A stretch of DNA of 45,452 nucleotides from Methanosarcinaceae archaeon. Its GTDB lineage: Archaea; Halobacteriota; Methanosarcinia; Methanosarcinales; Methanosarcinaceae. How positions within the stretch are numbered: the stretch's first letter is position 1; each line of letters starts with the position of its first letter. Positions 1-45,452 of the stretch are shown piece after piece. The notes under the pieces are model-generated. The model was not told the DNA's origin, did not search any database, and saw only the letters and a program-made list of their open reading frames with translations. Made by a program: the position numbers and the translations under genes. The stretch covers positions 1-45,452 of the forward strand of contig JAFGOO010000074.1 of the NCBI GenBank assembly GCA_016926455.1, in the 5' to 3' direction.

Positions 1-297
1 GAATTCGGCACTGGAAAATTCGGGGGGTACGCAGCTGTTGAGGTTGAAATTATAGAGGAAGATGACATACTCAAGGGTATAGGTCCCAAAACATCAGTCT
101 GGGCATCACATGGAGATGAGGTTATGGTAATGCCCGAAGGGTTTATACAACTTGCACGTTCCGAGATATGCGAAATAGAAGCAATGTGTCACATCAAAAA
201 ACCAATTTACGGGGTTCAATGGCATCCAGAAGTAGTGCATACTGAAAAAGGTGATGAGCTGTTCATGAACTTTTTTGAAGTTTGTGAGAATTATTAA
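1..297 (+). CDS. guaAA: GMP synthase (glutamine-hydrolysing) subunit A, class-I glutamine amidotransferase; 5' end cut by window edge
   Basis: Frame 1 is open from nt 1 to TAA at 295-297, and is absent from the ORF track because no start lies in the window. The translation ...[10 protein letters not shown]...[17 protein letters not shown]... matches the C-terminal His/Glu region of type-1 GATases of split archaeal GuaA. Confidence 0.8.
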
Positions 298-420
298 TGC
301 TCCATCCAAAAGTATAAATGCAAAGGTATTAATAAGGCGGTACTGGAAATCACAGATTATAAATTATAATTAAATTCATAACCATGGGATATTACTGAAA
401 TATGCTGTTGGAGATTAACT

Positions 421-615
421 ATGGGAAATATTAGACAAACAAGCATTAAAAGAATAGCATTACGTTTATTAGAAAATCACAGAGACAATTTCACGACGGA
501 TTTTGATGAAAATAAAAATCTAGTTACTAAATATACGACAATTGAAGGCAAGGTCATCAGAAATCGTGTGGCAGGATATATAACACGAAAAATGACACAC
601 GTACACCAAGAATAA
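421..615 (+). CDS. rps17e: 30S ribosomal protein S17e
   Basis: 64-aa [23 protein letters not shown]...[12 protein letters not shown], typical of archaeal eS17 in length and N-terminal motif. Confidence 0.9.
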
Positions 616-633
616 CCTAAGCGCAGGGATAAG

Positions 634-1512
634 ATGTTTGAAGGGGTCCTACCGGCACTTATTACTCCTTTCACAAAAGACGATACTATCGACAAAGACG
701 GTATCATAAAAAACCTTGCGTTTGTTGAAGAAGGCGGCGTTTCTGGAGTGGTTCCCAGCGGCACTACCGGAGAATCTGCAACACTTTCGACTGACGAACA
801 TAAGCAATTGATCGACATAGTGGTTGATTCTTCAAATGTATTTGTTATAGCTGGAACAGGCTCAAATAACACCGAAGAGGCTTTAGAACTTACGCAGCAT
901 GCAGAGGACGCAGGAGCTGACGGAGCACTTCTAATCTCACCATATTATAACAAACCGAACAAAGACGGACTGATCAGACATTTTAAGAAAATCGCTGAAT
1001 CCACTGAGCTGCCCCTGCTCTTATACAACGTCCCTTCACGCACAGGTCAGGATATGCCGGTTGATCTCATTGTTGAGCTTTCAAAGGTTGAAAACATTGT
1101 CGGAATCAAGGAAGCAAGTGGTAATCTTGAAAAAGTATCTCGGATAATTGAGAAAACCATTGATGAGGACTTTCTGGTCCTGTCAGGAGACGATGGACTG
1201 ACACTGCCCATAGTCTCAATTGGTGGCTACGGTGTGATATCAGTTGTCGCCAATATTGTTCCAGACAAGATGGTAAAACTTGTCAATTATGCACTTACTG
1301 GTGATATGGTGGCAGCCAGAGAAGTTCACTACGAAATTGCGCCGCTTATTCGTGCACTGTTTACGGAAACCAACCCGATACCTGTTAAACGTGCCATGGG
1401 ATTGATTGGACTTGCAAGCGGACACCTGAGACTACCCCTTGCTCCGTTGAGTAGCAAAAATGAACAGATATTGCTCGAAGCTCTGAGAACTGCGGGTGTG
1501 CTTCATGATTAA
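634..1512 (+). CDS. dapA: 4-hydroxy-tetrahydrodipicolinate synthase
   Basis: 292 aa with PALITPF...GTTGES...YNKP...LYNVPSRTG...IVGIKEASG (catalytic Lys context), the DapA family signature. Confidence 0.93.
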   Translation: MFEGVLPALITPFTKDDTIDKDGIIKNLAFVEEGGVSGVVPSGTTGESATLSTDEHKQLIDIVVDSSNVFVIAGTGSNNTEEALELTQHAEDAGADGALLISPYYNKPNKDGLIRHFKKIAESTELPLLLYNVPSRTGQDMPVDLIVELSKVENIVGIKEASGNLEKVSRIIEKTIDEDFLVLSGDDGLTLPIVSIGGYGVISVVANIVPDKMVKLVNYALTGDMVAAREVHYEIAPLIRALFTETNPIPVKRAMGLIGLASGHLRLPLAPLSSKNEQILLEALRTAGVLHD

Positions 1513-2296
1513 AGCAGCAGTGACAGGCGCATGCGGACAGATGGGTGGACTGATAATCCAGAATATTGTTAAAGCTGAAAATCTGCAACTATCCGCTGCC
1601 TTCGATATCGTTAATATCGGCAAGGATGCGGGTGAAGTGGCACATGCTGGGGCACTTAAAATCCCTATATCGGATGCAAGGAACATAAAAAACGTCTTGA
1701 TAGAAACAGACACCAATGTTCTGATAGATTTTACCATTGCAGATGCAACTGTTCACAATGCCCCTGCTGCAGCAGGATGCGGGGTCAACCTAATCATAGG
1801 CACAACAGGTCTTTCTCCTCATCAGAGGGCCATAATTGATGATGCGATTCTGAAGAATAACGTTTCAGCTGTTATATCGCCCAATTTTTCGGTGGGAGTT
1901 AACATTTTTTTTAATATCCTGAAGCAAACTGCAAAATACCTTTCCGATTATGACATAGAGATTATAGAAGCCCACCACAACAAAAAGAAAGATGCTCCAA
2001 GTGGTACTGCCATGAAGGCTGCCGATGTGATCAGTAAAACATTGGGCGACAAGGAGTACGTTTTTGGGCGGCACGGCACTGCGCCGAGGAATAAAGAAAT
2101 TGGAATCCATGCGGTACGAGGTGGCGATATCGTTGGGGATCACACTGTTCTGTTTGCAGGAGATGGTGAGCGTATCGAGATTAAGCATCAGGCACACTCA
2201 AGGAACATGTTTGCAGCCGGCGCTGTTAAAGCGGCTGAATGGGTTTGTGGCAAACAGCCCGGCGTCTATACTATGGACGATATACTGGGGATTTGA
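1505..2296 (+). CDS. dapB: 4-hydroxy-tetrahydrodipicolinate reductase
   Basis: MIKAAVTGACGQMGG Rossmann N-terminus and the EAHHNKKKDAPSGTA DapB signature. The ORF opens at 1496, but ATG 1505 gives the canonical N-terminus and overlaps the dapA stop. Confidence 0.9.
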   Translation: MIKAAVTGACGQMGGLIIQNIVKAENLQLSAAFDIVNIGKDAGEVAHAGALKIPISDARNIKNVLIETDTNVLIDFTIADATVHNAPAAAGCGVNLIIGTTGLSPHQRAIIDDAILKNNVSAVISPNFSVGVNIFFNILKQTAKYLSDYDIEIIEAHHNKKKDAPSGTAMKAADVISKTLGDKEYVFGRHGTAPRNKEIGIHAVRGGDIVGDHTVLFAGDGERIEIKHQAHSRNMFAAGAVKAAEWVCGKQPGVYTMDDILGI

Positions 2297-2379
2297 AGTA
2301 AATAGACAAGTTTCAGAAAAGGAATCTTAGAAGGGGTGAAGGAAGATTAAATATACCTCCAGTAGCATCTATTGCTCAA

Positions 2380-3840
2380 ATGTCAACGATATTTGAAATT
2401 GTCCACAAGGATGCTGCAGGGCGTATCGGCAGGCTCACAACACCTCACGGGATAGTGGAAACGCCTACTGTCATGCCTGTAATCAACCCGAACATCCAAC
2501 TGATAAAATCACATGAAATGAGAGGTTTCGGTGCAGAGGTTCTTATCACAAATTCCTATATTATCTACCGCAGGGATGAACTCCGGGAGTGTGCCTTAAA
2601 AAATGGTTTGCATTCACTTCTTGGATTTGACGGTCCAATCATGACGGATTCGGGGTCTTTTCAGTTATCTATCTACGGTGAAGTGGAAGTCACCAATGAA
2701 CAGATCATTAAGTTCCAGCAAAAGATAGGCTCGGATATCGGTGTGCCACTGGATATCCCAACACCTCCAGATGTTTCACGTTCCCGGGTAGAATCTGAAC
2801 TTGCAACAACCATGGAGCGCTTGACAGAGGCGCGTAAGATCGTGACCGATGGTATGCTACTTGCAGGACCGGTGCAGGGTTCTACGTATAAGGACCTGCG
2901 GGAAAAATGTGCCAGAACGCTTTCAGAACTTGATTTTGACGTGTATCCACTGGGAGCAGTGGTTCCGCTGATGGAATCTTACCGGTATGCTGACCTTGTA
3001 GACGTGATAGTATCCTCCAAAAAAGGACTCCATCCAACATCTCCTGTCCATCTTTTCGGTGCCGGGCATCCCATGATGTTCGCGCTTGCGGTTGCAATTG
3101 GATGCGACCTCTTTGATTCTGCTGCCTATGCACTGTACGCAAAGGACGCCCGCTACATCACATCAAACGGGACATACCATCTTGAGGACCTGCACTACCT
3201 GCCGTGCTCATGCCCAGTATGCTCATCCCATACTGCAGAAGAGATTAAAAACGCTGATAACCGTGAGGAACTCCTTGCACGACACAACCTTTATGTGACA
3301 TTCGAGGAGATGCGGCTTGTAAAACAATCGATAAAAGATGGTAACCTGCTGGAACTGGTAGAACTGCGCTGCCGTGCTCACCCCAGACTTCTGGAGGGAC
3401 TCAAACAGGCATACAGTTATTCGGCTTGGCTTGAAAAATACGATCGCACGTCAAAATCCACATTCTTCTACTGTGGATCGGAATCTGCAAACCGCCCTGA
3501 AATCCTGCGGTTCTCCAACCGGATGGACCGCTTTACGATTACAGGTTCTGCCATCATACGTGCAACCGAAACAAAAGACGACAGCAAATACGACAACGTA
3601 CTGGTATTCAAACCGCCCTTCGGAGCGTTCCCTGTTGAACTTGGTGAGGTATATCCCTTCAATGCAGAAGTTGTAAGTAACCCTGATAATGAAGCAGTTG
3701 AGCGGGGACTCCTGAATACAATCAAGCTGATAGAACTGAACCCTGAAGCCGAGTTTACTTTTGTTATTGAGGAAAGATTTAAACACCCTTTAATCGGCTT
3801 GCTGGCAGAGATTGCAAATGTTGTGGAGTTTGAAAGATGA
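2380..3840 (+). CDS. tgtA: archaeosine tRNA-guanine transglycosylase (tRNA-guanine(15) transglycosylase)
   Basis: FEI..DAAGRIGRLTTPHG..TPTVMPV N-terminus, MTDSGSFQ catalytic motif and CSCPVCS...H zinc site. Confidence 0.85.
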   Translation: MSTIFEIVHKDAAGRIGRLTTPHGIVETPTVMPVINPNIQLIKSHEMRGFGAEVLITNSYIIYRRDELRECALKNGLHSLLGFDGPIMTDSGSFQLSIYGEVEVTNEQIIKFQQKIGSDIGVPLDIPTPPDVSRSRVESELATTMERLTEARKIVTDGMLLAGPVQGSTYKDLREKCARTLSELDFDVYPLGAVVPLMESYRYADLVDVIVSSKKGLHPTSPVHLFGAGHPMMFALAVAIGCDLFDSAAYALYAKDARYITSNGTYHLEDLHYLPCSCPVCSSHTAEEIKNADNREELLARHNLYVTFEEMRLVKQSIKDGNLLELVELRCRAHPRLLEGLKQAYSYSAWLEKYDRTSKSTFFYCGSESANRPEILRFSNRMDRFTITGSAIIRATETKDDSKYDNVLVFKPPFGAFPVELGEVYPFNAEVVSNPDNEAVERGLLNTIKLIELNPEAEFTFVIEERFKHPLIGLLAEIANVVEFER

Positions 3841-5351
3841 AAAACGATAAAAATACAAACAAAAGCACAAAACATCTGCTGATCTTAGGGACTGCTTCTC
3901 ATGTGGGCAAGAGTGCAGTCGTCACAGCACTCTGTAGGATACTGTCCGAAGAATGGAGAGTGGTGCCTTTCAAGGCACAGAACATGAGCCTTAACTCATG
4001 GATAACTAAAGACGGTAAAGAGATCGGGATTGCACAGGCCATACAGGCAAAGGCTGCTGGTATTGAGCCTACTGTCGATATGAACCCTGTACTGTTAAAA
4101 CCCAAAGGGGATCGTCTTTCGCAGGTGATAATTCTGGGTGAGCCCTATGCGGACAAAGAGGCAGGTGAATACTACGGTTCAATTGAAAAAATGCATGATG
4201 TTCTCCGGGGTGCACTTGAAAGGCTTGAAAATGAGTACGATATCATAGTGATGGAAGGTGCCGGTGGGGCAGCAGAAATCAACCTTTATGACAGGGATAT
4301 CGTGAACATCGGAACTGCCAGGCTTACCAGTACTCCGATTATCATTGTGGGTGACATTGAACGCGGAGGCGTCTTTGCAAGCCTGTACGGAACCATCGAG
4401 CTCCTGCCCCCTGATGTGCGTGCAAATGTCAAGGGATTCATTATCAACAAGTTCAGGGGCGACCCTGCTATCCTTGAGCCGGGACTTCGTGAACTTGAAG
4501 AGCTTACAGGAATCCCGGTAATTGGAGTGCTTCCGTATTTTAACATCCGGATACCGTCCGAGGATTCGGTTTCAATTGGTGATAAAACCGATAAAATGAA
4601 GCAATCCCTGAAAAGATCCAGAAGTAACGACATTTACAGTGTTGAAATCGCAGTGATTCGTTTTCCGAGGATTTCCAATTTTACGGATTTCGAGCCGCTT
4701 GAGAATCTGGCGCATGTAAGGTATGTTGAACTTGATGAGGAACTCGGAACACCGGACGCTGTGATACTACCCGGAACAAAGAACACCATCAGCGACCTTT
4801 ACGACCTAAGACAGAGCGGAATGGACGTGCAGATCAAAAGACTCAAAGGCAACGTACCTATCATCGGCATATGTGGGGGATACCAAATGCTTGGTAAAAG
4901 AATCGTTGATTCGGGAATCGAAAACGGTGAGGCTGTACAGGTAGATGGACTGGGACTGCTGGATATTACAACCACCTTTGACGCATATGAGAAGACCACA
5001 ACGCAGGTTACCAAGACCATCAACGGTGGTGGTGCTATCCTTGAGTCAATTAAAGGGGAGACCATTTCCGGCTATGAGATTCACATGGGAGTTACCGAAT
5101 CACCAACTCCTGTCTTCGGGGACGACGGCTGCGTGGATGAATCAGTACTTGTGATTGGCACGTACCTGCATGGACTGTTCGACAATGAGAATGTGCGACG
5201 CGCATTTCTAACATACCTTCTCGAGAAAAAAGGACTAACATACCAGCCACCAGACGATGACTCAAAAGAGCGTGCTTACTCTGAACTTGCAGAACTTGTC
5301 CGCCGAAATCTGGACATGGAGCTGATTTACAGGATTACGGGGCTTCAGTAG
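3837..5351 (+). CDS. cobQ: cobyric acid synthase (CobQ/CbiP)
   Basis: GTASHVGKS P-loop-like CobQ N-domain plus a C-terminal GATase-3 domain (GICGGYQMLG...GYEIHMG). The ATGA start overlaps the tgtA stop. Confidence 0.9.
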   Translation: MKNDKNTNKSTKHLLILGTASHVGKSAVVTALCRILSEEWRVVPFKAQNMSLNSWITKDGKEIGIAQAIQAKAAGIEPTVDMNPVLLKPKGDRLSQVIILGEPYADKEAGEYYGSIEKMHDVLRGALERLENEYDIIVMEGAGGAAEINLYDRDIVNIGTARLTSTPIIIVGDIERGGVFASLYGTIELLPPDVRANVKGFIINKFRGDPAILEPGLRELEELTGIPVIGVLPYFNIRIPSEDSVSIGDKTDKMKQSLKRSRSNDIYSVEIAVIRFPRISNFTDFEPLENLAHVRYVELDEELGTPDAVILPGTKNTISDLYDLRQSGMDVQIKRLKGNVPIIGICGGYQMLGKRIVDSGIENGEAVQVDGLGLLDITTTFDAYEKTTTQVTKTINGGGAILESIKGETISGYEIHMGVTESPTPVFGDDGCVDESVLVIGTYLHGLFDNENVRRAFLTYLLEKKGLTYQPPDDDSKERAYSELAELVRRNLDMELIYRITGLQ

Positions 5352-5486
5352 TTAATAGGGATGAATCTGGCTAATTTCGATTGATAGACAAACGTAACCA
5401 ATAAAAGAAATTAATTTTATGAAATAATTTCTAATTTAACCTACATTTCCAATAAAATAATAGTCAACTAACCCTATATTATCAAC

Positions 5487-6131
5487 CTACCCCCGCAACG
5501 TAGCCATGATATCCACCAACGCCTCACCGACCCCCGTGATGACGAACTGGACTGCTACGGTGGCGAGTAGGAGACCCATAATCCTTACTATTACCATGGT
5601 GCCGGTGTGGCCAAGACGGTCAAAAATCTTTTCTGATCTGGACAAAATGAAATACGAAAGAGTATAGACAAGAGCGATGTCAATAAAAAGAAGAATCTGC
5701 TCTGTAATACTGGCTGCCGTATTGAAAAGCACGATTCCTGTTGTTATGGCTCCTGGACCTGTTAGCAAGGGTACAGCAAGTGGCGTTACCACTAAATCAT
5801 CCTTCTTTAATGCCTCTGCCTCTTCCTTTGCGCTGCTCTTCGTTCCCGGTCTCCTACCTAAAAGCATTTCTATAGCAATTATGAATAACAGGATACCACC
5901 CGCTATCCTGAAAGAGTACATCTCTATACCTAGATATTCAAAAATCTTGTTGCCGGCAATTGTAAAGATTGCAAGCACAATAGCCGCCACAATCACTGCT
6001 TTTTTCACCATGTTATGGCGGTCTTTCTGCCCGAATTCGCTGAGAATGGACGTGAAAACAGGCACGTTCACAACTGGGTCCACTATGATAAAAAGCGAAA
6101 TGAAAGAGGATAAGGCAAAGTTTAGACCCAT
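5487..6131 (-). CDS. MarC-family (UPF0056) integral membrane protein
   Basis: 214 aa, about six hydrophobic helices; the N-terminal FISLFIIVDPVVNVPVF motif is typical of the MarC family. Confidence 0.75.
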   Translation of the reverse strand: MGLNFALSSFISLFIIVDPVVNVPVFTSILSEFGQKDRHNMVKKAVIVAAIVLAIFTIAGNKIFEYLGIEMYSFRIAGGILLFIIAIEMLLGRRPGTKSSAKEEAEALKKDDLVVTPLAVPLLTGPGAITTGIVLFNTAASITEQILLFIDIALVYTLSYFILSRSEKIFDRLGHTGTMVIVRIMGLLLATVAVQFVITGVGEALVDIMATLRG

Positions 6132-6224
6132 TAACCGCTATTTCTGCTTCCAAACGTTTATATTTTGTGATTCTTGCAGATTCCTTGAGTTTTATGCGAA
6201 ATACTTATATCTAATGCATTCATT

Positions 6225-6251
6225 TGTACATTAGTGTACATGATTGTACAT
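6225..6251 (+). promoter_or_regulatory. three tandem TGTACAT boxes in exact 10-bp phase just upstream of trpD (TRP-box-like candidate operator)
   Basis: TGTACAT occurs at 6225-6231, 6235-6241 and 6245-6251. These lie downstream of an A/T-rich TATA-like CTTATATC (6204-6211) and 24 nt before ATG 6275. Confidence 0.5.
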
Positions 6252-6274
6252 TAATATTACAGATGGTGTCCATA

Positions 6275-7270
6275 ATGAAATCATGCATTCAGAAAATAAG
6301 CGAAGGAAAGGACCTCAAAATAACAGAGGCTGAGAAGGCGATAACAAAAATATTCAATAGTGCCACAGATGCACAGATAGGTGCATTCCTGATGGCACTG
6401 AAAATGAAAGGAGAGACACCATATGAGATTGCTGGGTTTGTAAAGGGAATGAAAAAAGCGGCAAACCTCATCTACCCAAATGTCGACGGCGTGCTTGTAG
6501 ACACCTGTGGAACAGGCGGTGACATCCACAACACCATCAATGTCTCAACAGCTGCAGCCATCATAACAGCAGCTTCAGGGGTGTCCGTTGCGAAACACGG
6601 TAACTACTCTATCACATCCCTCTCAGGCAGCGCTGACGTGCTAAAAGAACTCGGGATCAAGATAGACCATACACCAAACAATGTAAAAAAGTCCATAGAG
6701 AACACTGGTATCGGGTTCATGCTTGCACCGGTGTTCCACCCTGCAATGAAAAGAGTGGCAGGTCCAAGGAAGGAACTGAGCGTACGGACGGTCTTCAATA
6801 TTCTGGGACCGCTCACAAATCCTGCCAGCGCGACCGCTCAGTTGATAGGGGTATATGACAAGAACTTGTGTGAAACCCTTGCTCAGGTGCTCAAGATAAT
6901 CGGTACAAAACATGCACTGGTCGTAAACGGTGATGGCATGGACGAGATATCCAACATTTCTGATACCTATGTTGCAGAACTCAAAAACGGCGCAATCTCA
7001 ACCTACACAATGACACCTGAAGAACTTGGCATCAAACGGGCTAAAGCAAACGAAATTGTAGGTGGCACTCCAAAGGAGAACGCTCAGGATATTAACTACA
7101 TCCTCAAAGGTGAAAAAGGACCAAAAAGGGACATTGTTGTTATCAATGCCTCCGCAGCCCTATATGTGGCTGGCAAGGCGGATTCCATCAAGAATGCCAT
7201 TCCAATAGTAGAGGATTTAATCGACAGCGGTAAAGCCCTAGAAAAGCTCAACGAGTTCAGGGAAATTTAA
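6275..7270 (+). CDS. trpD: anthranilate phosphoribosyltransferase
   Basis: The GAFLMALKMKGET, DTCGTGGD and NILGPLTNP motifs. The ORF opens at 6224, but its first 17 codons run through the TGTACA repeats, so ATG 6275 (or 6263) is preferred. Confidence 0.9.
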   Translation: MKSCIQKISEGKDLKITEAEKAITKIFNSATDAQIGAFLMALKMKGETPYEIAGFVKGMKKAANLIYPNVDGVLVDTCGTGGDIHNTINVSTAAAIITAASGVSVAKHGNYSITSLSGSADVLKELGIKIDHTPNNVKKSIENTGIGFMLAPVFHPAMKRVAGPRKELSVRTVFNILGPLTNPASATAQLIGVYDKNLCETLAQVLKIIGTKHALVVNGDGMDEISNISDTYVAELKNGAISTYTMTPEELGIKRAKANEIVGGTPKENAQDINYILKGEKGPKRDIVVINASAALYVAGKADSIKNAIPIVEDLIDSGKALEKLNEFREI

Positions 7271-7290
7271 AATAAAGGCTAGGCTGTCAA

Positions 7291-7995
7291 ATGAAAGTTG
7301 CAAATAAACAGGCCCCACGAGTGAAAATCTGTGGCATGAAATCTGCTGAGGACATCGAACTTGCGGTCAGGTGCGGTGCAAATGCTGTCGGTTTAATCGC
7401 GGATGTACCTGTGGACACACCCCGAAAAATTGACACCGAAACAGCAATAGAACTGGCTTCCCATGTCCCTCTTTTTGTAGATTGCGTGCTTGTTATCATG
7501 CCTGCTGACGGTGAGCAGGCGGTCGGGATGATCGATACAGTCAAACCGGATGTTGTCCAGCTCCACAGCGACCTTAGTGTCGATAATCTTCAATTCATCC
7601 GGGACAACACCGGTGCAGGCATCGTAAAAACATTCTCGATTCCTGTTAGCACAACAAGTTCAGCTCATGAAGCTGTCGAACAGGTGGTAAATGGTATCAA
7701 CGACCTTATAGACCGCGACCTTGCAGACGGCATCCTGCTGGACTCCAGCAAAGCAGGAAAGGTAGGCGGTACGGGTGTAGCACACGACTGGTCCATCAGC
7801 AGGGTAATTGTGGAGAACGTGGACATCCCCGTGATTCTTGCAGGCGGACTCAAACCCTACAATGTACGAGATGCAGTTCTCCAAGTTCACCCCTATGCAG
7901 TGGATACTTCGTCTGGTATCGAGACTAACGGCAAAAAGGACGGCGCAAAGATGTGCAGATTCGTAAAAGAGGCAAAATGTGAGGTGTCCCAATGA
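7291..7995 (+). CDS. trpF: phosphoribosylanthranilate isomerase
   Basis: RVKICGM N-terminus, ...VQLHS..., LAGGL and VDTSSGIE motifs of TrpF. Confidence 0.88.
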   Translation: MKVANKQAPRVKICGMKSAEDIELAVRCGANAVGLIADVPVDTPRKIDTETAIELASHVPLFVDCVLVIMPADGEQAVGMIDTVKPDVVQLHSDLSVDNLQFIRDNTGAGIVKTFSIPVSTTSSAHEAVEQVVNGINDLIDRDLADGILLDSSKAGKVGGTGVAHDWSISRVIVENVDIPVILAGGLKPYNVRDAVLQVHPYAVDTSSGIETNGKKDGAKMCRFVKEAKCEVSQ

Positions 7996-9641
7996 TCAAC
8001 TTTGACCTTGACATAGAAGAGTTTTTAGGACTTGTAAATAATGAAACAGGTATTTACGCACCTGCATTTGTGCAACTTATGGCGAAAGTCAGGGTTGAGT
8101 GCTCACCCCTTAATCTATATTCAGTGTTGCAACATGCCAGATACTCCTACCTACTCGAGTCAGTTGAAAAAGAGAAGCGACATGCAAGGTTCTCTTTTGT
8201 GGGCGCAGACCCTGATGTGGTGGTTAGTATCAAGAATCGGGTCCTTACACTGGATTTTTCAACAGATTCAATAAAAAAATCCAGAAACAGTCCAATCGAA
8301 TCGGGGCTTGTGGATTATATTCAATCAAAAGTTGCCCAGGTATGCACAGTCGAAGTGGTAGGGAACGGCATTCTGCACGCCCAAATAAATGAAGGAATTG
8401 ATGTACTGGATGCTTTTCGTGCGGTTTTCCCCACAGCAAACGGTACTGTGCTCCTGAACCAGAAACGTTTCGATAGACAGACCTTCCTTGGTGGTGCGAT
8501 TGGCTACAATGGTTATGACATCGTGTATGACAGCTGGTTGGATATCGAAAAAAAATTTGAGTCAGAGGTTCCTGATATGCAGTTCGCAATTACAACAAGG
8601 ACATTCATGTTCGATCATCTGACATATGATACCTACATCGTGATCACCCCCTTCGTGACCACTGGATGTGACCCTAAATATGTATATGAAAATGCTGTAT
8701 TGGATGCGGAATTGATGTGTGAATATCTGGTAATGGCAGCAGAAACCGAAGCTGCAGATAGAACATCATGCAATGATATAGAAATTATGACACTGTCTCA
8801 TCCCGCCTGTAATATGAAACGAAAAGAGTTCGAGAACGCAGTCCTAGTCGCAAAAAAGCATATCATCGATGGGGATATCTTCCAGGTTGTGCTTTCAAGA
8901 AGGTATTCGGTTAAGATTAAACAGAATCCCCTTGAACTCTACAAAACACTACGAAAGATAAACCCGAGCCCTTATATGTACCTCTTCAAGTTCAGCGATC
9001 TTGCAATTGTAGGTGCTAGTCCAGAAACTCTCATGACGGTACACCAGCGCAAAGTTATCACGAACCCCATAGCAGGAACATGCCCTCGAATTGGAAACGA
9101 AGAAGAGGACGCTGAATCTGCCCGGAGGATGCTAGATGATGAAAAGGAGTGCGCTGAACATGTAATGCTGGTGGATCTAGGTAGAAACGACGTGCGCATG
9201 GTGTCCAAAAGTGGCACCATCAAGGTCGACGATTTCATGTCGGTTGTAAAATACTCACACGTGCAACATATCGAAAGCACGGTAAGTGGCGTTCTACAAG
9301 ATGAATGTGACCAGTTCGATGCAACAAGGGCGATATTCCCTGCAGGAACGCTATCTGGGGCGCCAAAGATACGGGCAATGGAGATTATCGACAGTCTTGA
9401 GACTGCCGCCCGTGGTATCTATGGCGGAGGTGTTGGGTATTATTCCTGGAACGGGGATGCCGATTTTGCGATAGTCATTAGGACCATAATCCTGAAAGAT
9501 GACACTGCTTACGTCCAAGCAGGTGCCGGAATCGTCGCGGATTCGGATCCCACATATGAATACAATGAAACCGAACGCAAGATGGCAGCAATGATCAATG
9601 CTATTGGAAGTAGTCTAACTAGGACCAGAGGCAAACAATGA
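7992..9641 (+). CDS. trpE: anthranilate synthase component I
   Basis: LLESV N-terminal Trp-feedback motif and a chorismate-binding domain (IFQVVLSRR, NPSPYMY, GASPE, FPAGTLSGAPK, GIYGGGVGY). ATGA overlap with trpF. Confidence 0.93.
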   Translation: MINFDLDIEEFLGLVNNETGIYAPAFVQLMAKVRVECSPLNLYSVLQHARYSYLLESVEKEKRHARFSFVGADPDVVVSIKNRVLTLDFSTDSIKKSRNSPIESGLVDYIQSKVAQVCTVEVVGNGILHAQINEGIDVLDAFRAVFPTANGTVLLNQKRFDRQTFLGGAIGYNGYDIVYDSWLDIEKKFESEVPDMQFAITTRTFMFDHLTYDTYIVITPFVTTGCDPKYVYENAVLDAELMCEYLVMAAETEAADRTSCNDIEIMTLSHPACNMKRKEFENAVLVAKKHIIDGDIFQVVLSRRYSVKIKQNPLELYKTLRKINPSPYMYLFKFSDLAIVGASPETLMTVHQRKVITNPIAGTCPRIGNEEEDAESARRMLDDEKECAEHVMLVDLGRNDVRMVSKSGTIKVDDFMSVVKYSHVQHIESTVSGVLQDECDQFDATRAIFPAGTLSGAPKIRAMEIIDSLETAARGIYGGGVGYYSWNGDADFAIVIRTIILKDDTAYVQAGAGIVADSDPTYEYNETERKMAAMINAIGSSLTRTRGKQ

Positions 9642-10237
9642 AAGTACTTTTCATAAACAACAAGGACTCCTTTGTATGGAACCTAGTGGACTATGTCTCG
9701 CTATTTGAACCTGAAACCTTGGTAGTACCGAACACCGTTTCTATCGAGGAAGTAAAAAGCATACATCCGGATGCAATCGTGGTGTCGCCGGGTCCTGGAA
9801 ACCCTCAAAATACATATGACATCGGCACATGTAATGATATCATCCGTGAGTTTGGTGCAGAAACCCCGATACTTGGTGTATGCCTTGGACACCAAGCAAT
9901 AAACACCGCATTTGGAGGTACCATTGGACACGCAAAGAATGGTCCTGTCCATGGTAAAACATCCAGTATTATACACACTAAATGTTCACTCTTTGACGGA
10001 ATCCCAAATTCGTTCAAAGGAGGTAGATATCATTCTCTTTCAATAGATAAACTTGCACCAGATCTTGAGGTAATTGCAATGTCAGATGACGGAATCATTA
10101 TGGGCATCAAACACAGCAGATATCCGATCTATGGTGTCCAGTTCCACCCGGAATCGGTGCTCACTTCCAACGGACTGAAATTCATCGAGAATTTTCTGAT
10201 AATCGCAGGGAACATGCAAAAAACACACAACCATTAA
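9638..10237 (+). CDS. trpG: anthranilate synthase component II (glutamine amidotransferase)
   Basis: PILGVCLGHQ catalytic Cys and GVQFHPES His/Glu motifs. ATGA overlap with trpE. Confidence 0.93.
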   Translation: MKVLFINNKDSFVWNLVDYVSLFEPETLVVPNTVSIEEVKSIHPDAIVVSPGPGNPQNTYDIGTCNDIIREFGAETPILGVCLGHQAINTAFGGTIGHAKNGPVHGKTSSIIHTKCSLFDGIPNSFKGGRYHSLSIDKLAPDLEVIAMSDDGIIMGIKHSRYPIYGVQFHPESVLTSNGLKFIENFLIIAGNMQKTHNH

Positions 10238-10294
10238 CAGCTTATAACCATTATAGGGATAACTATTAACAGATAGTATTCCTATCTTTAGAAC

Positions 10295-10864
10295 ATGTTA
10301 ATTGGACTTACCGGTACTCCCGGAACCGGCAAAACATCTGTCAGCAACCTACTGAAAGAAGAATATGGATATAAAGTAATTCATCTCAACGAATTAATCA
10401 GGGAAGAACATCTTTATTCTGAAATTGATACAAAACGTGGTGCAGTAATTGCAGACATGGAACAAGTTGCCGTACGTGTAACCGATTTGACCTGCGGACT
10501 TGACAAAAAAGCTGAAATAAATGATAAAATAACAATCCTTGAAAGTCATCTTTCACATCACATCACTGATATAGTTATTGTACTTCGGGCATCTCCTGAA
10601 GAGCTCAGAAAACGATTGTCAAAAAGAAAATATCCACCCGAAAAGATTCAGGAGAATATCGAAGCTGAAGCTCTAGATGTAATTCTTGTAGAATCCTTCG
10701 AATGGTGCAATCAAGTATTTGAGATAAACACCACTGGAAGAAACGTCAGTGAAGTTGGAAAAGATATAGTAAAAATTATCGGGGCATTGTTAAGCCATGA
10801 CAAAAAAAATATCCTTATAAATTTCAAACCAGGTTCTCTTGATTGGAGTGGTGAAATAGGTTGA
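10295..10864 (+). CDS. putative adenylate kinase, AK6/Fap7-like P-loop NTPase
   Basis: MLIGLTGTPGTGKTS Walker A at the extreme N-terminus; 189 aa, the size and layout of archaeal AK6-type kinases. Confidence 0.7.
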   Translation: MLIGLTGTPGTGKTSVSNLLKEEYGYKVIHLNELIREEHLYSEIDTKRGAVIADMEQVAVRVTDLTCGLDKKAEINDKITILESHLSHHITDIVIVLRASPEELRKRLSKRKYPPEKIQENIEAEALDVILVESFEWCNQVFEINTTGRNVSEVGKDIVKIIGALLSHDKKNILINFKPGSLDWSGEIG

Positions 10865-11606
10865 AAGAAAACGGATTTGAAAGCTTTTCATTTATTGAAA
10901 TTACAATTCCTCAATTTTACTACAATTTAACTATAACCTTAATTTTTTAGATTCTCTTTAAAACTCAATTTTCTTACAATTTAATAAACCGTCGTCTTGC
11001 TAAATCTCTCCGTTTTCAAACCATATAATTAAAAGCAATTTTTATTTTGATATTGCACTAAACCATTTTTTCATTACCTACAGACTTAAAAGACCTTTAT
11101 TTTTCCTTGCTTTTTTAACATAATGCATAAGGATTATCCAGACGAATACTTCATAAATTTCGATTATATCACCAACTGCATTTCCTTGCACATAGCAATA
11201 ATCAATGCCTCAAAGAATATTAAACCCTGTATTTTTCTTAGTACATGGAAGATAAATTAGTTTTACATCGTGTTTAATTCATTTAGTTCTAGGAAAATAG
11301 GTTTTATAATAAAGCAAATCAAGGTGTTTTTATATTCTTTTTTTGTATCATGAGTTTTTGATAATTTTTTACAAACAGGATTTCCTTTTGTAAAATGAAG
11401 ATAAATAACCATTCTCTTTTTAGGTGTACCAAGATTAATACCTTTTACAAACTAGAGAAAAATGATTCTAAAGCAGTTTGGCTTTTGTTATCCATAAAAG
11501 ATAATTTGAAGCAAAATTAACTTACCCACTTAATAAAAATGAAATCTATTTTTTTATTATTGCTTAATATTAAATTTATTAAACTACAAGCTACAGTGAC
11601 CCGGTT

Positions 11607-11619
11607 ATTTCAACTGGAG
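11607..11619 (-). repeat. origin recognition box (ORB), reverse orientation
   Basis: The reverse complement reads CTCCAGTTGAAAT followed by AACCGGG, a 12/13 match to the forward copies. Confidence 0.7.
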
Positions 11620-11766
11620 ATTTAAAGAGAAACGAAATTCCAAAAATAAATTTTTTTAAAAAATATTTCATAAAACAATAGAAATATTGATATACTATTA
11701 AAGTAACATAATTCGTACCATATTTTTTAAACATATAAAAAAACATTAATAAATGTTTTTTAGTTT

Positions 11767-11842
11767 TTCCAGTTGAAATCATAGGGTTCCCCTTTTATAT
11801 AAACTTTCCAGTTGAAATAAAGGGGGCTTTTCCACTTGAAAT
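11767..11842 (+). repeat. three forward ORB copies
   Basis: TTCCAGTTGAAAT at 11767-11779 (then CATAGGGTTCCCC), TTCCAGTTGAAAT at 11806-11818 (then AAAGGGGG) and TTCCACTTGAAAT at 11830-11842. These show the archaeal ORB pattern of a dyad core plus a G-string. Confidence 0.8.
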
Positions 11843-11941
11843 TTGTTCATATATAAATATACATAAATGTTAGTTTTTCTAATAAAATTATTGGTTCTTT
11901 CGACGTTGTTTTTCTTGTTTTTCTACTTTATTTTATCATAT

Positions 11942-11961
11942 ATCCATTGGAAATAGAGGGG
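11942..11961 (+). repeat. fourth forward ORB copy with G-string
   Basis: ATCCATTGGAAAT followed by AGAGGGG. Weaker half-matches follow at 11991-12013. Confidence 0.6.
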
Positions 11962-12154
11962 AATTGACCATAACTATTAATAACCCCCACTTCCATTGCA
12001 TCTATTGGAATTTACGTAATCAATTCAAACAATTAGTTTGATTGACGATTGCGGTTTGGTTTCAGAGGACATGCGGTAGTTTAGGTCCAATCGATATCAA
12101 GTTCGATGTTTCCTATAATTGCTGGCGGGATGAAAGGGTTAGGGTGATTAAAAA

Positions 12155-13390
12155 ATGGAAAACAAGTCATTAGATGGATTATTCCAAATGTTATTGGAGA
12201 ATGAATCTCTTTTTAAAAACAAGGAGGTACTTAGGCCCTCTTATACTCCGGATTTTTTGTTGCATCGTGATGAACAGATTAATAATCTTGCTATAATACT
12301 AGTTTCGGCTCTTCGAGGCGATACCCCATCAAATATTTTGTTGTATGGTAAAACAGGAACAGGTAAAACGGCTGTTACACGTCATATTGGAATCGAACTG
12401 GAGAAAAAAAGTGAAGAGATGGATGTTTCCTGTATTGTTTTATATATGAATTGTGAGGTCATAGACACTCAGTACAGGTTACTGGCAAATCTGGCCAGAC
12501 AGTTCGGTGAGGAAATTCCTATGACCGGCTGGCCTACTGATCAGGTTTTTGCTAGATTTAAAAAGACGATTGACGAGAAAAAACAGATTATTATAATCAT
12601 ACTTGATGAAATAGATAAATTGGTCAAAAAGGGTGATGATGTACTATACAATCTTTCTCGTGTCAATACGGATCTCAAGAATTCAAAAGTGAGTATGATA
12701 GGGGTGTCCAATGACCTAAAATTCACGGAATTCCTTGATCCGAGGGTTAAAAGTTCTCTTGGAGAAGAGGAAGTAATTTTTCCTCCTTACGACGCCGAGC
12801 AGATTAGCGACATATTGAGGCAAAGAGCAGAAAAGGCGTATAAGGATGGTGTTTTGGATGACATGGTGATTCCGCTATGTGCAGCTTTTGCTGCACAGGA
12901 ACACGGTGATGCGAGAAGAGCCCTTGATCTGTTGAGAGTTGCAGGGGAGCTGGCGGAGCGGGAGAACAAGCCAAAAGTGGAAGAAAAACACGTTAGAAGT
13001 GCTCAGGAAAAGATTGAAATTGATCGTATTGTTGAAGTTGTAAGGACACTGCCGACTCAGTCAAAACTGGTTCTTTACACGATTTTACTTCTCCGGAACA
13101 GTGGATATAGAAATGTGACGACCGGTGAAGTATATAATATCTATCGCCAACTATGCTCACGTATAGATATGGACGTCCTAACTCAGCGGAGGGTTACGGA
13201 CCTGATGTCAGAGCTAGACATGCTCGGAATCGTAAATGCAGTTGTTGTGAGTAAGGGACGGTATGGCAGGACTAAGGAAATATCTTTAAGTGTTCCTGTT
13301 GCAAGCACGCGTCAGGTCCTTGTTGAGGACTACAGGCTAAAACCCCTTATGGATTTCAAGATGCCAATGGCAGTTCAGATGCATCTCTAA
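12155..13390 (+). CDS. cdc6: Orc1/Cdc6 replication initiator
   Basis: LRPSYTPD...REEQ-like N-terminus, Walker A GKTGTGKT, Walker B ILDEID and a C-terminal winged helix. Adjacent to the ORB cluster. Confidence 0.93.
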   Translation: MENKSLDGLFQMLLENESLFKNKEVLRPSYTPDFLLHRDEQINNLAIILVSALRGDTPSNILLYGKTGTGKTAVTRHIGIELEKKSEEMDVSCIVLYMNCEVIDTQYRLLANLARQFGEEIPMTGWPTDQVFARFKKTIDEKKQIIIIILDEIDKLVKKGDDVLYNLSRVNTDLKNSKVSMIGVSNDLKFTEFLDPRVKSSLGEEEVIFPPYDAEQISDILRQRAEKAYKDGVLDDMVIPLCAAFAAQEHGDARRALDLLRVAGELAERENKPKVEEKHVRSAQEKIEIDRIVEVVRTLPTQSKLVLYTILLLRNSGYRNVTTGEVYNIYRQLCSRIDMDVLTQRRVTDLMSELDMLGIVNAVVVSKGRYGRTKEISLSVPVASTRQVLVEDYRLKPLMDFKMPMAVQMHL

Positions 13391-13424
13391 GTGCATCTGA
13401 AACACCAGTTTCTATAAAAGAAAT

Positions 13425-13985
13425 CTAAAACCTTGGAAGTAGCAGTCTGAAATACCCAACGTATGGTATTCTATAACGTGCAACTCCAATGATCCATTCT
13501 TCTTTTATAGGAACTTGGTAACTAATGTCTCCCTGCTGGTCATAATGCATATTTGTCTCATGGTTATCTCCTTTGGTGATATATCCATTGGAGCTTGCAG
13601 CTGGTCCACCAGGCCACATAGGTTCTCCAGCTTCTACATAGTACATGGCTCTATGTATAATCGGAGTTACATCCTTCCTTCCATATGGTCTATATAATAT
13701 CACATCGCCTTTATCTTCAAATGATACATAGTCATCGTTGCTTTCTTGATTGGTTATTACTTCTGTTCGATCTATGTTTTCAATAAAGATGATGTCTCCT
13801 ATTTTCATGTGTGGTTCCATACTTCCTGATTCAACAGCTACCATGGGTGTCCACATTCCGAATGCGATTTGAAAAAACAATGAAAATACCAATAAAGCAA
13901 TGATTATAGATAGAATGTCCCTTGTGATTGAAATCCAGAAGTTATCACTGTGTTTGAACGTATTTATTGTTTTTTTTGTGTCCAT
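13425..13985 (-). CDS. signal peptidase I, archaeal/eukaryal S26B type
   Basis: N-terminal TM helix, then the SGSMEPHMKIGD catalytic Ser motif and HRAMYY box. Confidence 0.85.
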   Translation of the reverse strand: MDTKKTINTFKHSDNFWISITRDILSIIIALLVFSLFFQIAFGMWTPMVAVESGSMEPHMKIGDIIFIENIDRTEVITNQESNDDYVSFEDKGDVILYRPYGRKDVTPIIHRAMYYVEAGEPMWPGGPAASSNGYITKGDNHETNMHYDQQGDISYQVPIKEEWIIGVARYRIPYVGYFRLLLPRF

Positions 13986-14179
13986 GGTAAATCACGTTGA
14001 TTTCAGGCTGAAATCACGACTGTTAGAATGTAGACAAACTTTTTTAAACATATTGCTTGAAAAGTTTGAAAATCTTTTTGACCTTAAGTTGGTTTTGCTA
14101 TTAATATTTAAGCCTCAAAACCAATTCTAGGTTCAATTTTTATTTGCTACCAAGTATTTATCTAGGACAATACATTCTA

Positions 14180-15424
14180 TCACTTTGCGGCAGCTGCAAT
14201 TCGCATACCAAGTTCCCTGCAGGATTTCAATCCGTCTTCATCGGGTCTGAATTTTATTTGCAGTCCTGGCTCGATAATTTCAAACCCCGCAGATTCCATT
14301 TCTTTTTCTATCGCCTTCACGGCCCCACCGCCCCAACCAAATGAACCGAATGCTACCGCTTTCTTGCCTTTTGGTCGAAGTCCTTTAAGATATGTCAAAA
14401 ATCCTCCAACTGGATAAAACATTCCGTTGTTAACGGTAGGTGAACCTACGGCAATCATGGATGCTTCAAGTATTTCTTTTATAATTGTGCTCCAGTCGTT
14501 CTTTCGTAGGTGTAGCAATTTTACATCTACGTCTGCAAACATGACCCCATTCAGGATTTCCTTTGCCATCCGCTCGGTGCTACCCCACATAGTATCGTAT
14601 ATTACCAATACCTTAGGAACTGTTTCACCTGATGCCCACCTTACGTATGCATTTATTATCTGTTCCGGGTTCTGCCGCCAGACAATCCCGTGGGATGGAG
14701 CTATCATGTCAATTTTGATATCAAGTTCCTTTATTTTGTCCATGTATGCTAGCACCTGTGACCCAAATGGCATTAGGATATTAGCATAATAAGTGGCAGC
14801 ATCGTCCATTACATCTCCTACCTCATCGTTAAAGCGGTGAGATATTGCAATATGCTGTCCGAACGCATCGTTTGAGAAAAGTATCTTGTCTTCTTTGAGA
14901 TAGGTGTGCATGCTGTCAGGCCAGTGCAACATGATTGTCTCGATGAACATCAATGTCCTTTTGCCAAGAGTAACCTCACTTCCAGTTTCCATAACCTCGA
15001 AGTCCCATTCATCACAACCTACGGCTTTGTAATAATTGCAAATAATGGCCTTGCCGCGTTTTGTAACAAATACCTTGGCTTCAGGCGCAATTCTCATAAT
15101 TGCTGGTAATGAGCTTGAATGGTCCATTTCAACATGGTTTTCAATCACATAGTCGATCTTCGAAGGATCGATTATATTTTTAATTGACTTGATTAGCTCT
15201 CCCGCAAACTGCGCTTTCACCGTATCTATTAGTGCAATTTTATCATCAACGATTAGGTATGAATTGTAAGTTCCACCTTTGGGTGTAGCAAAACCATGAA
15301 AATCCCGAAGATTCCAGTCTATTACGCCGAGCCAGTACACACCTTTGGCCAGTTTTACTGGTTTGTGATTATCGTCCACTCTAAAATCTCCAATACTATG
15401 TCTGCATTCTGAACTGTGTCGCAT
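14180..15424 (-). CDS. fprA: FprA-type flavodiiron protein (F420H2/O2 oxidoreductase family)
   Basis: Metallo-beta-lactamase HVEMDHSSS diiron motif plus a C-terminal flavodoxin domain (KVLVIYDTMWGSTE). The track ORF runs to 15493, but that end overlaps the upstream gene. ATG 15424 or GTG 15379 (preceded by GGAG) are more likely starts. Confidence 0.85.
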   Translation of the reverse strand: MRHSSECRHSIGDFRVDDNHKPVKLAKGVYWLGVIDWNLRDFHGFATPKGGTYNSYLIVDDKIALIDTVKAQFAGELIKSIKNIIDPSKIDYVIENHVEMDHSSSLPAIMRIAPEAKVFVTKRGKAIICNYYKAVGCDEWDFEVMETGSEVTLGKRTLMFIETIMLHWPDSMHTYLKEDKILFSNDAFGQHIAISHRFNDEVGDVMDDAATYYANILMPFGSQVLAYMDKIKELDIKIDMIAPSHGIVWRQNPEQIINAYVRWASGETVPKVLVIYDTMWGSTERMAKEILNGVMFADVDVKLLHLRKNDWSTIIKEILEASMIAVGSPTVNNGMFYPVGGFLTYLKGLRPKGKKAVAFGSFGWGGGAVKAIEKEMESAGFEIIEPGLQIKFRPDEDGLKSCRELGMRIAAAAK

Positions 15425-15881
15425 ATTCGAGAAATCCATCAATAAGTTCATAGTGACCCCGCTCGATGGATGCAAGTTTGTCAAAGAATTCACGCAAGGC
15501 AGTGTTGTCTGTACGTTTGGAAAGTTGCATGTAGAAATATTCGGTCTTTCGCTCCAAACGAAGTGCTGCGAGATAGACTCCTATCTCATGAAGGCGTTCA
15601 TTCGTGAACTCGGCATCAAATACCGGTTTAAAATCCGGTGTTTTAGAATCTATATCTAGCACTATTTTGTTTTTTTGATAATTTCTTAGATATTCGGCGT
15701 GTTTGCCCTCTTCTCTGGCTAGGTAACTGTACAGTTTAGTTACACTAACATTTTTTATTTTAGATACTTTCTCTTGGTAGAAGTCCCTGTTCTGTTCCTC
15801 GATTGAGATCGCTATTTTAAGCATGTCATCAAGAGTTTTCAGTTTCTTAACTTCGTCAGCAATTTCTTCTAAAATGCCCAT
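15396..15881 (-). CDS. rubrerythrin/ferritin-like diiron-domain protein (no rubredoxin domain)
   Basis: 161 aa with two E..(30)..E-x-x-H-like helices (AREEGKHAEYL; ASIERGHYELI), typical of the four-helix-bundle rubrerythrin family. Confidence 0.65.
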   Translation of the reverse strand: MGILEEIADEVKKLKTLDDMLKIAISIEEQNRDFYQEKVSKIKNVSVTKLYSYLAREEGKHAEYLRNYQKNKIVLDIDSKTPDFKPVFDAEFTNERLHEIGVYLAALRLERKTEYFYMQLSKRTDNTALREFFDKLASIERGHYELIDGFLEYATQFRMQT

Positions 15882-16077
15882 TTTTATTTAACCCCCATCA
15901 CATTTTCTTTACCAATCATGGTTAATACTTCTGATTGTACATAAAGTATAATCTTATGTGTTCGTGTAAATGCTCGTTTTTGCAGATTTGAGCCCCTGAG
16001 TGTGCCAGAATGTTAATATTTCCATATCTCTGGAAAATATGGGTGTTAACGAGCATTTTCTTGCTATGCTGTTGATT

Positions 16078-16290
16078 TCATCCGACTTTGTCATTGAGGG
16101 TGTCGAGTTTGAGTATGGAATATAGTGCACAATAGCCGGTAGCTCCAGTAACAAGCAGGATCAGTCCAAGCAATGCAATGATATATGTTGCCATACCTGT
16201 GGTTACAACTTGTGCTGCACCCACGTATAGGAGCACAAGTCCGAGGACGACCCGAACTGCCCTGTCAATTTTTCCTTCGTTCTTTTGCAT
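16078..16290 (-). CDS. DUF2892 (YgaP-like) small membrane protein
   Basis: 70 aa: KIDRAVRVVLGLVLL... followed by two TM helices and a conserved CALYS-like tail. Confidence 0.6.
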   Translation of the reverse strand: MQKNEGKIDRAVRVVLGLVLLYVGAAQVVTTGMATYIIALLGLILLVTGATGYCALYSILKLDTLNDKVG

Positions 16291-16313
16291 ATTTAAATCC
16301 TCTTTTATTTCAA

Positions 16314-16814
16314 TTAAAACTCATTGATGTGAAGCTTCTGGTCCAGAGGGATTCTTATTGGTTTTTCCGGTGATTCATCAGGATACCCAAGCGGAATGAC
16401 CGTTGCGACATCGTACCCGTCAGGAATCTTTAGAAGTGCTTTTATATTCTTACCATGGAACGTAAGTGTTACACCCCCAAGGCCCTCTGAAGTTAATGCA
16501 AGAAGTATATTCTCAATACATGCATAAGCCGAACCCAGCGCATCTTCAGCGAGTTCATTGTTGTAACATACTACTATCAACACCGGTGCAGTCTCAAGTG
16601 CCACTTTTTGGGGTGGGATTTTAATGCGCATCCCTGCAATCTCATCACGAAGCGTTTTATCTTTTACAAGGATGAACTCCCATGGCTCGCGATTAAATGC
16701 ATTTGGTGCTTGTGTACCGGCGCTTAAGATTTTATGGATGGTCGTATCAGGTACAGTGTCGGGTTTGAACTTCCTGATACTCTTTCGTTTCTCAATAGCT
16801 TCATATAAATCCAT
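16314..16814 (-). CDS. nitroreductase-family FMN oxidoreductase
   Basis: MDLYEAIEKRKSIRKF... is the classic nitroreductase N-terminus. The ORF opens at 16838, but ATG 16814 gives the canonical start. Confidence 0.85.
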   Translation of the reverse strand: MDLYEAIEKRKSIRKFKPDTVPDTTIHKILSAGTQAPNAFNREPWEFILVKDKTLRDEIAGMRIKIPPQKVALETAPVLIVVCYNNELAEDALGSAYACIENILLALTSEGLGGVTLTFHGKNIKALLKIPDGYDVATVIPLGYPDESPEKPIRIPLDQKLHINEF

Positions 16815-17197
16815 AATACCCCCCCAGAGGCTAGACAAAGAACCTATATCTTAATAGAATTATTTCATTTGCTATTTAAATACCTTTCTACCTTTATTTT
16901 TTCACAATATTTTAAATAATCTTAAGTGTGGACTTGAATTTGCTTTGCAATCGTACACATGAGATATCACCATTTATTAAGGCTGATTTGTACGAAAGGA
17001 AAATACAACTGTAAGTAGTGGCTAGTGAATTATTAAAATAATTGCTTCAGTTCTGAGTTTTTTGTAAATCGGTCTCAAACCCACTGATTTAGAAAGTCTT
17101 TTATAAAACAGCAAACATTCAGAGATGCAGATTTAAAATGATACTTAGGGATTTTGTAGTATACGGGATAATAGTTTTCAGATAAGAGGAATTATTC

Positions 17198-18301
17198 ATG
17201 GATAAAATCAAAATCGCAATTATAGGTCTTGGAAATTGTGCGAGTTCATTGATTCAAGGCATCGAGTATTACAAAAACAAAAAAGACAATGATGCGATCG
17301 GTTTGATGCACTGGGAAATCGGAGGCTATAAACCTAGTGATATTAAAGTTGTTGCTGCATTTGACATTGATGGGAGGAAAGTGGGGAAGGATGTATCAGA
17401 AGCGATGTTTGAACTCCCAAACTGCACAACAGTTTTTTACAAAGACATCCCAAAGACCGGAACCATTGTGAGAATGGGGAAAGTTCTAGATGGAATTGCA
17501 GACCATATGAAAGATTTCGATGATAAATACACCTTTGTTCTGGCAGACGAGACTGAACCCTCAAAAGAGGAGATAGTCAGCATACTGCAAGAATCGGGAG
17601 CAGAGATACTGTTGAATTATCTGCCCGTGGGTTCTGAGGATGCTACACGTTTTTATGCTGAATGTGCTCTTGAAGCTGGATTGGGATACATCAACAATAT
17701 GCCTGTTTTTATAGCGAGTGATCCGTATTGGTCTGTGAGATTCAAAGAAAAAGGCATTCCTATAGTTGGTGACGATATAAAGGCCCAGATTGGTGCTACA
17801 ATCACCCACAGGACGCTGGCTGACCTTTTCAGAAAAAGGGGGGTGAAATTGGAAAGGACGTACCAGATAAACACTGGAGGAAACACTGATTTCCTTAACA
17901 TGCTCAACAGAAACAGGCTTGTCTCAAAAAGGATTTCCAAGACAGAGGCAGTCCAGTCCGTTGCAGCCGAGAGGCTTGATGATGAAAATATCCATATTGG
18001 ACCCAGTGATTATGTTCCATGGCAAAAGGATAACAAGGTGTGTTTCTTAAGGATGGAAGGCAGGCTCTTCGGTGATGTGCCGATGAATATGGAACTGAGG
18101 TTATCTGTGGAAGATTCACCGAATTCCGCTGGCGTGGTCATCGATGCTGTCAGATGTTGCAAACTGGCACTTGATAGGGGAATAGGTGGAATTTTGACCT
18201 CACCCTCTGCATACTTCATGAAACATCCACCTAGACAGTACACAGATGACGATGCATGCAGGATGACCGATGAGTTCATCGCCGGCAAAAGAGATAGCTG
18301 A
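17198..18301 (+). CDS. ino1: myo-inositol-1-phosphate (inositol-3-phosphate) synthase, archaeal short type
   Basis: IAIIGLGNCASSLIQG Rossmann N-terminus, ...NTGGNTDF... and ...SKRISKT... motifs of the MIPS family; 367 aa. Confidence 0.88.
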   Translation: MDKIKIAIIGLGNCASSLIQGIEYYKNKKDNDAIGLMHWEIGGYKPSDIKVVAAFDIDGRKVGKDVSEAMFELPNCTTVFYKDIPKTGTIVRMGKVLDGIADHMKDFDDKYTFVLADETEPSKEEIVSILQESGAEILLNYLPVGSEDATRFYAECALEAGLGYINNMPVFIASDPYWSVRFKEKGIPIVGDDIKAQIGATITHRTLADLFRKRGVKLERTYQINTGGNTDFLNMLNRNRLVSKRISKTEAVQSVAAERLDDENIHIGPSDYVPWQKDNKVCFLRMEGRLFGDVPMNMELRLSVEDSPNSAGVVIDAVRCCKLALDRGIGGILTSPSAYFMKHPPRQYTDDDACRMTDEFIAGKRDS

Positions 18302-19130
18302 ATGTTCATCTCTTGATGTTCCAAATAGTGTTTTTGGGATTGATTTCAGTGGCGCAGAGAATGCCTACAAGAAGATCTGGGTCAGCAAAGGAACCATCAC
18401 CAGCAACATTCTGCACATTCATGAGTCACGACGAATAGCAGATTACATGCAGAAAGGAAACAAGCATGTAAGCCGGGATAAGTGTCTTATTATACTTAAA
18501 AAGCTTATCGCAGGTGAGCAACATGCAGCTTTTGGTCTCGATTTTCCTTTTTCGTTACCCACCTTGGTTTTGGACAATGAAGATTGGGATGCCTTTGTAA
18601 GGCAGTTCCCGGAAAGGTATAAGACACCAGAGCAGTTCCGTGAGTCCTGCCGCAATGCAACTCAGAACAAAGAGTTCAAAAGGCGTACGGAAAAGGAAAA
18701 CAAGGCACCATTCTGTGCTTATAACCTTTGGCTCTTTAAGCAGACCTATTTTGGAATCCGGGATGTTCTTCGCCCACTTGCAATCGGTAAAAAGGCCTGC
18801 ATCCTTCCAGTGCAATCGTGTGAAAAGGGAAAACCTTGGGTCCTTGAAATCTGTCCTGCATCTACACTAAAGCAGGAAGGTGTATACATTCCCTACAAAG
18901 GTAAAACGGAAGTAAAACAACAGTCTCGAAGCCAGATTCTTGAGTATCTGTCCACTAGAGGCGTTTTGGTATCTTCCGATGTGCTTGAAATTGCAATCGA
19001 AAACAGTGAAGGTGATGCACTGGACAGTGTTATTGCAGCGTTTGCCACCTATCGGGCACTACAGGAACCTGAAAAACTTACGACAACGCGTCCTGCTATC
19101 TATAAAAGAGAGGGGTATATTTTTGCTTAG
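18270..19130 (+). CDS. hypothetical protein, DUF429-like (predicted RNase H-fold)
   Basis: VFGIDFSG near the N-terminus, EICPASTLK and GDALDSVIAA resemble DUF429. The start overlaps the ino1 end by 32 nt, so the start is uncertain. Confidence 0.45.
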   Translation: MSSSPAKEIAECSSLDVPNSVFGIDFSGAENAYKKIWVSKGTITSNILHIHESRRIADYMQKGNKHVSRDKCLIILKKLIAGEQHAAFGLDFPFSLPTLVLDNEDWDAFVRQFPERYKTPEQFRESCRNATQNKEFKRRTEKENKAPFCAYNLWLFKQTYFGIRDVLRPLAIGKKACILPVQSCEKGKPWVLEICPASTLKQEGVYIPYKGKTEVKQQSRSQILEYLSTRGVLVSSDVLEIAIENSEGDALDSVIAAFATYRALQEPEKLTTTRPAIYKREGYIFA

Positions 19131-19213
19131 TATAAAAGGATAAAAAACTAACACATTAAAATCAAATACGCCGCCTGAACCCGTAAAAGTTTTCAAGCGG
19201 CTTGAACGTCCAC

Positions 19214-19759
19214 CTATCCCCGTTTTACCCCGACGATGTCATAGATATCTTCTGGTTTTTCCATGATCGTGATGTTCTCCATCTCTGCCAATTTTTCAGA
19301 ATTCGATACATCGATCTCGCGCATCTTGAGTATCATTTCCTTCCCCATAGGTGAATAAGTTTTGACCTTCCCACGCGTTTGGTCCACAGGGAGAATGTAG
19401 ATAGGTGTACTGCCTTTTGAGGTCTGGGCCACGGCATTGGTCACCAGTGTATCAGCGATACCGTGTACCATCTTTGCCACGGTGTTCGCTGTTGCTGGTG
19501 CAATTAAAAGCATATCATAATACCCCAGCTGGAGCGGTCCGGCAATAAAGGGTGAATTGGGACCAGCATCTATCTTGAAATTAGGGAAATCTCTCTGGAT
19601 GTCATCCCACATCCGGTACCATTTCATCACGGTTTCCCCTTCTTTTGACAAAAAGACCATGAAATCAATATCGGTTTTCTTCTTGATATCCACCATGACA
19701 TTATACGTCTCACGTATAAGGTCTCCTGAACCTGTAATTCCCCATGCTATGCGTTTCAA
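19214..19759 (-). CDS. afpA: archaeoflavoprotein AfpA-like FMN protein (HFCD superfamily)
   Basis: MKRIAWGITGSGD..., ...LLIAPATANTVAKMVHGIADTLVTNA motifs of the flavoprotein/HFCD fold; 181 aa. Confidence 0.75.
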   Translation of the reverse strand: MKRIAWGITGSGDLIRETYNVMVDIKKKTDIDFMVFLSKEGETVMKWYRMWDDIQRDFPNFKIDAGPNSPFIAGPLQLGYYDMLLIAPATANTVAKMVHGIADTLVTNAVAQTSKGSTPIYILPVDQTRGKVKTYSPMGKEMILKMREIDVSNSEKLAEMENITIMEKPEDIYDIVGVKRG

Positions 19760-19790
19760 TTTATTTCCTCCTCTGATTGTTTTTAACTAA

Positions 19791-20366
19791 TTAATAACTC
19801 CTACCCCAAAGTTCAAAGTATGCCCTCTCGTGCGCACATGCAGGACATTCCTCAGGTGCCTCTTCATCGTAATGAATATAGCCGCAGTTGCGGCATTTCC
19901 ACTTCATGACACTATTGCGCTTAAATACACTGTTCTTGTCGATATTCTCAATGAGTGCAAGGTATCGTTCTTCATGACCCTTCTCAGCGATTGCTATATT
20001 CCTGAAGACATATGCAATTTCTGAAAATCCTTCCTTTTCAGCAGTTTCTGCAAACTCTGGATACATCTGTGTATGTTCGTAGTTCTCACCCAAGGCTGAA
20101 GCTTCAAGATTAGATCTGGTATTACCTATTATGCCAGCAGGGAAGGATGCCGTGATCTGCAGCTCACCACCTTCGAGGAACTTAAAAAGCCTTTTAGCAT
20201 GTTCTTTCTCGTTATCCGCGGTCTCCAAGAATATACCAGCTATCTGTTCATATCCTGCCTTTTTTGCCTCAGATGCAAAATATGTGTAGCGGTTTCGGGC
20301 CTGTGACTCACCTGAAAATGCGGTTAAAAGGTTCTTTTCGGTTTGCGTTCCTTTCAATTTTTCCAT
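19791..20366 (-). CDS. rbr: rubrerythrin
   Basis: [21 protein letters not shown], two EEx2H diiron motifs and a C-terminal rubredoxin-like CRNCG...CPAC. Confidence 0.92.
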
Positions 20367-20417
20367 ATTTTTATTCTCCTATACTTATGATTCATTACAA
20401 AAACCTCTATTCCCTCA

Positions 20418-21128
20418 TCAATCTTGATACTCTGTAAAATATTCTTTTTTAATACGCTCCACTGGTATTCTAAAATCACTCATCAGTTGTACCATGACTT
20501 CCATAAGCCTTGGGGGACCGCATAGATAGAATACGCGTTCCCTGTAATCCGCTATCTCCCTTGCTATCAAGTTCTCGCAGATCCGCTCTCGGCAACCTTT
20601 CCATTCATCTCCTGCCCGTGTCAGTGTGTGCACAACTTTCAGGTTTTTGTTCTGCAATTGTAACTGCTCAAGTTCGTCCCTGAAAGCAATGTCTTTCTCG
20701 GTTTTATTACTGCTCACAAGAGTTACTTTGGTCCCGAGTTTTAGGTCAGTGCAGTACCTGCAGATACTTATCATTGGAGTAATCCCAATGCCTCCACTTA
20801 GAAGTGCTATTTTATTGTATTCCCCTTCAAAGGTCATCTGTCCATAAGGACCGTCAATACCCACTAAATCACCGGTGACCAAGACATCAAGAACATTGGA
20901 AAAATCATGTCCAGTAAACTTTTTCGTAAATTCTATATGGTCTTTTTTGGTCGGGCTGCTTGAGATGGTAAAAGGTTTGCGCATCTTTTCGTCCAAGACA
21001 TTAAGAGTGATGAACATGTATTGTCCAGCTTTATAATCAAAATCTACCGGTCTCTTAAACCTGAAACTTTTTACATCATGGGTCTGCTGTATGATTTCTG
21101 TGACAACTTCATCGAATTCCACAACCAA
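20418..21128 (-). CDS. FNR-like FAD/NAD(P)-binding oxidoreductase
   Basis: RKPFTISS (RxYS-type FAD motif), GGIGITPM NAD(P) motif and a LCGPP tail. TTG or GTG start. Confidence 0.78.
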   Translation of the reverse strand: MVVEFDEVVTEIIQQTHDVKSFRFKRPVDFDYKAGQYMFITLNVLDEKMRKPFTISSSPTKKDHIEFTKKFTGHDFSNVLDVLVTGDLVGIDGPYGQMTFEGEYNKIALLSGGIGITPMISICRYCTDLKLGTKVTLVSSNKTEKDIAFRDELEQLQLQNKNLKVVHTLTRAGDEWKGCRERICENLIAREIADYRERVFYLCGPPRLMEVMVQLMSDFRIPVERIKKEYFTEYQD

Positions 21129-21278
21129 TTACTCCCTTTATTCATTTCTTTTATAAACTTTCAGTTTTAAACATTGTTTCATCTACAACAACCTGATGAG
21201 TCCACTCATCCTTACCCCTTCAGATTTTATGGGCATTCTCTAAGATACGGAATCATTATCGGGATTTTACGACATCAT

Positions 21279-21470
21279 TTATGGAAGTGTTATTGCTCCC
21301 TTCGGGCACTCCTCAACACATGCCCCACACTCGGTACAGTCATCCGGAAGTGCAACAATAACTTTTATGTTTCCAGATTCGTCTTCTTTCAGTTCCAGTA
21401 CATCCATAGGGCATATCTCAACACATGCCCCGATTCCATCACATTTGTTCCTATCTATCTCTGGTGGCAT
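21279..21470 (-). CDS. 2x[4Fe-4S] ferredoxin
   Basis: 63 aa with CDGIGACVEICP and CTECGACVEECP cluster motifs. Confidence 0.85.
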   Translation of the reverse strand: MPPEIDRNKCDGIGACVEICPMDVLELKEDESGNIKVIVALPDDCTECGACVEECPKGAITLP

Positions 21471-21781
21471 ATACTCTAACCCCCCAATATTTATCCGCCT
21501 ATTATTTATCCTCAGAACGTAACTCGGGCTTTACCGACCTTTCCTGAATATTGCGTGCGAATGTCAAAGCATGCAACAACCCAGATTATTAGCCCACGTT
21601 TTTCCTGAAACTTAGATTAGACTTCAGTATATATCTATTTTTTGTCAGTTTTATTTTACTTTTTTGGAGGGTGATTGATATTGGATATGCATGTTTCATA
21701 TTTTGCTGCAAAAAGGAGAAAGATGCGTTTTGAAATAGGTTCTTTAAATAATATCAACTCAAATAGCGTAATTAAAATAAT

Positions 21782-22087
21782 ATGGAAAAAAACATGTATC
21801 TGCAAATAGCAATAGTTGCTTACGTAGTGGTCCTGTTCCTTACAATGCGTGATATTCGTATCTTTAAACGCACAGGGATTGTTTCATACAGAAAGGGAGC
21901 CTTGAAGGGAATTGTAGCCTCAACCATAGTACTGATTGGTGTTTTGATGGTTGGAGTTAATTCAGAACTGGGCATTCTCATCGTATTGATAGGTCTTTAT
22001 ATTAATCAAAAGGGTGTTCGAGAAAATGTTTTTACAGATGCGACAGCACTTGAGCGGCTGCTGGGAAAGACGGATTACCACAGGTAA
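21782..22087 (+). CDS. hypothetical small membrane protein
   Basis: 101 aa with three predicted hydrophobic helices and no recognisable family. Confidence 0.4.
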   Translation: MEKNMYLQIAIVAYVVVLFLTMRDIRIFKRTGIVSYRKGALKGIVASTIVLIGVLMVGVNSELGILIVLIGLYINQKGVRENVFTDATALERLLGKTDYHR

Positions 22088-22186
22088 AAGGCCGTGTATG
22101 TGGGTTCACATCACAAACAAAGCTTAAATATATAACAGTGTTTTAAGTTCCCGGAGCGAACCACAATTTTTATCTGGTGAAATAAG

Positions 22187-23785
22187 ATGGCAGAAATCAC
22201 TCATTGGGCAGATACTGTAGCAGAAGATGCACTGAAGCTTGGCAAACAGCACATCGTTGCAAGTGGTATTACACCGTCTGGACATATCCATATCGGTAAC
22301 ATGCGGGAAGTTGTGACCGCAGACGCTGCTTACCGGGCATTGATTGATAAAGGTGCAGAAGCAGAATTGATTTACATAGCAGATAACTTTGACCCTCTTC
22401 GAAAGATTTATCCATTCCTTCAGGAAAGTTATGCAGAACATGTTGGGAAGCCATTATCAGAGATACCATGCCCCTGTGGAAAGTGCAAAAACTATGCCGA
22501 ACATTTTCTGAAACCATTCTTTGAGGCTCTGAAACGTCTTGGAATTCGCCCGAAGGTATACAGGGTTGACGAACTATACAAAAACGGCGCATACACAGAG
22601 GCAATAAAGACAGCGCTCATCAAACGGGATAAGATTGCAAGGATAATAGAAGAACTGACCGGAAAGACGATAGCTTCCGACTGGAGCCCATTTAACCCAG
22701 TATGCAGCAGTTGTGGAAGAATTAACACCACCAAGGTAACAGGTTTTGACGCTGATGCAGAGACAGTGGACTATACCTGTTCCTGCGGACACTCAGGTGC
22801 TGTATCAATGAAAGGTGGTGGCAAACTCACCTGGCGCGTGGACTGGGCTGCCCGGTGGAAGATTTTGGGTGTGACCGTTGAACCCTTCGGTAAGGACCAT
22901 GCATCAAAGGGAGGTTCATACGACACAGGCGTTCGAATAACAAGGGAGATATATGGGTACGAGCCGCCGCATCCAATCGTGTACGAGTGGATCATGCTCG
23001 GAAAGAAAGGTGCAATGTCGTCCTCAACCGGTGTTGTTGTCTCGATTTCGGATATGCTGAAAGTGGTACCACCCGAGATATTGAGGTATCTTATCATCAG
23101 GACAAAGCCTGAAAAGCATATCCAGTTCGACCCTGCTCTGCCGCTTCTCACACTGGTTGAAGATTATGAAAGGTTAAAATCCACCACAAATGCAATAGGA
23201 TACGATAAGCGCGTCTTTGGACTGTCCCATGCAACCGGTATATGCCACACGGATCTTTCCTTCAAACATATGGTTACCATTTACCAAGTTGCGGATGGTG
23301 ACTTTGGCCAAATAATAAAGATCGCTGGGCGTGCAGGATACGATACCAGGAATGAAAAATGCATAAGGGAACTTGCAGATAATGTGGGAAACTGGCTTGA
23401 GATGTATGCCCCTCCCTTTGCAAAGTTCAGTGTAAAGGAAACTCTCCCTGTCCAGGCTGCAACGCTTTCGAAGGTGCAAAAGGCGTTCCTTGGTGCGTTT
23501 GCAGAGATCATGGACGAAAGCGGTGAGTTGAGTGGTGAGGATTACCATAATCTTGTTTACACTGCAGCAGAAGAAGGTTCTCCGATACATGCAAGGATGA
23601 TGCAGGTCCTTGGACTTGAAATTGAGCCAGTAGTATTGAGCGTGAATCCAAAAGACATGTTCAAGGCAATTTACATTGCATTGCTCGGACAGCAGTCAGG
23701 TCCCAAGGCAGGCTGGTTCCTGTCCTCTCTTGAGAAGGATTTTCTGGTGGAACGCTTCAGGAGCGCTTCGATCTATAAACCATAG
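22187..23785 (+). CDS. lysK: lysine-tRNA ligase, class I
   Basis: [17 protein letters not shown] (HIGH-type motif) and KMSSS-type GAMSSSTG; 532 aa, typical of archaeal LysK. Confidence 0.93.
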
Positions 23786-23790
23786 GAAGT

Positions 23791-24453
23791 ATGGGTCCAA
23801 CATCAAAACCAAAGTCTCATTTCTTGGCATGGGAGCAGGAATACAGTCATGTGATATGGGGAGGACCGAGGTCAATCTACGTGGTACGCACCCACCTGAA
23901 TCTTGGAAACCGCGTGCTGGATGCAGGGTGCGGGAACGGGCGTTATCTTCTACCATTGTCACGGATGTACCATACAGTCGGTGTCGATGTATCAGCCAAA
24001 GCCATTAAAATATCGAAATCTTATCTTGAAAAAGGCAACCTATATGCTGAGTATGCAGTATCGGCGATACATCAACTACCTTTTGCTGAAAAATCCTTCG
24101 ATGCAATTGTGTGTTTTGGTGTTCTACAGCACCTTTTTGAAGATGAGAGACGTGCTGCACTGGATGAGTTCAGGAGGGTTCTGGTGCTAGGTGGTTTGCT
24201 GTTTGCTGAGGTGCTTGGGGTGGAAGACATGAGGTATGGGGGGGAGGAGGTCGAACCTCATACCTTTTTGCGTAGGAATGGTATAATCTACCATTATTTT
24301 ACCTCAGAAGAACTGGAATCACTTCTGGATGGTTTTGAAACAGAGGTAATCGAGGACATAAAAAAGGAAAAAACGTTCAAGGGCAAATCTTACACCCGCC
24401 ACAGAATACAATCTGTGGCGCGTCTTAAAAATCAGAACGCTATTCCAAGATAA
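23791..24453 (+). CDS. class I SAM-dependent methyltransferase
   Basis: VLDAGCGNGRY motif I and FDAIVCFGVLQHL motif II/III. Confidence 0.8.
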   Translation: MGPTSKPKSHFLAWEQEYSHVIWGGPRSIYVVRTHLNLGNRVLDAGCGNGRYLLPLSRMYHTVGVDVSAKAIKISKSYLEKGNLYAEYAVSAIHQLPFAEKSFDAIVCFGVLQHLFEDERRAALDEFRRVLVLGGLLFAEVLGVEDMRYGGEEVEPHTFLRRNGIIYHYFTSEELESLLDGFETEVIEDIKKEKTFKGKSYTRHRIQSVARLKNQNAIPR

Positions 24454-24698
24454 TGAAGCAGGATAATAAGAAGCGCTCCGACCGAACCTGCGACTGCACA
24501 TGTCAAGATAACAATCCAGCTATAGGCAATTCCAAGACCAAACACAACGTTTGCAACAACCAGCATTACAAGGCCCACAACCGTGTTTATTAACATATGC
24601 TTGATTGTTTTTAATATCTTGTACAGTAGTATTGCTGCGATTATTGCAACCAAAAAAACGATTAGTTCTGTTAATGGCATGTTTATCCCCTTTAACAT
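24432..24698 (-). CDS. BofA-family small membrane protein
   Basis: 88 aa; INTVVGLVMLVVANVVFGLGIAYSW...GSVGALLIILL resembles the BofA (PF07441-type) pattern. Its 3' end overlaps the convergent methyltransferase by 22 nt. Confidence 0.5.
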   Translation of the reverse strand: MLKGINMPLTELIVFLVAIIAAILLYKILKTIKHMLINTVVGLVMLVVANVVFGLGIAYSWIVILTCAVAGSVGALLIILLHYLGIAF

Positions 24699-24734
24699 TA
24701 AAAACTGTAATATTTAATTGTTGCTATCAGATGA

Positions 24735-25160
24735 TTACGCATCCCTATTTTTTAAAGATTCAGCAAATTCACGAAGGATATTTTCCAGATGTTCCTGACC
24801 AGTATACTCTTTAATCTGAATATTTGGGTTTCCAAGGATCATGGCTGAAACATTTGCTTCTGGCTTATGTAGGCACAGCACAGGCAACCTGAGCCCTAGG
24901 GAGCGACATATTTCATATCCCACACCTATGGATGGGACCGTGACCTCAGCAATCAGGCAGTCACTTTTTTTCAGCAGGTTCATATCGCGCCCGTAGATGT
25001 CCTGCTCGGTAATGCTTGATTCTGTTTCAGCGATATCTTTATCAACTACATGTAAGCTCGTGACATCAAATCCCAAGTGGTTCAAGAAATCGCAGATATG
25101 CTGATATACAGGCAGCATTTGACGACCACCCCTTATGGAACCTGAGAAAAATACCTTCAT
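24735..25160 (-). CDS. nucleoside 2-deoxyribosyltransferase-like protein (DNPH1/Rcl-like N-hydrolase family)
   Basis: MKVFFSGSIRGGR... and ...AEVTVPSIGVGYEI motifs characteristic of the DNPH1 family. ATGA overlap with the upstream U32 gene. Confidence 0.7.
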   Translation of the reverse strand: MKVFFSGSIRGGRQMLPVYQHICDFLNHLGFDVTSLHVVDKDIAETESSITEQDIYGRDMNLLKKSDCLIAEVTVPSIGVGYEICRSLGLRLPVLCLHKPEANVSAMILGNPNIQIKEYTGQEHLENILREFAESLKNRDA

Positions 25161-27610
25161 ATGACACCCCGGAAATAATGTCCTTTAGTGTAACCTTCTG
25201 TTATGTCCTTGCAGGATATTCGCACATTTTCACCTTCCTCAAAACATTTGTTAAGAGCATTCCTATAAGCCTTTGTAATCCTTTCGATATGGCTGGATTC
25301 AACTGCTCTTGCGTCTATTCGAATACTTGAGACACCGGCTTTGACTATTTCTGGAATGTTTTCAAGCAGGCACAGTTCTTTTGAGTTCAGTAGATAGGTC
25401 CTACAATTAGAATCCATCCTGATGGGAAATGCATATCCTTTCTCGTCTACAAGTTCAAAATCACCGTCTTCACAAGGTGAAGTACATTCCCCAGAACCGC
25501 CGAGAATTCCACTTACCAGACAATGCTCTGATTCCATTAGAGTCAGGCGTCCATGAACTATACATTCAACTGTGCCGGATGTGGTTATTTGTTTTATCTG
25601 CTCAAAGGTCAGTTCCGGCGATAGTACAGCCATTAAGGCACCGTGTTTAAGGAAAAATTCAAGGGACTTCTGGTTGAACACATTGAGGGGGCTGTCAGCT
25701 ATTATTGCAAGTCCTGCCTGCTTTGCAAGTTTGAAAACTCCTAGATTGGACACCAGTACCCCATCAGCAACGAATGTTTTTGCAGTTGAAAGTGTTTCCC
25801 TGACCGAATCCATTTCACCATTTTTGACGATCCGTGGTGTATCTAGATATATCTTTTTTCCAGCCTCATGTACATTTTGCACAGACGCTTCAAGATCTGG
25901 AGTCCCTGAAACATGGTACATCTCGCTTCCAATGTATATCGCATCCGCACCACCTTTAACGGCACTCTGAACGCCTTCAAAATTGGTCACACTGACGGAA
26001 AGCAGGGTTTTTCTGGTTTTATCTTTTTCAAACGATGTTATTTCTTTAATGTAGGGAATTTTTGGTGACCGTTTCCATCTTGTTATTCGCATCGCTTCAA
26101 GCTTGGATATTGTCTGATTTCTGTCAACATTCAACTGCCCCATGGGGACAAATATATCATTGTCGGTTTTGACATCGATGGCAACGGTCTCAAAAACAGT
26201 GTTCCCAAGTTTTCCCAGTTGCTTTTTGATCTGCTCGGAGGTTGTTGGTTTTTTAACAGCGTGTTCAACCACATAATCTGAGTTTGTGTGCACCATAATA
26301 TGATCATGATCTTCGATTTGTAATTCAAACGGTGAGCCTGCAACAGCTTTTGCTGTGATGGTAACAGGTATTTTTCGTATTGGAAAGGTAGATGTAAACG
26401 TTTTTTTCAGGGATTCCATAAGCGATTTATCCAGTGTCCTGTACACAATACTTCCTTTATCTACCTCCTTTTCAAAGGGGATATCAACAACGTATCCCCC
26501 CTCGGCATGGGTTGTTATTCTGTCGTCTATGTACATACGGTACACTGTCTCACCACTCACAACTGCACCCTCGATTCCAATCCCATCACCTGTATCCAGT
26601 GGAGCGGTAAGCACAACACGTACTCGCTTCTGTTTCCGGTCGTAACCGGCAACCATACCTATGGGTATTCCCCGATTGTAGGGACGAAAGCGGTTCATAA
26701 GTTTGCCGCGTGGGTTTCCTAGAAGGTATCCTTCTGTGAACTCCCTGTTAAAGAGCTGTTCAAGGCATAGGATTTCTTCTTCATAGACAAAATAGCCTGA
26801 AGGGTCTTCCAAATACCTGTCTATTAGGTTACGGTATACATGCACAACACCGGCCACATATTCAGGCCGCTTCATTCGCCCTTCAATTTTAAAGGAATCA
26901 ATTCCAGCATCTATGAGTTCCGGTAGGATGCGGCTTGTGTTGAGGTCTTTCGGGCTTAACAGGTACTCACCGTCAGTTTCAACCTTTCTCCCATCAATCT
27001 TTAAATTGTATTTTTTTCGGCATGGCTGAGCGCAGTGTCCCCGATTACCGCTTCTACCTCCGATAATACTGCTTAATAGGCACTGGCCTGAATAAGAAAT
27101 ACAGAGGGCACCATGTATGAATGTTTCGACCTCTATGCCGGTTATCTCTTTAATTTCTCTGATTTCTTCCAGTGTCAACTCTCTTGCAAGTACGACTCTT
27201 TTAACTCCCATACTCTGCAGAAATCGAACCCCTTCGATGTTGTGAACTGTCATCTGAGTACTTGCATGTATAGGAAGTTCAGGTACCAGTTCCCTTGCAA
27301 GTGAGATCAGTCCGATATCCTGCACGATCACAGAATCAACTCCAAACTCTGTTAGGGTGTACAGGGTATTGACGGCATTTTCTATTTCGCTGTCTTTTAT
27401 CAGGGTATTCAGGGTGACGTATGTTTTAACGCCTCGAAGGTGGGCATAGTCGATGACATCCATAAGTTCGTTGATGGTAAAATTAGTAGCATAACTCCTT
27501 GCACTTAATGCCTTCGCTCCAAGGTATACGGCATCTGCACCATTCTCAATTGCAGCCATTAGAGATTCCATATCTCCTGCCGGAGCTAGTAGTTCGGGTT
27601 TCTTGGTCAT
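25157..27610 (-). CDS. peptidase-U32-family protein with two tandem U32 domains
   Basis: 817 aa. The N-terminal KPELLAPAGD...AIENGADAVYLG recurs internally as ...AVKGGADAIYIGS. Conserved Cys clusters (GALCISYSGQC, RSGNRGHCAQPC; EHCLVSG...GECTSPC). Confidence 0.85.
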   Translation of the reverse strand: MTKKPELLAPAGDMESLMAAIENGADAVYLGAKALSARSYATNFTINELMDVIDYAHLRGVKTYVTLNTLIKDSEIENAVNTLYTLTEFGVDSVIVQDIGLISLARELVPELPIHASTQMTVHNIEGVRFLQSMGVKRVVLARELTLEEIREIKEITGIEVETFIHGALCISYSGQCLLSSIIGGRSGNRGHCAQPCRKKYNLKIDGRKVETDGEYLLSPKDLNTSRILPELIDAGIDSFKIEGRMKRPEYVAGVVHVYRNLIDRYLEDPSGYFVYEEEILCLEQLFNREFTEGYLLGNPRGKLMNRFRPYNRGIPIGMVAGYDRKQKRVRVVLTAPLDTGDGIGIEGAVVSGETVYRMYIDDRITTHAEGGYVVDIPFEKEVDKGSIVYRTLDKSLMESLKKTFTSTFPIRKIPVTITAKAVAGSPFELQIEDHDHIMVHTNSDYVVEHAVKKPTTSEQIKKQLGKLGNTVFETVAIDVKTDNDIFVPMGQLNVDRNQTISKLEAMRITRWKRSPKIPYIKEITSFEKDKTRKTLLSVSVTNFEGVQSAVKGGADAIYIGSEMYHVSGTPDLEASVQNVHEAGKKIYLDTPRIVKNGEMDSVRETLSTAKTFVADGVLVSNLGVFKLAKQAGLAIIADSPLNVFNQKSLEFFLKHGALMAVLSPELTFEQIKQITTSGTVECIVHGRLTLMESEHCLVSGILGGSGECTSPCEDGDFELVDEKGYAFPIRMDSNCRTYLLNSKELCLLENIPEIVKAGVSSIRIDARAVESSHIERITKAYRNALNKCFEEGENVRISCKDITEGYTKGHYFRGVI

Positions 27611-27801
27611 GTTGCTTGGGGGGAGCAGTAGTGCTGCTACACAATTGCCCTAGGGATCGAATTTCTTGTTTTGTTAGTCATTGAAGGAAAAACAATCGCT
27701 CGTCTATAATGAATTAACTATTTTAATCTGCATTTTTATTAAGGTTAAGCTTATGTTAGATGTATATATTGTAGTACCAAAAACGATAAAGGACTGATTC
27801 A

Positions 27802-28677
27802 ATGAAGATAAATCCAGCCTGTCCACACTGTTTACTGGCAAGAGTGCATTATGAGGCACAACTATCTACCGACGATGAAGAATTGCAGCACAAAGCTGTT
27901 ATTGGAGGCATCGATGTACTTAATGAGATTTATAAACGAGGTGTAACATCAGGTTCAGTTGCTACACTCATCCACAGAAAAGCATATGAAATTCTGAACG
28001 ATAACGACCCTTACTTTAAAGTAAAGCAGCAGAGTAACAGGGCTGCAAAAAGGTTACTGCCCTTTGCACATTCCTTGATTCATGAAGGGAACCCTGATAC
28101 AGGGGAATTATTCAAACGTGCAGTGCTTGCATCTGTCATCGGCAATTACTTTGATTTTGGTATACTGGAGTTCAATGTCACTGTAGATATGTTTGACAGA
28201 ACATTCACGGAACTTTTTGAACGCGGGCTGGATGTGGACGATACGCCTAGAATGCTTGAAATGCTTGATAATGTTGTCTATGTTGCTGATAATTGCGGTG
28301 AGATAGTGCTTGATACGCTGGTCTTTGATGTAATCAGGAATATGGGGTACAAAGTCACGCTGGTGGTCCGCGGTTCTCCCATACTTACGGATGTTACTAT
28401 GGAGGATGTCCGTACATTGGGCATCGATAAAAAAGTTGACCATGTACTTACCACAGGCTCGAATGCAGTGGGTGTTTGTTTTGAGGAAGCTCCTGATGAA
28501 CTTCTCGAAGCCTTTGACAGTGCATCCCTTATCATCAGCAAGGGAATGGCGAACTATGAGACCCTTTCAGAAAGAAAATTCAGGCCAATTGCCTATATGC
28601 TTCGTACCAAATGTCAGAGTGTGGCCAGTGACATGGGTCTTGAAGTGGGTTATTCGGTTGCAAAGTTACTGGAATGA
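27802..28677 (+). CDS. DUF89 / ARMT1-like damage-control phosphatase
   Basis: CPHCLL N-terminus, DNCGEIVLD and SKGMANYE motifs of the DUF89 family. Confidence 0.78.
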   Translation: MKINPACPHCLLARVHYEAQLSTDDEELQHKAVIGGIDVLNEIYKRGVTSGSVATLIHRKAYEILNDNDPYFKVKQQSNRAAKRLLPFAHSLIHEGNPDTGELFKRAVLASVIGNYFDFGILEFNVTVDMFDRTFTELFERGLDVDDTPRMLEMLDNVVYVADNCGEIVLDTLVFDVIRNMGYKVTLVVRGSPILTDVTMEDVRTLGIDKKVDHVLTTGSNAVGVCFEEAPDELLEAFDSASLIISKGMANYETLSERKFRPIAYMLRTKCQSVASDMGLEVGYSVAKLLE

Positions 28678-28692
28678 GAGAGGATATTGAAG

Positions 28693-28881
28693 ATGTGTGA
28701 ACTGAACGCATTGCTTGTTAGTGGAGATAAACGTGAACTTGTAATGGAATCGGTTACTAGGATGTTAGTTGACGGTGAGTCGATCGAACTTACCGGTATA
28801 TTTGGTGACAGGAAGATCGTTTCAGGTTCAATAAAGGAAGTAGATTTTTCGAAAGGGGAAACTATAATACTTGGGAAGTGA
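28693..28881 (+). CDS. CooT-family small protein (putative nickel-binding)
   Basis: 62 aa starting MCE... (Cys2); length and V-rich beta pattern resemble CooT/PF10133. A GAGAGGA RBS lies 9 nt upstream of ATG 28693; the track ORF starts at TTG 28687. Confidence 0.55.
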   Translation: MCELNALLVSGDKRELVMESVTRMLVDGESIELTGIFGDRKIVSGSIKEVDFSKGETIILGK

Positions 28882-28996
28882 GTAATAAAATATATAGACA
28901 CCTGGAATGGGGGTTTTTTGTAATTTCAGCACCTCTATATACATATATAGTAAAAACCTGACTATATCATATTAAATTAATTAGGAGTTATATCGA

Positions 28997-30004
28997 ATGG
29001 TAAAAGTAAAAGTTGCAGTAAATGGATATGGCACCATAGGGAAAAGAGTGGCAGATGCCGTAGCTATGCAGGATGATATGGAGATTATCGGTGTTTCCAA
29101 GACGAGACCAAATTTTGAAGCGGCAATGGCACAGCAAAAAGGTTATGATGTATATACGCTTGCAGACAGGGTGGGTAGCTTCGAAGAGGCAGGAATGCCT
29201 GCAGCTGGAACTGTGGAAGAAATGGTCCAGAATGCCGATGTGGTCGTTGACTGCACACCCGGAGGCATGGGAGAAGCAAACAAAGCTCTTTATGAAAAAG
29301 CAGGATCCAAGGCTATATGGCAGGGTGGTGAAGATCATGAACTTGCAGGTTGCTCTTTCAATGCCAACTCAAATTATGAAAAAGCACTTGGTCGTGATTT
29401 TGTAAGGGTTGTATCTTGTAACACAACCGGTCTCTGCAGGGTGATATCTCCTCTTGACAGGGAGTTTGGGATCAAAAAAGTGCGTGTGACTCTGCTTCGC
29501 AGATCTGCTGACCCCGGGGATATCAAACATGGTCCTATCAATGCTATTGTACCAAGTCCAATCAAACTACCATCACACCACGGTCCTGATGTAAAGACGG
29601 TGCTTCCTCAAATTGATATTACAACAACGGCCGTCAAAATCTCAACTACCTTGATGCATCTTCACACAGTAAACATGGAATTTACTGGTGAATGCACGGC
29701 AAAGGATGTTGAGGATGTGCTTGGAAAGCAGCCGCGTATCCGGTTCGTGGGTCAGGGCATAACATCGACTGCCGAGGTTATGGAACTTGCAAGGGATATG
29801 TTTCGTCCAAGAAGCGATATGTGGGAGAACTGTGTATGGAACGAATCTATCAGCATGTATGAAGGTGAGCTGTACTTCTTCCAAGCGATACATCAGGAAT
29901 CGGACGTTATTCCTGAAAATATCGATGCTATCCGCGCCATGATGGAAATTGAGACCAATGCTGAAAAGTCGATAGCAAAGACAAACAAAGCAATGGGTAT
30001 TTGA
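28997..30004 (+). CDS. gap: glyceraldehyde-3-phosphate dehydrogenase, archaeal type II
   Basis: VKVAVNGYGTIGKRVADA N-terminus and VSCNTTGL catalytic Cys motif. Confidence 0.93.
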   Translation: MVKVKVAVNGYGTIGKRVADAVAMQDDMEIIGVSKTRPNFEAAMAQQKGYDVYTLADRVGSFEEAGMPAAGTVEEMVQNADVVVDCTPGGMGEANKALYEKAGSKAIWQGGEDHELAGCSFNANSNYEKALGRDFVRVVSCNTTGLCRVISPLDREFGIKKVRVTLLRRSADPGDIKHGPINAIVPSPIKLPSHHGPDVKTVLPQIDITTTAVKISTTLMHLHTVNMEFTGECTAKDVEDVLGKQPRIRFVGQGITSTAEVMELARDMFRPRSDMWENCVWNESISMYEGELYFFQAIHQESDVIPENIDAIRAMMEIETNAEKSIAKTNKAMGI

Positions 30005-30013
30005 CCTGTTTTT

Positions 30014-30817
30014 ATGGTTCATGATTCAGGTTTTCTGGAACTCTGCAACCGTGCATCAAAGGCAGCAACGGAGGCTATTGTGGATTTTGTCGGCACAGCC
30101 GAGGCCAATAGGACGCTTTACCAAGGCGCTGACGGAACCGCGACAAAAGTGATAGACGAGGTTGCTGAGAATGCAATCTTTGAGGTCTTAAAAAGTGATG
30201 GCAGGTCAATGAGGATAGTGAGCGAGGAATTCGGGGAAAAGATATTTGGTAATAACCCGGAGTTTTCTGTTTTGCTTGACCCTCTTGATGGGACATACAA
30301 TGCTGCATTTGGTATTCCGTGTTATTGCGTATCGATTGCAATAGGTGATCCAGATTTGTCTAACACCCAGTTCGGGTATGTACGGAATCTCGCAGACGGG
30401 GAGACATATCATGCAGAATACGGGAAACATGCATACCTAAATGGCAAAAGAATTAAAACATCCGATAATTCGAATCTTAATGAGTTTTGCATAAGTGTTT
30501 ATGAATGCCACCCAAAGGTGCAGAGAACCACGAAGTTATGTAAAAAGGTTCGAAGAATAAGGATTCTTGGAAGCGTAGCACTGGAGTTGTGCTACGTGGC
30601 ATCAGGTAAGATAGATGCATTTATCGACGTTCGTGGCGCTCTGCGTTTAACTGATGTGGCTGCTGGAAAGTTTATAGTTGAGGAATCTGGAGGGGTTGTT
30701 ACCAATAGTCTTGGGGCTGGACTTAAGCTACCAGATAGTTTTGCCAATCGTGTGGATATGATCGCATCCAACGGATGTGCTCACATGGAAATCCTGAAAT
30801 TGTCTGCGAGGAGATAA
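30014..30817 (+). CDS. suhB: inositol monophosphatase / FBPase-family phosphatase (NADP-phosphatase type)
   Basis: SEE...LDPLDGT metal motif and ...WD-like second motif region. Sits 1 nt upstream of the NAD kinase gene. Confidence 0.8.
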   Translation: MVHDSGFLELCNRASKAATEAIVDFVGTAEANRTLYQGADGTATKVIDEVAENAIFEVLKSDGRSMRIVSEEFGEKIFGNNPEFSVLLDPLDGTYNAAFGIPCYCVSIAIGDPDLSNTQFGYVRNLADGETYHAEYGKHAYLNGKRIKTSDNSNLNEFCISVYECHPKVQRTTKLCKKVRRIRILGSVALELCYVASGKIDAFIDVRGALRLTDVAAGKFIVEESGGVVTNSLGAGLKLPDSFANRVDMIASNGCAHMEILKLSARR

Positions 30818-30818
30818 A

Positions 30819-31655
30819 TTGAAGGTGGGGAAAATCGGAATCGTATCAAGATGTGATCATGTAGATGCACTTAATATGGTCAGGTCGATTCTGGACCATT
30901 TCAAACCAGAGGTTGATATTGTAGTCGGGCCAAAAACGTCCGATGCGATTGGTATCAAAGGCAATGAAGTCGTGCCCGTGAGGGATATGCGAGATGCAGG
31001 AGTGGAAATTGTAGTGTCGGTTGGTGGTGACGGTACGGTTCTTCGAAACATTTCCAAAATGGAAAATCCACTTCCAATACTGGGTATTAACATGGGTACA
31101 CTTGGTTTTCTTGTGGATGTCAACCCCGAAGATGCCATTGAAACAATTGGAAACGTGCTCAATGGTTTTACCTATAATGAGCGTTCGAGGCTGGCAGTTT
31201 CGTTGAATAGCGAGCCACTTCCACCTGCTACCAATGAGGTCGTATTGATTACGGCAAGACCTGCAAAGATTCTTACCTTCAGGATTTCTGTGGATGAATG
31301 TGAATTTAAGGAACTGAGGGCAGATGGTGTTGTTTTTGCAACACCTACGGGTTCCACTGCTTATGCCATGAGTGCAGGTGGACCTATCATTGATCCTCGT
31401 GTGGATGCCGCACTTATCGTGCCCATTGCACCTTTTAAGCTATCGTCAAGGCCTTCGGTGGTTCCAGCTAATAGCGTCATCAAAGTGGAGATAACGATTC
31501 CAGAAAAAGAAGCAGTTGTTGTTATAGATGGACAGCATAGTTATACGATTTTGGAGCCTGATGTAGTTACCCTTACAAAGGCAAAACATCCAGCGCGTTT
31601 TGTGAACACCTCGATAACCGACTTTTATGAGAAGGTTCAAACTAAACTGGCGTAA
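30819..31655 (+). CDS. nadK: NAD kinase
   Basis: VSVGGDGTVLR (GGDG motif), NMGTLGFL and ...TPTGSTAYAMSAGGP. TTG 30819 or GTG 30825 start. Confidence 0.9.
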   Translation: MKVGKIGIVSRCDHVDALNMVRSILDHFKPEVDIVVGPKTSDAIGIKGNEVVPVRDMRDAGVEIVVSVGGDGTVLRNISKMENPLPILGINMGTLGFLVDVNPEDAIETIGNVLNGFTYNERSRLAVSLNSEPLPPATNEVVLITARPAKILTFRISVDECEFKELRADGVVFATPTGSTAYAMSAGGPIIDPRVDAALIVPIAPFKLSSRPSVVPANSVIKVEITIPEKEAVVVIDGQHSYTILEPDVVTLTKAKHPARFVNTSITDFYEKVQTKLA

Positions 31656-31661
31656 TCAGGT

Positions 31662-32444
31662 ATGGAACTGGAAGATATATTACAAAAAATTAAAAGTGGG
31701 CAGATGGATATTGAGTATGCGGTAATCCATCTTCGATCAATGGGTTTTGCATCGGTTATGGATATCGCAAAGATTGATACGCATCGCATACACCGCACCG
31801 GTGTGGTAGAGGCTGTGCTTGCTGAGGGCAAAATGAATGATGATCTGGTGGAGATTGTAAAGATACAGGTCATTCATGCAGGAAGAGCGCTGATTACACG
31901 TGTTTCTGACGAACAGATGGAAGCGATTCGGCGTACTTTCAAGCCTGATGAGATCCAGTGGCATAAGCGTGCACGGGCAGTGGTTGTACACGACGGCACG
32001 CCACGTGCAGTATCAGGTGGTGTGGTCGGTATTCTATCGGCAGGTACGGCTGATGTTGGCGTTGCCGAGGAGGCACGGGTGGCGTCTCTGGAAATGGGGT
32101 GTGAGGTAATTGCGATCTATGACGTTGGTGTGGCAGGTATTCACAGACTAATGCCACAGATTGCAAAATTGAAAGAACAGGGTGTTGGAGCCGTCGTGGT
32201 TGCGGCCGGGCGCGAAGGAACACTTCCCACCATTGTTGCGGGCTTGATCGATGTACCTGTGATTGGTGTTCCTGTGTCCACAGGATACGGGGCAGGCGGC
32301 AGTGGTGAGGCCGCCCTTCTGTCAATGCTCCAGTCATGTTCAATCATCAGTGTCGTGAATATTGACGCAGGTTTTGTTGCGGGTGCATTTGCGGCGAGGA
32401 TTGCGAATATGCTGGCAGAGGCTCGGAGTACAAACCGTGGGTAG
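31662..32444 (+). CDS. larB: LarB-type PurE-like carboxylase/hydrolase (nickel-pincer nucleotide cofactor biosynthesis)
   Basis: N-terminal extension with D..R..RTG.EAV, then the PurE-like GILSAGTADVGVAEEA and VVVAAGREG..P motifs. Confidence 0.8.
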   Translation: MELEDILQKIKSGQMDIEYAVIHLRSMGFASVMDIAKIDTHRIHRTGVVEAVLAEGKMNDDLVEIVKIQVIHAGRALITRVSDEQMEAIRRTFKPDEIQWHKRARAVVVHDGTPRAVSGGVVGILSAGTADVGVAEEARVASLEMGCEVIAIYDVGVAGIHRLMPQIAKLKEQGVGAVVVAAGREGTLPTIVAGLIDVPVIGVPVSTGYGAGGSGEAALLSMLQSCSIISVVNIDAGFVAGAFAARIANMLAEARSTNRG

Positions 32445-32566
32445 AATTAATTCATTTCTGGCTCTTTTTCGTGTTTTAGCATCACAAGATTTGACAGTCA
32501 CCGTGAATCCCAAATTATATATATACCCTTCTAACTATGTTCGAATGAGCGACAGGAACCGATACC

Positions 32567-33751
32567 ATGTCTGATATTTCAGAATACTCGAGAAATGAAT
32601 TGATGAAATTCATTGATATAAATCCGCTTGATATCGAAATTTGTGATGTAACTCTGCGTGATGGGGAGCAGACTCCGGGTGTCGCATTCACCAAAAATGA
32701 GAAGGTTGCGCTTGCCTGTGAGCTTGATGCAGTGGGAATTGAAGTAATAGAAGCGGGTTTTCCGGTGGTTTCATCTGCGGAAAAAAATATTGTGAGAGAA
32801 ATTGCAGATATGGGACTTGATGCAAAGATATGCTGTCTTGCCCGTGCGGTTATTGGGGATGTGGACGCTGCGATTGACTGTAATGTAGATATAGTGAGTA
32901 TTTTCATAGCGATGTCGGATCTACATCTGAAGTATAAGTATCACAAGACATATGAAGAAATGTGTGAATGTGCGTGGAGAACTATTGAACATGCAAAAGA
33001 CCATGGGCTTGGAGTCCGATTTGCAGCAGAAGATGCGACCAGAACTGGTATTGAAAAGCTCAAGGAAGCATTTCTGACAGTAGAAGAGTATAAAGTGGAC
33101 TATGTAAGTATAGCAGATACCATTGGAATTCTCAATCCAAGCACTACCCATTATCTGGTAAGCGAGATAAAGAAAACTGTACACACTCCCATTTGCATAC
33201 ACTGTCACAATGATCTCGGCATGGCAACTGCAAATACGCTTGCTGCGGCAGAGGCCGGTGCCAAGCAGCTTCATACAACCATAAACGGTATTGGAGAAAG
33301 GGCCGGTAATGCCGCCTTAGAGGAAGTGCTCGTAGCACTGCGAGTGCAGTATGGAATTGATCGTTATGATACTACCCGACTTACGAATCTTTCCAATTTG
33401 GTTAAAGAATTTTCAGGTATCCCGATAGCAGTCAATAAGGCTATTGTAGGGAAACATGCATTTTCACATGAATCGGGTATTCACGTTGCAGCTATTCTGG
33501 AAGAGCCTCGAACGTATGAGCTTTTTTTGCCAGAGATGGTGGGCAACAGGCGCAATTTGATTGTGGGTAAACATACAGGTACCAAGGCGCTTAAAGGGAT
33601 CATCAGAGATATGGGTTATTCCTTGGAGCACGATGAACTTTGCGATTTAATCGATAGAGTAAAAATCTGCACTGAAGCAAAGCGAGGAATACCCAGAAAT
33701 AGGCTCGAAGAGATGATCCTTGACGTTAAAGTTAAGATGCATGATTTGTGA
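32567..33751 (+). CDS. homocitrate synthase family (AksA/NifV type, no LeuA-type regulatory domain)
   Basis: ICDVTLRDGEQTPGV, HCHNDLGMATANT and TINGIGERAGNA motifs. At 394 aa it lacks the C-terminal LeuA dimerisation/regulatory domain. Confidence 0.8.
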   Translation: MSDISEYSRNELMKFIDINPLDIEICDVTLRDGEQTPGVAFTKNEKVALACELDAVGIEVIEAGFPVVSSAEKNIVREIADMGLDAKICCLARAVIGDVDAAIDCNVDIVSIFIAMSDLHLKYKYHKTYEEMCECAWRTIEHAKDHGLGVRFAAEDATRTGIEKLKEAFLTVEEYKVDYVSIADTIGILNPSTTHYLVSEIKKTVHTPICIHCHNDLGMATANTLAAAEAGAKQLHTTINGIGERAGNAALEEVLVALRVQYGIDRYDTTRLTNLSNLVKEFSGIPIAVNKAIVGKHAFSHESGIHVAAILEEPRTYELFLPEMVGNRRNLIVGKHTGTKALKGIIRDMGYSLEHDELCDLIDRVKICTEAKRGIPRNRLEEMILDVKVKMHDL

Positions 33752-33779
33752 AGCAAGAAGTTAGTAAATTCGTTTTTAC

Positions 33780-33842
33780 TTTACGATAATTGGGGTGTAG
33801 GGGTATGATTTATCCCATGACTTTAGTCGAGGGAGTAGTCAG
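33780..33842 (+). mobile_element. solo chimeric IS200/IS605-type end (left-end-like arm fused to right-end-like hairpin; PATE/MITE-like)
   Basis: 33780-33822 matches 35345-35388 (TTTACGATAATTGGGGTGTAGGGG.A.GATT.ATCCCATGACT) apart from three small differences. 33816-33842 matches 35851-35877 (CA.GACTTTAGTCG.GGGAGTAGTCAG). Confidence 0.55.
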
Positions 33843-34046
33843 CAACTTTCCGAAAAATGGGGCTATAAAATACCTATGGTACTGGTGCGATTTTGTAAGG
33901 ATTATGGGTCATACTTTAATGCCGAATGCTACATTATTTGATTATTCGTAAATGACAGTTTCGTGTTCAACACCAAAAAATTTGACAGCCACCTTTTATG
34001 TAATTAACGACTAGTCATTTGCCCAGTCCACTGATAATTAATATTT

Positions 34047-35021
34047 TTAAAGTGCTGACATGGTGTTGTATTTTAGTACTGTTGAGACTGGATGTGTGAC
34101 TACTTCAATACCCGCTTCTTCCACTGCGGCAATCGCGTTGATACCTACAATAACCGGAATCCCCGACCTACCAATATCCACCGGCGCTCCGAAGACTTCT
34201 TCGCTAGCCTCTCCAATTATTATCGCACCGCTGATATCCGATTCCTCTGCAAGTTTTAATATCTCGTTCGCCTTTTCACAAGCTGAGGCAGGAATTTGTC
34301 TAATGTTTGAAAGCACTTTCCCTGTACCTTTTTCCATCACTTCAAGGACAGATGTCGAGTGTCTGTTAAGGAATATCTTGATTGGGTCAATAGATGTACC
34401 GCTATAGGATATAAGGTCAAGAAACTTGACATTTTCCTGATTTTCAATCTGCAGGATGCCACCGTAGGAGGTTTTCACCGGTATTCCGTATTTTAAGAGA
34501 AGACCGTCAAATGTTATACTACACACGGTTGCGATTCCGATTTTGTCGGGTGGTACATAAATATCTGAGTCAGAATCCTCTTCAAATATTTTAACACGTG
34601 GGCTAATTACCATTCCACTCTCTGCTGCGTATTTCATTATGGCCACAGCATCATCAAAATCGTCTTTGTCAAGATAGGAGAAATTTATGATTACGTCCCC
34701 CTCTTTTGATTTTAGGTCATAATTTGTATTGTAGATTAACTTCTCGATACGTGTGATAACAAATCCTAGACGGTCCCCGATAAGTGCATCATCGAGCTCT
34801 TTTCTGCCCATTTCCGTAATCGTGCGGCCGGCATATCCGTATTTTTTAGTGAATCCACGCTCATCCAGTATTCGTAAATGATAGCGTACGGCACGCTCGC
34901 CAATACCGTATCCGCGGTTGTTTAGTTCATCAGCGATGTTCCGGGCACCGATGGGTTTATCACTCTCGTTAATAATCCGCATTATTTCTATGAGTTTTCT
35001 TTCAATCTGTGGTTCTGTCAT
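34047..35021 (-). CDS. nrpR: nitrogen repressor NrpR (winged-HTH + one NRD/DUF128 domain, NrpRI type)
   Basis: N-terminal IERKLIEIMRII..S.KPIGARNIA.EL...GY.I.ERAVRYHLRILDERGFT followed by a DUF128-like domain. Neighbours glnA. Confidence 0.82.
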   Translation of the reverse strand: MTEPQIERKLIEIMRIINESDKPIGARNIADELNNRGYGIGERAVRYHLRILDERGFTKKYGYAGRTITEMGRKELDDALIGDRLGFVITRIEKLIYNTNYDLKSKEGDVIINFSYLDKDDFDDAVAIMKYAAESGMVISPRVKIFEEDSDSDIYVPPDKIGIATVCSITFDGLLLKYGIPVKTSYGGILQIENQENVKFLDLISYSGTSIDPIKIFLNRHSTSVLEVMEKGTGKVLSNIRQIPASACEKANEILKLAEESDISGAIIIGEASEEVFGAPVDIGRSGIPVIVGINAIAAVEEAGIEVVTHPVSTVLKYNTMSAL

Positions 35022-35344
35022 TTTTTAACACCGAAATTAAGATCATATTTGTAGCTTGTTTGTCCAGAGTATCACGATTAAATTGAGATTACTGTGATTT
35101 TAAGCCTTCATTGTAGTCTTAGATTATTATGTTGTGTGTCATATTATTCACTTGATTTAAATTTGTTGTCATCAATAGTAGACACATTTAATTTCAAAGA
35201 ATAAGATGTTAAAGCCTAAGCTACTTAGCGTATGTTTGTATATTGAATAAGTCGTAGAGGTCGCGAAATAAGCGTTTGTAAAAAAAAGGACGTATACTGA
35301 CTTTTGTGACCACTCCTATTACTTAAGTTATAGGAACTATCGAT

Positions 35345-35877
35345 TTTACGATAATTGGGGTGTAGGGGGTACGATTAATCCCATGACTAAAGTCATGGGA
35401 TTAATCGTACCCCCACCTATCATAGAATGTAACATAACAACTCGAAATTAGCTAAGTCTATTCACGATGCAGGATGGGCAAGGTTAATTCTGCATACTAT
35501 ATACAAAGCTGCTGAGAAGGGAAAGATCGTTTAAAAGGTTGATCCCAAAAACACTTCTCAGGTATGTTCAGTATGTGGTAAAAAGAAAAAAAGCAAACTT
35601 CAATTGTCAGATAGAATATTTGATTGTGAACATTGCAACACTTCATTAGACAGGGATGTTAATGTAGCAGTCAATATACTGAATAGATCTAAAAGATATC
35701 AAAGTACCATGAGGCTCTCGGGAACTAACGGCTCTGGAATTGGAACCTCTACAACCAGTTGTTTAACTGGGTTGCAAGTTCCGACAATGAATCAGCAATT
35801 GCGTAAAGCATTAGAAGATGAAACTCCTTTAGGGTTCAATAAAAGAACCCCACGACTTTAGTCGTGGGAGTAGTCAG
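35345..35877 (+). mobile_element. internally deleted IS200/IS605-family (IS1341/TnpB-only type) element remnant
   Basis: A left-end repeat with a 50-bp palindrome (35365-35414), a TnpB C-terminal fragment, and the right-end hairpin CCACGAC-TTTA-GTCGTGG followed by GAGTAGTCAG (35849-35877). Confidence 0.7.
35433..35861 (+). pseudogene. tnpB: tnpB (IS605 OrfB / RNA-guided nuclease family), C-terminal fragment with an in-frame stop
   Basis: Translation ...SIHDAGWARLILHTIYKAAEKGKIV*KVDPKNTSQVCSVCGKKKKS..LSDRIFDCEHCNTSLDRDVNVAVNIL. This is the RuvC-II / CxxC...CxxC zinc ribbon / RuvC-III (DRD.NAA.NI) region. TAA lies at 35532-35534, and roughly the N-terminal 250 aa are missing. Confidence 0.8.
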
Positions 35878-35882
35878 GGCCC

Positions 35883-37217
35883 TTACATGATACTTAGATA
35901 CGTATCCAGTTCCCATGGGTGGACGCATGCCTTGTATTTATCCCACTCAGCGTTCTTTGCTTTCAGGTATTTTTCAAACACATGGTCACCGAGTACATTT
36001 CTAACAAATCCACTAGAACTCATGGCATCTATTGACTCTTTTAAGTTTCCAGGCAATGATTCGATACCCATCTCAGAGTGCTCTTCTTTTGTAAGTTCAA
36101 ATATGTTCTTCTTAATCGGCTTGCCTGGATCAATCTTGTTTTTGATACCATCAAGCCCTGCACGCATCATCAGTGCAAATGCAAGGTATGGGTTGCAGGT
36201 GGGATCTGGACATCTTAACTCTACACGGGTTCCTTTTCCTCTTGCAGCAGGGATTCGGATAAGTGAACTTCTGTTTGCATCAGACCATGTGATGTATATA
36301 GGTGCTTCGTAACCGGGCACCAGTCTTTTGTAAGAGTTAACAAGAGGATTTGTGATTGCCGCAGTCTCTCTTACGTGTGCAAGCAGGCCACCGATATAAT
36401 ATCTTGCAGTTTCGGAAAGACCGTTTGGAGAATCAGGATCATAGAATGCGTTTTTGCCGTCTCCAATGGTCATCAGCGACTGGTTGGTGTGCATGCCCGA
36501 ACCATTAACTCCATAAAGTGGCTTTGGCATGAATGTGGCATAGTAGCCTTTGTGATATGCTATGGACTTGACCACGTACTTGAATGTTATTACGTTGTCT
36601 GCTGTAGTTAGCACATCATCGAATCTGAAATCGATCTCATGCTGTGATGGAGCTACTTCATGGTGTGATGCTTCTAGCTTGAATCCCATGTATTCAAGGG
36701 CGTAGTCAATTTCCCTCCTCACATCCTGTGCCTTGTCCAGTGGCGCAAAATCAAAGTATCCTCCTTGGTCAGTGAGTTCTGTAGTTGGGTTTCCGTTCTC
36801 ATCCAATTTGAAGAGAAAAAATTCGAGTTCAGGCCCCACGTTCATTTTAAATCCCATTTTTTTGGCTTCTTCGATTGCGTTTTTTAGTACGTATCGTGGG
36901 TCACCTTTAAATGGTGTGCAGTCAGGGAGCATTACGTCTCCAATTATACGTGCAACTGCGCCTTCACGCGGTCTCCATGGAAGTATGCGGAAGGTATTGG
37001 GATCAGGCATCAGCATCATGTCGGATTCTTCGATTCTTGTGAATCCTTCGATGGATGAACCATCAAACATTACACCGTTTTTGAATGCTTCCTCAAGATC
37101 TTCTGCTGGGATTGCCCAGCTTTTAATAATTCCAAGTGTATCTGTAAATTGTGTTCTTATGAACTTTACGTCGCAGTCACCTATTTTTTTTAGTACATCT
37201 TCTTTTGTTTGTACCAT
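35883..37217 (-). CDS. glnA: glutamine synthetase type I
   Basis: VKFIRTQFTD.LG, GSSIEGF, NGSGMHTNQS and ...RIP.. motifs. The track ORF starts at GTG 37226; ATG 37217, preceded by GAAGGTGA, is preferred. Confidence 0.95.
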   Translation of the reverse strand: MVQTKEDVLKKIGDCDVKFIRTQFTDTLGIIKSWAIPAEDLEEAFKNGVMFDGSSIEGFTRIEESDMMLMPDPNTFRILPWRPREGAVARIIGDVMLPDCTPFKGDPRYVLKNAIEEAKKMGFKMNVGPELEFFLFKLDENGNPTTELTDQGGYFDFAPLDKAQDVRREIDYALEYMGFKLEASHHEVAPSQHEIDFRFDDVLTTADNVITFKYVVKSIAYHKGYYATFMPKPLYGVNGSGMHTNQSLMTIGDGKNAFYDPDSPNGLSETARYYIGGLLAHVRETAAITNPLVNSYKRLVPGYEAPIYITWSDANRSSLIRIPAARGKGTRVELRCPDPTCNPYLAFALMMRAGLDGIKNKIDPGKPIKKNIFELTKEEHSEMGIESLPGNLKESIDAMSSSGFVRNVLGDHVFEKYLKAKNAEWDKYKACVHPWELDTYLSIM

Positions 37218-37243
37218 TTGTTTCACCTTCGCAGTAGGTATTA

Positions 37244-37257
37244 GGTAATCTACTACC
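37244..37257. promoter_or_regulatory. palindrome GGTA-N6-TACC between the glnA TATA box and start codon (candidate NrpR operator)
   Basis: GGTAATCTACTACC at 37244-37257. An A/T-only TATA region (37262-37280) lies just upstream in the glnA orientation. The 4-6-4 geometry matches the GGAA-N6-TTCC nitrogen operator of Methanococcus. Confidence 0.35.
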
Positions 37258-37290
37258 GCTTTAATAATATATATAATTTATGCTTAATTA

Positions 37291-37534
37291 ATTCTGTTAA
37301 GTTAAGGAGTATAGTTTGAAGAAAAAAGAAGGTTGTGTAACAATATGGAAAAATGGGCTTTATGTAGAAAGTCCATATTGTGTACAAAGTCAGACAATAA
37401 CCCTACTTTATACACAAAGTCACCGGAAACAAAACGTTTATATACTAGTTTTCAACAAACTTTATTAAATTTTTTGATTAAAAAATGCATCTCTGCTATG
37501 CTGTTTTTATTTATACTCCTTAACTTAACAGAAT
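37291..37534. repeat. 244-bp unit bounded by perfect 23-bp terminal inverted repeats
   Basis: ATTCTGTTAAGTTAAGGAGTATA at 37291-37313 is the exact reverse complement of TATACTCCTTAACTTAACAGAAT at 37512-37534. It lies in the divergent glnA / ligase-operon intergenic region. Confidence 0.6.
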
Positions 37535-37611
37535 CTTAGTAGTAACTCCAAATTTGCAAAAATTATTGTATCAAAAAAATTAATTCAACCAACACAATCA
37601 AATAGCAGCTA

Positions 37612-38445
37612 ATGCATAGGCCTTCAATACCCGCTGAAGTGAAGCAAATGACCTGGAGATTCATCGACACTGACAAAATAGATGGCTACTACAGTGCAGC
37701 TTTATTCGAATCAACCGCTAGGCATGTGGGGGCTGGCGAAGTTGATGAGACCATCCTTTTCTGGCGTGTAAAAAGTCCGGCCGTCTATCTTGGATACCAC
37801 CAGTACGTGGAAGATGAGATATGCGAAGATTATTGTACTGAAAATGGCATTCAGGTAATCCGCAGGGTGCTTGGTGGAGGGTGTGGATTCTGCGATGAGA
37901 ACCAGATTCTTTTTTCCATTATAGGATGTGAAGGAAGTGGTATAATCCCATCAAGCATAGAAGATGCGTATTCACATGTTCTTGGGGGGGTTACGACTGC
38001 ACTTGAATCCCTTGGTTTTGAAAGTGAATTCGAACCCACCCGCAGTTCTATTAATTCTAGAGGGCGCAAGATATCTGGAAATGCTCAGGGCAGGATCAAT
38101 GGGGCAGTACTAGTCAATGGTAGTTTACTGCTGGATTTTGATTTTGATGAGATGGACAGAGTGCTAAAAAACCCCACAAAGAACCTTACTTCTGGCGTGC
38201 AACATGCCCGGGATGGGATGATAACGCTCAAAGATTTACTTAATGGTGAAAATTATTATATCGATCATGTAAAAAAGATACTTAAAAGTGGATTTGAAAT
38301 TGTACTTGGTGTGGAAACGAAAAATGGTGTTCTTACAAAATCAGAAATCGAACTTTCCAACCATTTGGTTGAACGTCACCGCCGGAGTGAGTGGATATAC
38401 CGAATGGACAACAAAAGGAGAAAAAGACTGGAAAGCAAAAAATAA
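37612..38445 (+). CDS. lplA: lipoate-protein ligase, catalytic (LplA N-terminal / BPL_LplA_LipB) domain protein
   Basis: RRVLGGGCGFCD (RRxxGGGxVxxD motif) and GRKISGNAQ (catalytic Lys). ATG 37645 (MTWRFIDTD...) is an equally good start. Confidence 0.82.
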   Translation: MHRPSIPAEVKQMTWRFIDTDKIDGYYSAALFESTARHVGAGEVDETILFWRVKSPAVYLGYHQYVEDEICEDYCTENGIQVIRRVLGGGCGFCDENQILFSIIGCEGSGIIPSSIEDAYSHVLGGVTTALESLGFESEFEPTRSSINSRGRKISGNAQGRINGAVLVNGSLLLDFDFDEMDRVLKNPTKNLTSGVQHARDGMITLKDLLNGENYYIDHVKKILKSGFEIVLGVETKNGVLTKSEIELSNHLVERHRRSEWIYRMDNKRRKRLESKK

Positions 38446-38502
38446 GCTTATTGATAATGCACTTCTGCATAAAAAGCCGCATAATCAGAAACGAGGCAAA
38501 AC

Positions 38503-38793
38503 ATGAGCTACGAAGGATACAAACAGGGAAAGCACAAATCAAAAGGCGGTCTTATCCGTTCTTTTGTCAAGTTAAAAGACAATACTATAGAAGACATCTC
38601 ATTTTCAGGGGATTTTTTCCTGTTCCCAGAATCTTCAATCGAACTGGTTATGGGGTCCTTAAAAGGAACCGTTGCCACGTATGATTCCGTACTTCATACT
38701 GTAAGGGTGGTATATGACTTTGAAGGAATAACTGCACCGGGCACCGCTCCAGAAGATTTTGCAATTTCCATCATGAAGGCAATAGAATCTTAA
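38503..38793 (+). CDS. lplB: lipoate-protein ligase accessory C-terminal-domain protein (LplB-like)
   Basis: 96 aa; KGGLIRSFVKLKDNTIEDISFSGDFF.FPE pattern of the LplA C-terminal domain as a stand-alone polypeptide, as in bipartite archaeal ligases. Confidence 0.7.
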   Translation: MSYEGYKQGKHKSKGGLIRSFVKLKDNTIEDISFSGDFFLFPESSIELVMGSLKGTVATYDSVLHTVRVVYDFEGITAPGTAPEDFAISIMKAIES

Positions 38794-38811
38794 ATCAAAA
38801 AGCATTGTTTA

Positions 38812-39813
38812 ATGAATATGTGCCACTTAACCCCTGAAATGTTCACCCCAGACATCCACAAAAGGATGCTAAAAGCAAAACAAAAATCACTTGAAAATTA
38901 TGGCAAAAAACTGAATTTTTTCATTACATCAGACATCTTTCCTTCTGTATCCCTAACGGGCAGCCACTGCCAATTAAGTTGCAAGCATTGCGAAGGCAGG
39001 CTCCTCAAACGCCTGATACCTGCTACATCACCTGTAAAGTTTGAGAAGGTTGCACGCCAGCTTGCAAAAAACAGTGCCAGAGGATTGCTCATAACTGGCG
39101 GATGTGATGAGGCGGGAAAACTCCCGACTGTAAATTTTGCGGAGTCCATAAAAAGGATTAAACAGGAAACAGACCTCATCCTCATAGCTCATACTGGTTT
39201 CATTTCGCGTGGGGATGCATTTATTTTGAAAGATAGTGGTCTTGATGGCATCGCATTCGATGTGGTTGGGGACATTGAAACCGTCAACCGCGTTTACGGC
39301 TTAAAGGTCACCGAAAATGATTATTTGCAAAGCCTTCAGGCTATTTCAGAAGTCGGGATTAATGTCCTGCCACATGTCTGTGTGGGACTTGATTTCGGTA
39401 GTATCCGTGGAGAACTCAAGGCACTTGAAATTATTAGGCATATTAACCCTTCCACATTAATAATAACCGGCCTCATGCCAATTGTGGGCACGCCTATGTC
39501 AGCAGTCAGGCCAGATCCTCGTGATTTTGCAGAGGTGTTCTGCAGGGCGGCAGAATTGTTTCCTGAGGTTCAGATAACTCTTGGTTGCTCCCATTCCATT
39601 GGTCGTGATCGTGAGATGATAGAATTAATTGCACTGGAGAGTGGTGTTTTCAATATTGCAATCCCTACCTGCAATTTTGTAAAACATGCATTTTCGGAAG
39701 GGTATAAAGTAGAATATTTTGGCACCTGCTGCGGGGTACGGCCTACGGATTCTACTTGCATCGACTCAAATATATCCCATAACAGTGAATGGGTTTATGC
39801 TACTCTAAAATGA
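38812..39813 (+). CDS. radical SAM protein, LipS-type candidate lipoyl synthase component (paralogue A)
   Basis: VSLTGSHCQLSCKHCEG (CX3CX2C), GLLITGGCDE and PHVCVGLDFG. C-terminal CC motif (GTCCG). Alignable along its whole length with 40846-41829. Confidence 0.75.
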   Translation: MNMCHLTPEMFTPDIHKRMLKAKQKSLENYGKKLNFFITSDIFPSVSLTGSHCQLSCKHCEGRLLKRLIPATSPVKFEKVARQLAKNSARGLLITGGCDEAGKLPTVNFAESIKRIKQETDLILIAHTGFISRGDAFILKDSGLDGIAFDVVGDIETVNRVYGLKVTENDYLQSLQAISEVGINVLPHVCVGLDFGSIRGELKALEIIRHINPSTLIITGLMPIVGTPMSAVRPDPRDFAEVFCRAAELFPEVQITLGCSHSIGRDREMIELIALESGVFNIAIPTCNFVKHAFSEGYKVEYFGTCCGVRPTDSTCIDSNISHNSEWVYATLK

Positions 39814-39832
39814 ATTATTTTAACTCTCTGGT

Positions 39833-40846
39833 ATGATTCCCATGCAAACTGAACCATCCTGTAAAAAAGTTCGCGCATCTCTTGGTACGCTTGGGGTGCT
39901 TGGAATGGAATTCTTAATGATGGATGCACCTCCTACAACTGCGTATCTGCAGATATACACGGATAAACGCTGCATTGCAAACTGCCGTTTTTGCTCACAG
40001 GCTGGGGGAGGAGACGGCGATTTGAAGAAAATAGCACGTGGTATGTACATACCATCCGACTTCGATAACGTTGTGTTAAGACTTGGAATTGCATTTGAGC
40101 GTGGTTACCTTAAGAGGGCGTGCATCCAGACTGCAATGTATCCTGAGATGTGGGAGGATACCACACACCTTATCAAAAGCATTAGGGAACTAAGCCTAAT
40201 TCCGATTTCTGTATCCGTTTTCCCTCTGAGTGATGAAAAATATTCTACCTTAAAGGATTTAGGTGTTGATAAACTGGTGATTCCGCTTGATGCATGCAAC
40301 TGCAAACTGTTCAGTTTTATCAAGGGCAAGGAAGCCCACAGCATCTATGAATGGGATTCACACCTTGACGGGATTAAGCGTGCAACCCGGATATTAGGGA
40401 GGGGGTCGGTGGGTACACATCTAATTATCGGAATGGGGGAAAGTGCTGAAGATGCACTTGAATTGATAAGCAAACTGCATGGAGAAGGTGTTTACTCTGC
40501 TCTTTTTGCTTATACCCACCTTCCGGGAACTCGAAATATTCCTTCAAACCTGAATATTAAACACTACCGATCTGTTCAATTTGGTGCCTATTTGATTCGT
40601 GAGAACCTTGTATCCTTTGCAGACATGGCCTTCGTGTCCGGCGAAGTGGTGGATTTTGGAATTCCAGAGGTCGATATACAGAGCCTATTAAAAAGTGGCG
40701 AAGCATTCAAAACAACAGGTTGTCCAGACTGTAACCGTCCTTATGCCACAGAGACCCATCAGGAGATATTCAATTATCCCTGCGAACCTAATGAAAACGA
40801 AATCGGCGTCATCAGGGAGCAACTTGGGATCACTGGTGAGAAATAA
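39833..40846 (+). CDS. radical SAM protein, BioB/LipA-like fold (second LipS-type candidate)
   Basis: YTDKRCIANCRFCSQ (CX3CX2C), THLIIGMGES (BioB-like G.GET-type motif) and a C-terminal GCPDCN...C cysteine cluster. Confidence 0.75.
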   Translation: MIPMQTEPSCKKVRASLGTLGVLGMEFLMMDAPPTTAYLQIYTDKRCIANCRFCSQAGGGDGDLKKIARGMYIPSDFDNVVLRLGIAFERGYLKRACIQTAMYPEMWEDTTHLIKSIRELSLIPISVSVFPLSDEKYSTLKDLGVDKLVIPLDACNCKLFSFIKGKEAHSIYEWDSHLDGIKRATRILGRGSVGTHLIIGMGESAEDALELISKLHGEGVYSALFAYTHLPGTRNIPSNLNIKHYRSVQFGAYLIRENLVSFADMAFVSGEVVDFGIPEVDIQSLLKSGEAFKTTGCPDCNRPYATETHQEIFNYPCEPNENEIGVIREQLGITGEK

Positions 40847-41829
40847 TGAGCGAAATCGGAAGACGGTTGGAAAATGTGGATATGATCCGCAAGAGAGTAT
40901 TGGAGAAAATAGACGAACTGGATTTAAGTGAAACTACAAAGGAAGAGATGTCTAAATCCTTTAAATCCAGGCTAAATTCATTTTCAACTAATATTATTTT
41001 CTTTACTAAACCTTTCACTCCGGTTTCTGTTACAGGTACGGAGTGCGAACTGAATTGCAAACACTGTGAAAAAATCTACTTAAAACACATGCTTGATGGA
41101 AGCCACGGTAAACTCAGTGCTATTGCTCAAAATCTGGCTTTAAGAGGACATCGTGGAATCCTCCTGTCCGGTGGCAGCAAAACCGATGGGTCAGTTCCCA
41201 GTTATGAAGTTTCCGACGAGATTCGCCGAATCAAAGACGACACACACCTGCAAATAAGTGCCCACACCGGAATCGTAACAGAAGAACAGGCAAAACAGCT
41301 TTCTCCATGGCTTAACATGGCACTTGTTGACTGTATCGGAAGTGACGCCACGATCTCGGGTATACTGGGGCTTCCAAACACAGTTGATGATTATGACCGC
41401 ACACTCAGGTTCCTGACAGAAAACGGTGTTCCTATCGCACCACATATCATCGTGGGGTTAAACCATGGAAAGCTGGATGGCGAGTTCATTGCAATCGATA
41501 TGGTTAAAAAATATAATCCGAATGTTGTTGTGATTGTTATTTTCATTCCCACAAAGGGTACTAACTGCGCAGATGCTCATAATCCTTTAATAGAGGATGT
41601 TGCAAAAGTGATTATCCGGGCAAGGCAGGAGATGCCCGATATCCCCCTATCCTTGAGTTGTGTGCGTCCCGGAGGAAGGTATCGTTCGAGGCTTGATGAA
41701 TGTGCAATTCTCTGTGGTATCGACCGGATTGCAGTTCCGAGCCGAAGTGCCTATAATCTGTGCAAAGATGTAGGATTGAAAATTCATGAGGTTGATAAAT
41801 ATTGCTGTTCTTATGAGGTAATAGTGTGA
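40846..41829 (+). CDS. radical SAM protein, LipS-type candidate (paralogue B of 38812-39813)
   Basis: VSVTGTECELNCKHCEK, GILLSGGSKTDG and PHIIVGLNHG. C-terminal CC motif (KYCCS). The start overlaps the upstream stop (TAATG). Confidence 0.75.
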   Translation: MSEIGRRLENVDMIRKRVLEKIDELDLSETTKEEMSKSFKSRLNSFSTNIIFFTKPFTPVSVTGTECELNCKHCEKIYLKHMLDGSHGKLSAIAQNLALRGHRGILLSGGSKTDGSVPSYEVSDEIRRIKDDTHLQISAHTGIVTEEQAKQLSPWLNMALVDCIGSDATISGILGLPNTVDDYDRTLRFLTENGVPIAPHIIVGLNHGKLDGEFIAIDMVKKYNPNVVVIVIFIPTKGTNCADAHNPLIEDVAKVIIRARQEMPDIPLSLSCVRPGGRYRSRLDECAILCGIDRIAVPSRSAYNLCKDVGLKIHEVDKYCCSYEVIV

Positions 41830-42734
41830 AAATTGCGGCTTCATATAAGGATATAAAAATCATGGCACCAGATGATGCATCCTTTTCATTTTTCAAAAGT
41901 CCCTTTGCAGCGCATGATACAGGTAGTGCTGTAGACATTGCTTATGGTGATTTCGGTTCTATGGCAGTTTTACCGGTAGATGGAACAGTTGTTGATGTCA
42001 AAGAGTTCGATTCCCCAACTCCCTTTAAGGATCGTGATTTCAAGGAGTACATAACAGCAATCCTTTGTGGTGAGCTGCTTGTAAAGATACTGCATGTCAA
42101 ACCTGCTGTTAAGATTGGGGATTGCATTCGTGCTGGGGAATATTTTGGAACATTCATAAGAAGTGGTTACTATTATTTCTGGAATTTCCCACACTTGCAT
42201 GTTGAAGTCCGAAGGCCGGATGATTATTTGCGGGCGAGCAACAACATGGTGCTTGATGTGCCGGTTTGTGTCATTGAAAAATGTAATAATAAACCTGAAA
42301 ATCTCAGTGTTTTCGAATTTAAAGGCGAAGTTGTGTTTTCCAATAATATGTATGCACTCGTAGACTGCCCTGATTATAGCACTTTTGGTCTGGTCAATGG
42401 TTATTCTGTTAAAGGTTTCTTGCTTGATGGATTTATTCCAATAGGTGAACATGCGCTACAAAGATTTGGTTTAATAGGTACAAAACAAAATGTTCCGCCA
42501 TTTAAATATTTCAAGTCAATTGGCGATTCGTATCTGGTACACCCGTCAAGTGTGAATCTTAGAGTATTTGATGGAAATGACCAATTGTTAAAAGTTGCAG
42601 GAGCATCATTTATTTTAAGCTTTGGTAAACCTTTAATAAAATTAGTTCCTACACAACATGGCGCATGCCTTCCACAATGCGGTGAGAAGATTACCGTTAA
42701 AATTGCAAAACGTATACATTGCATGTTAAAGTAA
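41826..42734 (+). CDS. hypothetical cytoplasmic protein with an M23/LytM-like (duplicated hybrid motif) domain
   Basis: AAHDTGSAVDIAYG..G..V.PVDGTVVDV ... ILHVKPAVKIGDCIRAGEYFGT ... FPHLHVEVRR resembles the M23 H..D / HxH core. No signal peptide. GTGA overlap with the upstream gene. Confidence 0.45.
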   Translation: MKIAASYKDIKIMAPDDASFSFFKSPFAAHDTGSAVDIAYGDFGSMAVLPVDGTVVDVKEFDSPTPFKDRDFKEYITAILCGELLVKILHVKPAVKIGDCIRAGEYFGTFIRSGYYYFWNFPHLHVEVRRPDDYLRASNNMVLDVPVCVIEKCNNKPENLSVFEFKGEVVFSNNMYALVDCPDYSTFGLVNGYSVKGFLLDGFIPIGEHALQRFGLIGTKQNVPPFKYFKSIGDSYLVHPSSVNLRVFDGNDQLLKVAGASFILSFGKPLIKLVPTQHGACLPQCGEKITVKIAKRIHCMLK

Positions 42735-42753
42735 AAGAAATTGAGGCGAATTT

Positions 42754-43179
42754 GTGAAAGTTGAAGATTTTGATTTCCCCGAAGATAGACTATATTTAAA
42801 AAATCATGTATGGGTCAAGCCTTATGGGGACATTATCCATATCGGTATCACGGAACTCGGGCAATCGCTTTCCAAAGGGATAGTACATATCGACCTACCA
42901 GATGTTGGTGATATTATCCACAAGGATGATTTTTTGGTCGCATACGAGACCATCAAGGCAGTATCACAGATATCACTTCCATTTGAGTGCACGGTTGTAA
43001 GCGTCAATGATGACCTATGGGATGACCCAAATATCATAAATAACGATCCTTATAATATCTATATGGTGGAAGTAAAAGGGGATTATGAGAACAGCGGCTT
43101 GATGGGTGTCGTGGAAGCTGTTGCGTACTATGGGGATTTGATCGCAAAAGAGAGAGAACGTTACGAAGGATACGAATGA
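42754..43179 (+). CDS. GcvH-like lipoyl-carrier protein, divergent paralogue 1
   Basis: LYLKNHVWVK...GIT..G, the acceptor-lysine motif YETIKAVSQISLP and NNDPYN.YMVEV. GTG start after GAGGCG. Confidence 0.75.
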   Translation: MKVEDFDFPEDRLYLKNHVWVKPYGDIIHIGITELGQSLSKGIVHIDLPDVGDIIHKDDFLVAYETIKAVSQISLPFECTVVSVNDDLWDDPNIINNDPYNIYMVEVKGDYENSGLMGVVEAVAYYGDLIAKERERYEGYE

Positions 43180-43212
43180 TATGATTGATATCTTTTTAGG
43201 AGGAGATAACCA

Positions 43213-43632
43213 ATGGAAATAGAAGGATATGAACTACCTGATGAGCTGTATTATACCCAGGATCATGTATGGGCAAGGGTGGAGGATGACGGAAACGTCA
43301 GAGTAGGAATGAATTCATACGGTGCTGTTGCTGCAGGAACAATCGAATTTATTGACTTACCAGCGGTAGATGACGAATTTGAAGCAGGCGAAGCATTCGG
43401 GTCATTGGAATCTGCAAAGTGGGTAGGTGGACTTACCATGCCTGTCAGCGGTAAAATCATTGAAGTAAATGAAGATATTGAAGACGACCTTGAACTGATT
43501 GCAGAAGAGCCGTATGGAGATGGCTGGTTGGTTTTGATCGAGCCGTCCAAACTGGATGAAGACCTTGAAAAACTCATCCATGGTGGTGCAATTAAACCAT
43601 GGTTTGAGGAAGATCTTGCATCAAGAGAGTAA
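43213..43632 (+). CDS. GcvH-like lipoyl-carrier protein, paralogue 2
   Basis: YYTQDHVWARVEDDG, the acceptor-lysine motif SLESAKWVGGLTMPVSGKIIEVN and EEPYGDGWLV. Strong RBS TAGGAGGAG. Confidence 0.8.
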   Translation: MEIEGYELPDELYYTQDHVWARVEDDGNVRVGMNSYGAVAAGTIEFIDLPAVDDEFEAGEAFGSLESAKWVGGLTMPVSGKIIEVNEDIEDDLELIAEEPYGDGWLVLIEPSKLDEDLEKLIHGGAIKPWFEEDLASRE

Positions 43633-43652
43633 AAATATTTTTAATTACTTAT

Positions 43653-43694
43653 GTCTTTGCAGTGAGATTTATCCCAGCAAAGACTACTTTTTTT
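43653..43694 (+). terminator. hairpin plus T-tract between convergent genes
   Basis: GTCTTTGC (43653-43660) pairs with GCAAAGAC (43677-43684) and is followed by T7 at 43688-43694. Confidence 0.4.
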
Positions 43695-44439
43695 ATATCC
43701 TGTAGTTCCATTTATCTGATTTATATTTAGGCAAAAGTTCCTGTGCTGTCTGTTCTTCAGCTTTGCTAGGTTTTGAATCCACTAGTTGTACACCAAAACG
43801 TTCCTCGAATTTTTGCCGAATCACTCCTCTCACCTTTTCCATTTCCACTTTCTCAGGGAGTTCTTTATCCATCCATGTCATTCCTTCTTCGATAGAGACA
43901 ACCTGTTTATCGCTTATCTTCTCAAGCGGGATATTTGAGAGACTAAGCATTTCCTTTATATCAAAATCTAAAAGTAGTGTACCATGCTGCAGAAGTTTGC
44001 CGTTCCACCTTGTCTGTGCATTGCCTGAGATTTTCCTGCCGTCAACAATGACATCGTTTATAGGTCTAAAATCAGCATTCAATCCATACTCGTACAGTGT
44101 ATCTATTAGCATGCCGCATATCTGGTGGTATGAATCCGTGACATCAAGCGGAAACAGTTTATCATCTATCGTACCAATGACGCCGTAGTTGACCTGACGC
44201 CCCCGATCATCCGAGAATGCAAGTCCTCCACCACTTATGCGCCGTACGATTGTGTAATCCTTGCATCGCTTAAGGTTCAGTTCCACATCTGCCTTCTGAA
44301 AATATCCAAGGATAATGGATTTGGTGGGATCCCAGAATATCAAGGTGTTTCCCTCATCGTTTTTCAGGATAGATTCGTTCATTGCCATCATGTACCTGAT
44401 GTCAACCTTTCCAAAATCGATTACTCGCCATTCATCCAT
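43693..44439 (-). CDS. second lipoate/octanoate-protein ligase-like protein (catalytic domain only)
   Basis: RRISGGGLAFSD and DGRKISGNAQ motifs. No partner C-terminal-domain gene next to it. The track ORF starts at TTG 44481; ATG 44439 (MDEWRVIDFG) is preferred. Confidence 0.78.
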   Translation of the reverse strand: MDEWRVIDFGKVDIRYMMAMNESILKNDEGNTLIFWDPTKSIILGYFQKADVELNLKRCKDYTIVRRISGGGLAFSDDRGRQVNYGVIGTIDDKLFPLDVTDSYHQICGMLIDTLYEYGLNADFRPINDVIVDGRKISGNAQTRWNGKLLQHGTLLLDFDIKEMLSLSNIPLEKISDKQVVSIEEGMTWMDKELPEKVEMEKVRGVIRQKFEERFGVQLVDSKPSKAEEQTAQELLPKYKSDKWNYRI

Positions 44440-44527
44440 TTGATCACTTTTGAAATAGCAGGTATGTTTTAACTTCGACAAATATTGAGACCGAAATAAG
44501 AGTCTATAATTTTGTATTATTATTATA

Positions 44528-45394
44528 TTATTTCATCTTGCGTATTGCGAACTCACATGCCTTCGATAGTGGATCATATGCTTCAGCTACAGCAGGACAG
44601 TATGCAAGTTCCGTACTGTAGAGGTCGTGCAGGTCCATTCCAGCTTTGATTGCAAGAGATATCAGATTTACCCGCGCAGCTGCGCCTTCTTCGCCGATTG
44701 CCTGACCACCTATTATTTTTCCGGTTTTTGCATCTGCCAGTATCTTAACGGTAATTTCCTTGGCACCCGGATACTATTCAGGTCTGGTGAACCCGCTTGC
44801 TTTTCCGATGACGACTTCATATCCTGCGGATTTTGCAAAGAACTGATTGAAACCGGTTGCTGAAACTTCTATTTTACCTATGACCGAAACAAAGGTTGTC
44901 AGGGAACCCCCAAATGTATCATAACCACCAGCAGCGTTAGTTCCTGCTGTGATCTCCTGGCGGTAGGCAGTGGTCGAAAGCTGTGACATCCATGGCATGT
45001 GGTTTATTGGACTTACGGTCTCAACACAATCACCGATTGCATAAATTCCTGGAATACTTGTTTCCGTCTTTGCATTGGTCATAATTCCCCAGTTTCCAAG
45101 TTTGCATCCCGCATCCTTTGCTAGATCCCAGTTAGCGCGAACACCGGATGCCATAATCACCATATCCGCCGGAAGAATTTCACCGTTTACGGTTACAGAC
45201 GTGACTTTATTATCACCAGAAATATTCTCTAATGAGGCGCCCATCATTAATTTGATACCCGTTTCCTTAAGACTCTTTTCAAGAATCCTTGCAATATCTG
45301 GATCAATTGATTTCGGGAAGGAGTGTGGTAGCATTTCAACCAGCGTCACATCAATGTTTTTTGCTTTAACCCAACTTTGACAGTTTTCTCTCCT
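44528..45394 (-). pseudogene. pyridine nucleotide-disulfide oxidoreductase (NADH oxidase / CoA-disulfide reductase family), interrupted by an in-frame TAG and lacking a recognisable N-terminal part
   Basis: ...VTLVEMLP..., GIYAIGDCVE, then RPE-TAG(44774-44776)-YPGAKEITVKIL...AYCP...DP (intact dimerisation domain) to TAA 44528-44530 in the same frame. Upstream, the same frame hits TAA at 45395-45397 and no GxGxxG is seen. Confidence 0.5.
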
Positions 45395-45452
45395 TTATGA
45401 AAAGAATGTCTTCTCTTTAGGCCAGAATTTTTCATTTTTTTGTCAGGAAATC

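Follow-up and report, generated by a model that had tools for sequence, protein, structure and literature searches.

A putative lipoyl assembly gene cluster with two GcvH-like carriers in an uncultured lineage of the Methanosarcinaceae

Introduction

The Lpl(AB)-LipS1/LipS2 pathway is known from Thermococcus kodakarensis (TK2109/TK2248) and, as sLpl(AB)-LipS1/S2, from Thioalkalivibrio and Hyphomicrobium (Neti 2022, Tanabe 2023). The ligands of the RS cluster and of the auxiliary cluster of LipS1 and LipS2 were defined by mutagenesis in T. kodakarensis (PMC9585515). Sulfur oxidation by the sHdr-LbpA system is known in Hyphomicrobium denitrificans, Acidithiobacillus and Sulfolobales. LipS1/LipS2/Lpl/LbpA1-like genes of the archaeal lineages treated here are already known, as they are tabulated, without discussion, in the supplementary tables of Tanabe 2023; no discussion of them was found in the searchable literature.

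The window analysed here, a stretch of 45,452 nt, encodes LplA, LplB, LipS2, two LipS1-family enzymes, a DUF8155 protein, two GcvH-type carriers and a second LplA (Table 1). An earlier note on this DNA had described an expanded set with three radical-SAM genes, which we identified as two LipS1 paralogues and one LipS2. To our knowledge, no lipoate-using enzyme occurs in the host group, so that a hitherto undescribed role in thiol-based redox or in sulfur handling is indicated. Such a function would be common to the host and to methane-oxidising archaea.

Results and discussion

Gene organisation

All nine open reading frames were confirmed at the coordinates of the earlier note. Eight co-directional, tightly spaced genes span positions 37612-43632, with intergenic distances from g1 to g8 of 57, 18, 19, -1, -4, 19 and 33 nt, and converge with the second ligase gene (43693-44481), exactly as had been described. 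The hairpin and T-tract at the operon end were also recovered: a stem of 8 bp (43653-43660/43677-43684) is followed by T7, and the RNA fold has a free energy of -11.9 kcal/mol (z = -3.0). Dozens of independent contigs, from genomes and from metagenomes, carry this set of genes, indicating that the arrangement is not due to chance.

In agreement with the earlier note, gcvP, gcvT, E2 and lpd were not found among the window's open reading frames scanned against Pfam; neither hdr genes nor lipT are located within the window. A disrupted CoADR/Nox-type gene is the only one in the window for a pyridine-nucleotide disulfide oxidoreductase. A glnA gene is present.

Table 1 Features of the locus (positions refer to the window)
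Feature	Description	Position	Strand	Basis
lplA1 (g1)	Lipoate/octanoate-protein ligase catalytic subunit, 277 aa	37612-38445	+	PF21948, TIGR00545
lplB (g2)	Small accessory subunit of bipartite ligase, 96 aa	38503-38793	+	NF053749, PF10437
lipS1a (g3)	LipS1-family radical-SAM sulfur insertase, Cys-rich subtype, 333 aa	38812-39813	+	NF053742
lipS2 (g4)	LipS2 radical-SAM sulfur insertase, 337 aa	39833-40846	+	NF053743
lipS1b (g5)	Second LipS1-family insertase, 327 aa, translationally coupled to DUF8155	40846-41829	+	NF053742
DUF8155 (g6)	DUF8155 protein, 302 aa, N-terminal M23/LytM fold and C-terminal beta-rich domain	41826-42734	+	PF26482 of homologues, AlphaFold2
Carrier 1 (g7)	GcvH/LbpA-like lipoyl carrier, 141 aa, predicted lipoyl-lysine K68 in ETIKA	42754-43179	+	PF01597
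Carrier 2 (g8)	GcvH/LbpA-like lipoyl carrier, 139 aa, predicted lipoyl-lysine K69 in ESAKW	43213-43632	+	PF01597
Hairpin	Hairpin and T7 tract between convergent operons	43653-43694	+	Sequence, RNA fold
lplA2 (g9)	Second LplA-family ligase or transferase without own LplB, 262 aa	43693-44481	-	PF21948
Reductase remnant	CoA-disulfide-reductase/NADH-oxidase-family flavoprotein pseudogene, upstream of lplA2 on the same strand	44531-45370	-	

Ligases and carriers

Profile HMM searches, as proposed in the earlier note, assigned LplA, LplB, two LipS1, LipS2 and two GcvH proteins, so that its bipartite ligase and GcvH-like carriers hold. LplA1 matched PF21948 (E 8e-38) and TIGR00545 (114 bits), and the lysine of its RKISGNAQ motif, K153, is invariant among orthologues. 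The score of LplB against NF053749 (64.4 bits) is slightly below the cut-off of 65, while its PF10437 match (25.6 bits) is above the cut-off. LplA2 consists of the LplA catalytic domain alone (PF21948, E 3.5e-42), shares 31% identity with LplA1 and was classed by profile search as a ligase, not as LipM or LipL.

Both carriers align end to end with solved H proteins. Carrier 1 matched PF01597 with an E-value of 4e-23 and is under the NCBIfam GcvH cut-offs. For carrier 2 (PF01597, E 1e-32), comparison with NF002270 yielded 127 bits, above the cut-off of 117, and with TIGR00527 110 bits, below 115.85. K68 is invariant among 27 orthologues of carrier 1 and K69 among 20 orthologues of carrier 2. 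The two proteins are 28% identical; that they bear different modifications is pure conjecture.

Radical-SAM sulfur insertases

The window proteins have every Fe-S ligand that experiments have defined in LipS1 and LipS2, and these residues are 100% conserved among orthologues. LipS1a scored 214 bits against NF053742 (cut-off 230); its residues C53/C57/C60, H188, C259, C306 and C307 correspond to the ligand positions of T. kodakarensis LipS1. An extra pair, C98/C190, was found in 27 of 141 LipS1 representatives and divides the paralogues into two active-site subtypes (C98/C190 versus S/I). LipS1b, 32% identical to LipS1a, scored above the same cut-off (248 bits), with C67/C71/C74, H200, C272, C320 and C321 conserved in all 48 sequences. 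The nearest non-ANME relatives of LipS1a include LipS1-LipS2, LplA-LipS1 and LipT-LipS1 fusions, which ties the LipS1a family to lipoate synthesis.

The g4 product, previously called BioB-like, is instead a LipS2: it scored 269.1 bits against NF053743 (cut-off 270) and only 38 bits against the BioB profile. Its C47/C51/C54, C97, H177 or H196, C297 and C300 are all conserved.

DUF8155 protein

The g6 product had no match in the local Pfam copy, but its homologues carry PF26482/DUF8155, some with an additional weak PF01551 match. In the AlphaFold2 model (pLDDT 87), the N-terminal ~140 residues matched the M23/LytM structures of lysostaphin, LasA and LytM with a Foldseek probability of 1.0. The C-terminal domain, modelled alone (pLDDT 85), matched no PDB structure. 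Residues H30, D37, H90, H125 and E127 are invariant, and no cysteine is. The M23 domain retains D37, H90 and H125, but not the canonical histidine of HxxxD, whose position is G/H/L with an invariant histidine three residues upstream, nor the first histidine of HxH. The M23-like designation of the earlier note is therefore apt for the fold, while peptidase activity appears doubtful because the active site is atypical.

Distribution and genomic neighbourhood

A single marker, LysRS, places the host in an uncultured lineage of the Methanosarcinaceae close to GTDB genus JAFGQV01. To the earlier note the host looked like a methanogen; however, the nine-gene set was found elsewhere solely in ANME-2a/b/c/d methanotrophs, while cultured methanogens lack the cluster and cultured Methanosarcinaceae lack all these genes. 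Both LipS1 paralogues are kept across all ANME-2 families. In ANME-2a loci, lplA2 sits within the co-directional operon, and the nine-gene set is co-directional in L031, L034, L037, L038, L040 and L043. About 60 genome loci, and further metagenome loci, retain LipS1b-DUF8155(-GcvH1-GcvH2); in every locus long enough to show the pair, LipS1b adjoins DUF8155, often with a 4-nt overlap.

Table S3 of Tanabe 2023 lists LipS1, LipS2, Lpl and LbpA1 for ANME-2a/b/c genera and JAFGQV01, with zero E2, dihydrolipoamide dehydrogenase (DHDL) and sHdr. Methanoperedens has the same set in addition to a separate one of LipA, E2, GcvH and DHDL.

A link to Hdr-like chemistry, as suggested in the earlier note, has no counterpart within the window but finds support in relatives. 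There, hdrC-hdrB-hdrA2/mvhD lies 89 nt upstream of lplA1 (L122), further upstream on the same strand (L123, L124, L125, L127 (within ~4.5 kb), L134), divergent from lplA1 (L126, L129, L130) or upstream of the entire cluster (ANME-2a locus L037). A third, fused Lpl(AB) gene is located 13 nt upstream of hdrC in L114; for two Methanogaster genomes, table S5 of Tanabe 2023 marks the same fused ligase as lying within an 'mHdr' cluster. The linked HdrB and HdrC score above CoB-CoM reductase cut-offs. Of the 15 clusters of LplA1 sequences, only 5 show an adjacent Hdr, and this synteny may in part have been inherited along with nearby nitrogen-assimilation genes (glnA in L089, L092, L093 and the window; gltB in L122).

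The reductase remnant corresponds, with 92% identity, to residues 170-449 of its orthologue in L007, which is intact; the remnant lacks the N-terminal 169 residues and contains one in-frame TAG (44774-44776) at a conserved Trp position. Its family was assigned via the L004 orthologue (TIGR03385, 264 bits, below cut-off). The CoADR-like gene and lplA2 form a conserved same-strand pair in more than 12 contigs of the window's clade and ANME-2c, with the intact pair kept in L004, L007, L015, L064-L075, L076 and L080. The gene is absent from ANME-2a and ANME-2d loci.

Proposed function and alternatives

Judged from its genes, the kit most likely attaches lipoate to two small carrier proteins: a complete LplA/LplB-LipS2-LipS1 route with conserved catalytic and ligand residues bears out the self-contained assembly on dedicated carriers proposed in the earlier note. 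We suggest, with a probability of roughly 0.55, that it is a dedicated lipoylation module for stand-alone carriers serving thiol/disulfide redox rather than glycine cleavage. LplA1/LplB, possibly with LplA2, would charge the two carriers with either free octanoate or lipoate obtained by scavenging, at Lys68 in carrier 1 and at Lys69 in carrier 2. By analogy with T. kodakarensis enzymology, LipS2 would then insert sulfur at C8 and one LipS1 enzyme at C6, yielding lipoyl-lysine. The fixed pair of LipS1b and DUF8155 probably provides carrier specificity or an accessory step, with DUF8155 most likely serving to dock or present the carriers and not as a peptidase. As with LbpA in bacterial sHdr, the lipoylated carriers may partner cytoplasmic thiol:disulfide oxidoreductases as swinging arms, either of the dithiol/disulfide kind or carrying sulfur; candidates are the HdrA2B2C2/MvhD-type heterodisulfide reductase and the CoA-disulfide-reductase-like flavoprotein. 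Against this reading stand the score of carrier 2 above one NCBIfam GcvH subfamily cut-off, which would allow a conventional H protein, the missing hdr and lipT genes and disrupted CoADR-like gene in the window, and the presence of two LipS1 enzymes where the steps need one.

This surplus of one LipS1 would be explained if LipS1b and DUF8155 added extra or differently placed sulfur, or used another acyl chain, so that the carriers' thiolated acyl groups differ. One LipS2 faces two old LipS1 paralogues of different active-site subtypes, kept across ANME-2 families, one of them obligatorily paired with the lineage-specific DUF8155, and there are two ligases and two divergent carriers. However, the ligands of both paralogues are exactly those of LipS1 and their scores, too, are those of LipS1 proteins, either subtype is common where other organisms have a single LipS1 copy, and no sequence sign of altered regiochemistry was found; such a non-lipoate cofactor is unlikely, though deserving some weight. 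We also regard as unlikely a thiol antioxidant or repair system, similar to mycobacterial Lpd-DlaT-AhpD or to the Firmicutes stress operon with GcvH-L/LplA2, in which the CoADR/Nox-type flavoprotein and NAD(P)H reduce the carriers for oxidant detoxification or disulfide reduction, with no Hdr link. The conserved reductase-lplA2 pair fits, as does the resemblance of a dedicated carrier with a second ligase to the Firmicutes arrangement, but the reductase has decayed in the window while the remaining cluster is intact, it is missing from ANME-2a and ANME-2d, and linked genes for a peroxiredoxin, AhpD, a macrodomain or a sirtuin are missing.

An ordinary lipoylation locus, with the GcvH-like proteins acting as H protein or in a LipM-GcvH-LipL-type relay for a GCS or 2-oxoacid dehydrogenases encoded elsewhere, appears quite improbable. 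It would agree with the NF002270 score of carrier 2, the alignment of both carriers with H proteins, a second LplA-family protein that could be a LipL-like amidotransferase, and the E2, GcvH and DHDL tabulated for Methanoperedens. In the same published census, however, E2 and DHDL are zero in marine ANME-2 genera and JAFGQV01, and Methanoperedens has a separate LipA for its E2/GcvH/DHDL and still retains the cluster; cultured Methanosarcinaceae have none of these genes, and gcvP/T/lpd were not found among the window's open reading frames scanned against Pfam. Archaea lack murein, the usual M23 substrate, and no signal peptide is annotated for DUF8155, whose gene is coupled to that of the enzyme for the last sulfur insertion. 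Together with the M23 fold and the invariant D37, H90, H125 and E127, this would suit an amidase that frees (dihydro)lipoate or a mercapto-fatty acid after carrier-templated synthesis. Yet neither the canonical Zn-ligand histidine of HxxxD nor the catalytic first histidine of HxH is conserved, LytM domains are commonly non-catalytic, and no transporter or downstream tailoring gene is linked, which leaves such a release highly improbable.

Comparison with known systems

DUF8155 shares its N-terminal fold of ~140 residues with the M23/LytM family and its non-catalytic relatives (LytM, lysostaphin, EnvC, SpoIIQ, LECT2), including the motif-1 Asp, the central His and the last His of HxH. It differs from M23 in its probably cytoplasmic, murein-free archaeal context, in the replaced HxxxD histidine and lost first HxH histidine, and in a fused C-terminal beta domain without structural match.

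Like the LipM-GcvH-LipL system of Bacillus subtilis, the locus combines more than one LplA/LipB-superfamily enzyme with an H-type carrier, and the second could be a transferase; however, LplA2 is classed as a ligase, the insertases are LipS1/S2 instead of LipA, and we know of no E2 acceptor in these lineages. An extra H-like carrier with a dedicated LplA paralogue, independent of central metabolism, is also typical of the Firmicutes GcvH-L/LplA2/SirTM/macrodomain operon. In contrast to it, the window lacks sirtuin, macrodomain and luciferase-like monooxygenase genes, and its operon features the full de novo sulfur-insertion machinery.

With the Lpl(AB)-LipS1/LipS2 pathway, the locus shares a clustered bipartite LplA/LplB, LipS2 and LipS1 with all defined Fe-S ligands, and with other archaea the lplB-lipS1 adjacency. 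It departs from that pathway by its two LipS1 paralogues, where the pathway has one, by a second LplA that lacks an LplB, by the DUF8155 protein that obligatorily accompanies one of the LipS1 enzymes, by two carrier genes within the operon and by the absence of lipT from the window. Its gene order is lplA-lplB-lipS1a-lipS2-lipS1b instead of lipS2-lplA-lplB-lipS1.

As in sHdr-LbpA sulfur oxidation, dedicated GcvH-like lipoate-binding proteins are predicted to be matured by their own Lpl-LipS1/S2 machinery, the tables based on published HMMs name the ANME-2 carriers 'LbpA1', and ligase genes are physically linked to Hdr-type genes in the window's relatives. However, sHdr is zero in the census, no DsrE is linked and, of the neighbourhoods, that of M. 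nitroreducens alone has TusA; the linked Hdr belongs to the methanogen type, HdrA2B2C2/MvhD, and the hosts are strict methane-cycle anaerobes rather than sulfur oxidisers.

Locus layout and gene content

The earlier note had described eight same-strand genes and a convergent ligase gene; the ORF table places all of them where the note had put them, with spacers of exactly 57, 18, 19, -1, -4, 19 and 33 nt. The HMM searches proposed for the cluster proteins recovered LplA, LplB, two LipS1, LipS2 and two GCV_H proteins from Pfam and NCBIfam. The product order is LplA (lplA1), LplB, LipS1 family (g3), LipS2 (g4), LipS1 (g5), a 302-aa protein (g6), two GCV_H proteins (carriers 1 and 2) and LplA (lplA2); the g6 product was without a match in the local Pfam/NCBIfam library. 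The hairpin and T-tract described for the operon end were found between the convergent units as an 8-bp hairpin followed by T7.

Coordinates of the features in the window
Feature	Position (nt)	Strand	Evidence or remark
Eight co-directional genes	37612-43632	+	ORF table
Second LplA catalytic domain gene (lplA2)	43693-44481	-, convergent	ORF table and Pfam/NCBIfam
CoADR-like gene remnant	44531-45370		
In-frame TAG in the CoADR-like remnant	44774-44776	-	conserved Trp in orthologues
85-aa ORF	35604-35861	+	similar to TnpB/Cas12f-like proteins in their C-terminal TNB/zinc-ribbon part only
nrpR and glnA	34047-37226		
23-nt inverted repeat, two arms	37291-37313 / 37512-37534		glnA-lplA1 intergenic region
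Non-coding stretch	10865-12154		upstream of orc1/cdc6
TTTCCAGTTGAAAT-type repeats	11599-11618, 11766-11786, 11805-11825		direct and inverted
orc1/cdc6	12155-13390		
Oxidative-stress gene run	13425-21128		

The remainder of the window consists of ordinary archaeal housekeeping genes (dapAB, tgt, trp genes, orc1/cdc6, class I LysRS, GAPDH, nrpR and glnA). A Pfam scan of the window ORFs yielded no gcvP, gcvT, E2 or lpd gene, which upholds the absence claimed before. The window likewise holds no hdr, dsrE, tusA or lipT gene, and Rfam and tRNA scans of it gave no matches.

Some features outside the cluster deserve mention. The 1.3-kb non-coding stretch upstream of orc1/cdc6, with a GC content down to about 0.30 and its direct and inverted repeats, has the appearance of an archaeal origin of replication whose ORB boxes adjoin cdc6. 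The perfect 23-nt inverted repeat, which encloses 198 nt, is unique in the window and not a chance expectation; it may represent an inserted MITE-like element or a structure that regulates the operon from its promoter region. The 85-aa ORF between nrpR and glnA is probably the remnant of an IS200/IS605-type element. The oxidative-stress gene run lies about 17 kb from the lipoyl cluster and encodes an FprA-like flavodiiron protein, two rubrerythrins, a nitroreductase, a flavoprotein and a ferredoxin-NADP-reductase-like protein. Such runs are typical for anaerobes.

Ligases and carrier proteins

LplA1 matches PF21948 (E 8e-38), and K153, the lysine of its RKxSGxA motif, is invariant. LplB is encoded by a separate 96-aa ORF beside lplA1 and matches PF10437 (Lip_prot_lig_C) and NF053749. 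The two sequences thus carry both hallmarks of the bipartite lipoate-protein ligase LplA/LplB, as which they are predicted to act. Both carriers match PF01597 (GCV_H), and the predicted lipoyl-lysines K68 (carrier 1) and K69 (carrier 2) are invariant. The scores against the GcvH equivalog TIGR00527 were 82.9 and 110.3 bits, which are both below the cut-off of 115.85 bits. Carrier 2 exceeds only the cut-off of NF002270, a looser GcvH subfamily model.

Radical-SAM proteins

LipS2 thiolates C8 of octanoyl-lysine; LipS1 of T. kodakarensis, the only LipS1 for which this was shown, acts only on the 8-mercapto intermediate and adds sulfur to C6 (Neti et al. 2022, PMC9585515). The cluster ligands are C27/31/34, C230, C276, C277 and H159 in LipS1 (TK2109) and C39/43/46, C85, C276, C279 and H178 in LipS2 (TK2248) (Neti et al. 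2022, PMC9585515). The CX3CX2C radical-SAM motif was found in g3 (C53/C57/C60, invariant in 13 sequences) and g5 (C67/C71/C74, invariant in 48 sequences). The equivalents of the auxiliary [4Fe-4S] ligands of TK2109 are H188, C259 and C306/C307 in g3 and H200, C272 and C320/C321 in g5; all are 100% conserved and their distance from the radical-SAM motif agrees with TK2109. In g4, conservation extends to C47/C51/C54, C97, C297/C300 and an invariant His (H177/H196).

With 248 bits, g5 is above the cut-off of the LipS1 model NF053742 (230 bits), and g3 is just under it with 214 bits, LipS1 being by far its best family. g4 reached 269.1 bits with the LipS2 HMM, 0.9 bit under the cut-off of 270 bits. 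The set is larger than the described pathway, as the earlier note held: its three radical-SAM genes correspond to two LipS1 and one LipS2 according to NCBIfam.

The identity between g3 and g5 is only 32%, and each of them has orthologues across the ANME-2 families. In a neighbour-joining tree of 141 family representatives both form sister clades within the LipS1 radiation, with sequences from Bathyarchaeota, Helarchaeota and EX4572-44 nearby; since the resolution of this tree is low, the placement is taken as indicative. g5 belongs to the Ser/Ile subtype of LipS1. Two additional invariant cysteines of g3, C98 and C190, mark a subtype that comprises 27 of the 141 LipS1 representatives. An assignment of g3 as a BioB-type enzyme on account of these cysteines was ruled out, as about 30-40% of LipS1 representatives have them and the BioB score is only 30 bits. 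The nearest non-ANME relatives of g3 include LipS1-LipS2, LplA-LipS1 and LipT-LipS1 fusion proteins, which firmly tie its family to lipoate synthesis. A robust clustering with non-lipoyl families, against which the lipoyl assignment had been staked, is thus not what the radical-SAM proteins display.

DUF8155 protein

Homologues of the g6 product carry PF26482 (DUF8155), and a few also have a weak PF01551 match; the window protein gave no PF01551 match at E <= 0.01. An AlphaFold2 model built from a 16-sequence alignment reached a pLDDT of 87. Its N-terminal ~140 residues match LasA, LytM, the lysostaphin catalytic domain (4qpb) and others with a Foldseek probability of 1.0, and full-length lysostaphin (5nmy) with 0.99. 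The C-terminal ~150 residues also model confidently (pLDDT 85), and no PDB match was found for this domain.

Like the M23/LytM peptidases, DUF8155 has the beta-sheet fold, and the profile-to-PDB alignment revealed invariant D37 (motif 1 Asp), H90 (central His) and H125 (last His of HxH). In contrast to these peptidases, the first His of HxH is not conserved and, when the profile is aligned to 8s3m, the canonical HxxxD His maps to position 33, which varies between G, H and L. Judging from the model, the M23 fold assignment of the N-terminal part is sound, whereas the incomplete motifs make peptidase activity doubtful. The designation 'M23-like' in the earlier note hence stands for the fold, but does not extend to the HxxxD and HxH motifs or to PF01551 detection of the window protein. 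A role of DUF8155 as Fe-S scaffold or sulfur donor was ruled out because the alignment contains no conserved cysteine.

Distribution and synteny

With one genome taken per GTDB species, a pattern scan identified 56 DUF8155 loci. Nearly all of them belong to Ca. Methanoperedens (ANME-2d), Methanocomedens (2a), Methanogaster (2c), the 'ANME-2 cluster' and unnamed Methanosarcinales/Methanosarcinaceae MAGs, and a few records carry generic archaeal labels only. A protein search gave the same taxonomic picture; both searches rest on shared words or patterns, which very distant members could escape. Searching metagenomes with the ligases brought in another 79 contigs that contain the same modules. 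All ANME-2 families and one uncultured Methanosarcinaceae lineage retain a lipoate-building operon that is complete, strongly conserved and equipped with carriers of its own.

g5 and DUF8155 adjoin in every locus of sufficient length, often with a 4-nt overlap as in the window, and the two carrier genes usually follow. In ANME-2a, lplA1-lplB-lplA2-g3-lipS2-g5-DUF8155-gcvH1-gcvH2 form a single co-directional array (loci L031, L034, L037, L038, L040, L043). In Methanoperedens the parts are scattered, with g3 alone and lipS2 at another site, and the order is g5-DUF8155, a conserved antisense 162-aa ORF and the carriers. This antisense ORF of ~160 aa between DUF8155 and the first carrier was observed in L006 (10797-11285, - strand) and 28 more Methanoperedens-type loci, in ANME-2d genomes only, and has no Pfam or NCBIfam match. 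The sulfite-reductase, TusA and OCD neighbours of lipS2 in M. nitroreducens, which occur in one lineage only, were rejected as incidental; the OCD gene there is a genuine archaeal alanine dehydrogenase, whose score of 507 bits exceeds the cut-off.

In the Methanoperedens-type metagenome contigs L081-L096, a gene for a geranylgeranyl-reductase-family FAD protein (LipT-like) directly follows lplB-lplA2, often with overlap. LipT is the proposed electron donor for LipS1/S2. A more distant cluster (L109 and L120, from bioreactor and other metagenomes) has the order GcvH-like, LplA-like, GcvH-like, fused Lpl(AB), LipT-like, LipS2 and LipS1. It stems from another organism and therefore indicates that carrier-embedded lipoate operons exist beyond ANME-2.

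Host lineage and published census

An ANME-2 host, first assumed from the DUF8155 matches, was rejected: the LysRS of the window shares 72-77% identity with Methanococcoides, Methanolobus, Methanosarcina and 'Methanosarcinaceae archaeon' MAGs, against no more than 57-59% with ANME-2b/2d. The nearest DUF8155 locus (L007, 86%) lies in a Zodletone MAG with the accession prefix JAFGQV01. Table S3 of Tanabe et al. (2023, PMC10332631) covers the Methanosarcinaceae genera, MTP4, Methanimicrococcus, Methanococcoides and Methanosarcina among them, and credits JAFGQV01 alone with LipS1, LipS2, Lpl and 'LbpA1', which are absent from every cultured genus of the family. Based on this entry and the single marker LysRS, the host is a member of an uncultured Methanosarcinaceae lineage. 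ANME-2c-type orthologues share 65-72% identity with the cluster proteins, a level compatible with lateral exchange.

The Lpl(AB)-LipS1/S2 pathway was established in bacteria by a study that also surveyed prokaryotes; methanogens and ANME are undiscussed in its main text (Tanabe et al. 2023, PMC10332631). The supplementary tables list LipS1, LipS2, Lpl and LbpA1 for marine ANME-2 genera and JAFGQV01, but zero E2, DHDL and sHdr, and the HMMs used there assign the ANME-2 and JAFGQV01 carriers to LbpA1 (PMC10332631). No paper tying ANME or Methanoperedens to lipoate, lipoyl or glycine cleavage was found in the full-text literature. By textbook accounts, methanogens and their relatives lack lipoate-dependent enzymes.

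Candidate partner proteins

hdr genes are located near the ligase genes in relatives. In L122, an hdrC-hdrB-hdrA/mvhD unit ends 89 nt upstream of lplA1. The same unit is found farther upstream on the same strand in L123, L124, L125, L127 and L134, the distance in L127 being within ~4.5 kb. It runs divergently from lplA1-lplB-g3 in L126, L129 and L130, and lies upstream of the entire nine-gene array in the ANME-2a genome locus L037. In L114, a fused Lpl(AB) gene (product of 353 aa) precedes hdrC by 13 nt; hdrB, an hdrA/mvhD fusion of 827 aa and a geranylgeranyl-reductase-family (LipT-like) gene overlapping lplA1 come next. The linked HdrB and HdrC exceed the cut-offs for CoB-CoM heterodisulfide reductase, and HdrA2 is the best match of HdrA. 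Linkage was observed in 5 of 15 LplA1 sequence clusters, many of the contigs stemming from related samples. Independently of this, Table S5 of Tanabe et al. (2023, PMC10332631) marks a 353-aa LplA as part of an 'mHdr' cluster in two Methanogaster genomes. The link to Hdr-like chemistry suggested earlier is therefore seen in relatives, but not in the window itself.

L114 (1292-8801) carries a third lipoate-ligase paralogue within a CoB-CoM heterodisulfide reductase operon of an ANME-2c-like organism. Its orf147, upstream of the fused ligase, was considered as a hidden carrier and is probably unrelated, because it lacks a Pfam match, has a hydrophobic N-terminal stretch and adjoins a PIN/RHH toxin-antitoxin pair. 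Nitrogen-assimilation genes repeatedly flank the lipoyl cluster, with nrpR and glnA in the window, glnA in the ANME-2a-like L089, L092 and L093, and archaeal glutamate synthase genes (gltB) upstream of hdrCBA-lplA1 in L122. The recurrent flanking may reflect inherited synteny or co-regulation. Since the region also carries these genes, part of the Hdr linkage signal may be inherited synteny.

A CoADR-like flavoprotein from the CoA-disulfide-reductase/NADH-oxidase family (450 aa, 264 bits, under the family cut-off) is encoded immediately upstream of lplA2 on the same strand in the window clade and ANME-2c (L004, L007, L015, L064-L075, L076, L080). The window copy is a remnant with 92% identity to residues 170-449 of the L007 protein and a single in-frame stop codon. 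TAG could be read as pyrrolysine in a Methanosarcinaceae host; a pseudogene is more likely, because the first 169 codons are also missing. An OCD2 (SbnB-like) gene beside the CoADR-like gene occurs only in the Methanogaster locus L004 and contigs L015 and L076.

Interpretation

Taken together, the cluster is most economically read as a dedicated lipoylation module. The ligase(s) would load octanoate onto K68 and K69, LipS2 and then LipS1 would insert sulfur into C8 and then C6, and the products would be two stand-alone lipoyl carriers. By analogy to LbpA and sHdr, we infer that these may supply thiol:disulfide oxidoreductases of the cytoplasm with a protein-bound dithiol/disulfide or sulfur carrier, with HdrA2B2C2/MvhD and the CoADR-like enzyme as the best partner candidates. 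The simplest account of the fixed LipS1b (g5)-DUF8155 pair is a carrier-specific insertase joined by a docking subunit; its chemical outcome may also be a different one. The core inference of the earlier note is reasonable and backed by residue conservation, wide synteny, restricted distribution and the Hdr linkage in relatives.

A rival explanation takes the carriers as conventional GcvH or relay proteins. Several Methanoperedens species also possess LipA, E2, GcvH and DHDL (Tanabe et al. 2023, supplementary tables, PMC10332631), and the coexistence of this canonical set with the cluster argues that the cluster serves its own carriers. Another rival holds that the cluster builds a modified cofactor.

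The cluster has also been considered as an antioxidant system, and as a site of carrier-templated synthesis with release by an amidase; the one M23-fold protein of the set is doubtful as a peptidase. A role in CoB biosynthesis (terminal thiolation of the heptanoyl chain) was rejected because cultured methanogens also need CoB and all of them lack the cluster.

Beyond the lipoylation module as such, we give a probability of roughly 0.15 to a more specific reading with all its parts taken jointly. In it, anaerobic methane-oxidising Methanosarcinales and one related uncultured Methanosarcinaceae lineage would have a lipoyl-carrier system of their own, coupled to Hdr and not described before. Its two dedicated carriers would mature through the enlarged LipS set, LipS1b and the M23-fold protein DUF8155 possibly yielding a non-canonical thiolated acyl group, and would serve as protein-bound dithiol substrates or electron carriers of HdrA2B2C2/MvhD. 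The system would be an archaeal methane-cycle counterpart, and a possible evolutionary source, of bacterial sHdr-LbpA.

The system is not categorically new, because the pathway and the carrier type are known and gene presence has already been tabulated. What is new is that the nine genes share a conserved architecture, that a second LipS1 and a DUF8155 partner belong to it, and that it is associated with methanogen-type Hdr in methane-cycle archaea for which no lipoate-dependent enzymes are known. If the carriers work with heterodisulfide reductase, the cytoplasmic electron flow of reverse methanogenesis would gain a new carrier, of electrons or of sulfur, and the bacterial sHdr-LbpA sulfur-oxidation pathway a concrete candidate for its archaeal ancestor. 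DUF8155 would then be placed in a functional context for the first time, and the two LipS1 subtypes would have a natural test case.

Comparison with known systems

The carriers share the GCV_H fold family and the lipoyl-lysine with functional GcvH, but miss the TIGR00527 cut-off. The P, T and L partners were not found in the window scan, and the L protein (DHDL) is zero for marine ANME-2 and JAFGQV01 (Tanabe et al. 2023, S3, PMC10332631). With the sHdr-LbpA system, the cluster has in common an LbpA-type carrier and dedicated sLpl(AB)-LipS1/S2 maturation genes. It differs in that shdrC1B1AHC2B2 and DsrE/TusA are missing: the census gives an sHdr count of zero, and the window lacks hdr, dsrE and tusA alike. 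A further difference is that the Hdr linked to the cluster in relatives is of the CoB-CoM type, HdrA2B2C2.

What the first reader, a model, noticed from the sequence alone, without database searches (positions are those of the whole stretch)
38812..41829. Three radical-SAM genes where the known archaeal lipoyl synthase needs two: a paralogous pair flanking a BioB-like enzyme
Seen in sequence: ORFs 38812-39813 and 40846-41829 align end to end. Examples are VS(L/V)TG(S/T)xC(Q/E)LxCKHCE, G(L/I)L(I/L)(T/S)GG, IAHTG/SAHTG, PH(V/I)x(V)GL, and a C-terminal Cys-Cys dipeptide in both. The middle ORF 39833-40846 is a different lineage (CIANCRFC, a BioB-like GMGES motif, a C-terminal CPDC...C cluster). 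The last three genes of the block overlap (TAATG, GTGA), which implies coupled translation and fixed stoichiometry. Inference: the duplicated enzyme may give specificity for the two divergent carriers. Alternatively it may perform an additional C-H functionalisation, such as a third sulfur insertion, methylation or a different carbon position, which would yield a cofactor that is not plain lipoate.
Basis: partly seen in the sequence, partly recalled or inferred. Interest (0 to 1): 0.72.

Follow-up and report, generated by a model that had tools for sequence, protein, structure and literature searches.

The report
Three-enzyme archaeal lipoyl synthase gene cluster
A methane-oxidising archaeon carries one LipS2 and two anciently diverged LipS1 sulfur-inserting enzymes in a single operon, where the known archaeal lipoate pathway needs only one of each; the same trio recurs in several archaeal phyla, so the extra enzyme is kept for a purpose that nobody has yet tested.

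Summary
ORFs 38812-39813 (LipS1a) and 40846-41829 (LipS1b) are full-length paralogues (32% identity, E=6e-49). Both belong to the LipS1 family. ORF 39833-40846 is a LipS2.

All three keep every Fe-S ligand mapped experimentally in the Thermococcus kodakarensis enzymes. Both LipS1 copies are under purifying selection (dN/dS 0.20-0.29), so neither is a decaying duplicate.

The trio is not peculiar to this genome. LipS1a-LipS2-LipS1b clusters occur in ANME-2, Bathyarchaeia, Hecatellales and Hydrothermarchaeota. In Methanoperedenaceae the same genes are present but scattered.

In these clusters the ligase (LplA1; LplA2 with LplB), the LipS1 enzyme and the GcvH-like carrier each form two old lineages. 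LipS2 is single in every locus examined. An uncharacterised protein with an M23/LytM-like domain (DUF8155) overlaps the LipS1b stop codon.

My best reading, at moderate confidence, is two parallel lipoylation tracks that share LipS2. A different chemical product from LipS1a is not excluded. I found no paper describing this arrangement. I rate it a new variant of the known LipS1/LipS2 system.

The parts
37612..38445 (+). LplA1: lipoate/octanoate-protein ligase or transferase, catalytic domain only (277 aa)
   Evidence: Pfam LplA-B_cat, E=8e-38. It carries the catalytic-lysine motif GRKISGNAQ. It belongs to a clade of catalytic-domain-only proteins that always lies just upstream of LipS1a.
38503..38793 (+). 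LplB: small subunit (C-terminal domain) of a split lipoate-protein ligase (96 aa)
   Evidence: NCBIfam LplB scores 64.4 bits against a cut-off of 65. Pfam Lip_prot_lig_C also hits. In Bathyarchaeia this domain is fused to the LplA2-type protein.
38812..39813 (+). LipS1a: divergent LipS1-type radical-SAM sulfur insertase (333 aa)
   Evidence: NCBIfam LipS1 scores 214.2 bits, below the cut-off of 230, matching model positions 1-268. It is 35% identical to T. kodakarensis LipS1. It keeps C53/C57/C60, H188, C259 and C306/C307. Its clade has 87/100 bootstrap support. dN/dS is 0.26-0.28.
39833..40846 (+). LipS2: radical-SAM enzyme expected to insert sulfur at C8 (337 aa)
   Evidence: NCBIfam LipS2 scores 269.1 bits against a cut-off of 270. 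It is 33% identical to T. kodakarensis LipS2, E=8e-50. Cysteines C47/C51/C54, C97 and C297/C300 align with Tk C39/C43/C46, C85 and C276/C279.
40846..41829 (+). LipS1b: canonical-type LipS1 radical-SAM sulfur insertase (327 aa)
   Evidence: NCBIfam LipS1 scores 248.4 bits, above the cut-off of 230. It is 40% identical to T. kodakarensis LipS1, E=6e-62. It keeps C67/C71/C74, H200, C272 and C320/C321. dN/dS is 0.20-0.29. Its start overlaps the LipS2 stop (TAATG).
41826..42734 (+). DUF8155 protein: N-terminal M23/LytM-like domain plus a C-terminal beta-rich domain of unknown fold (302 aa, GTG start)
   Evidence: Homologues carry PF26482, and some also PF01551. The AlphaFold2 model has pLDDT 87.5. 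Foldseek matches LytM, lysostaphin, LytU and EnvC LytM domains with probability 1.00. H30, D37, H90, H125 and E127 are invariant. The C-terminal domain has no PDB match. The start overlaps the LipS1b stop (GTGA), and the same overlap occurs in Methanoperedens.
42754..43179 (+). GcvH1: type-1 GcvH-like lipoyl carrier (141 aa), lipoyl-lysine motif YETIKAV
   Evidence: Pfam GCV_H, E=4e-23. It forms a clade with the in-cluster carriers of Bathyarchaeia and Hecatellales. The lysine is conserved in every member.
43213..43632 (+). GcvH2: type-2 GcvH-like lipoyl carrier (139 aa), lipoyl-lysine motif LESAKWVGG
   Evidence: Pfam GCV_H, E=1e-32. It is 28% identical to GcvH1. It forms a clade with the Methanoperedens carriers near LipS1a and with the upstream carriers of Bathyarchaeia.
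43693..44481 (-). LplA2: second lipoate-protein ligase catalytic subunit (262 aa as listed, TTG start; orthologues are 248 aa)
   Evidence: Pfam LplA-B_cat, E=3.5e-42. It carries the motif GRKISGNAQ. Its clade is fused to the LplB domain in Bathyarchaeia and Hecatellales. dN/dS is 0.13.
44528..45452 (-). Nox/CoA-disulfide-reductase-type flavoprotein gene upstream of LplA2, disrupted in this window and running off its end
   Evidence: Pfam Pyr_redox_2. An in-frame TAG at 44774-44776 sits where the intact 449-aa orthologue in L008 has Trp, and there is a frame break near 45350. A similar gene follows the cluster in Hydrothermarchaeota L068.

Best explanation
The three genes encode one LipS2-type and two LipS1-type radical-SAM sulfur insertases. 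They sit in an operon of eight co-oriented genes, LplA1-LplB-LipS1a-LipS2-LipS1b-DUF8155-GcvH1-GcvH2. LplA2 and a flavoprotein disulfide reductase gene converge on it from the opposite strand.

The block is one instance of a conserved archaeal lipoylation module. In it the ligase, the LipS1 enzyme and the GcvH-like carrier each exist as two ancient lineages, while LipS2 is single.

Proposed mechanism, all steps inferred:
1. The carriers are octanoylated. LplA2 with LplB acts as the ATP-dependent ligase. LplA1, which has only the catalytic domain, acts as a second ligase or an acyl transferase.
2. The shared LipS2 puts sulfur on C8 of both octanoyl-lysines.
3. Sulfur insertion at C6 is split between the paralogues. 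LipS1b, the canonical type that is translationally coupled to DUF8155, serves type-1 carriers (motif ETIKAV). LipS1a, always next to LplA1, serves type-2 carriers (motif ES(A/I)K(W/Y)).
4. The lipoylated carriers then act as dithiol/disulfide shuttles for the Hdr-like or flavoprotein disulfide reductases encoded next to the cluster in related genomes.

Shown here: gene identities, ligand conservation, purifying selection, wide conservation of the trio, and the paired phylogenies. Inferred: which enzyme serves which carrier, and the chemistry.
For: - Family assignment: LipS1 at 214 and 248 bits, LipS2 at 269 bits.
- Identity to the characterised T. kodakarensis enzymes is 35%, 40% and 33%.
- Every mapped ligand is conserved: TkLipS1 C27/31/34, H159, C230, C276/277 and TkLipS2 C39/43/46, C85, C276/279 (PMC9585515). 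This holds in the window proteins and in 74 LipS1a-type plus 26 LipS1b-type sequences.
- dN/dS is 0.20-0.29 for both paralogues against two orthologous loci.
- All three genes occur together in 24 loci: 15 ANME-2/Methanosarcinales, 6 Bathyarchaeia, 1 Hecatellales, 2 Hydrothermarchaeota.
- Each LipS1 clade spans these phyla, with bootstrap 87 (a) and 66 (b) out of 100.
- The carrier tree splits into two cross-phylum types, with the lysine conserved throughout.
- The ligase tree likewise splits into LplA1 and LplA2 clades.
- Adjacency: LplA1-(LplB)-LipS1a in every cluster; GcvH1-type-LipS1b-LplA2 in Bathyarchaeia and Hecatellales; LipS1b-DUF8155 overlapping in ANME-2c and Methanoperedens; a GcvH2-type gene 1.2-3 kb from the otherwise solitary LipS1a in three Methanoperedens loci.
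- Redox partners nearby: HdrA/C/B-like genes in Bathyarchaeia L061, HdrB/HdrA/FlpD-like genes in L006, and Nox/CoADR-type genes in L008, L068 and the window.
Against: - Pairing of enzyme to carrier rests only on gene neighbourhood. That neighbourhood is partly inconsistent: LipS1a-LipS2 is the most conserved adjacency, yet in Methanoperedens LipS2 lies near LipS1b.
- The LipS1a-GcvH2 proximity is seen in only 3 of about 45 Methanoperedenaceae loci.
- If carriers need separate LipS1 enzymes, it is unclear why one LipS2 suffices.
- In bacteria one lipS1-slpl(AB)-lipT-lipS2 set modifies three different LbpA carriers, including two from another species (PMC10332631).
- Some clusters (L064, L065, L068) show one or no carrier gene in the DNA available.
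- Trees are neighbour-joining only, and the relationship between the a and b clades is unresolved (a+b sister in 6/100 bootstraps).
- No lipoate-dependent enzyme was identified in the window.
Confidence: 0.42

Rival explanations
1. LipS1a performs different chemistry from LipS1b. It might insert sulfur at another carbon, add a third sulfur, or act on a different acyl chain. One carrier type would then bear a cofactor that is not plain lipoate.
For: LipS1a forms a separate clade kept alongside a canonical LipS1 in several phyla. It has fixed differences beside the auxiliary-cluster ligand: C-A-(H/R)-S instead of C-(V/M)-R-P. It also has L64 for the Tyr found in all 26 LipS1b-type sequences and TkLipS1, and M222 for Ile. 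It scores below the LipS1 model cut-off. A single LipS1 serves several carriers in bacteria (PMC10332631), so carrier number alone need not explain the duplicate.
Against: LipS1a has the same ligand set and overall architecture as LipS1, aligned end to end. L64, M222 and A260 also occur in many other LipS1-family representatives, and so do C98 and C190. Nothing in the sequence points to a new reaction. No extra sulfur-handling or methyl-donor domain is present.
Confidence: 0.17
2. LipS1a and LipS1b work together on the same substrate. They might form a hetero-oligomer, or one might act mainly as a sacrificial donor or regenerator of the other's auxiliary cluster.
For: The two are co-transcribed and co-inherited in most lineages. 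LipS-type enzymes destroy their auxiliary cluster during turnover (PMC9585515). BioB-like enzymes are dimers (general knowledge).
Against: Both keep a complete radical-SAM site and all auxiliary ligands, which is unlike typical catalytic/non-catalytic pairs. In Methanoperedenaceae the two genes are unlinked. The parallel duplication of carriers and ligases would be left unexplained.
Confidence: 0.1
3. LipS1a has a substrate outside the GcvH-like carriers, such as another protein or an acyl group. Its cluster position reflects shared cofactor or sulfur supply rather than a shared target.
For: In roughly 45 Methanoperedenaceae and GoM-Arc1 loci, LipS1a sits alone among unrelated housekeeping genes (replication factor C-like, CBS-domain and HMG-CoA reductase genes). 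LipS2 and LipS1b-DUF8155 lie elsewhere, next to TusA and a sulfite-reductase-like gene.
Against: In every other lineage LipS1a lies between a ligase gene and LipS2. Three Methanoperedens loci have a GcvH2-type gene within 1.2-3 kb.
Confidence: 0.1
4. The two LipS1 enzymes are redundant isoenzymes with the same substrate and product, kept for different conditions.
For: They share the same ligands and family.
Against: They are in one operon in most lineages, so they are not separately regulated. They are only 32% identical and have been retained across phyla with clade-specific fixed residues. That pattern is not expected for simple redundancy.
Confidence: 0.08
5. One paralogue is a decaying duplicate.
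For: LipS1a falls below the curated LipS1 cut-off.
Against: The ORF is intact, all ligands are invariant in 74 sequences, dN/dS is 0.26-0.28, and orthologues occur in several phyla.
Confidence: 0.01

Closest known systems
LipS1/LipS2 two-protein lipoyl synthase of Thermococcus kodakarensis (TK2109/TK2248; PMC9585515)
   Same: The protein families are the same, at 33-40% identity. The CX3CX2C motif and the mapped auxiliary [4Fe-4S] ligands match: LipS1 C230/C276/C277/H159 and LipS2 C85/C276/C279. In the known system LipS2 thiolates C8 first and LipS1 then thiolates C6.
   Different: Here two LipS1-type genes, 32% identical to each other, flank one LipS2 in a single operon. An M23-like DUF8155 gene is coupled to LipS1b. 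In T. kodakarensis the two genes are single-copy and unlinked.
sLpl(AB)-LipS1/LipS2(-LipT) lipoate assembly linked to sHdr-LbpA in sulfur oxidisers (PMC6067878, PMC10332631)
   Same: The gene cluster combines ligase, LipS1, LipS2 and GcvH-like single-domain carriers, often two of them. Related loci show the same association with Hdr-like genes (L061, L006), and L006 has a LipT-like GGR_cat gene.
   Different: The bacterial system has one LipS1, one fused ligase and no DUF8155. It belongs to aerobic or facultative sulfur oxidisers. Here the hosts are strict anaerobes (ANME-2, Bathyarchaeia, Hydrothermarchaeota), no DsrE or TusA gene was seen in the window, and the ligases score far below the LplAB and LplA_large model cut-offs.
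Biotin synthase BioB
   Same: It has the same radical-SAM TIM-barrel sulfur-insertase architecture and is the nearest solved structure (8vdw, 1r30).
   Different: The TIGR00433 score is only 30-38 bits against a cut-off of 225. The auxiliary ligand pattern differs. The genomic context is lipoylation, not biotin synthesis.
M23/LytM metallopeptidase domains (LytM, lysostaphin, EnvC)
   Same: The N-terminal roughly 130 residues of DUF8155 adopt this fold. They keep His/Asp/His positions and an HVEVR motif that resembles the PHLHFE motif of M23 enzymes.
   Different: DUF8155 is in a lipoylation operon, not a cell-wall one. The motif spacing is Hx6D rather than HxxxD. The first His of HxH is lost in Methanoperedens and ANME-2a homologues. 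An extra C-terminal domain has no known fold. Pfam M23 is sub-threshold for the window protein (E=0.012).

Membership tests
LipS1 family lipoyl synthase (NCBIfam NF053742) | Whole-protein score at or above the curated cut-off of 230 bits | tested here: met
   Result for LipS1b (40846-41829): 248.4 bits over model positions 5-268.
LipS1 family lipoyl synthase (NCBIfam NF053742) | Whole-protein score at or above the curated cut-off of 230 bits (tested for LipS1a) | tested here: not met
   LipS1a (38812-39813) scores 214.2 bits, although it aligns over the whole model, positions 1-268. I therefore call it LipS1-type or LipS1-like, not an equivalog.
LipS1 family lipoyl synthase | CX3CX2C radical-SAM motif plus auxiliary [4Fe-4S] ligands equivalent to TkLipS1 C230, C276, C277 and H159 (PMC9585515) | tested here: met
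   LipS1a has C53/57/60, H188, C259 and C306/307. LipS1b has C67/71/74, H200, C272 and C320/321. In the a clade (74 sequences) all are invariant. In the b clade (26 sequences) the radical-SAM Cys, His and C272 are invariant and the Cys-Cys pair is present in 96%.
LipS1 family lipoyl synthase | Catalyses sulfur insertion at C6 of 8-mercapto-octanoyl-lysine | not testable with these tools
   This needs an enzyme assay.
LipS2 family lipoyl synthase (NCBIfam NF053743) | Score at or above the cut-off of 270 bits | tested here: inconclusive
   269.1 bits over model positions 1-292, which is 0.9 bit below the cut-off.
LipS2 family lipoyl synthase | CX3CX2C motif plus auxiliary ligands equivalent to TkLipS2 C85, C276 and C279 | tested here: met
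   C47/51/54, C97 (ACIQT against RICLQT) and C297/C300 (GCPDCNRPY against GCPGCNRPY) in the BLASTP alignment, 33% identity, E=8e-50.
Classical lipoyl synthase LipA | N-terminal CX4CX5C motif and C-terminal RSSY motif | tested here: not met
   A regular-expression scan finds neither motif in any of the three proteins.
Biotin synthase BioB (TIGR00433) | Score at or above the cut-off of 225 bits | tested here: not met
   30.2, 37.8 and 31.0 bits.
sHdr-LbpA sulfur-oxidation system | GcvH-like carriers and their maturation genes linked to shdr (HdrA/B/C-like) genes and to sulfur transferases (DsrE, TusA, rhodanese) | tested here: inconclusive
   No Hdr-like or sulfur-transferase gene appears among the window ORFs scanned. 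HdrA/C/B-like genes do adjoin the cluster in Bathyarchaeia L061, and HdrB/HdrA-like genes in L006. TusA and a sulfite-reductase-like gene lie between LipS2 and LipS1b in Methanoperedens L083.
Peptidase M23 (for DUF8155) | M23 fold with HxxxD and HxH zinc/catalytic motifs | tested here: inconclusive
   The fold is matched. Pfam M23 gives E=0.012, below threshold. H30/D37 spacing is Hx6D. H125 is invariant, but the preceding His of HxH (H123) is not conserved across the family.

The most novel reading that the evidence does not exclude
LipS1a is a radical-SAM sulfur insertase with a regiochemistry or product different from canonical LipS1. Type-2 GcvH-like carriers of ANME-2, Methanoperedens and Bathyarchaeia would then carry a thiolated acyl cofactor that is not lipoate, used with Hdr-like or flavoprotein disulfide reductases in anaerobic alkane- and methane-metabolising archaea.
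Probability: 0.15. Interest if true: 0.9.

Novelty: new variant of a known kind. Interest (0 to 1): 0.6.

Why it matters
Lipoate assembly by LipS1/LipS2 was only recently worked out, and it is described as a two-enzyme system. The large phylogenomic survey excluded genomes with more than one LipS1 or LipS2 copy from its LipS1/LipS2 phylogeny (PMC10332631).

This analysis shows a conserved three-enzyme version with paired ligases, paired carriers and an uncharacterised M23-like partner. It occurs in environmentally important anaerobes: ANME-2, Methanoperedens, GoM-Arc1, Bathyarchaeia and Hydrothermarchaeota. The papers I checked do not discuss lipoylated proteins in these organisms.

The finding yields a small set of proteins for a direct test. 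Does the extra LipS1 give carrier specificity or a new cofactor? What are lipoyl carriers for in methane-oxidising archaea?

Tried and rejected
- Extra cysteines in LipS1a. C98 and C190 looked like signs of a different auxiliary cluster. I rejected this as diagnostic because both positions are Cys in many other LipS1-family representatives.
- BioB ligand mapping. Mapping C98 and C190 onto BioB [2Fe-2S] ligands by profile alignment to 1r30 and 8vdw failed. The alignment puts BioB C97 and C188 a few residues away, so no equivalence can be claimed.
- Solved structures. No LipS1 or LipS2 structure exists in the PDB copy.
- Recent tandem duplication. The idea that LipS1a and LipS1b are sisters got only 6/100 bootstrap support. 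Each is closer to TkLipS1 than to the other.
- Charge complementarity between the LipS1 paralogues and the carriers was uninformative.
- The exact-sequence lookup of the window LipS1a found no record.
- The DUF8155 C-terminal domain, modelled separately (pLDDT 87.2), has no significant PDB match.
- Literature searches for DUF8155 and for lipoate in ANME found nothing relevant. Two ANME/Hdr comparative papers contain no term beginning 'lipo' and no mention of GcvH.
- Genes interrupting the cluster in L006, L009 and L012 are unrelated (PIN domain, methyltransferase, unknowns). They are not additional pathway members.


Full report
**Observation**

- ORF 38812-39813 (LipS1a here) and ORF 40846-41829 (LipS1b) align over 293 residues at 32% identity, E=6e-49.
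- LipS1a against the middle ORF 39833-40846 gives only E=0.017.
- All quoted motifs are present.
- Each protein has one CX3CX2C motif. None has the CX4CX5C or RSSY motifs of classical LipA.
- The overlaps TAATG (40844-40848) and GTGA (41826-41829) are real.

**What the genes are**

NCBIfam places the outer genes in the LipS1 family and the middle gene in LipS2.

| Gene | Model | Score (bits) | Cut-off |
|---|---|---|---|
| LipS1a | LipS1 | 214.2 | 230 |
| LipS1b | LipS1 | 248.4 | 230 |
| middle ORF | LipS2 | 269.1 | 270 |
| all three | BioB | 30-38 | 225 |

I took the T. kodakarensis LipS1 and LipS2 sequences from the supplement of PMC9585515. I corrected the machine-read protein text against the DNA given there. 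The corrected sequences reproduce the paper's cysteine numbering.
- LipS1b is 40% identical to TkLipS1.
- LipS1a is 35% identical to TkLipS1.
- The middle protein is 33% identical to TkLipS2.

That paper maps the ligands. For LipS1 they are C27/31/34 for the radical-SAM cluster, and C230, C276, C277 and probably H159 for the auxiliary [4Fe-4S] cluster. For LipS2 the auxiliary ligands are C85, C276 and C279. It also shows that LipS2 thiolates C8 first and LipS1 then thiolates C6. All these residues are present in the window proteins.

**The surrounding block**

The genes belong to a co-oriented run with gaps of 57 nt or less:
- LplA1 (37612-38445)
- LplB (38503-38793)
- LipS1a, LipS2, LipS1b
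- a 302-aa protein (41826-42734)
- GcvH-like carrier 1 (42754-43179)
- GcvH-like carrier 2 (43213-43632)

A second ligase subunit, LplA2 (43693-44481), and a Nox/CoADR-type flavoprotein gene lie on the opposite strand.

The rest of the window holds chromosomal housekeeping genes. These include NrpR, glutamine synthetase, Cdc6/Orc1 and class I lysyl-tRNA synthetase. That content fits a methanogen or ANME relative. The closest loci are Methanosarcinales metagenome-assembled genomes, and the next closest are Candidatus Methanogaster (ANME-2c).

**Neither paralogue is decaying**

- Against two orthologous loci (L007, L008), dN/dS is 0.26-0.28 for LipS1a and 0.20-0.29 for LipS1b. The rest of the operon gives 0.09-0.26.
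- All ligand positions are invariant in 74 LipS1a-type sequences and invariant or 96% conserved in 26 LipS1b-type sequences taken from related loci.

**Distribution**

A scan of one genome per GTDB species with a LipS1a profile returned 76 loci. Labelling their ORFs with the nine window proteins shows all three radical-SAM genes together in 24 loci:
- 15 from ANME-2a/b/c-type Methanosarcinales
- 6 from Bathyarchaeia
- 1 from Hecatellales
- 2 from Hydrothermarchaeota

In about 45 Methanoperedenaceae and GoM-Arc1 loci LipS1a stands alone among unrelated genes. LipS2 and an overlapping LipS1b-DUF8155 pair lie elsewhere in those genomes, separated by TusA, sulfite-reductase-like, ornithine-cyclodeaminase-like and ferredoxin genes. 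One Methanoperedenaceae locus (L047) has LipS1a and LipS1b-DUF8155 within 10 kb.

**Phylogeny**

Neighbour-joining trees put all LipS1a-type sequences in one cross-phylum clade (87/100 bootstraps). The cluster-encoded LipS1b sequences form another (66/100). The two clades have broadly parallel internal branching.

Whether a and b are sisters is unresolved (6/100). By pairwise identity each is closer to TkLipS1 than to the other. The duplication, or the merger of two lineages, is therefore old.

Residues fixed in the a clade and different in the b clade and TkLipS1 are L64 (Tyr), C98, C190, M222 (Ile), A260 and S262 (Pro). Among 131 family representatives from an exhaustive HMMER search, Cys at positions 98 and 190, and L/M/A at 64/222/260, are common. 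Only Ser262 is nearly specific to the a clade. I see no sequence feature that demands new chemistry.

**Carriers and ligases are also paired**

The carrier tree splits into two cross-phylum types.
- Type 1 has the motif (Y/F)ETIKAV. It includes window GcvH1 and the in-cluster carriers of Bathyarchaeia and Hecatellales.
- Type 2 has the motif ES(A/I/T)K(W/Y). It includes window GcvH2, a carrier about 5 kb upstream in Bathyarchaeia, and carriers 1.2-3 kb from LipS1a in three Methanoperedens loci.
- The modifiable lysine is conserved in all members.

The ligase tree splits likewise.
- LplA1 has only the catalytic domain and always lies just upstream of LipS1a.
- LplA2 is fused to the LplB domain in Bathyarchaeia and Hecatellales. 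It is adjacent to LplB in Hydrothermarchaeota and ANME-2a.

The Bathyarchaeia gene order is LplA1-LipS1a-LipS2-DUF8155-GcvH(type 1)-LipS1b-LplA2(AB).

Ligase, LipS1 and carrier thus each come in two old lineages, while LipS2 is single in every locus. This is the basis for my preferred two-track model with a shared LipS2.

**DUF8155**

- Homologues carry PF26482, and some also carry Peptidase_M23.
- The window protein has a sub-threshold M23 hit (E=0.012).
- An AlphaFold2 model (pLDDT 87.5) matches LytM, lysostaphin, LytU and EnvC LytM domains over the N-terminal roughly 130 residues.
- H30, D37, H90, H125 and E127 are invariant. The first His of the HxH motif is present here but lost in Methanoperedens and ANME-2a homologues.
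- The C-terminal domain, modelled alone (pLDDT 87.2), has no PDB match.
- Its role is unknown: a zinc amidase acting on acyl-lysine, or a non-catalytic adaptor for LipS1b.
- It is absent from three clusters that still hold all three radical-SAM genes (L064, L065, L068), so it is not required for the trio as such.

**Likely use of the carriers**

- In Bathyarchaeia L061 the cluster is followed by HdrA-, HdrC- and HdrB-like genes.
- L006 has HdrB-, HdrA- and FlpD-like genes and a LipT-like GGR_cat gene upstream.
- In L008 and the window, a Nox/CoADR-type flavoprotein gene lies just upstream of LplA2 on the opposite strand. In Hydrothermarchaeota L068 a pyridine-nucleotide disulfide oxidoreductase gene follows LipS1b on the opposite strand.

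This resembles the sHdr-LbpA arrangement of sulfur oxidisers (PMC6067878, PMC10332631) and suggests a dithiol/disulfide shuttle role. That role is inference.

**Against the two-track model**

- The enzyme-carrier pairing is by neighbourhood only and is not fully consistent.
- A single bacterial LipS1/LipS2 set modifies three different LbpA carriers.
- The model does not explain why LipS2 is not duplicated.
- I therefore give it 0.42. Rivals are: different chemistry by LipS1a (0.17), a LipS1a/LipS1b complex or sacrificial partner (0.10), a non-carrier substrate for LipS1a (0.10), redundancy (0.08) and decay (0.01).

**Novelty**

The searchable literature describes two radical-SAM proteins per system. 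The phylogenomic survey used only assemblies with one copy each of LipS1 and LipS2 for its trees. Searches for DUF8155 and for lipoate in ANME found nothing, and two ANME/Hdr comparative papers do not mention lipoate or GcvH.

I rate this a new variant of a known kind. It is interesting mainly because it is conserved, occurs in ecologically important anaerobes, and can be tested directly.

Noticed in passing
window 10865-12154: This is an AT-rich intergenic region (GC 0.30 against 0.40-0.47 elsewhere) just upstream of a Cdc6/Orc1 gene (12155-13390). ORB-like repeats TTTCCAGTTGAAAT lie at 11766 and 11805, with an inverted copy at 11599-11618, flanking an A/T stretch. It is a likely chromosomal replication origin.
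   Followed up: partly
window 44528-45452 (- strand): The Nox/CoA-disulfide-reductase-type gene upstream of LplA2 is disrupted. An in-frame TAG at 44774-44776 replaces the Trp codon of the intact 449-aa orthologue in L008 (6011-7360), and the frame breaks near 45350. It could be a pseudogene, an assembly error or amber read-through. I did not resolve which.
   Followed up: partly
window 35604-35861: An 85-aa ORF between the NrpR and glutamine synthetase genes matches only the C-terminal zinc-finger (TNB) domain of TnpB/Cas12f-like proteins (E=9e-6). It is probably a remnant of an IS200/IS605-type element.
   Followed up: partly
L083 5011-10828 (Methanoperedens, 3.3-Mb contig): LipS2 and the overlapping LipS1b-DUF8155 pair are divergently arranged. 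Between them lie a ferredoxin, an ornithine-cyclodeaminase/mu-crystallin-like gene, TusA and a 480-aa sulfite/nitrite-reductase-like gene. This may be a dedicated sulfur supply for the sulfur insertases.
   Followed up: partly
L020 11696-12526 and L046 6215-7048: In two Methanoperedens loci the type-2 GcvH-like gene lies tail to tail with a Prok-JAB (JAMM metalloprotease-like) gene. With the M23-like DUF8155, this is a second zinc-hydrolase-like protein next to a lipoyl carrier.
   Followed up: no
L061 15706-20509 (Bathyarchaeia): Directly after the lipoylation cluster come a 232-aa protein with no Pfam hit, a DUF6951 protein, and HdrA-like (677 aa), HdrC-like and HdrB-like (CCG) genes. This resembles an Hdr-like complex linked to a lipoyl carrier, as in sulfur oxidisers, but in an anaerobic archaeon.
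   Followed up: partly
L006 6892-9643: This ANME-2-type locus has a LipT-like GGR_cat flavoprotein gene before LplA1. It also has an extra 269-aa gene with no Pfam hit between LplA1 and LplB. A gap of similar size between LplA1 and LplB in L011 and L014 suggests the same gene is present there. The window lacks it.
   Followed up: no
window 14180-21128: This is a run of oxygen- and oxidant-defence genes: a flavodiiron protein (metallo-beta-lactamase plus flavodoxin domains), two rubrerythrin-family genes, a nitroreductase, a flavoprotein and an FNR-like reductase.
   Followed up: no
L079 (Bathyarchaeota chromosome OY970340.1) 9092-15649: The whole lipoylation cluster appears as many short ORF fragments. 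This is more consistent with indel errors in the assembly than with a real pseudogene array.
   Followed up: no

Follow-up and report, generated by a model that had tools for sequence, protein, structure and literature searches.

The stretch of DNA analysed here (the window, 45,452 nucleotides of a contig from a Methanosarcinaceae archaeon) contains a lipoylation gene cluster, in which a gene of the DUF8155 family is placed between radical-SAM genes and two genes for GcvH-like carriers. The features are as follows:

37612..38445, forward strand: LplA1, lipoate-protein ligase catalytic subunit (PF21948, E 8e-38)
38503..38793, forward strand: LplB, ligase small subunit (NF053749, 64.4 bits against a cut-off of 65; PF10437)
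38812..39813, forward strand: LipS1a, second LipS1 paralogue (NF053742, 214 bits, below the cut-off of 230)
39833..40846, forward strand: LipS2-type radical-SAM gene (NF053743, 269 bits against a cut-off of 270)
40846..41829, forward strand: LipS1b, LipS1-type radical-SAM gene (NF053742, 248 bits, above the cut-off of 230), coupled to the DUF8155 gene
41826..42734, forward strand: DUF8155-family gene (302 aa; GTG start within a GTGA that overlaps the upstream stop)
41826..42245, forward strand: predicted N-terminal M23/LytM-fold domain, approximately residues 1-140 (H30, D37, H90, H123, H125 and E127; from AF2, Foldseek and conservation)
42288..42719, forward strand: C-terminal beta-rich domain, residues 155-298 (DUF8155_C of Pfam in relatives; AF2 pLDDT 90)
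42754..43179, forward strand: GcvH-like carrier 1 (PF01597, E 4e-23)
43213..43632, forward strand: GcvH-like carrier 2 (PF01597, E 1e-32)
43693..44481, reverse strand: LplA2, catalytic-domain-only ligase/transferase paralogue, convergent to the operon (PF21948, E 3.5e-42)

LipS1a and LipS1b are 33% identical. ANME-type archaea lack E2, GcvT and LipA, and their GcvH-like carriers are orphans.

The DUF8155 gene starts with a GTG located within GAGGTAATAGTGTGA, where the TGA is the stop codon of the radical-SAM reading frame at 40846-41829, and a Shine-Dalgarno-like GAGGT motif lies upstream. The GTG start is supported by two residues, A5 and P15, that are invariant among relatives and both precede the next methionine. 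The initial annotation had proposed this same 302-residue reading frame beginning inside the preceding stop, and the motifs it quoted are all present in the translation (AAHDTGSAVDI, LPVDGTVVDV, KIGDCIRAGEYFGT and FPHLHVEV). The 4-nucleotide overlap with the upstream gene is shared by 25 of 51 related loci and the gap is no larger than 4 nucleotides in 39 of them, a degree of coupling with the upstream gene far greater than chance would give. A search for transmembrane segments or a signal peptide by Kyte-Doolittle hydropathy found neither (maximum 19-residue mean of 1.37; average of 0.03 over the N-terminal 25 residues), in agreement with the earlier description of the protein as lacking both.

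Assignment of the window protein to DUF8155 is near certain, given the annotation of its homologues: PF26482 appears in the precomputed annotation of proteins 39-96% identical over 93-100% of the query, and some homologues, including distant relatives, also carry PF26483. Among the records found here the family is confined to archaea, where it is present in both LipS1/S2-type and LipA-type organisms, including Halobacterium salinarum. Literature searches returned no paper that mentions DUF8155 and nothing relevant on M23 proteins with archaeal lipoate, archaeal lipoamidases or ANME lipoate and GcvH, which supports the earlier statement that the described lipoate pathways contain no such component.

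In the ANME-2/Methanoperedens clade, LipS1b immediately precedes DUF8155 at 54 of 60 loci, a set searched with a close-relative alignment that reaches only the Methanosarcinales clade; the gene is thus a regular part of the orthologous clusters in related genomes, from which a chance neighbour would be expected to be missing. The order is LplA-LipS1a-LipS2-DUF8155 at one further locus (L099) and DUF8155-LipS2-LplA-LipS1 at another (L102). In a third phylum, lipoylation genes lie beside DUF8155 in 20 of 30 loci, 11 with the order LipT-like-DUF8155-LipS2-LplA, in which a LipT-like flavoprotein adjoins DUF8155, and nine in which DUF8155 is followed by a stand-alone LplB. Haloarchaea that carry DUF8155 have no LipS1 and are LipA-type; the LipA gene is located away from DUF8155, and a divergent LipL/LipM-like gene adjoins it in 18 of 21 loci. 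A dihydroorotase gene is found beside this haloarchaeal pair and is judged a housekeeping neighbour rather than a partner.

The presence of DUF8155, scored with a broad family alignment, coincides with that of LipS1 in the third phylum, where LipS1 is found in 58 of 60 DUF8155-positive genomes versus 80 of 141 DUF8155-negative ones (Fisher test, odds ratio 22, p = 1.3e-9). This co-occurrence, strong in one phylum, is absent in the LipA-using haloarchaea, and the association of DUF8155 is therefore with lipoylation in general and not with LipS1. The tie to the radical-SAM genes suggested by the initial annotation thus stands as a non-chance link to lipoate genes, but not as one specific to radical-SAM enzymes, the neighbours elsewhere being LipS2, stand-alone LplB, LipT-like or LipL/LipM-like genes. 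About one third of the third-phylum loci and a few others (L003, L058 and L104) have no lipoylation gene in the DNA examined, and the contigs of three relatives (P0085, P0095 and P0119) are too short or uninformative for their neighbourhood to be read. This minority of loci is what a chance neighbour would produce; the recurrence of the synteny in several distant archaeal lineages, together with the LipS1 co-occurrence, argues strongly against it.

The same distribution bears on the proposal that DUF8155 assists the LipS radical-SAM enzymes in sulfur or Fe-S handling, such as by rebuilding the sacrificed auxiliary cluster, with the His/Asp site delivering metal. Such a role would agree with the 4-nucleotide overlap with LipS1b in its own clade and with the sampled Halobacteriota, where DUF8155 is present in all three genomes that carry a pair of LipS1 copies and missing from the three that carry a single one. 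However, alignments of relatives contain no conserved cysteine, the LipA-type haloarchaea encode DUF8155 next to a LipL/LipM-like gene and not near lipA, and nine loci pair it with LplB only; the sulfur-handling option raised earlier is rejected on these grounds as very unlikely.

By sequence, the similarity of the N-terminal domain to M23 peptidases is marginal on its own, since the Pfam model PF01551 (Peptidase M23) gives 16.2 bits (E 0.012), below its gathering score of 28.7. Beyond this weak match, Pfam and NCBIfam searches gave no family model for the window protein, the NCBIfam profile search giving no match; weak profile matches were to LECT2, LysTt72 and ShyA. The AF2 model (pLDDT 88, pTM 0.87) is more informative: Foldseek against the PDB aligned it with more than 20 M23/LytM chains, most at a probability of 1.0 and with target-normalised TM scores of 0.4-0.58, among them lysostaphin, LysTt72, LasA (3it5, one of the top matches), Csd1/2, LytU, SpoIIQ, LECT2, LytM and EnvC, and gave no high-probability match outside M23/LytM structures. 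The predicted fold of the N-terminal domain is therefore M23 despite the marginal sequence score, bearing out the M23-like core recognised from sequence motifs in the initial annotation.

A fold of this kind, and the labels 'Peptidase family M23' or 'MepM/NlpD' that some databases give to relatives, could suggest a conventional M23 peptidase, for instance one that hydrolyses the cell envelope. Members of M23 are normally exported and cut peptidoglycan cross-bridges, whereas the window protein has neither signal peptide nor transmembrane segment and its hosts lack murein, which Methanosarcinales are not known to make. A wall hydrolase is rejected on predicted localisation and synteny, as had been anticipated, and together with the chance-neighbour explanation this reading is left as extremely improbable.

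HMM alignments place D37 at the M23 aspartate, H90 at the mid-domain histidine and H125 at the second histidine of the HxH motif. The HxxxD motif is altered to Hx6D: its aspartate is kept in all 311 relatives and its canonical histidine is absent, residue 33 being G, L, H or F in relatives, while a near-invariant histidine, H30, lies three residues upstream of that position and seven before D37. The departure from HxxxD noticed earlier is thus real, and the residues suspected of binding metal are conserved across three archaeal lineages, with H30 present in 308, H90 in 311 and H125 in 310 of the 311 relatives. From sequence conservation, the N-terminal domain appears to hold a putative metal site that is conserved although of variant form (H30-x6-D37 plus H125). 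Both the HxH motif (H123-L-H125) and the mid-domain H90 are present in the window protein. All 119 haloarchaeal relatives have H123, as do 110 of 120 diverse representatives, but within the protein's own ANME-2/Methanoperedens clade it is kept in 30 of 72 sequences and gives way to P, V or A in the other 42.

The first histidine of HxH is catalytic in LytM and lysostaphin, and its replacement in these 42 sequences therefore fits better with a non-catalytic role. DUF8155 could then be a docking or scaffold subunit, whose C-terminal domain and M23-like groove, the metal there being structural, would bind the GcvH-like carrier or the acyl-lysine arm of this carrier and bridge it to LipS1b/LipS2 or LplA/LplB. 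Translational coupling to a partner enzyme is a typical feature of stoichiometric complexes, the immediate partner varies by lineage (LipS1b, LipS2 or LplB) as an adaptor's would, and LECT2, SpoIIQ and EnvC are among the Foldseek matches. Essential invariance of H30, D37, H90 and H125 speaks against docking because degenerate LytM factors have typically lost their metal ligands, and the full HxH motif is kept in the window protein, the haloarchaeal relatives and most of the diverse representatives. Docking is regarded as a serious but fairly unlikely explanation.

The C-terminal domain is also conserved, with D201-G202 and K272 retained among relatives. When it was modelled separately, Foldseek gave no confident match in the PDB (best E 0.08, probability at most 0.63). 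A likeness of its 'GxSLxL...IKLIP' segment to the riboflavin-synthase barrel, at E 0.3-1.3, is at noise level and was rejected.

Comparison with characterised proteins of the same fold helps to delimit what DUF8155 may do. With M23B enzymes (LytM, lysostaphin, MepM/ShyA, LysTt72) it shares the fold, the aligned aspartate, mid-domain histidine and HxH histidine, a G-x-x-G-rich 'VxxGxxxG' segment and an HLHxE motif. It differs from them in being cytoplasmic, archaeal and devoid of a murein substrate, in having Hx6D rather than HxxxD, in scoring below the Pfam M23 threshold, in its extra conserved C-terminal domain without a confident PDB match and in its lipoylation rather than cell-wall context. 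The metal ligands of LasA, an M23A enzyme, are His23 and Asp36, so that the spacing of first histidine and aspartate is variable within the M23 fold; it is about 13 residues in LasA versus seven in DUF8155, and LasA is secreted and staphylolytic. LECT2, EnvC/NlpD and SpoIIQ use the fold to bind or activate and not to cleave, with LECT2 retaining zinc without catalysis. ANME-2/Methanoperedens sequences without the first HxH histidine resemble these proteins. EnvC, NlpD and SpoIIQ have lost the metal ligands, whereas DUF8155 keeps H30, D37 and H125 almost without exception.

Accessory proteins of lipoylation are known from bacteria, in which LipX (a putative class-I glutamine amidotransferase) and LipT/LipY are encoded within sLpl(AB)-LipS1/S2 clusters, the LipX gene being translationally coupled through ATGA (PMC10332631, PMC6067878). 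Like DUF8155, LipX is an accessory in Lpl-LipS1/S2 clusters, and it comes from an amide-handling enzyme class, its role still being without assignment. None of the three is homologous to DUF8155, which has a different fold and, among the records found here, is archaeal only; a tie to LipT exists through the 11 loci in which a LipT-like flavoprotein directly adjoins DUF8155. The known lipoamidases are Enterococcus Lpa, of the amidase-signature family with a Ser-Ser-Lys triad, and the sirtuin-type, NAD-dependent CobB/SIRT4. They remove lipoyl from N6-lipoyl-lysine, the reaction hypothetically proposed for DUF8155, with folds and chemistries unrelated to it.

Taken together, the DUF8155 protein is very probably a dedicated accessory of protein lipoylation. 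Its occurrence in both LipS1/S2-type and LipA-type organisms makes the ligase/carrier side the common denominator, and its neighbours elsewhere (LipS2, LplB, LipT-like or LipL/LipM-like genes) also point to this side rather than to sulfur insertion. As reported in PMC9585515, LipS1 and LipS2 alone form the lipoyl group in vitro, and DUF8155 would therefore be dispensable for sulfur insertion itself. Whether it is a metal-dependent hydrolase, as its modelled fold and putative site would allow, is evenly balanced, and an acyl-lysine amide is tentatively proposed as its substrate. Some M23 DD-endopeptidases cleave an amide bond formed by a side-chain amine, that of the D-Ala-mDAP cross-link, and this bond is chemically similar to that of an N6-acyl-lysine.

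In the proposed mechanism, H90 and H123 of this cytoplasmic, two-domain protein would act as catalytic helpers beside the H30-x6-D37/H125 site. In this organism it would be made together with the radical-SAM enzyme LipS1b, to which it is probably bound, and would serve both GcvH-like carriers. The M23 groove and metal site may engage the N6-octanoyl- or lipoyl-lysine arm of the carrier, or lipoyl-lysine or a lipoyl-lysine peptide, and the side-chain amide would be hydrolysed, so that wrongly or incompletely modified carriers are edited or recycled and the free acid is returned to the LplA/LplB ligase. This reading as a whole, a lipoylation accessory that hydrolyses the octanoyl- or lipoyl-lysine amide of carriers by the mechanism inferred here, is given slightly less than an even chance.

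A bolder and unlikely version is that DUF8155 catalyses a missing step of archaeal lipoylation, as a metal-dependent amidase or amidotransferase of acyl-lysine that moves octanoyl or lipoyl between carriers or removes it, and hence an analogue of LipL or of lipoamidases on an M23 scaffold. If true, this would explain how the catalytic-domain-only LplA/LipM/LipL-like proteins are served in archaea without ACP, and in ANME-type archaea DUF8155 and the second LipS1 would help to build or police the cofactor on the orphan GcvH-like carriers.

Archaeal lipoate assembly is only partly understood, with the octanoyl donor and the LipM/LipL-like partners still to be settled, and functions have still to be assigned to LipT and LipX, which are accessory to the LipS1/S2 route (PMC10332631). 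That DUF8155 lies beside genes for attaching or building lipoic acid in distant archaea points to an unstudied step of this pathway, and ANME-type archaea, in which the classical lipoate-dependent complexes are missing, nevertheless maintain a large lipoylation cluster. With its peptidase fold, its intact putative metal site and its recurring link to ligase, synthase and carrier genes, DUF8155 is a concrete candidate for a missing step in lipoylation, whether editing, recycling, transfer or docking, and one that is directly testable since homologues exist in genetically tractable haloarchaea such as Halobacterium salinarum. The M23 fold would also extend to a cytoplasmic role in cofactor maintenance.

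The DUF8155-family gene at 41826-42734 (+) is very probably a conserved accessory of protein lipoylation. Its ORF of 302 residues begins with a GTG inside GTGA, giving a 4-nt overlap with the stop of the radical-SAM ORF at 40846-41829; a GAGGT motif precedes the GTG, and this start is supported by A5 and P15, which are invariant among homologues and both lie ahead of the next in-frame Met. The window sequence bears out the gene model of the initial annotation, and every M23-like motif quoted there is found in the translation. The proposed cytoplasmic location agrees with a hydropathy scan, which found neither a TM segment (highest 19-mer mean 1.37) nor a hydrophobic N-terminus. Judged by sequence, the gene's neighbours make up a lipoyl-protein assembly cluster.

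Genes of the predicted lipoyl-protein assembly cluster
37612-38445 (+): LplA1 (PF21948)
38503-38793 (+): LplB (NF053749, PF10437)
38812-39813 (+): LipS1 paralogue LipS1a (NF053742, 214 bits)
39833-40846 (+): LipS2 (NF053743, 269 bits)
40846-41829 (+): LipS1 paralogue LipS1b (NF053742, 248 bits, above cut-off)
41826-42734 (+): DUF8155 gene (M23/LytM fold, homologues with PF26482)
42754-43179 (+): GcvH-like carrier 1 (PF01597)
43213-43632 (+): GcvH-like carrier 2 (PF01597)
43693-44481 (-): LplA2, catalytic domain only (PF21948)

The cluster holds three radical-SAM genes (38812-41829) against the two needed in the known pathway. LipS1a and LipS1b share only ~33% identity, and each type is also found at the related locus L099 (genome G301); among sampled Halobacteriota, DUF8155 is present in the three genomes that have two LipS1 copies and absent from the three that have one. 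A pyridine-nucleotide disulfide oxidoreductase gene (44528-45349, -) adjoins LplA2 and runs off the window end. It contains an in-frame TAG (44774-44776) which, read through as pyrrolysine, gives Pyr_redox_2 and an intact Pyr_redox_dim domain. Its product may serve the carriers as a dihydrolipoamide-dehydrogenase-like partner, or the gene may be a pseudogene.

Searches of the window's own genome (1.6 Mb, 77% complete) did not find E2 acyltransferase (PF00198), GcvT (PF01571) or LipA (TIGR00510), which are also missing from two genomes of the same order (G228 and G263, 99-100% complete) and from G301. The two GcvH-like proteins (42754-43632) would thus be orphan lipoyl carriers, resembling LbpA of sHdr systems. 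None of the sampled genomes of the same GTDB family (at least 20 complete, methanogen-sized) has DUF8155 or LipS1; both are present in ANME-2 (ANME-2a/c/d-type MAGs) and Methanoperedens lineages. The lipoate cluster (37612-44481) may be characteristic of methane-oxidising Methanosarcinales, perhaps having been gained by lateral transfer.

Absence from orthologous clusters would have marked the gene as a chance neighbour; instead, across 60 related loci from ANME-2/Methanoperedens MAGs, a LipS1b orthologue lies directly 5' of DUF8155 in 54. Four of the other six end at a contig edge, leaving L003 and L058 as the only true exceptions, and in Methanoperedens the pair is intact though the remaining cluster genes sit elsewhere. 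The two genes overlap by 4 nt in 25/51 cases, with gaps of ≤4 nt in 39/51 and ≤29 nt in 49/51. Some Methanoperedens loci keep LipS1b with only a DUF8155 fragment (L060 at 7001-7090, L057 and L053; 30-143 residues matched), possibly through decay or assembly breaks. In two Methanoperedens loci (L001/L002, 3011-6998), a block of NIR_SIR (sulfite/nitrite-reductase-like), TusA, OCD_Mu_crystall, ferredoxin and LipS2 genes is divergent from LipS1b-DUF8155; the unrelated locus L102 likewise has an OCD_Mu_crystall gene (7456-8442) close to its cluster. Gene order is DUF8155-LipS2-LplA-LipS1 at L102 and LplA-LipS1a-LipS2-DUF8155 at L099 (31% identity), where LplAB-LipS1b-GcvH occupies the opposite strand.

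In the archaeal phylum of locus L103 and genome G302, 60 of the 201 genomes sampled carry DUF8155, and LipS1 accompanies it (58/60 DUF8155-positive versus 80/141 negative genomes; odds ratio 22, p = 1.3e-9). Among the best 30 loci of this phylum, viewed with 1.5 kb of DNA on either side, 11 read LipT-like flavoprotein-DUF8155-LipS2-LplA and nine have DUF8155 followed immediately by a stand-alone LplB (PF10437); the remaining ten have no lipoylation gene in these flanks, which is weak evidence at so short a range. At nine to ten loci of this one phylum (L106-L111, L120, L127, L131) the DUF8155-LplB unit is convergent to a CoaBC (DFP/Flavoprotein) gene. The family also extends to Asgard archaea, as one member cluster includes a 'Candidatus Freyarchaeota' protein.

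Haloarchaeal loci (62-72% G+C; named relatives Halobacterium, Haladaptatus, Halorussus, Haloarcula and Halogranum) carry a ~280-aa DUF8155 protein divergently paired, in 18 of 21 cases and mostly with intergenic gaps below ~100 bp, with a ~234-aa LplA/B-catalytic-domain protein whose closest likeness is LipL/LipM. This partner scores 34-48 bits against LipL/LipM equivalog cut-offs of 400-450 (L087-L098) and is probably a ligase/transferase-superfamily protein that has yet to be characterised; a dihydroorotase gene adjoins it in many genomes. Genome profile searches found LipA, E2 and GcvT in DUF8155-bearing haloarchaea and did not find LipS1. The suggested tie to radical-SAM lipoate genes consequently stands in part: the LipS1b pairing and LipS1 co-occurrence uphold it, whereas LipA-type haloarchaea and LplB pairs do not.

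Across lineages the neighbour changes between LipS1b, LipS2, LplB, LipT-like and LipL/LipM-like genes, alignments of the family contain no conserved Cys, and hosts are of both LipS1/S2 and LipA type, leaving the ligase/carrier side as the common denominator. The link is therefore to the octanoyl/lipoyl-lysine arm and not to radical-SAM sulfur insertion, and the same observations speak against the earlier idea of a sulfur-handling factor. In published work, LipS1 and LipS2 alone were enough in vitro for sulfur insertion (PMC9585515).

The window protein's Pfam match to M23 is sub-threshold (E 0.012; 16.2 bits versus a cut-off of 28.7), NCBIfam models do not match it, and relatives are annotated as 'hypothetical protein' or, now and then, 'Peptidase family M23'. 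Homologues in 76 clusters (39-96% identical; ANME-2, 'Methanogaster', Methanoperedens and Methanosarcinales MAGs) carry PF26482 (DUF8155) in precomputed annotation, distant relatives additionally PF26483 (DUF8155_C), and an exhaustive HMMER search returned 219 representative clusters at E ≤ 1e-3. Structure prediction agreed with the proposed M23-like fold: in a confident AlphaFold2 model built from 25 sequences (pLDDT 88, pTM 0.87), the high-probability Foldseek matches of the N-terminal ~140 residues in the PDB were all of M23/LytM fold (lysostaphin, LysTt72, LasA, Csd1/2, LytU, SpoIIQ, LECT2, LytM, EnvC, ShyA), and profile searches weakly matched LECT2, LysTt72 and ShyA. A separate model of the C-terminal half (pLDDT 90) had no confident Foldseek counterpart in the PDB; this domain (42288-42719) contains a conserved D201-G202 ('LDGGIP') and K272 ('IKLIP'), the latter kept in 277/311 sequences.

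In HMM alignments to LysTt72 and LECT2, the HxxxD Asp corresponds to D37, the mid-domain His to H90 and the second HxH His to H125. The departure from HxxxD seen in the initial annotation is real, the canonical first His aligning to G33, with a conserved H30 giving H-x6-D. In LasA (M23A) ~13 residues separate the metal-site His and Asp, a precedent within the fold for variable spacing.

Conservation of putative metal-site residues in 311 sequences (72 of the ANME-2/Methanoperedens clade, 120 diverse representatives, 119 haloarchaeal)
H30: 308/311, others gaps
D37: 311/311
H90: 311/311
H125: 310/311
H123 (first His of HxH): 119/119 haloarchaeal, 110/120 representatives, 30/72 own clade

The family thus shares a conserved H-x6-D ... 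H ... (H)xH constellation, whose invariant residues favour a working metal centre. Combined with the peptidase fold, this putative site points most economically to an amidohydrolase that acts on the N6-acyl-lysine amide; such an enzyme could serve editing, recycling or salvage that supplies LplA/LplB. Catalysis itself is about an even proposition, and acyl-lysine as the substrate is a tentative suggestion, nearer one chance in three. H123 is present in the window protein; its loss from most of its own clade is real counter-evidence to catalysis and keeps alive a docking role like that of LECT2 or EnvC, against which the invariant residues weigh in favour of the amidohydrolase.

Searches of the literature found no mention of 'DUF8155' and nothing relevant that ties archaeal lipoylation to M23 proteins or to lipoamidases. 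The accessories described for Lpl-LipS1/S2 systems are LipT, an FAD oxidoreductase, LipY, a transporter, and LipX, a putative glutamine amidotransferase ATGA-coupled to the ligase gene (PMC10332631; bioRxiv 10.64898/2026.10.01.755906); unlike DUF8155 none is M23-like, in line with the earlier remark that known lipoate pathways hold no such component. DUF8155 is likewise start/stop-coupled (GTGA), in its case to LipS1b, and the bacterial LipX would fit an unrecognised amide-handling step in lipoylation.
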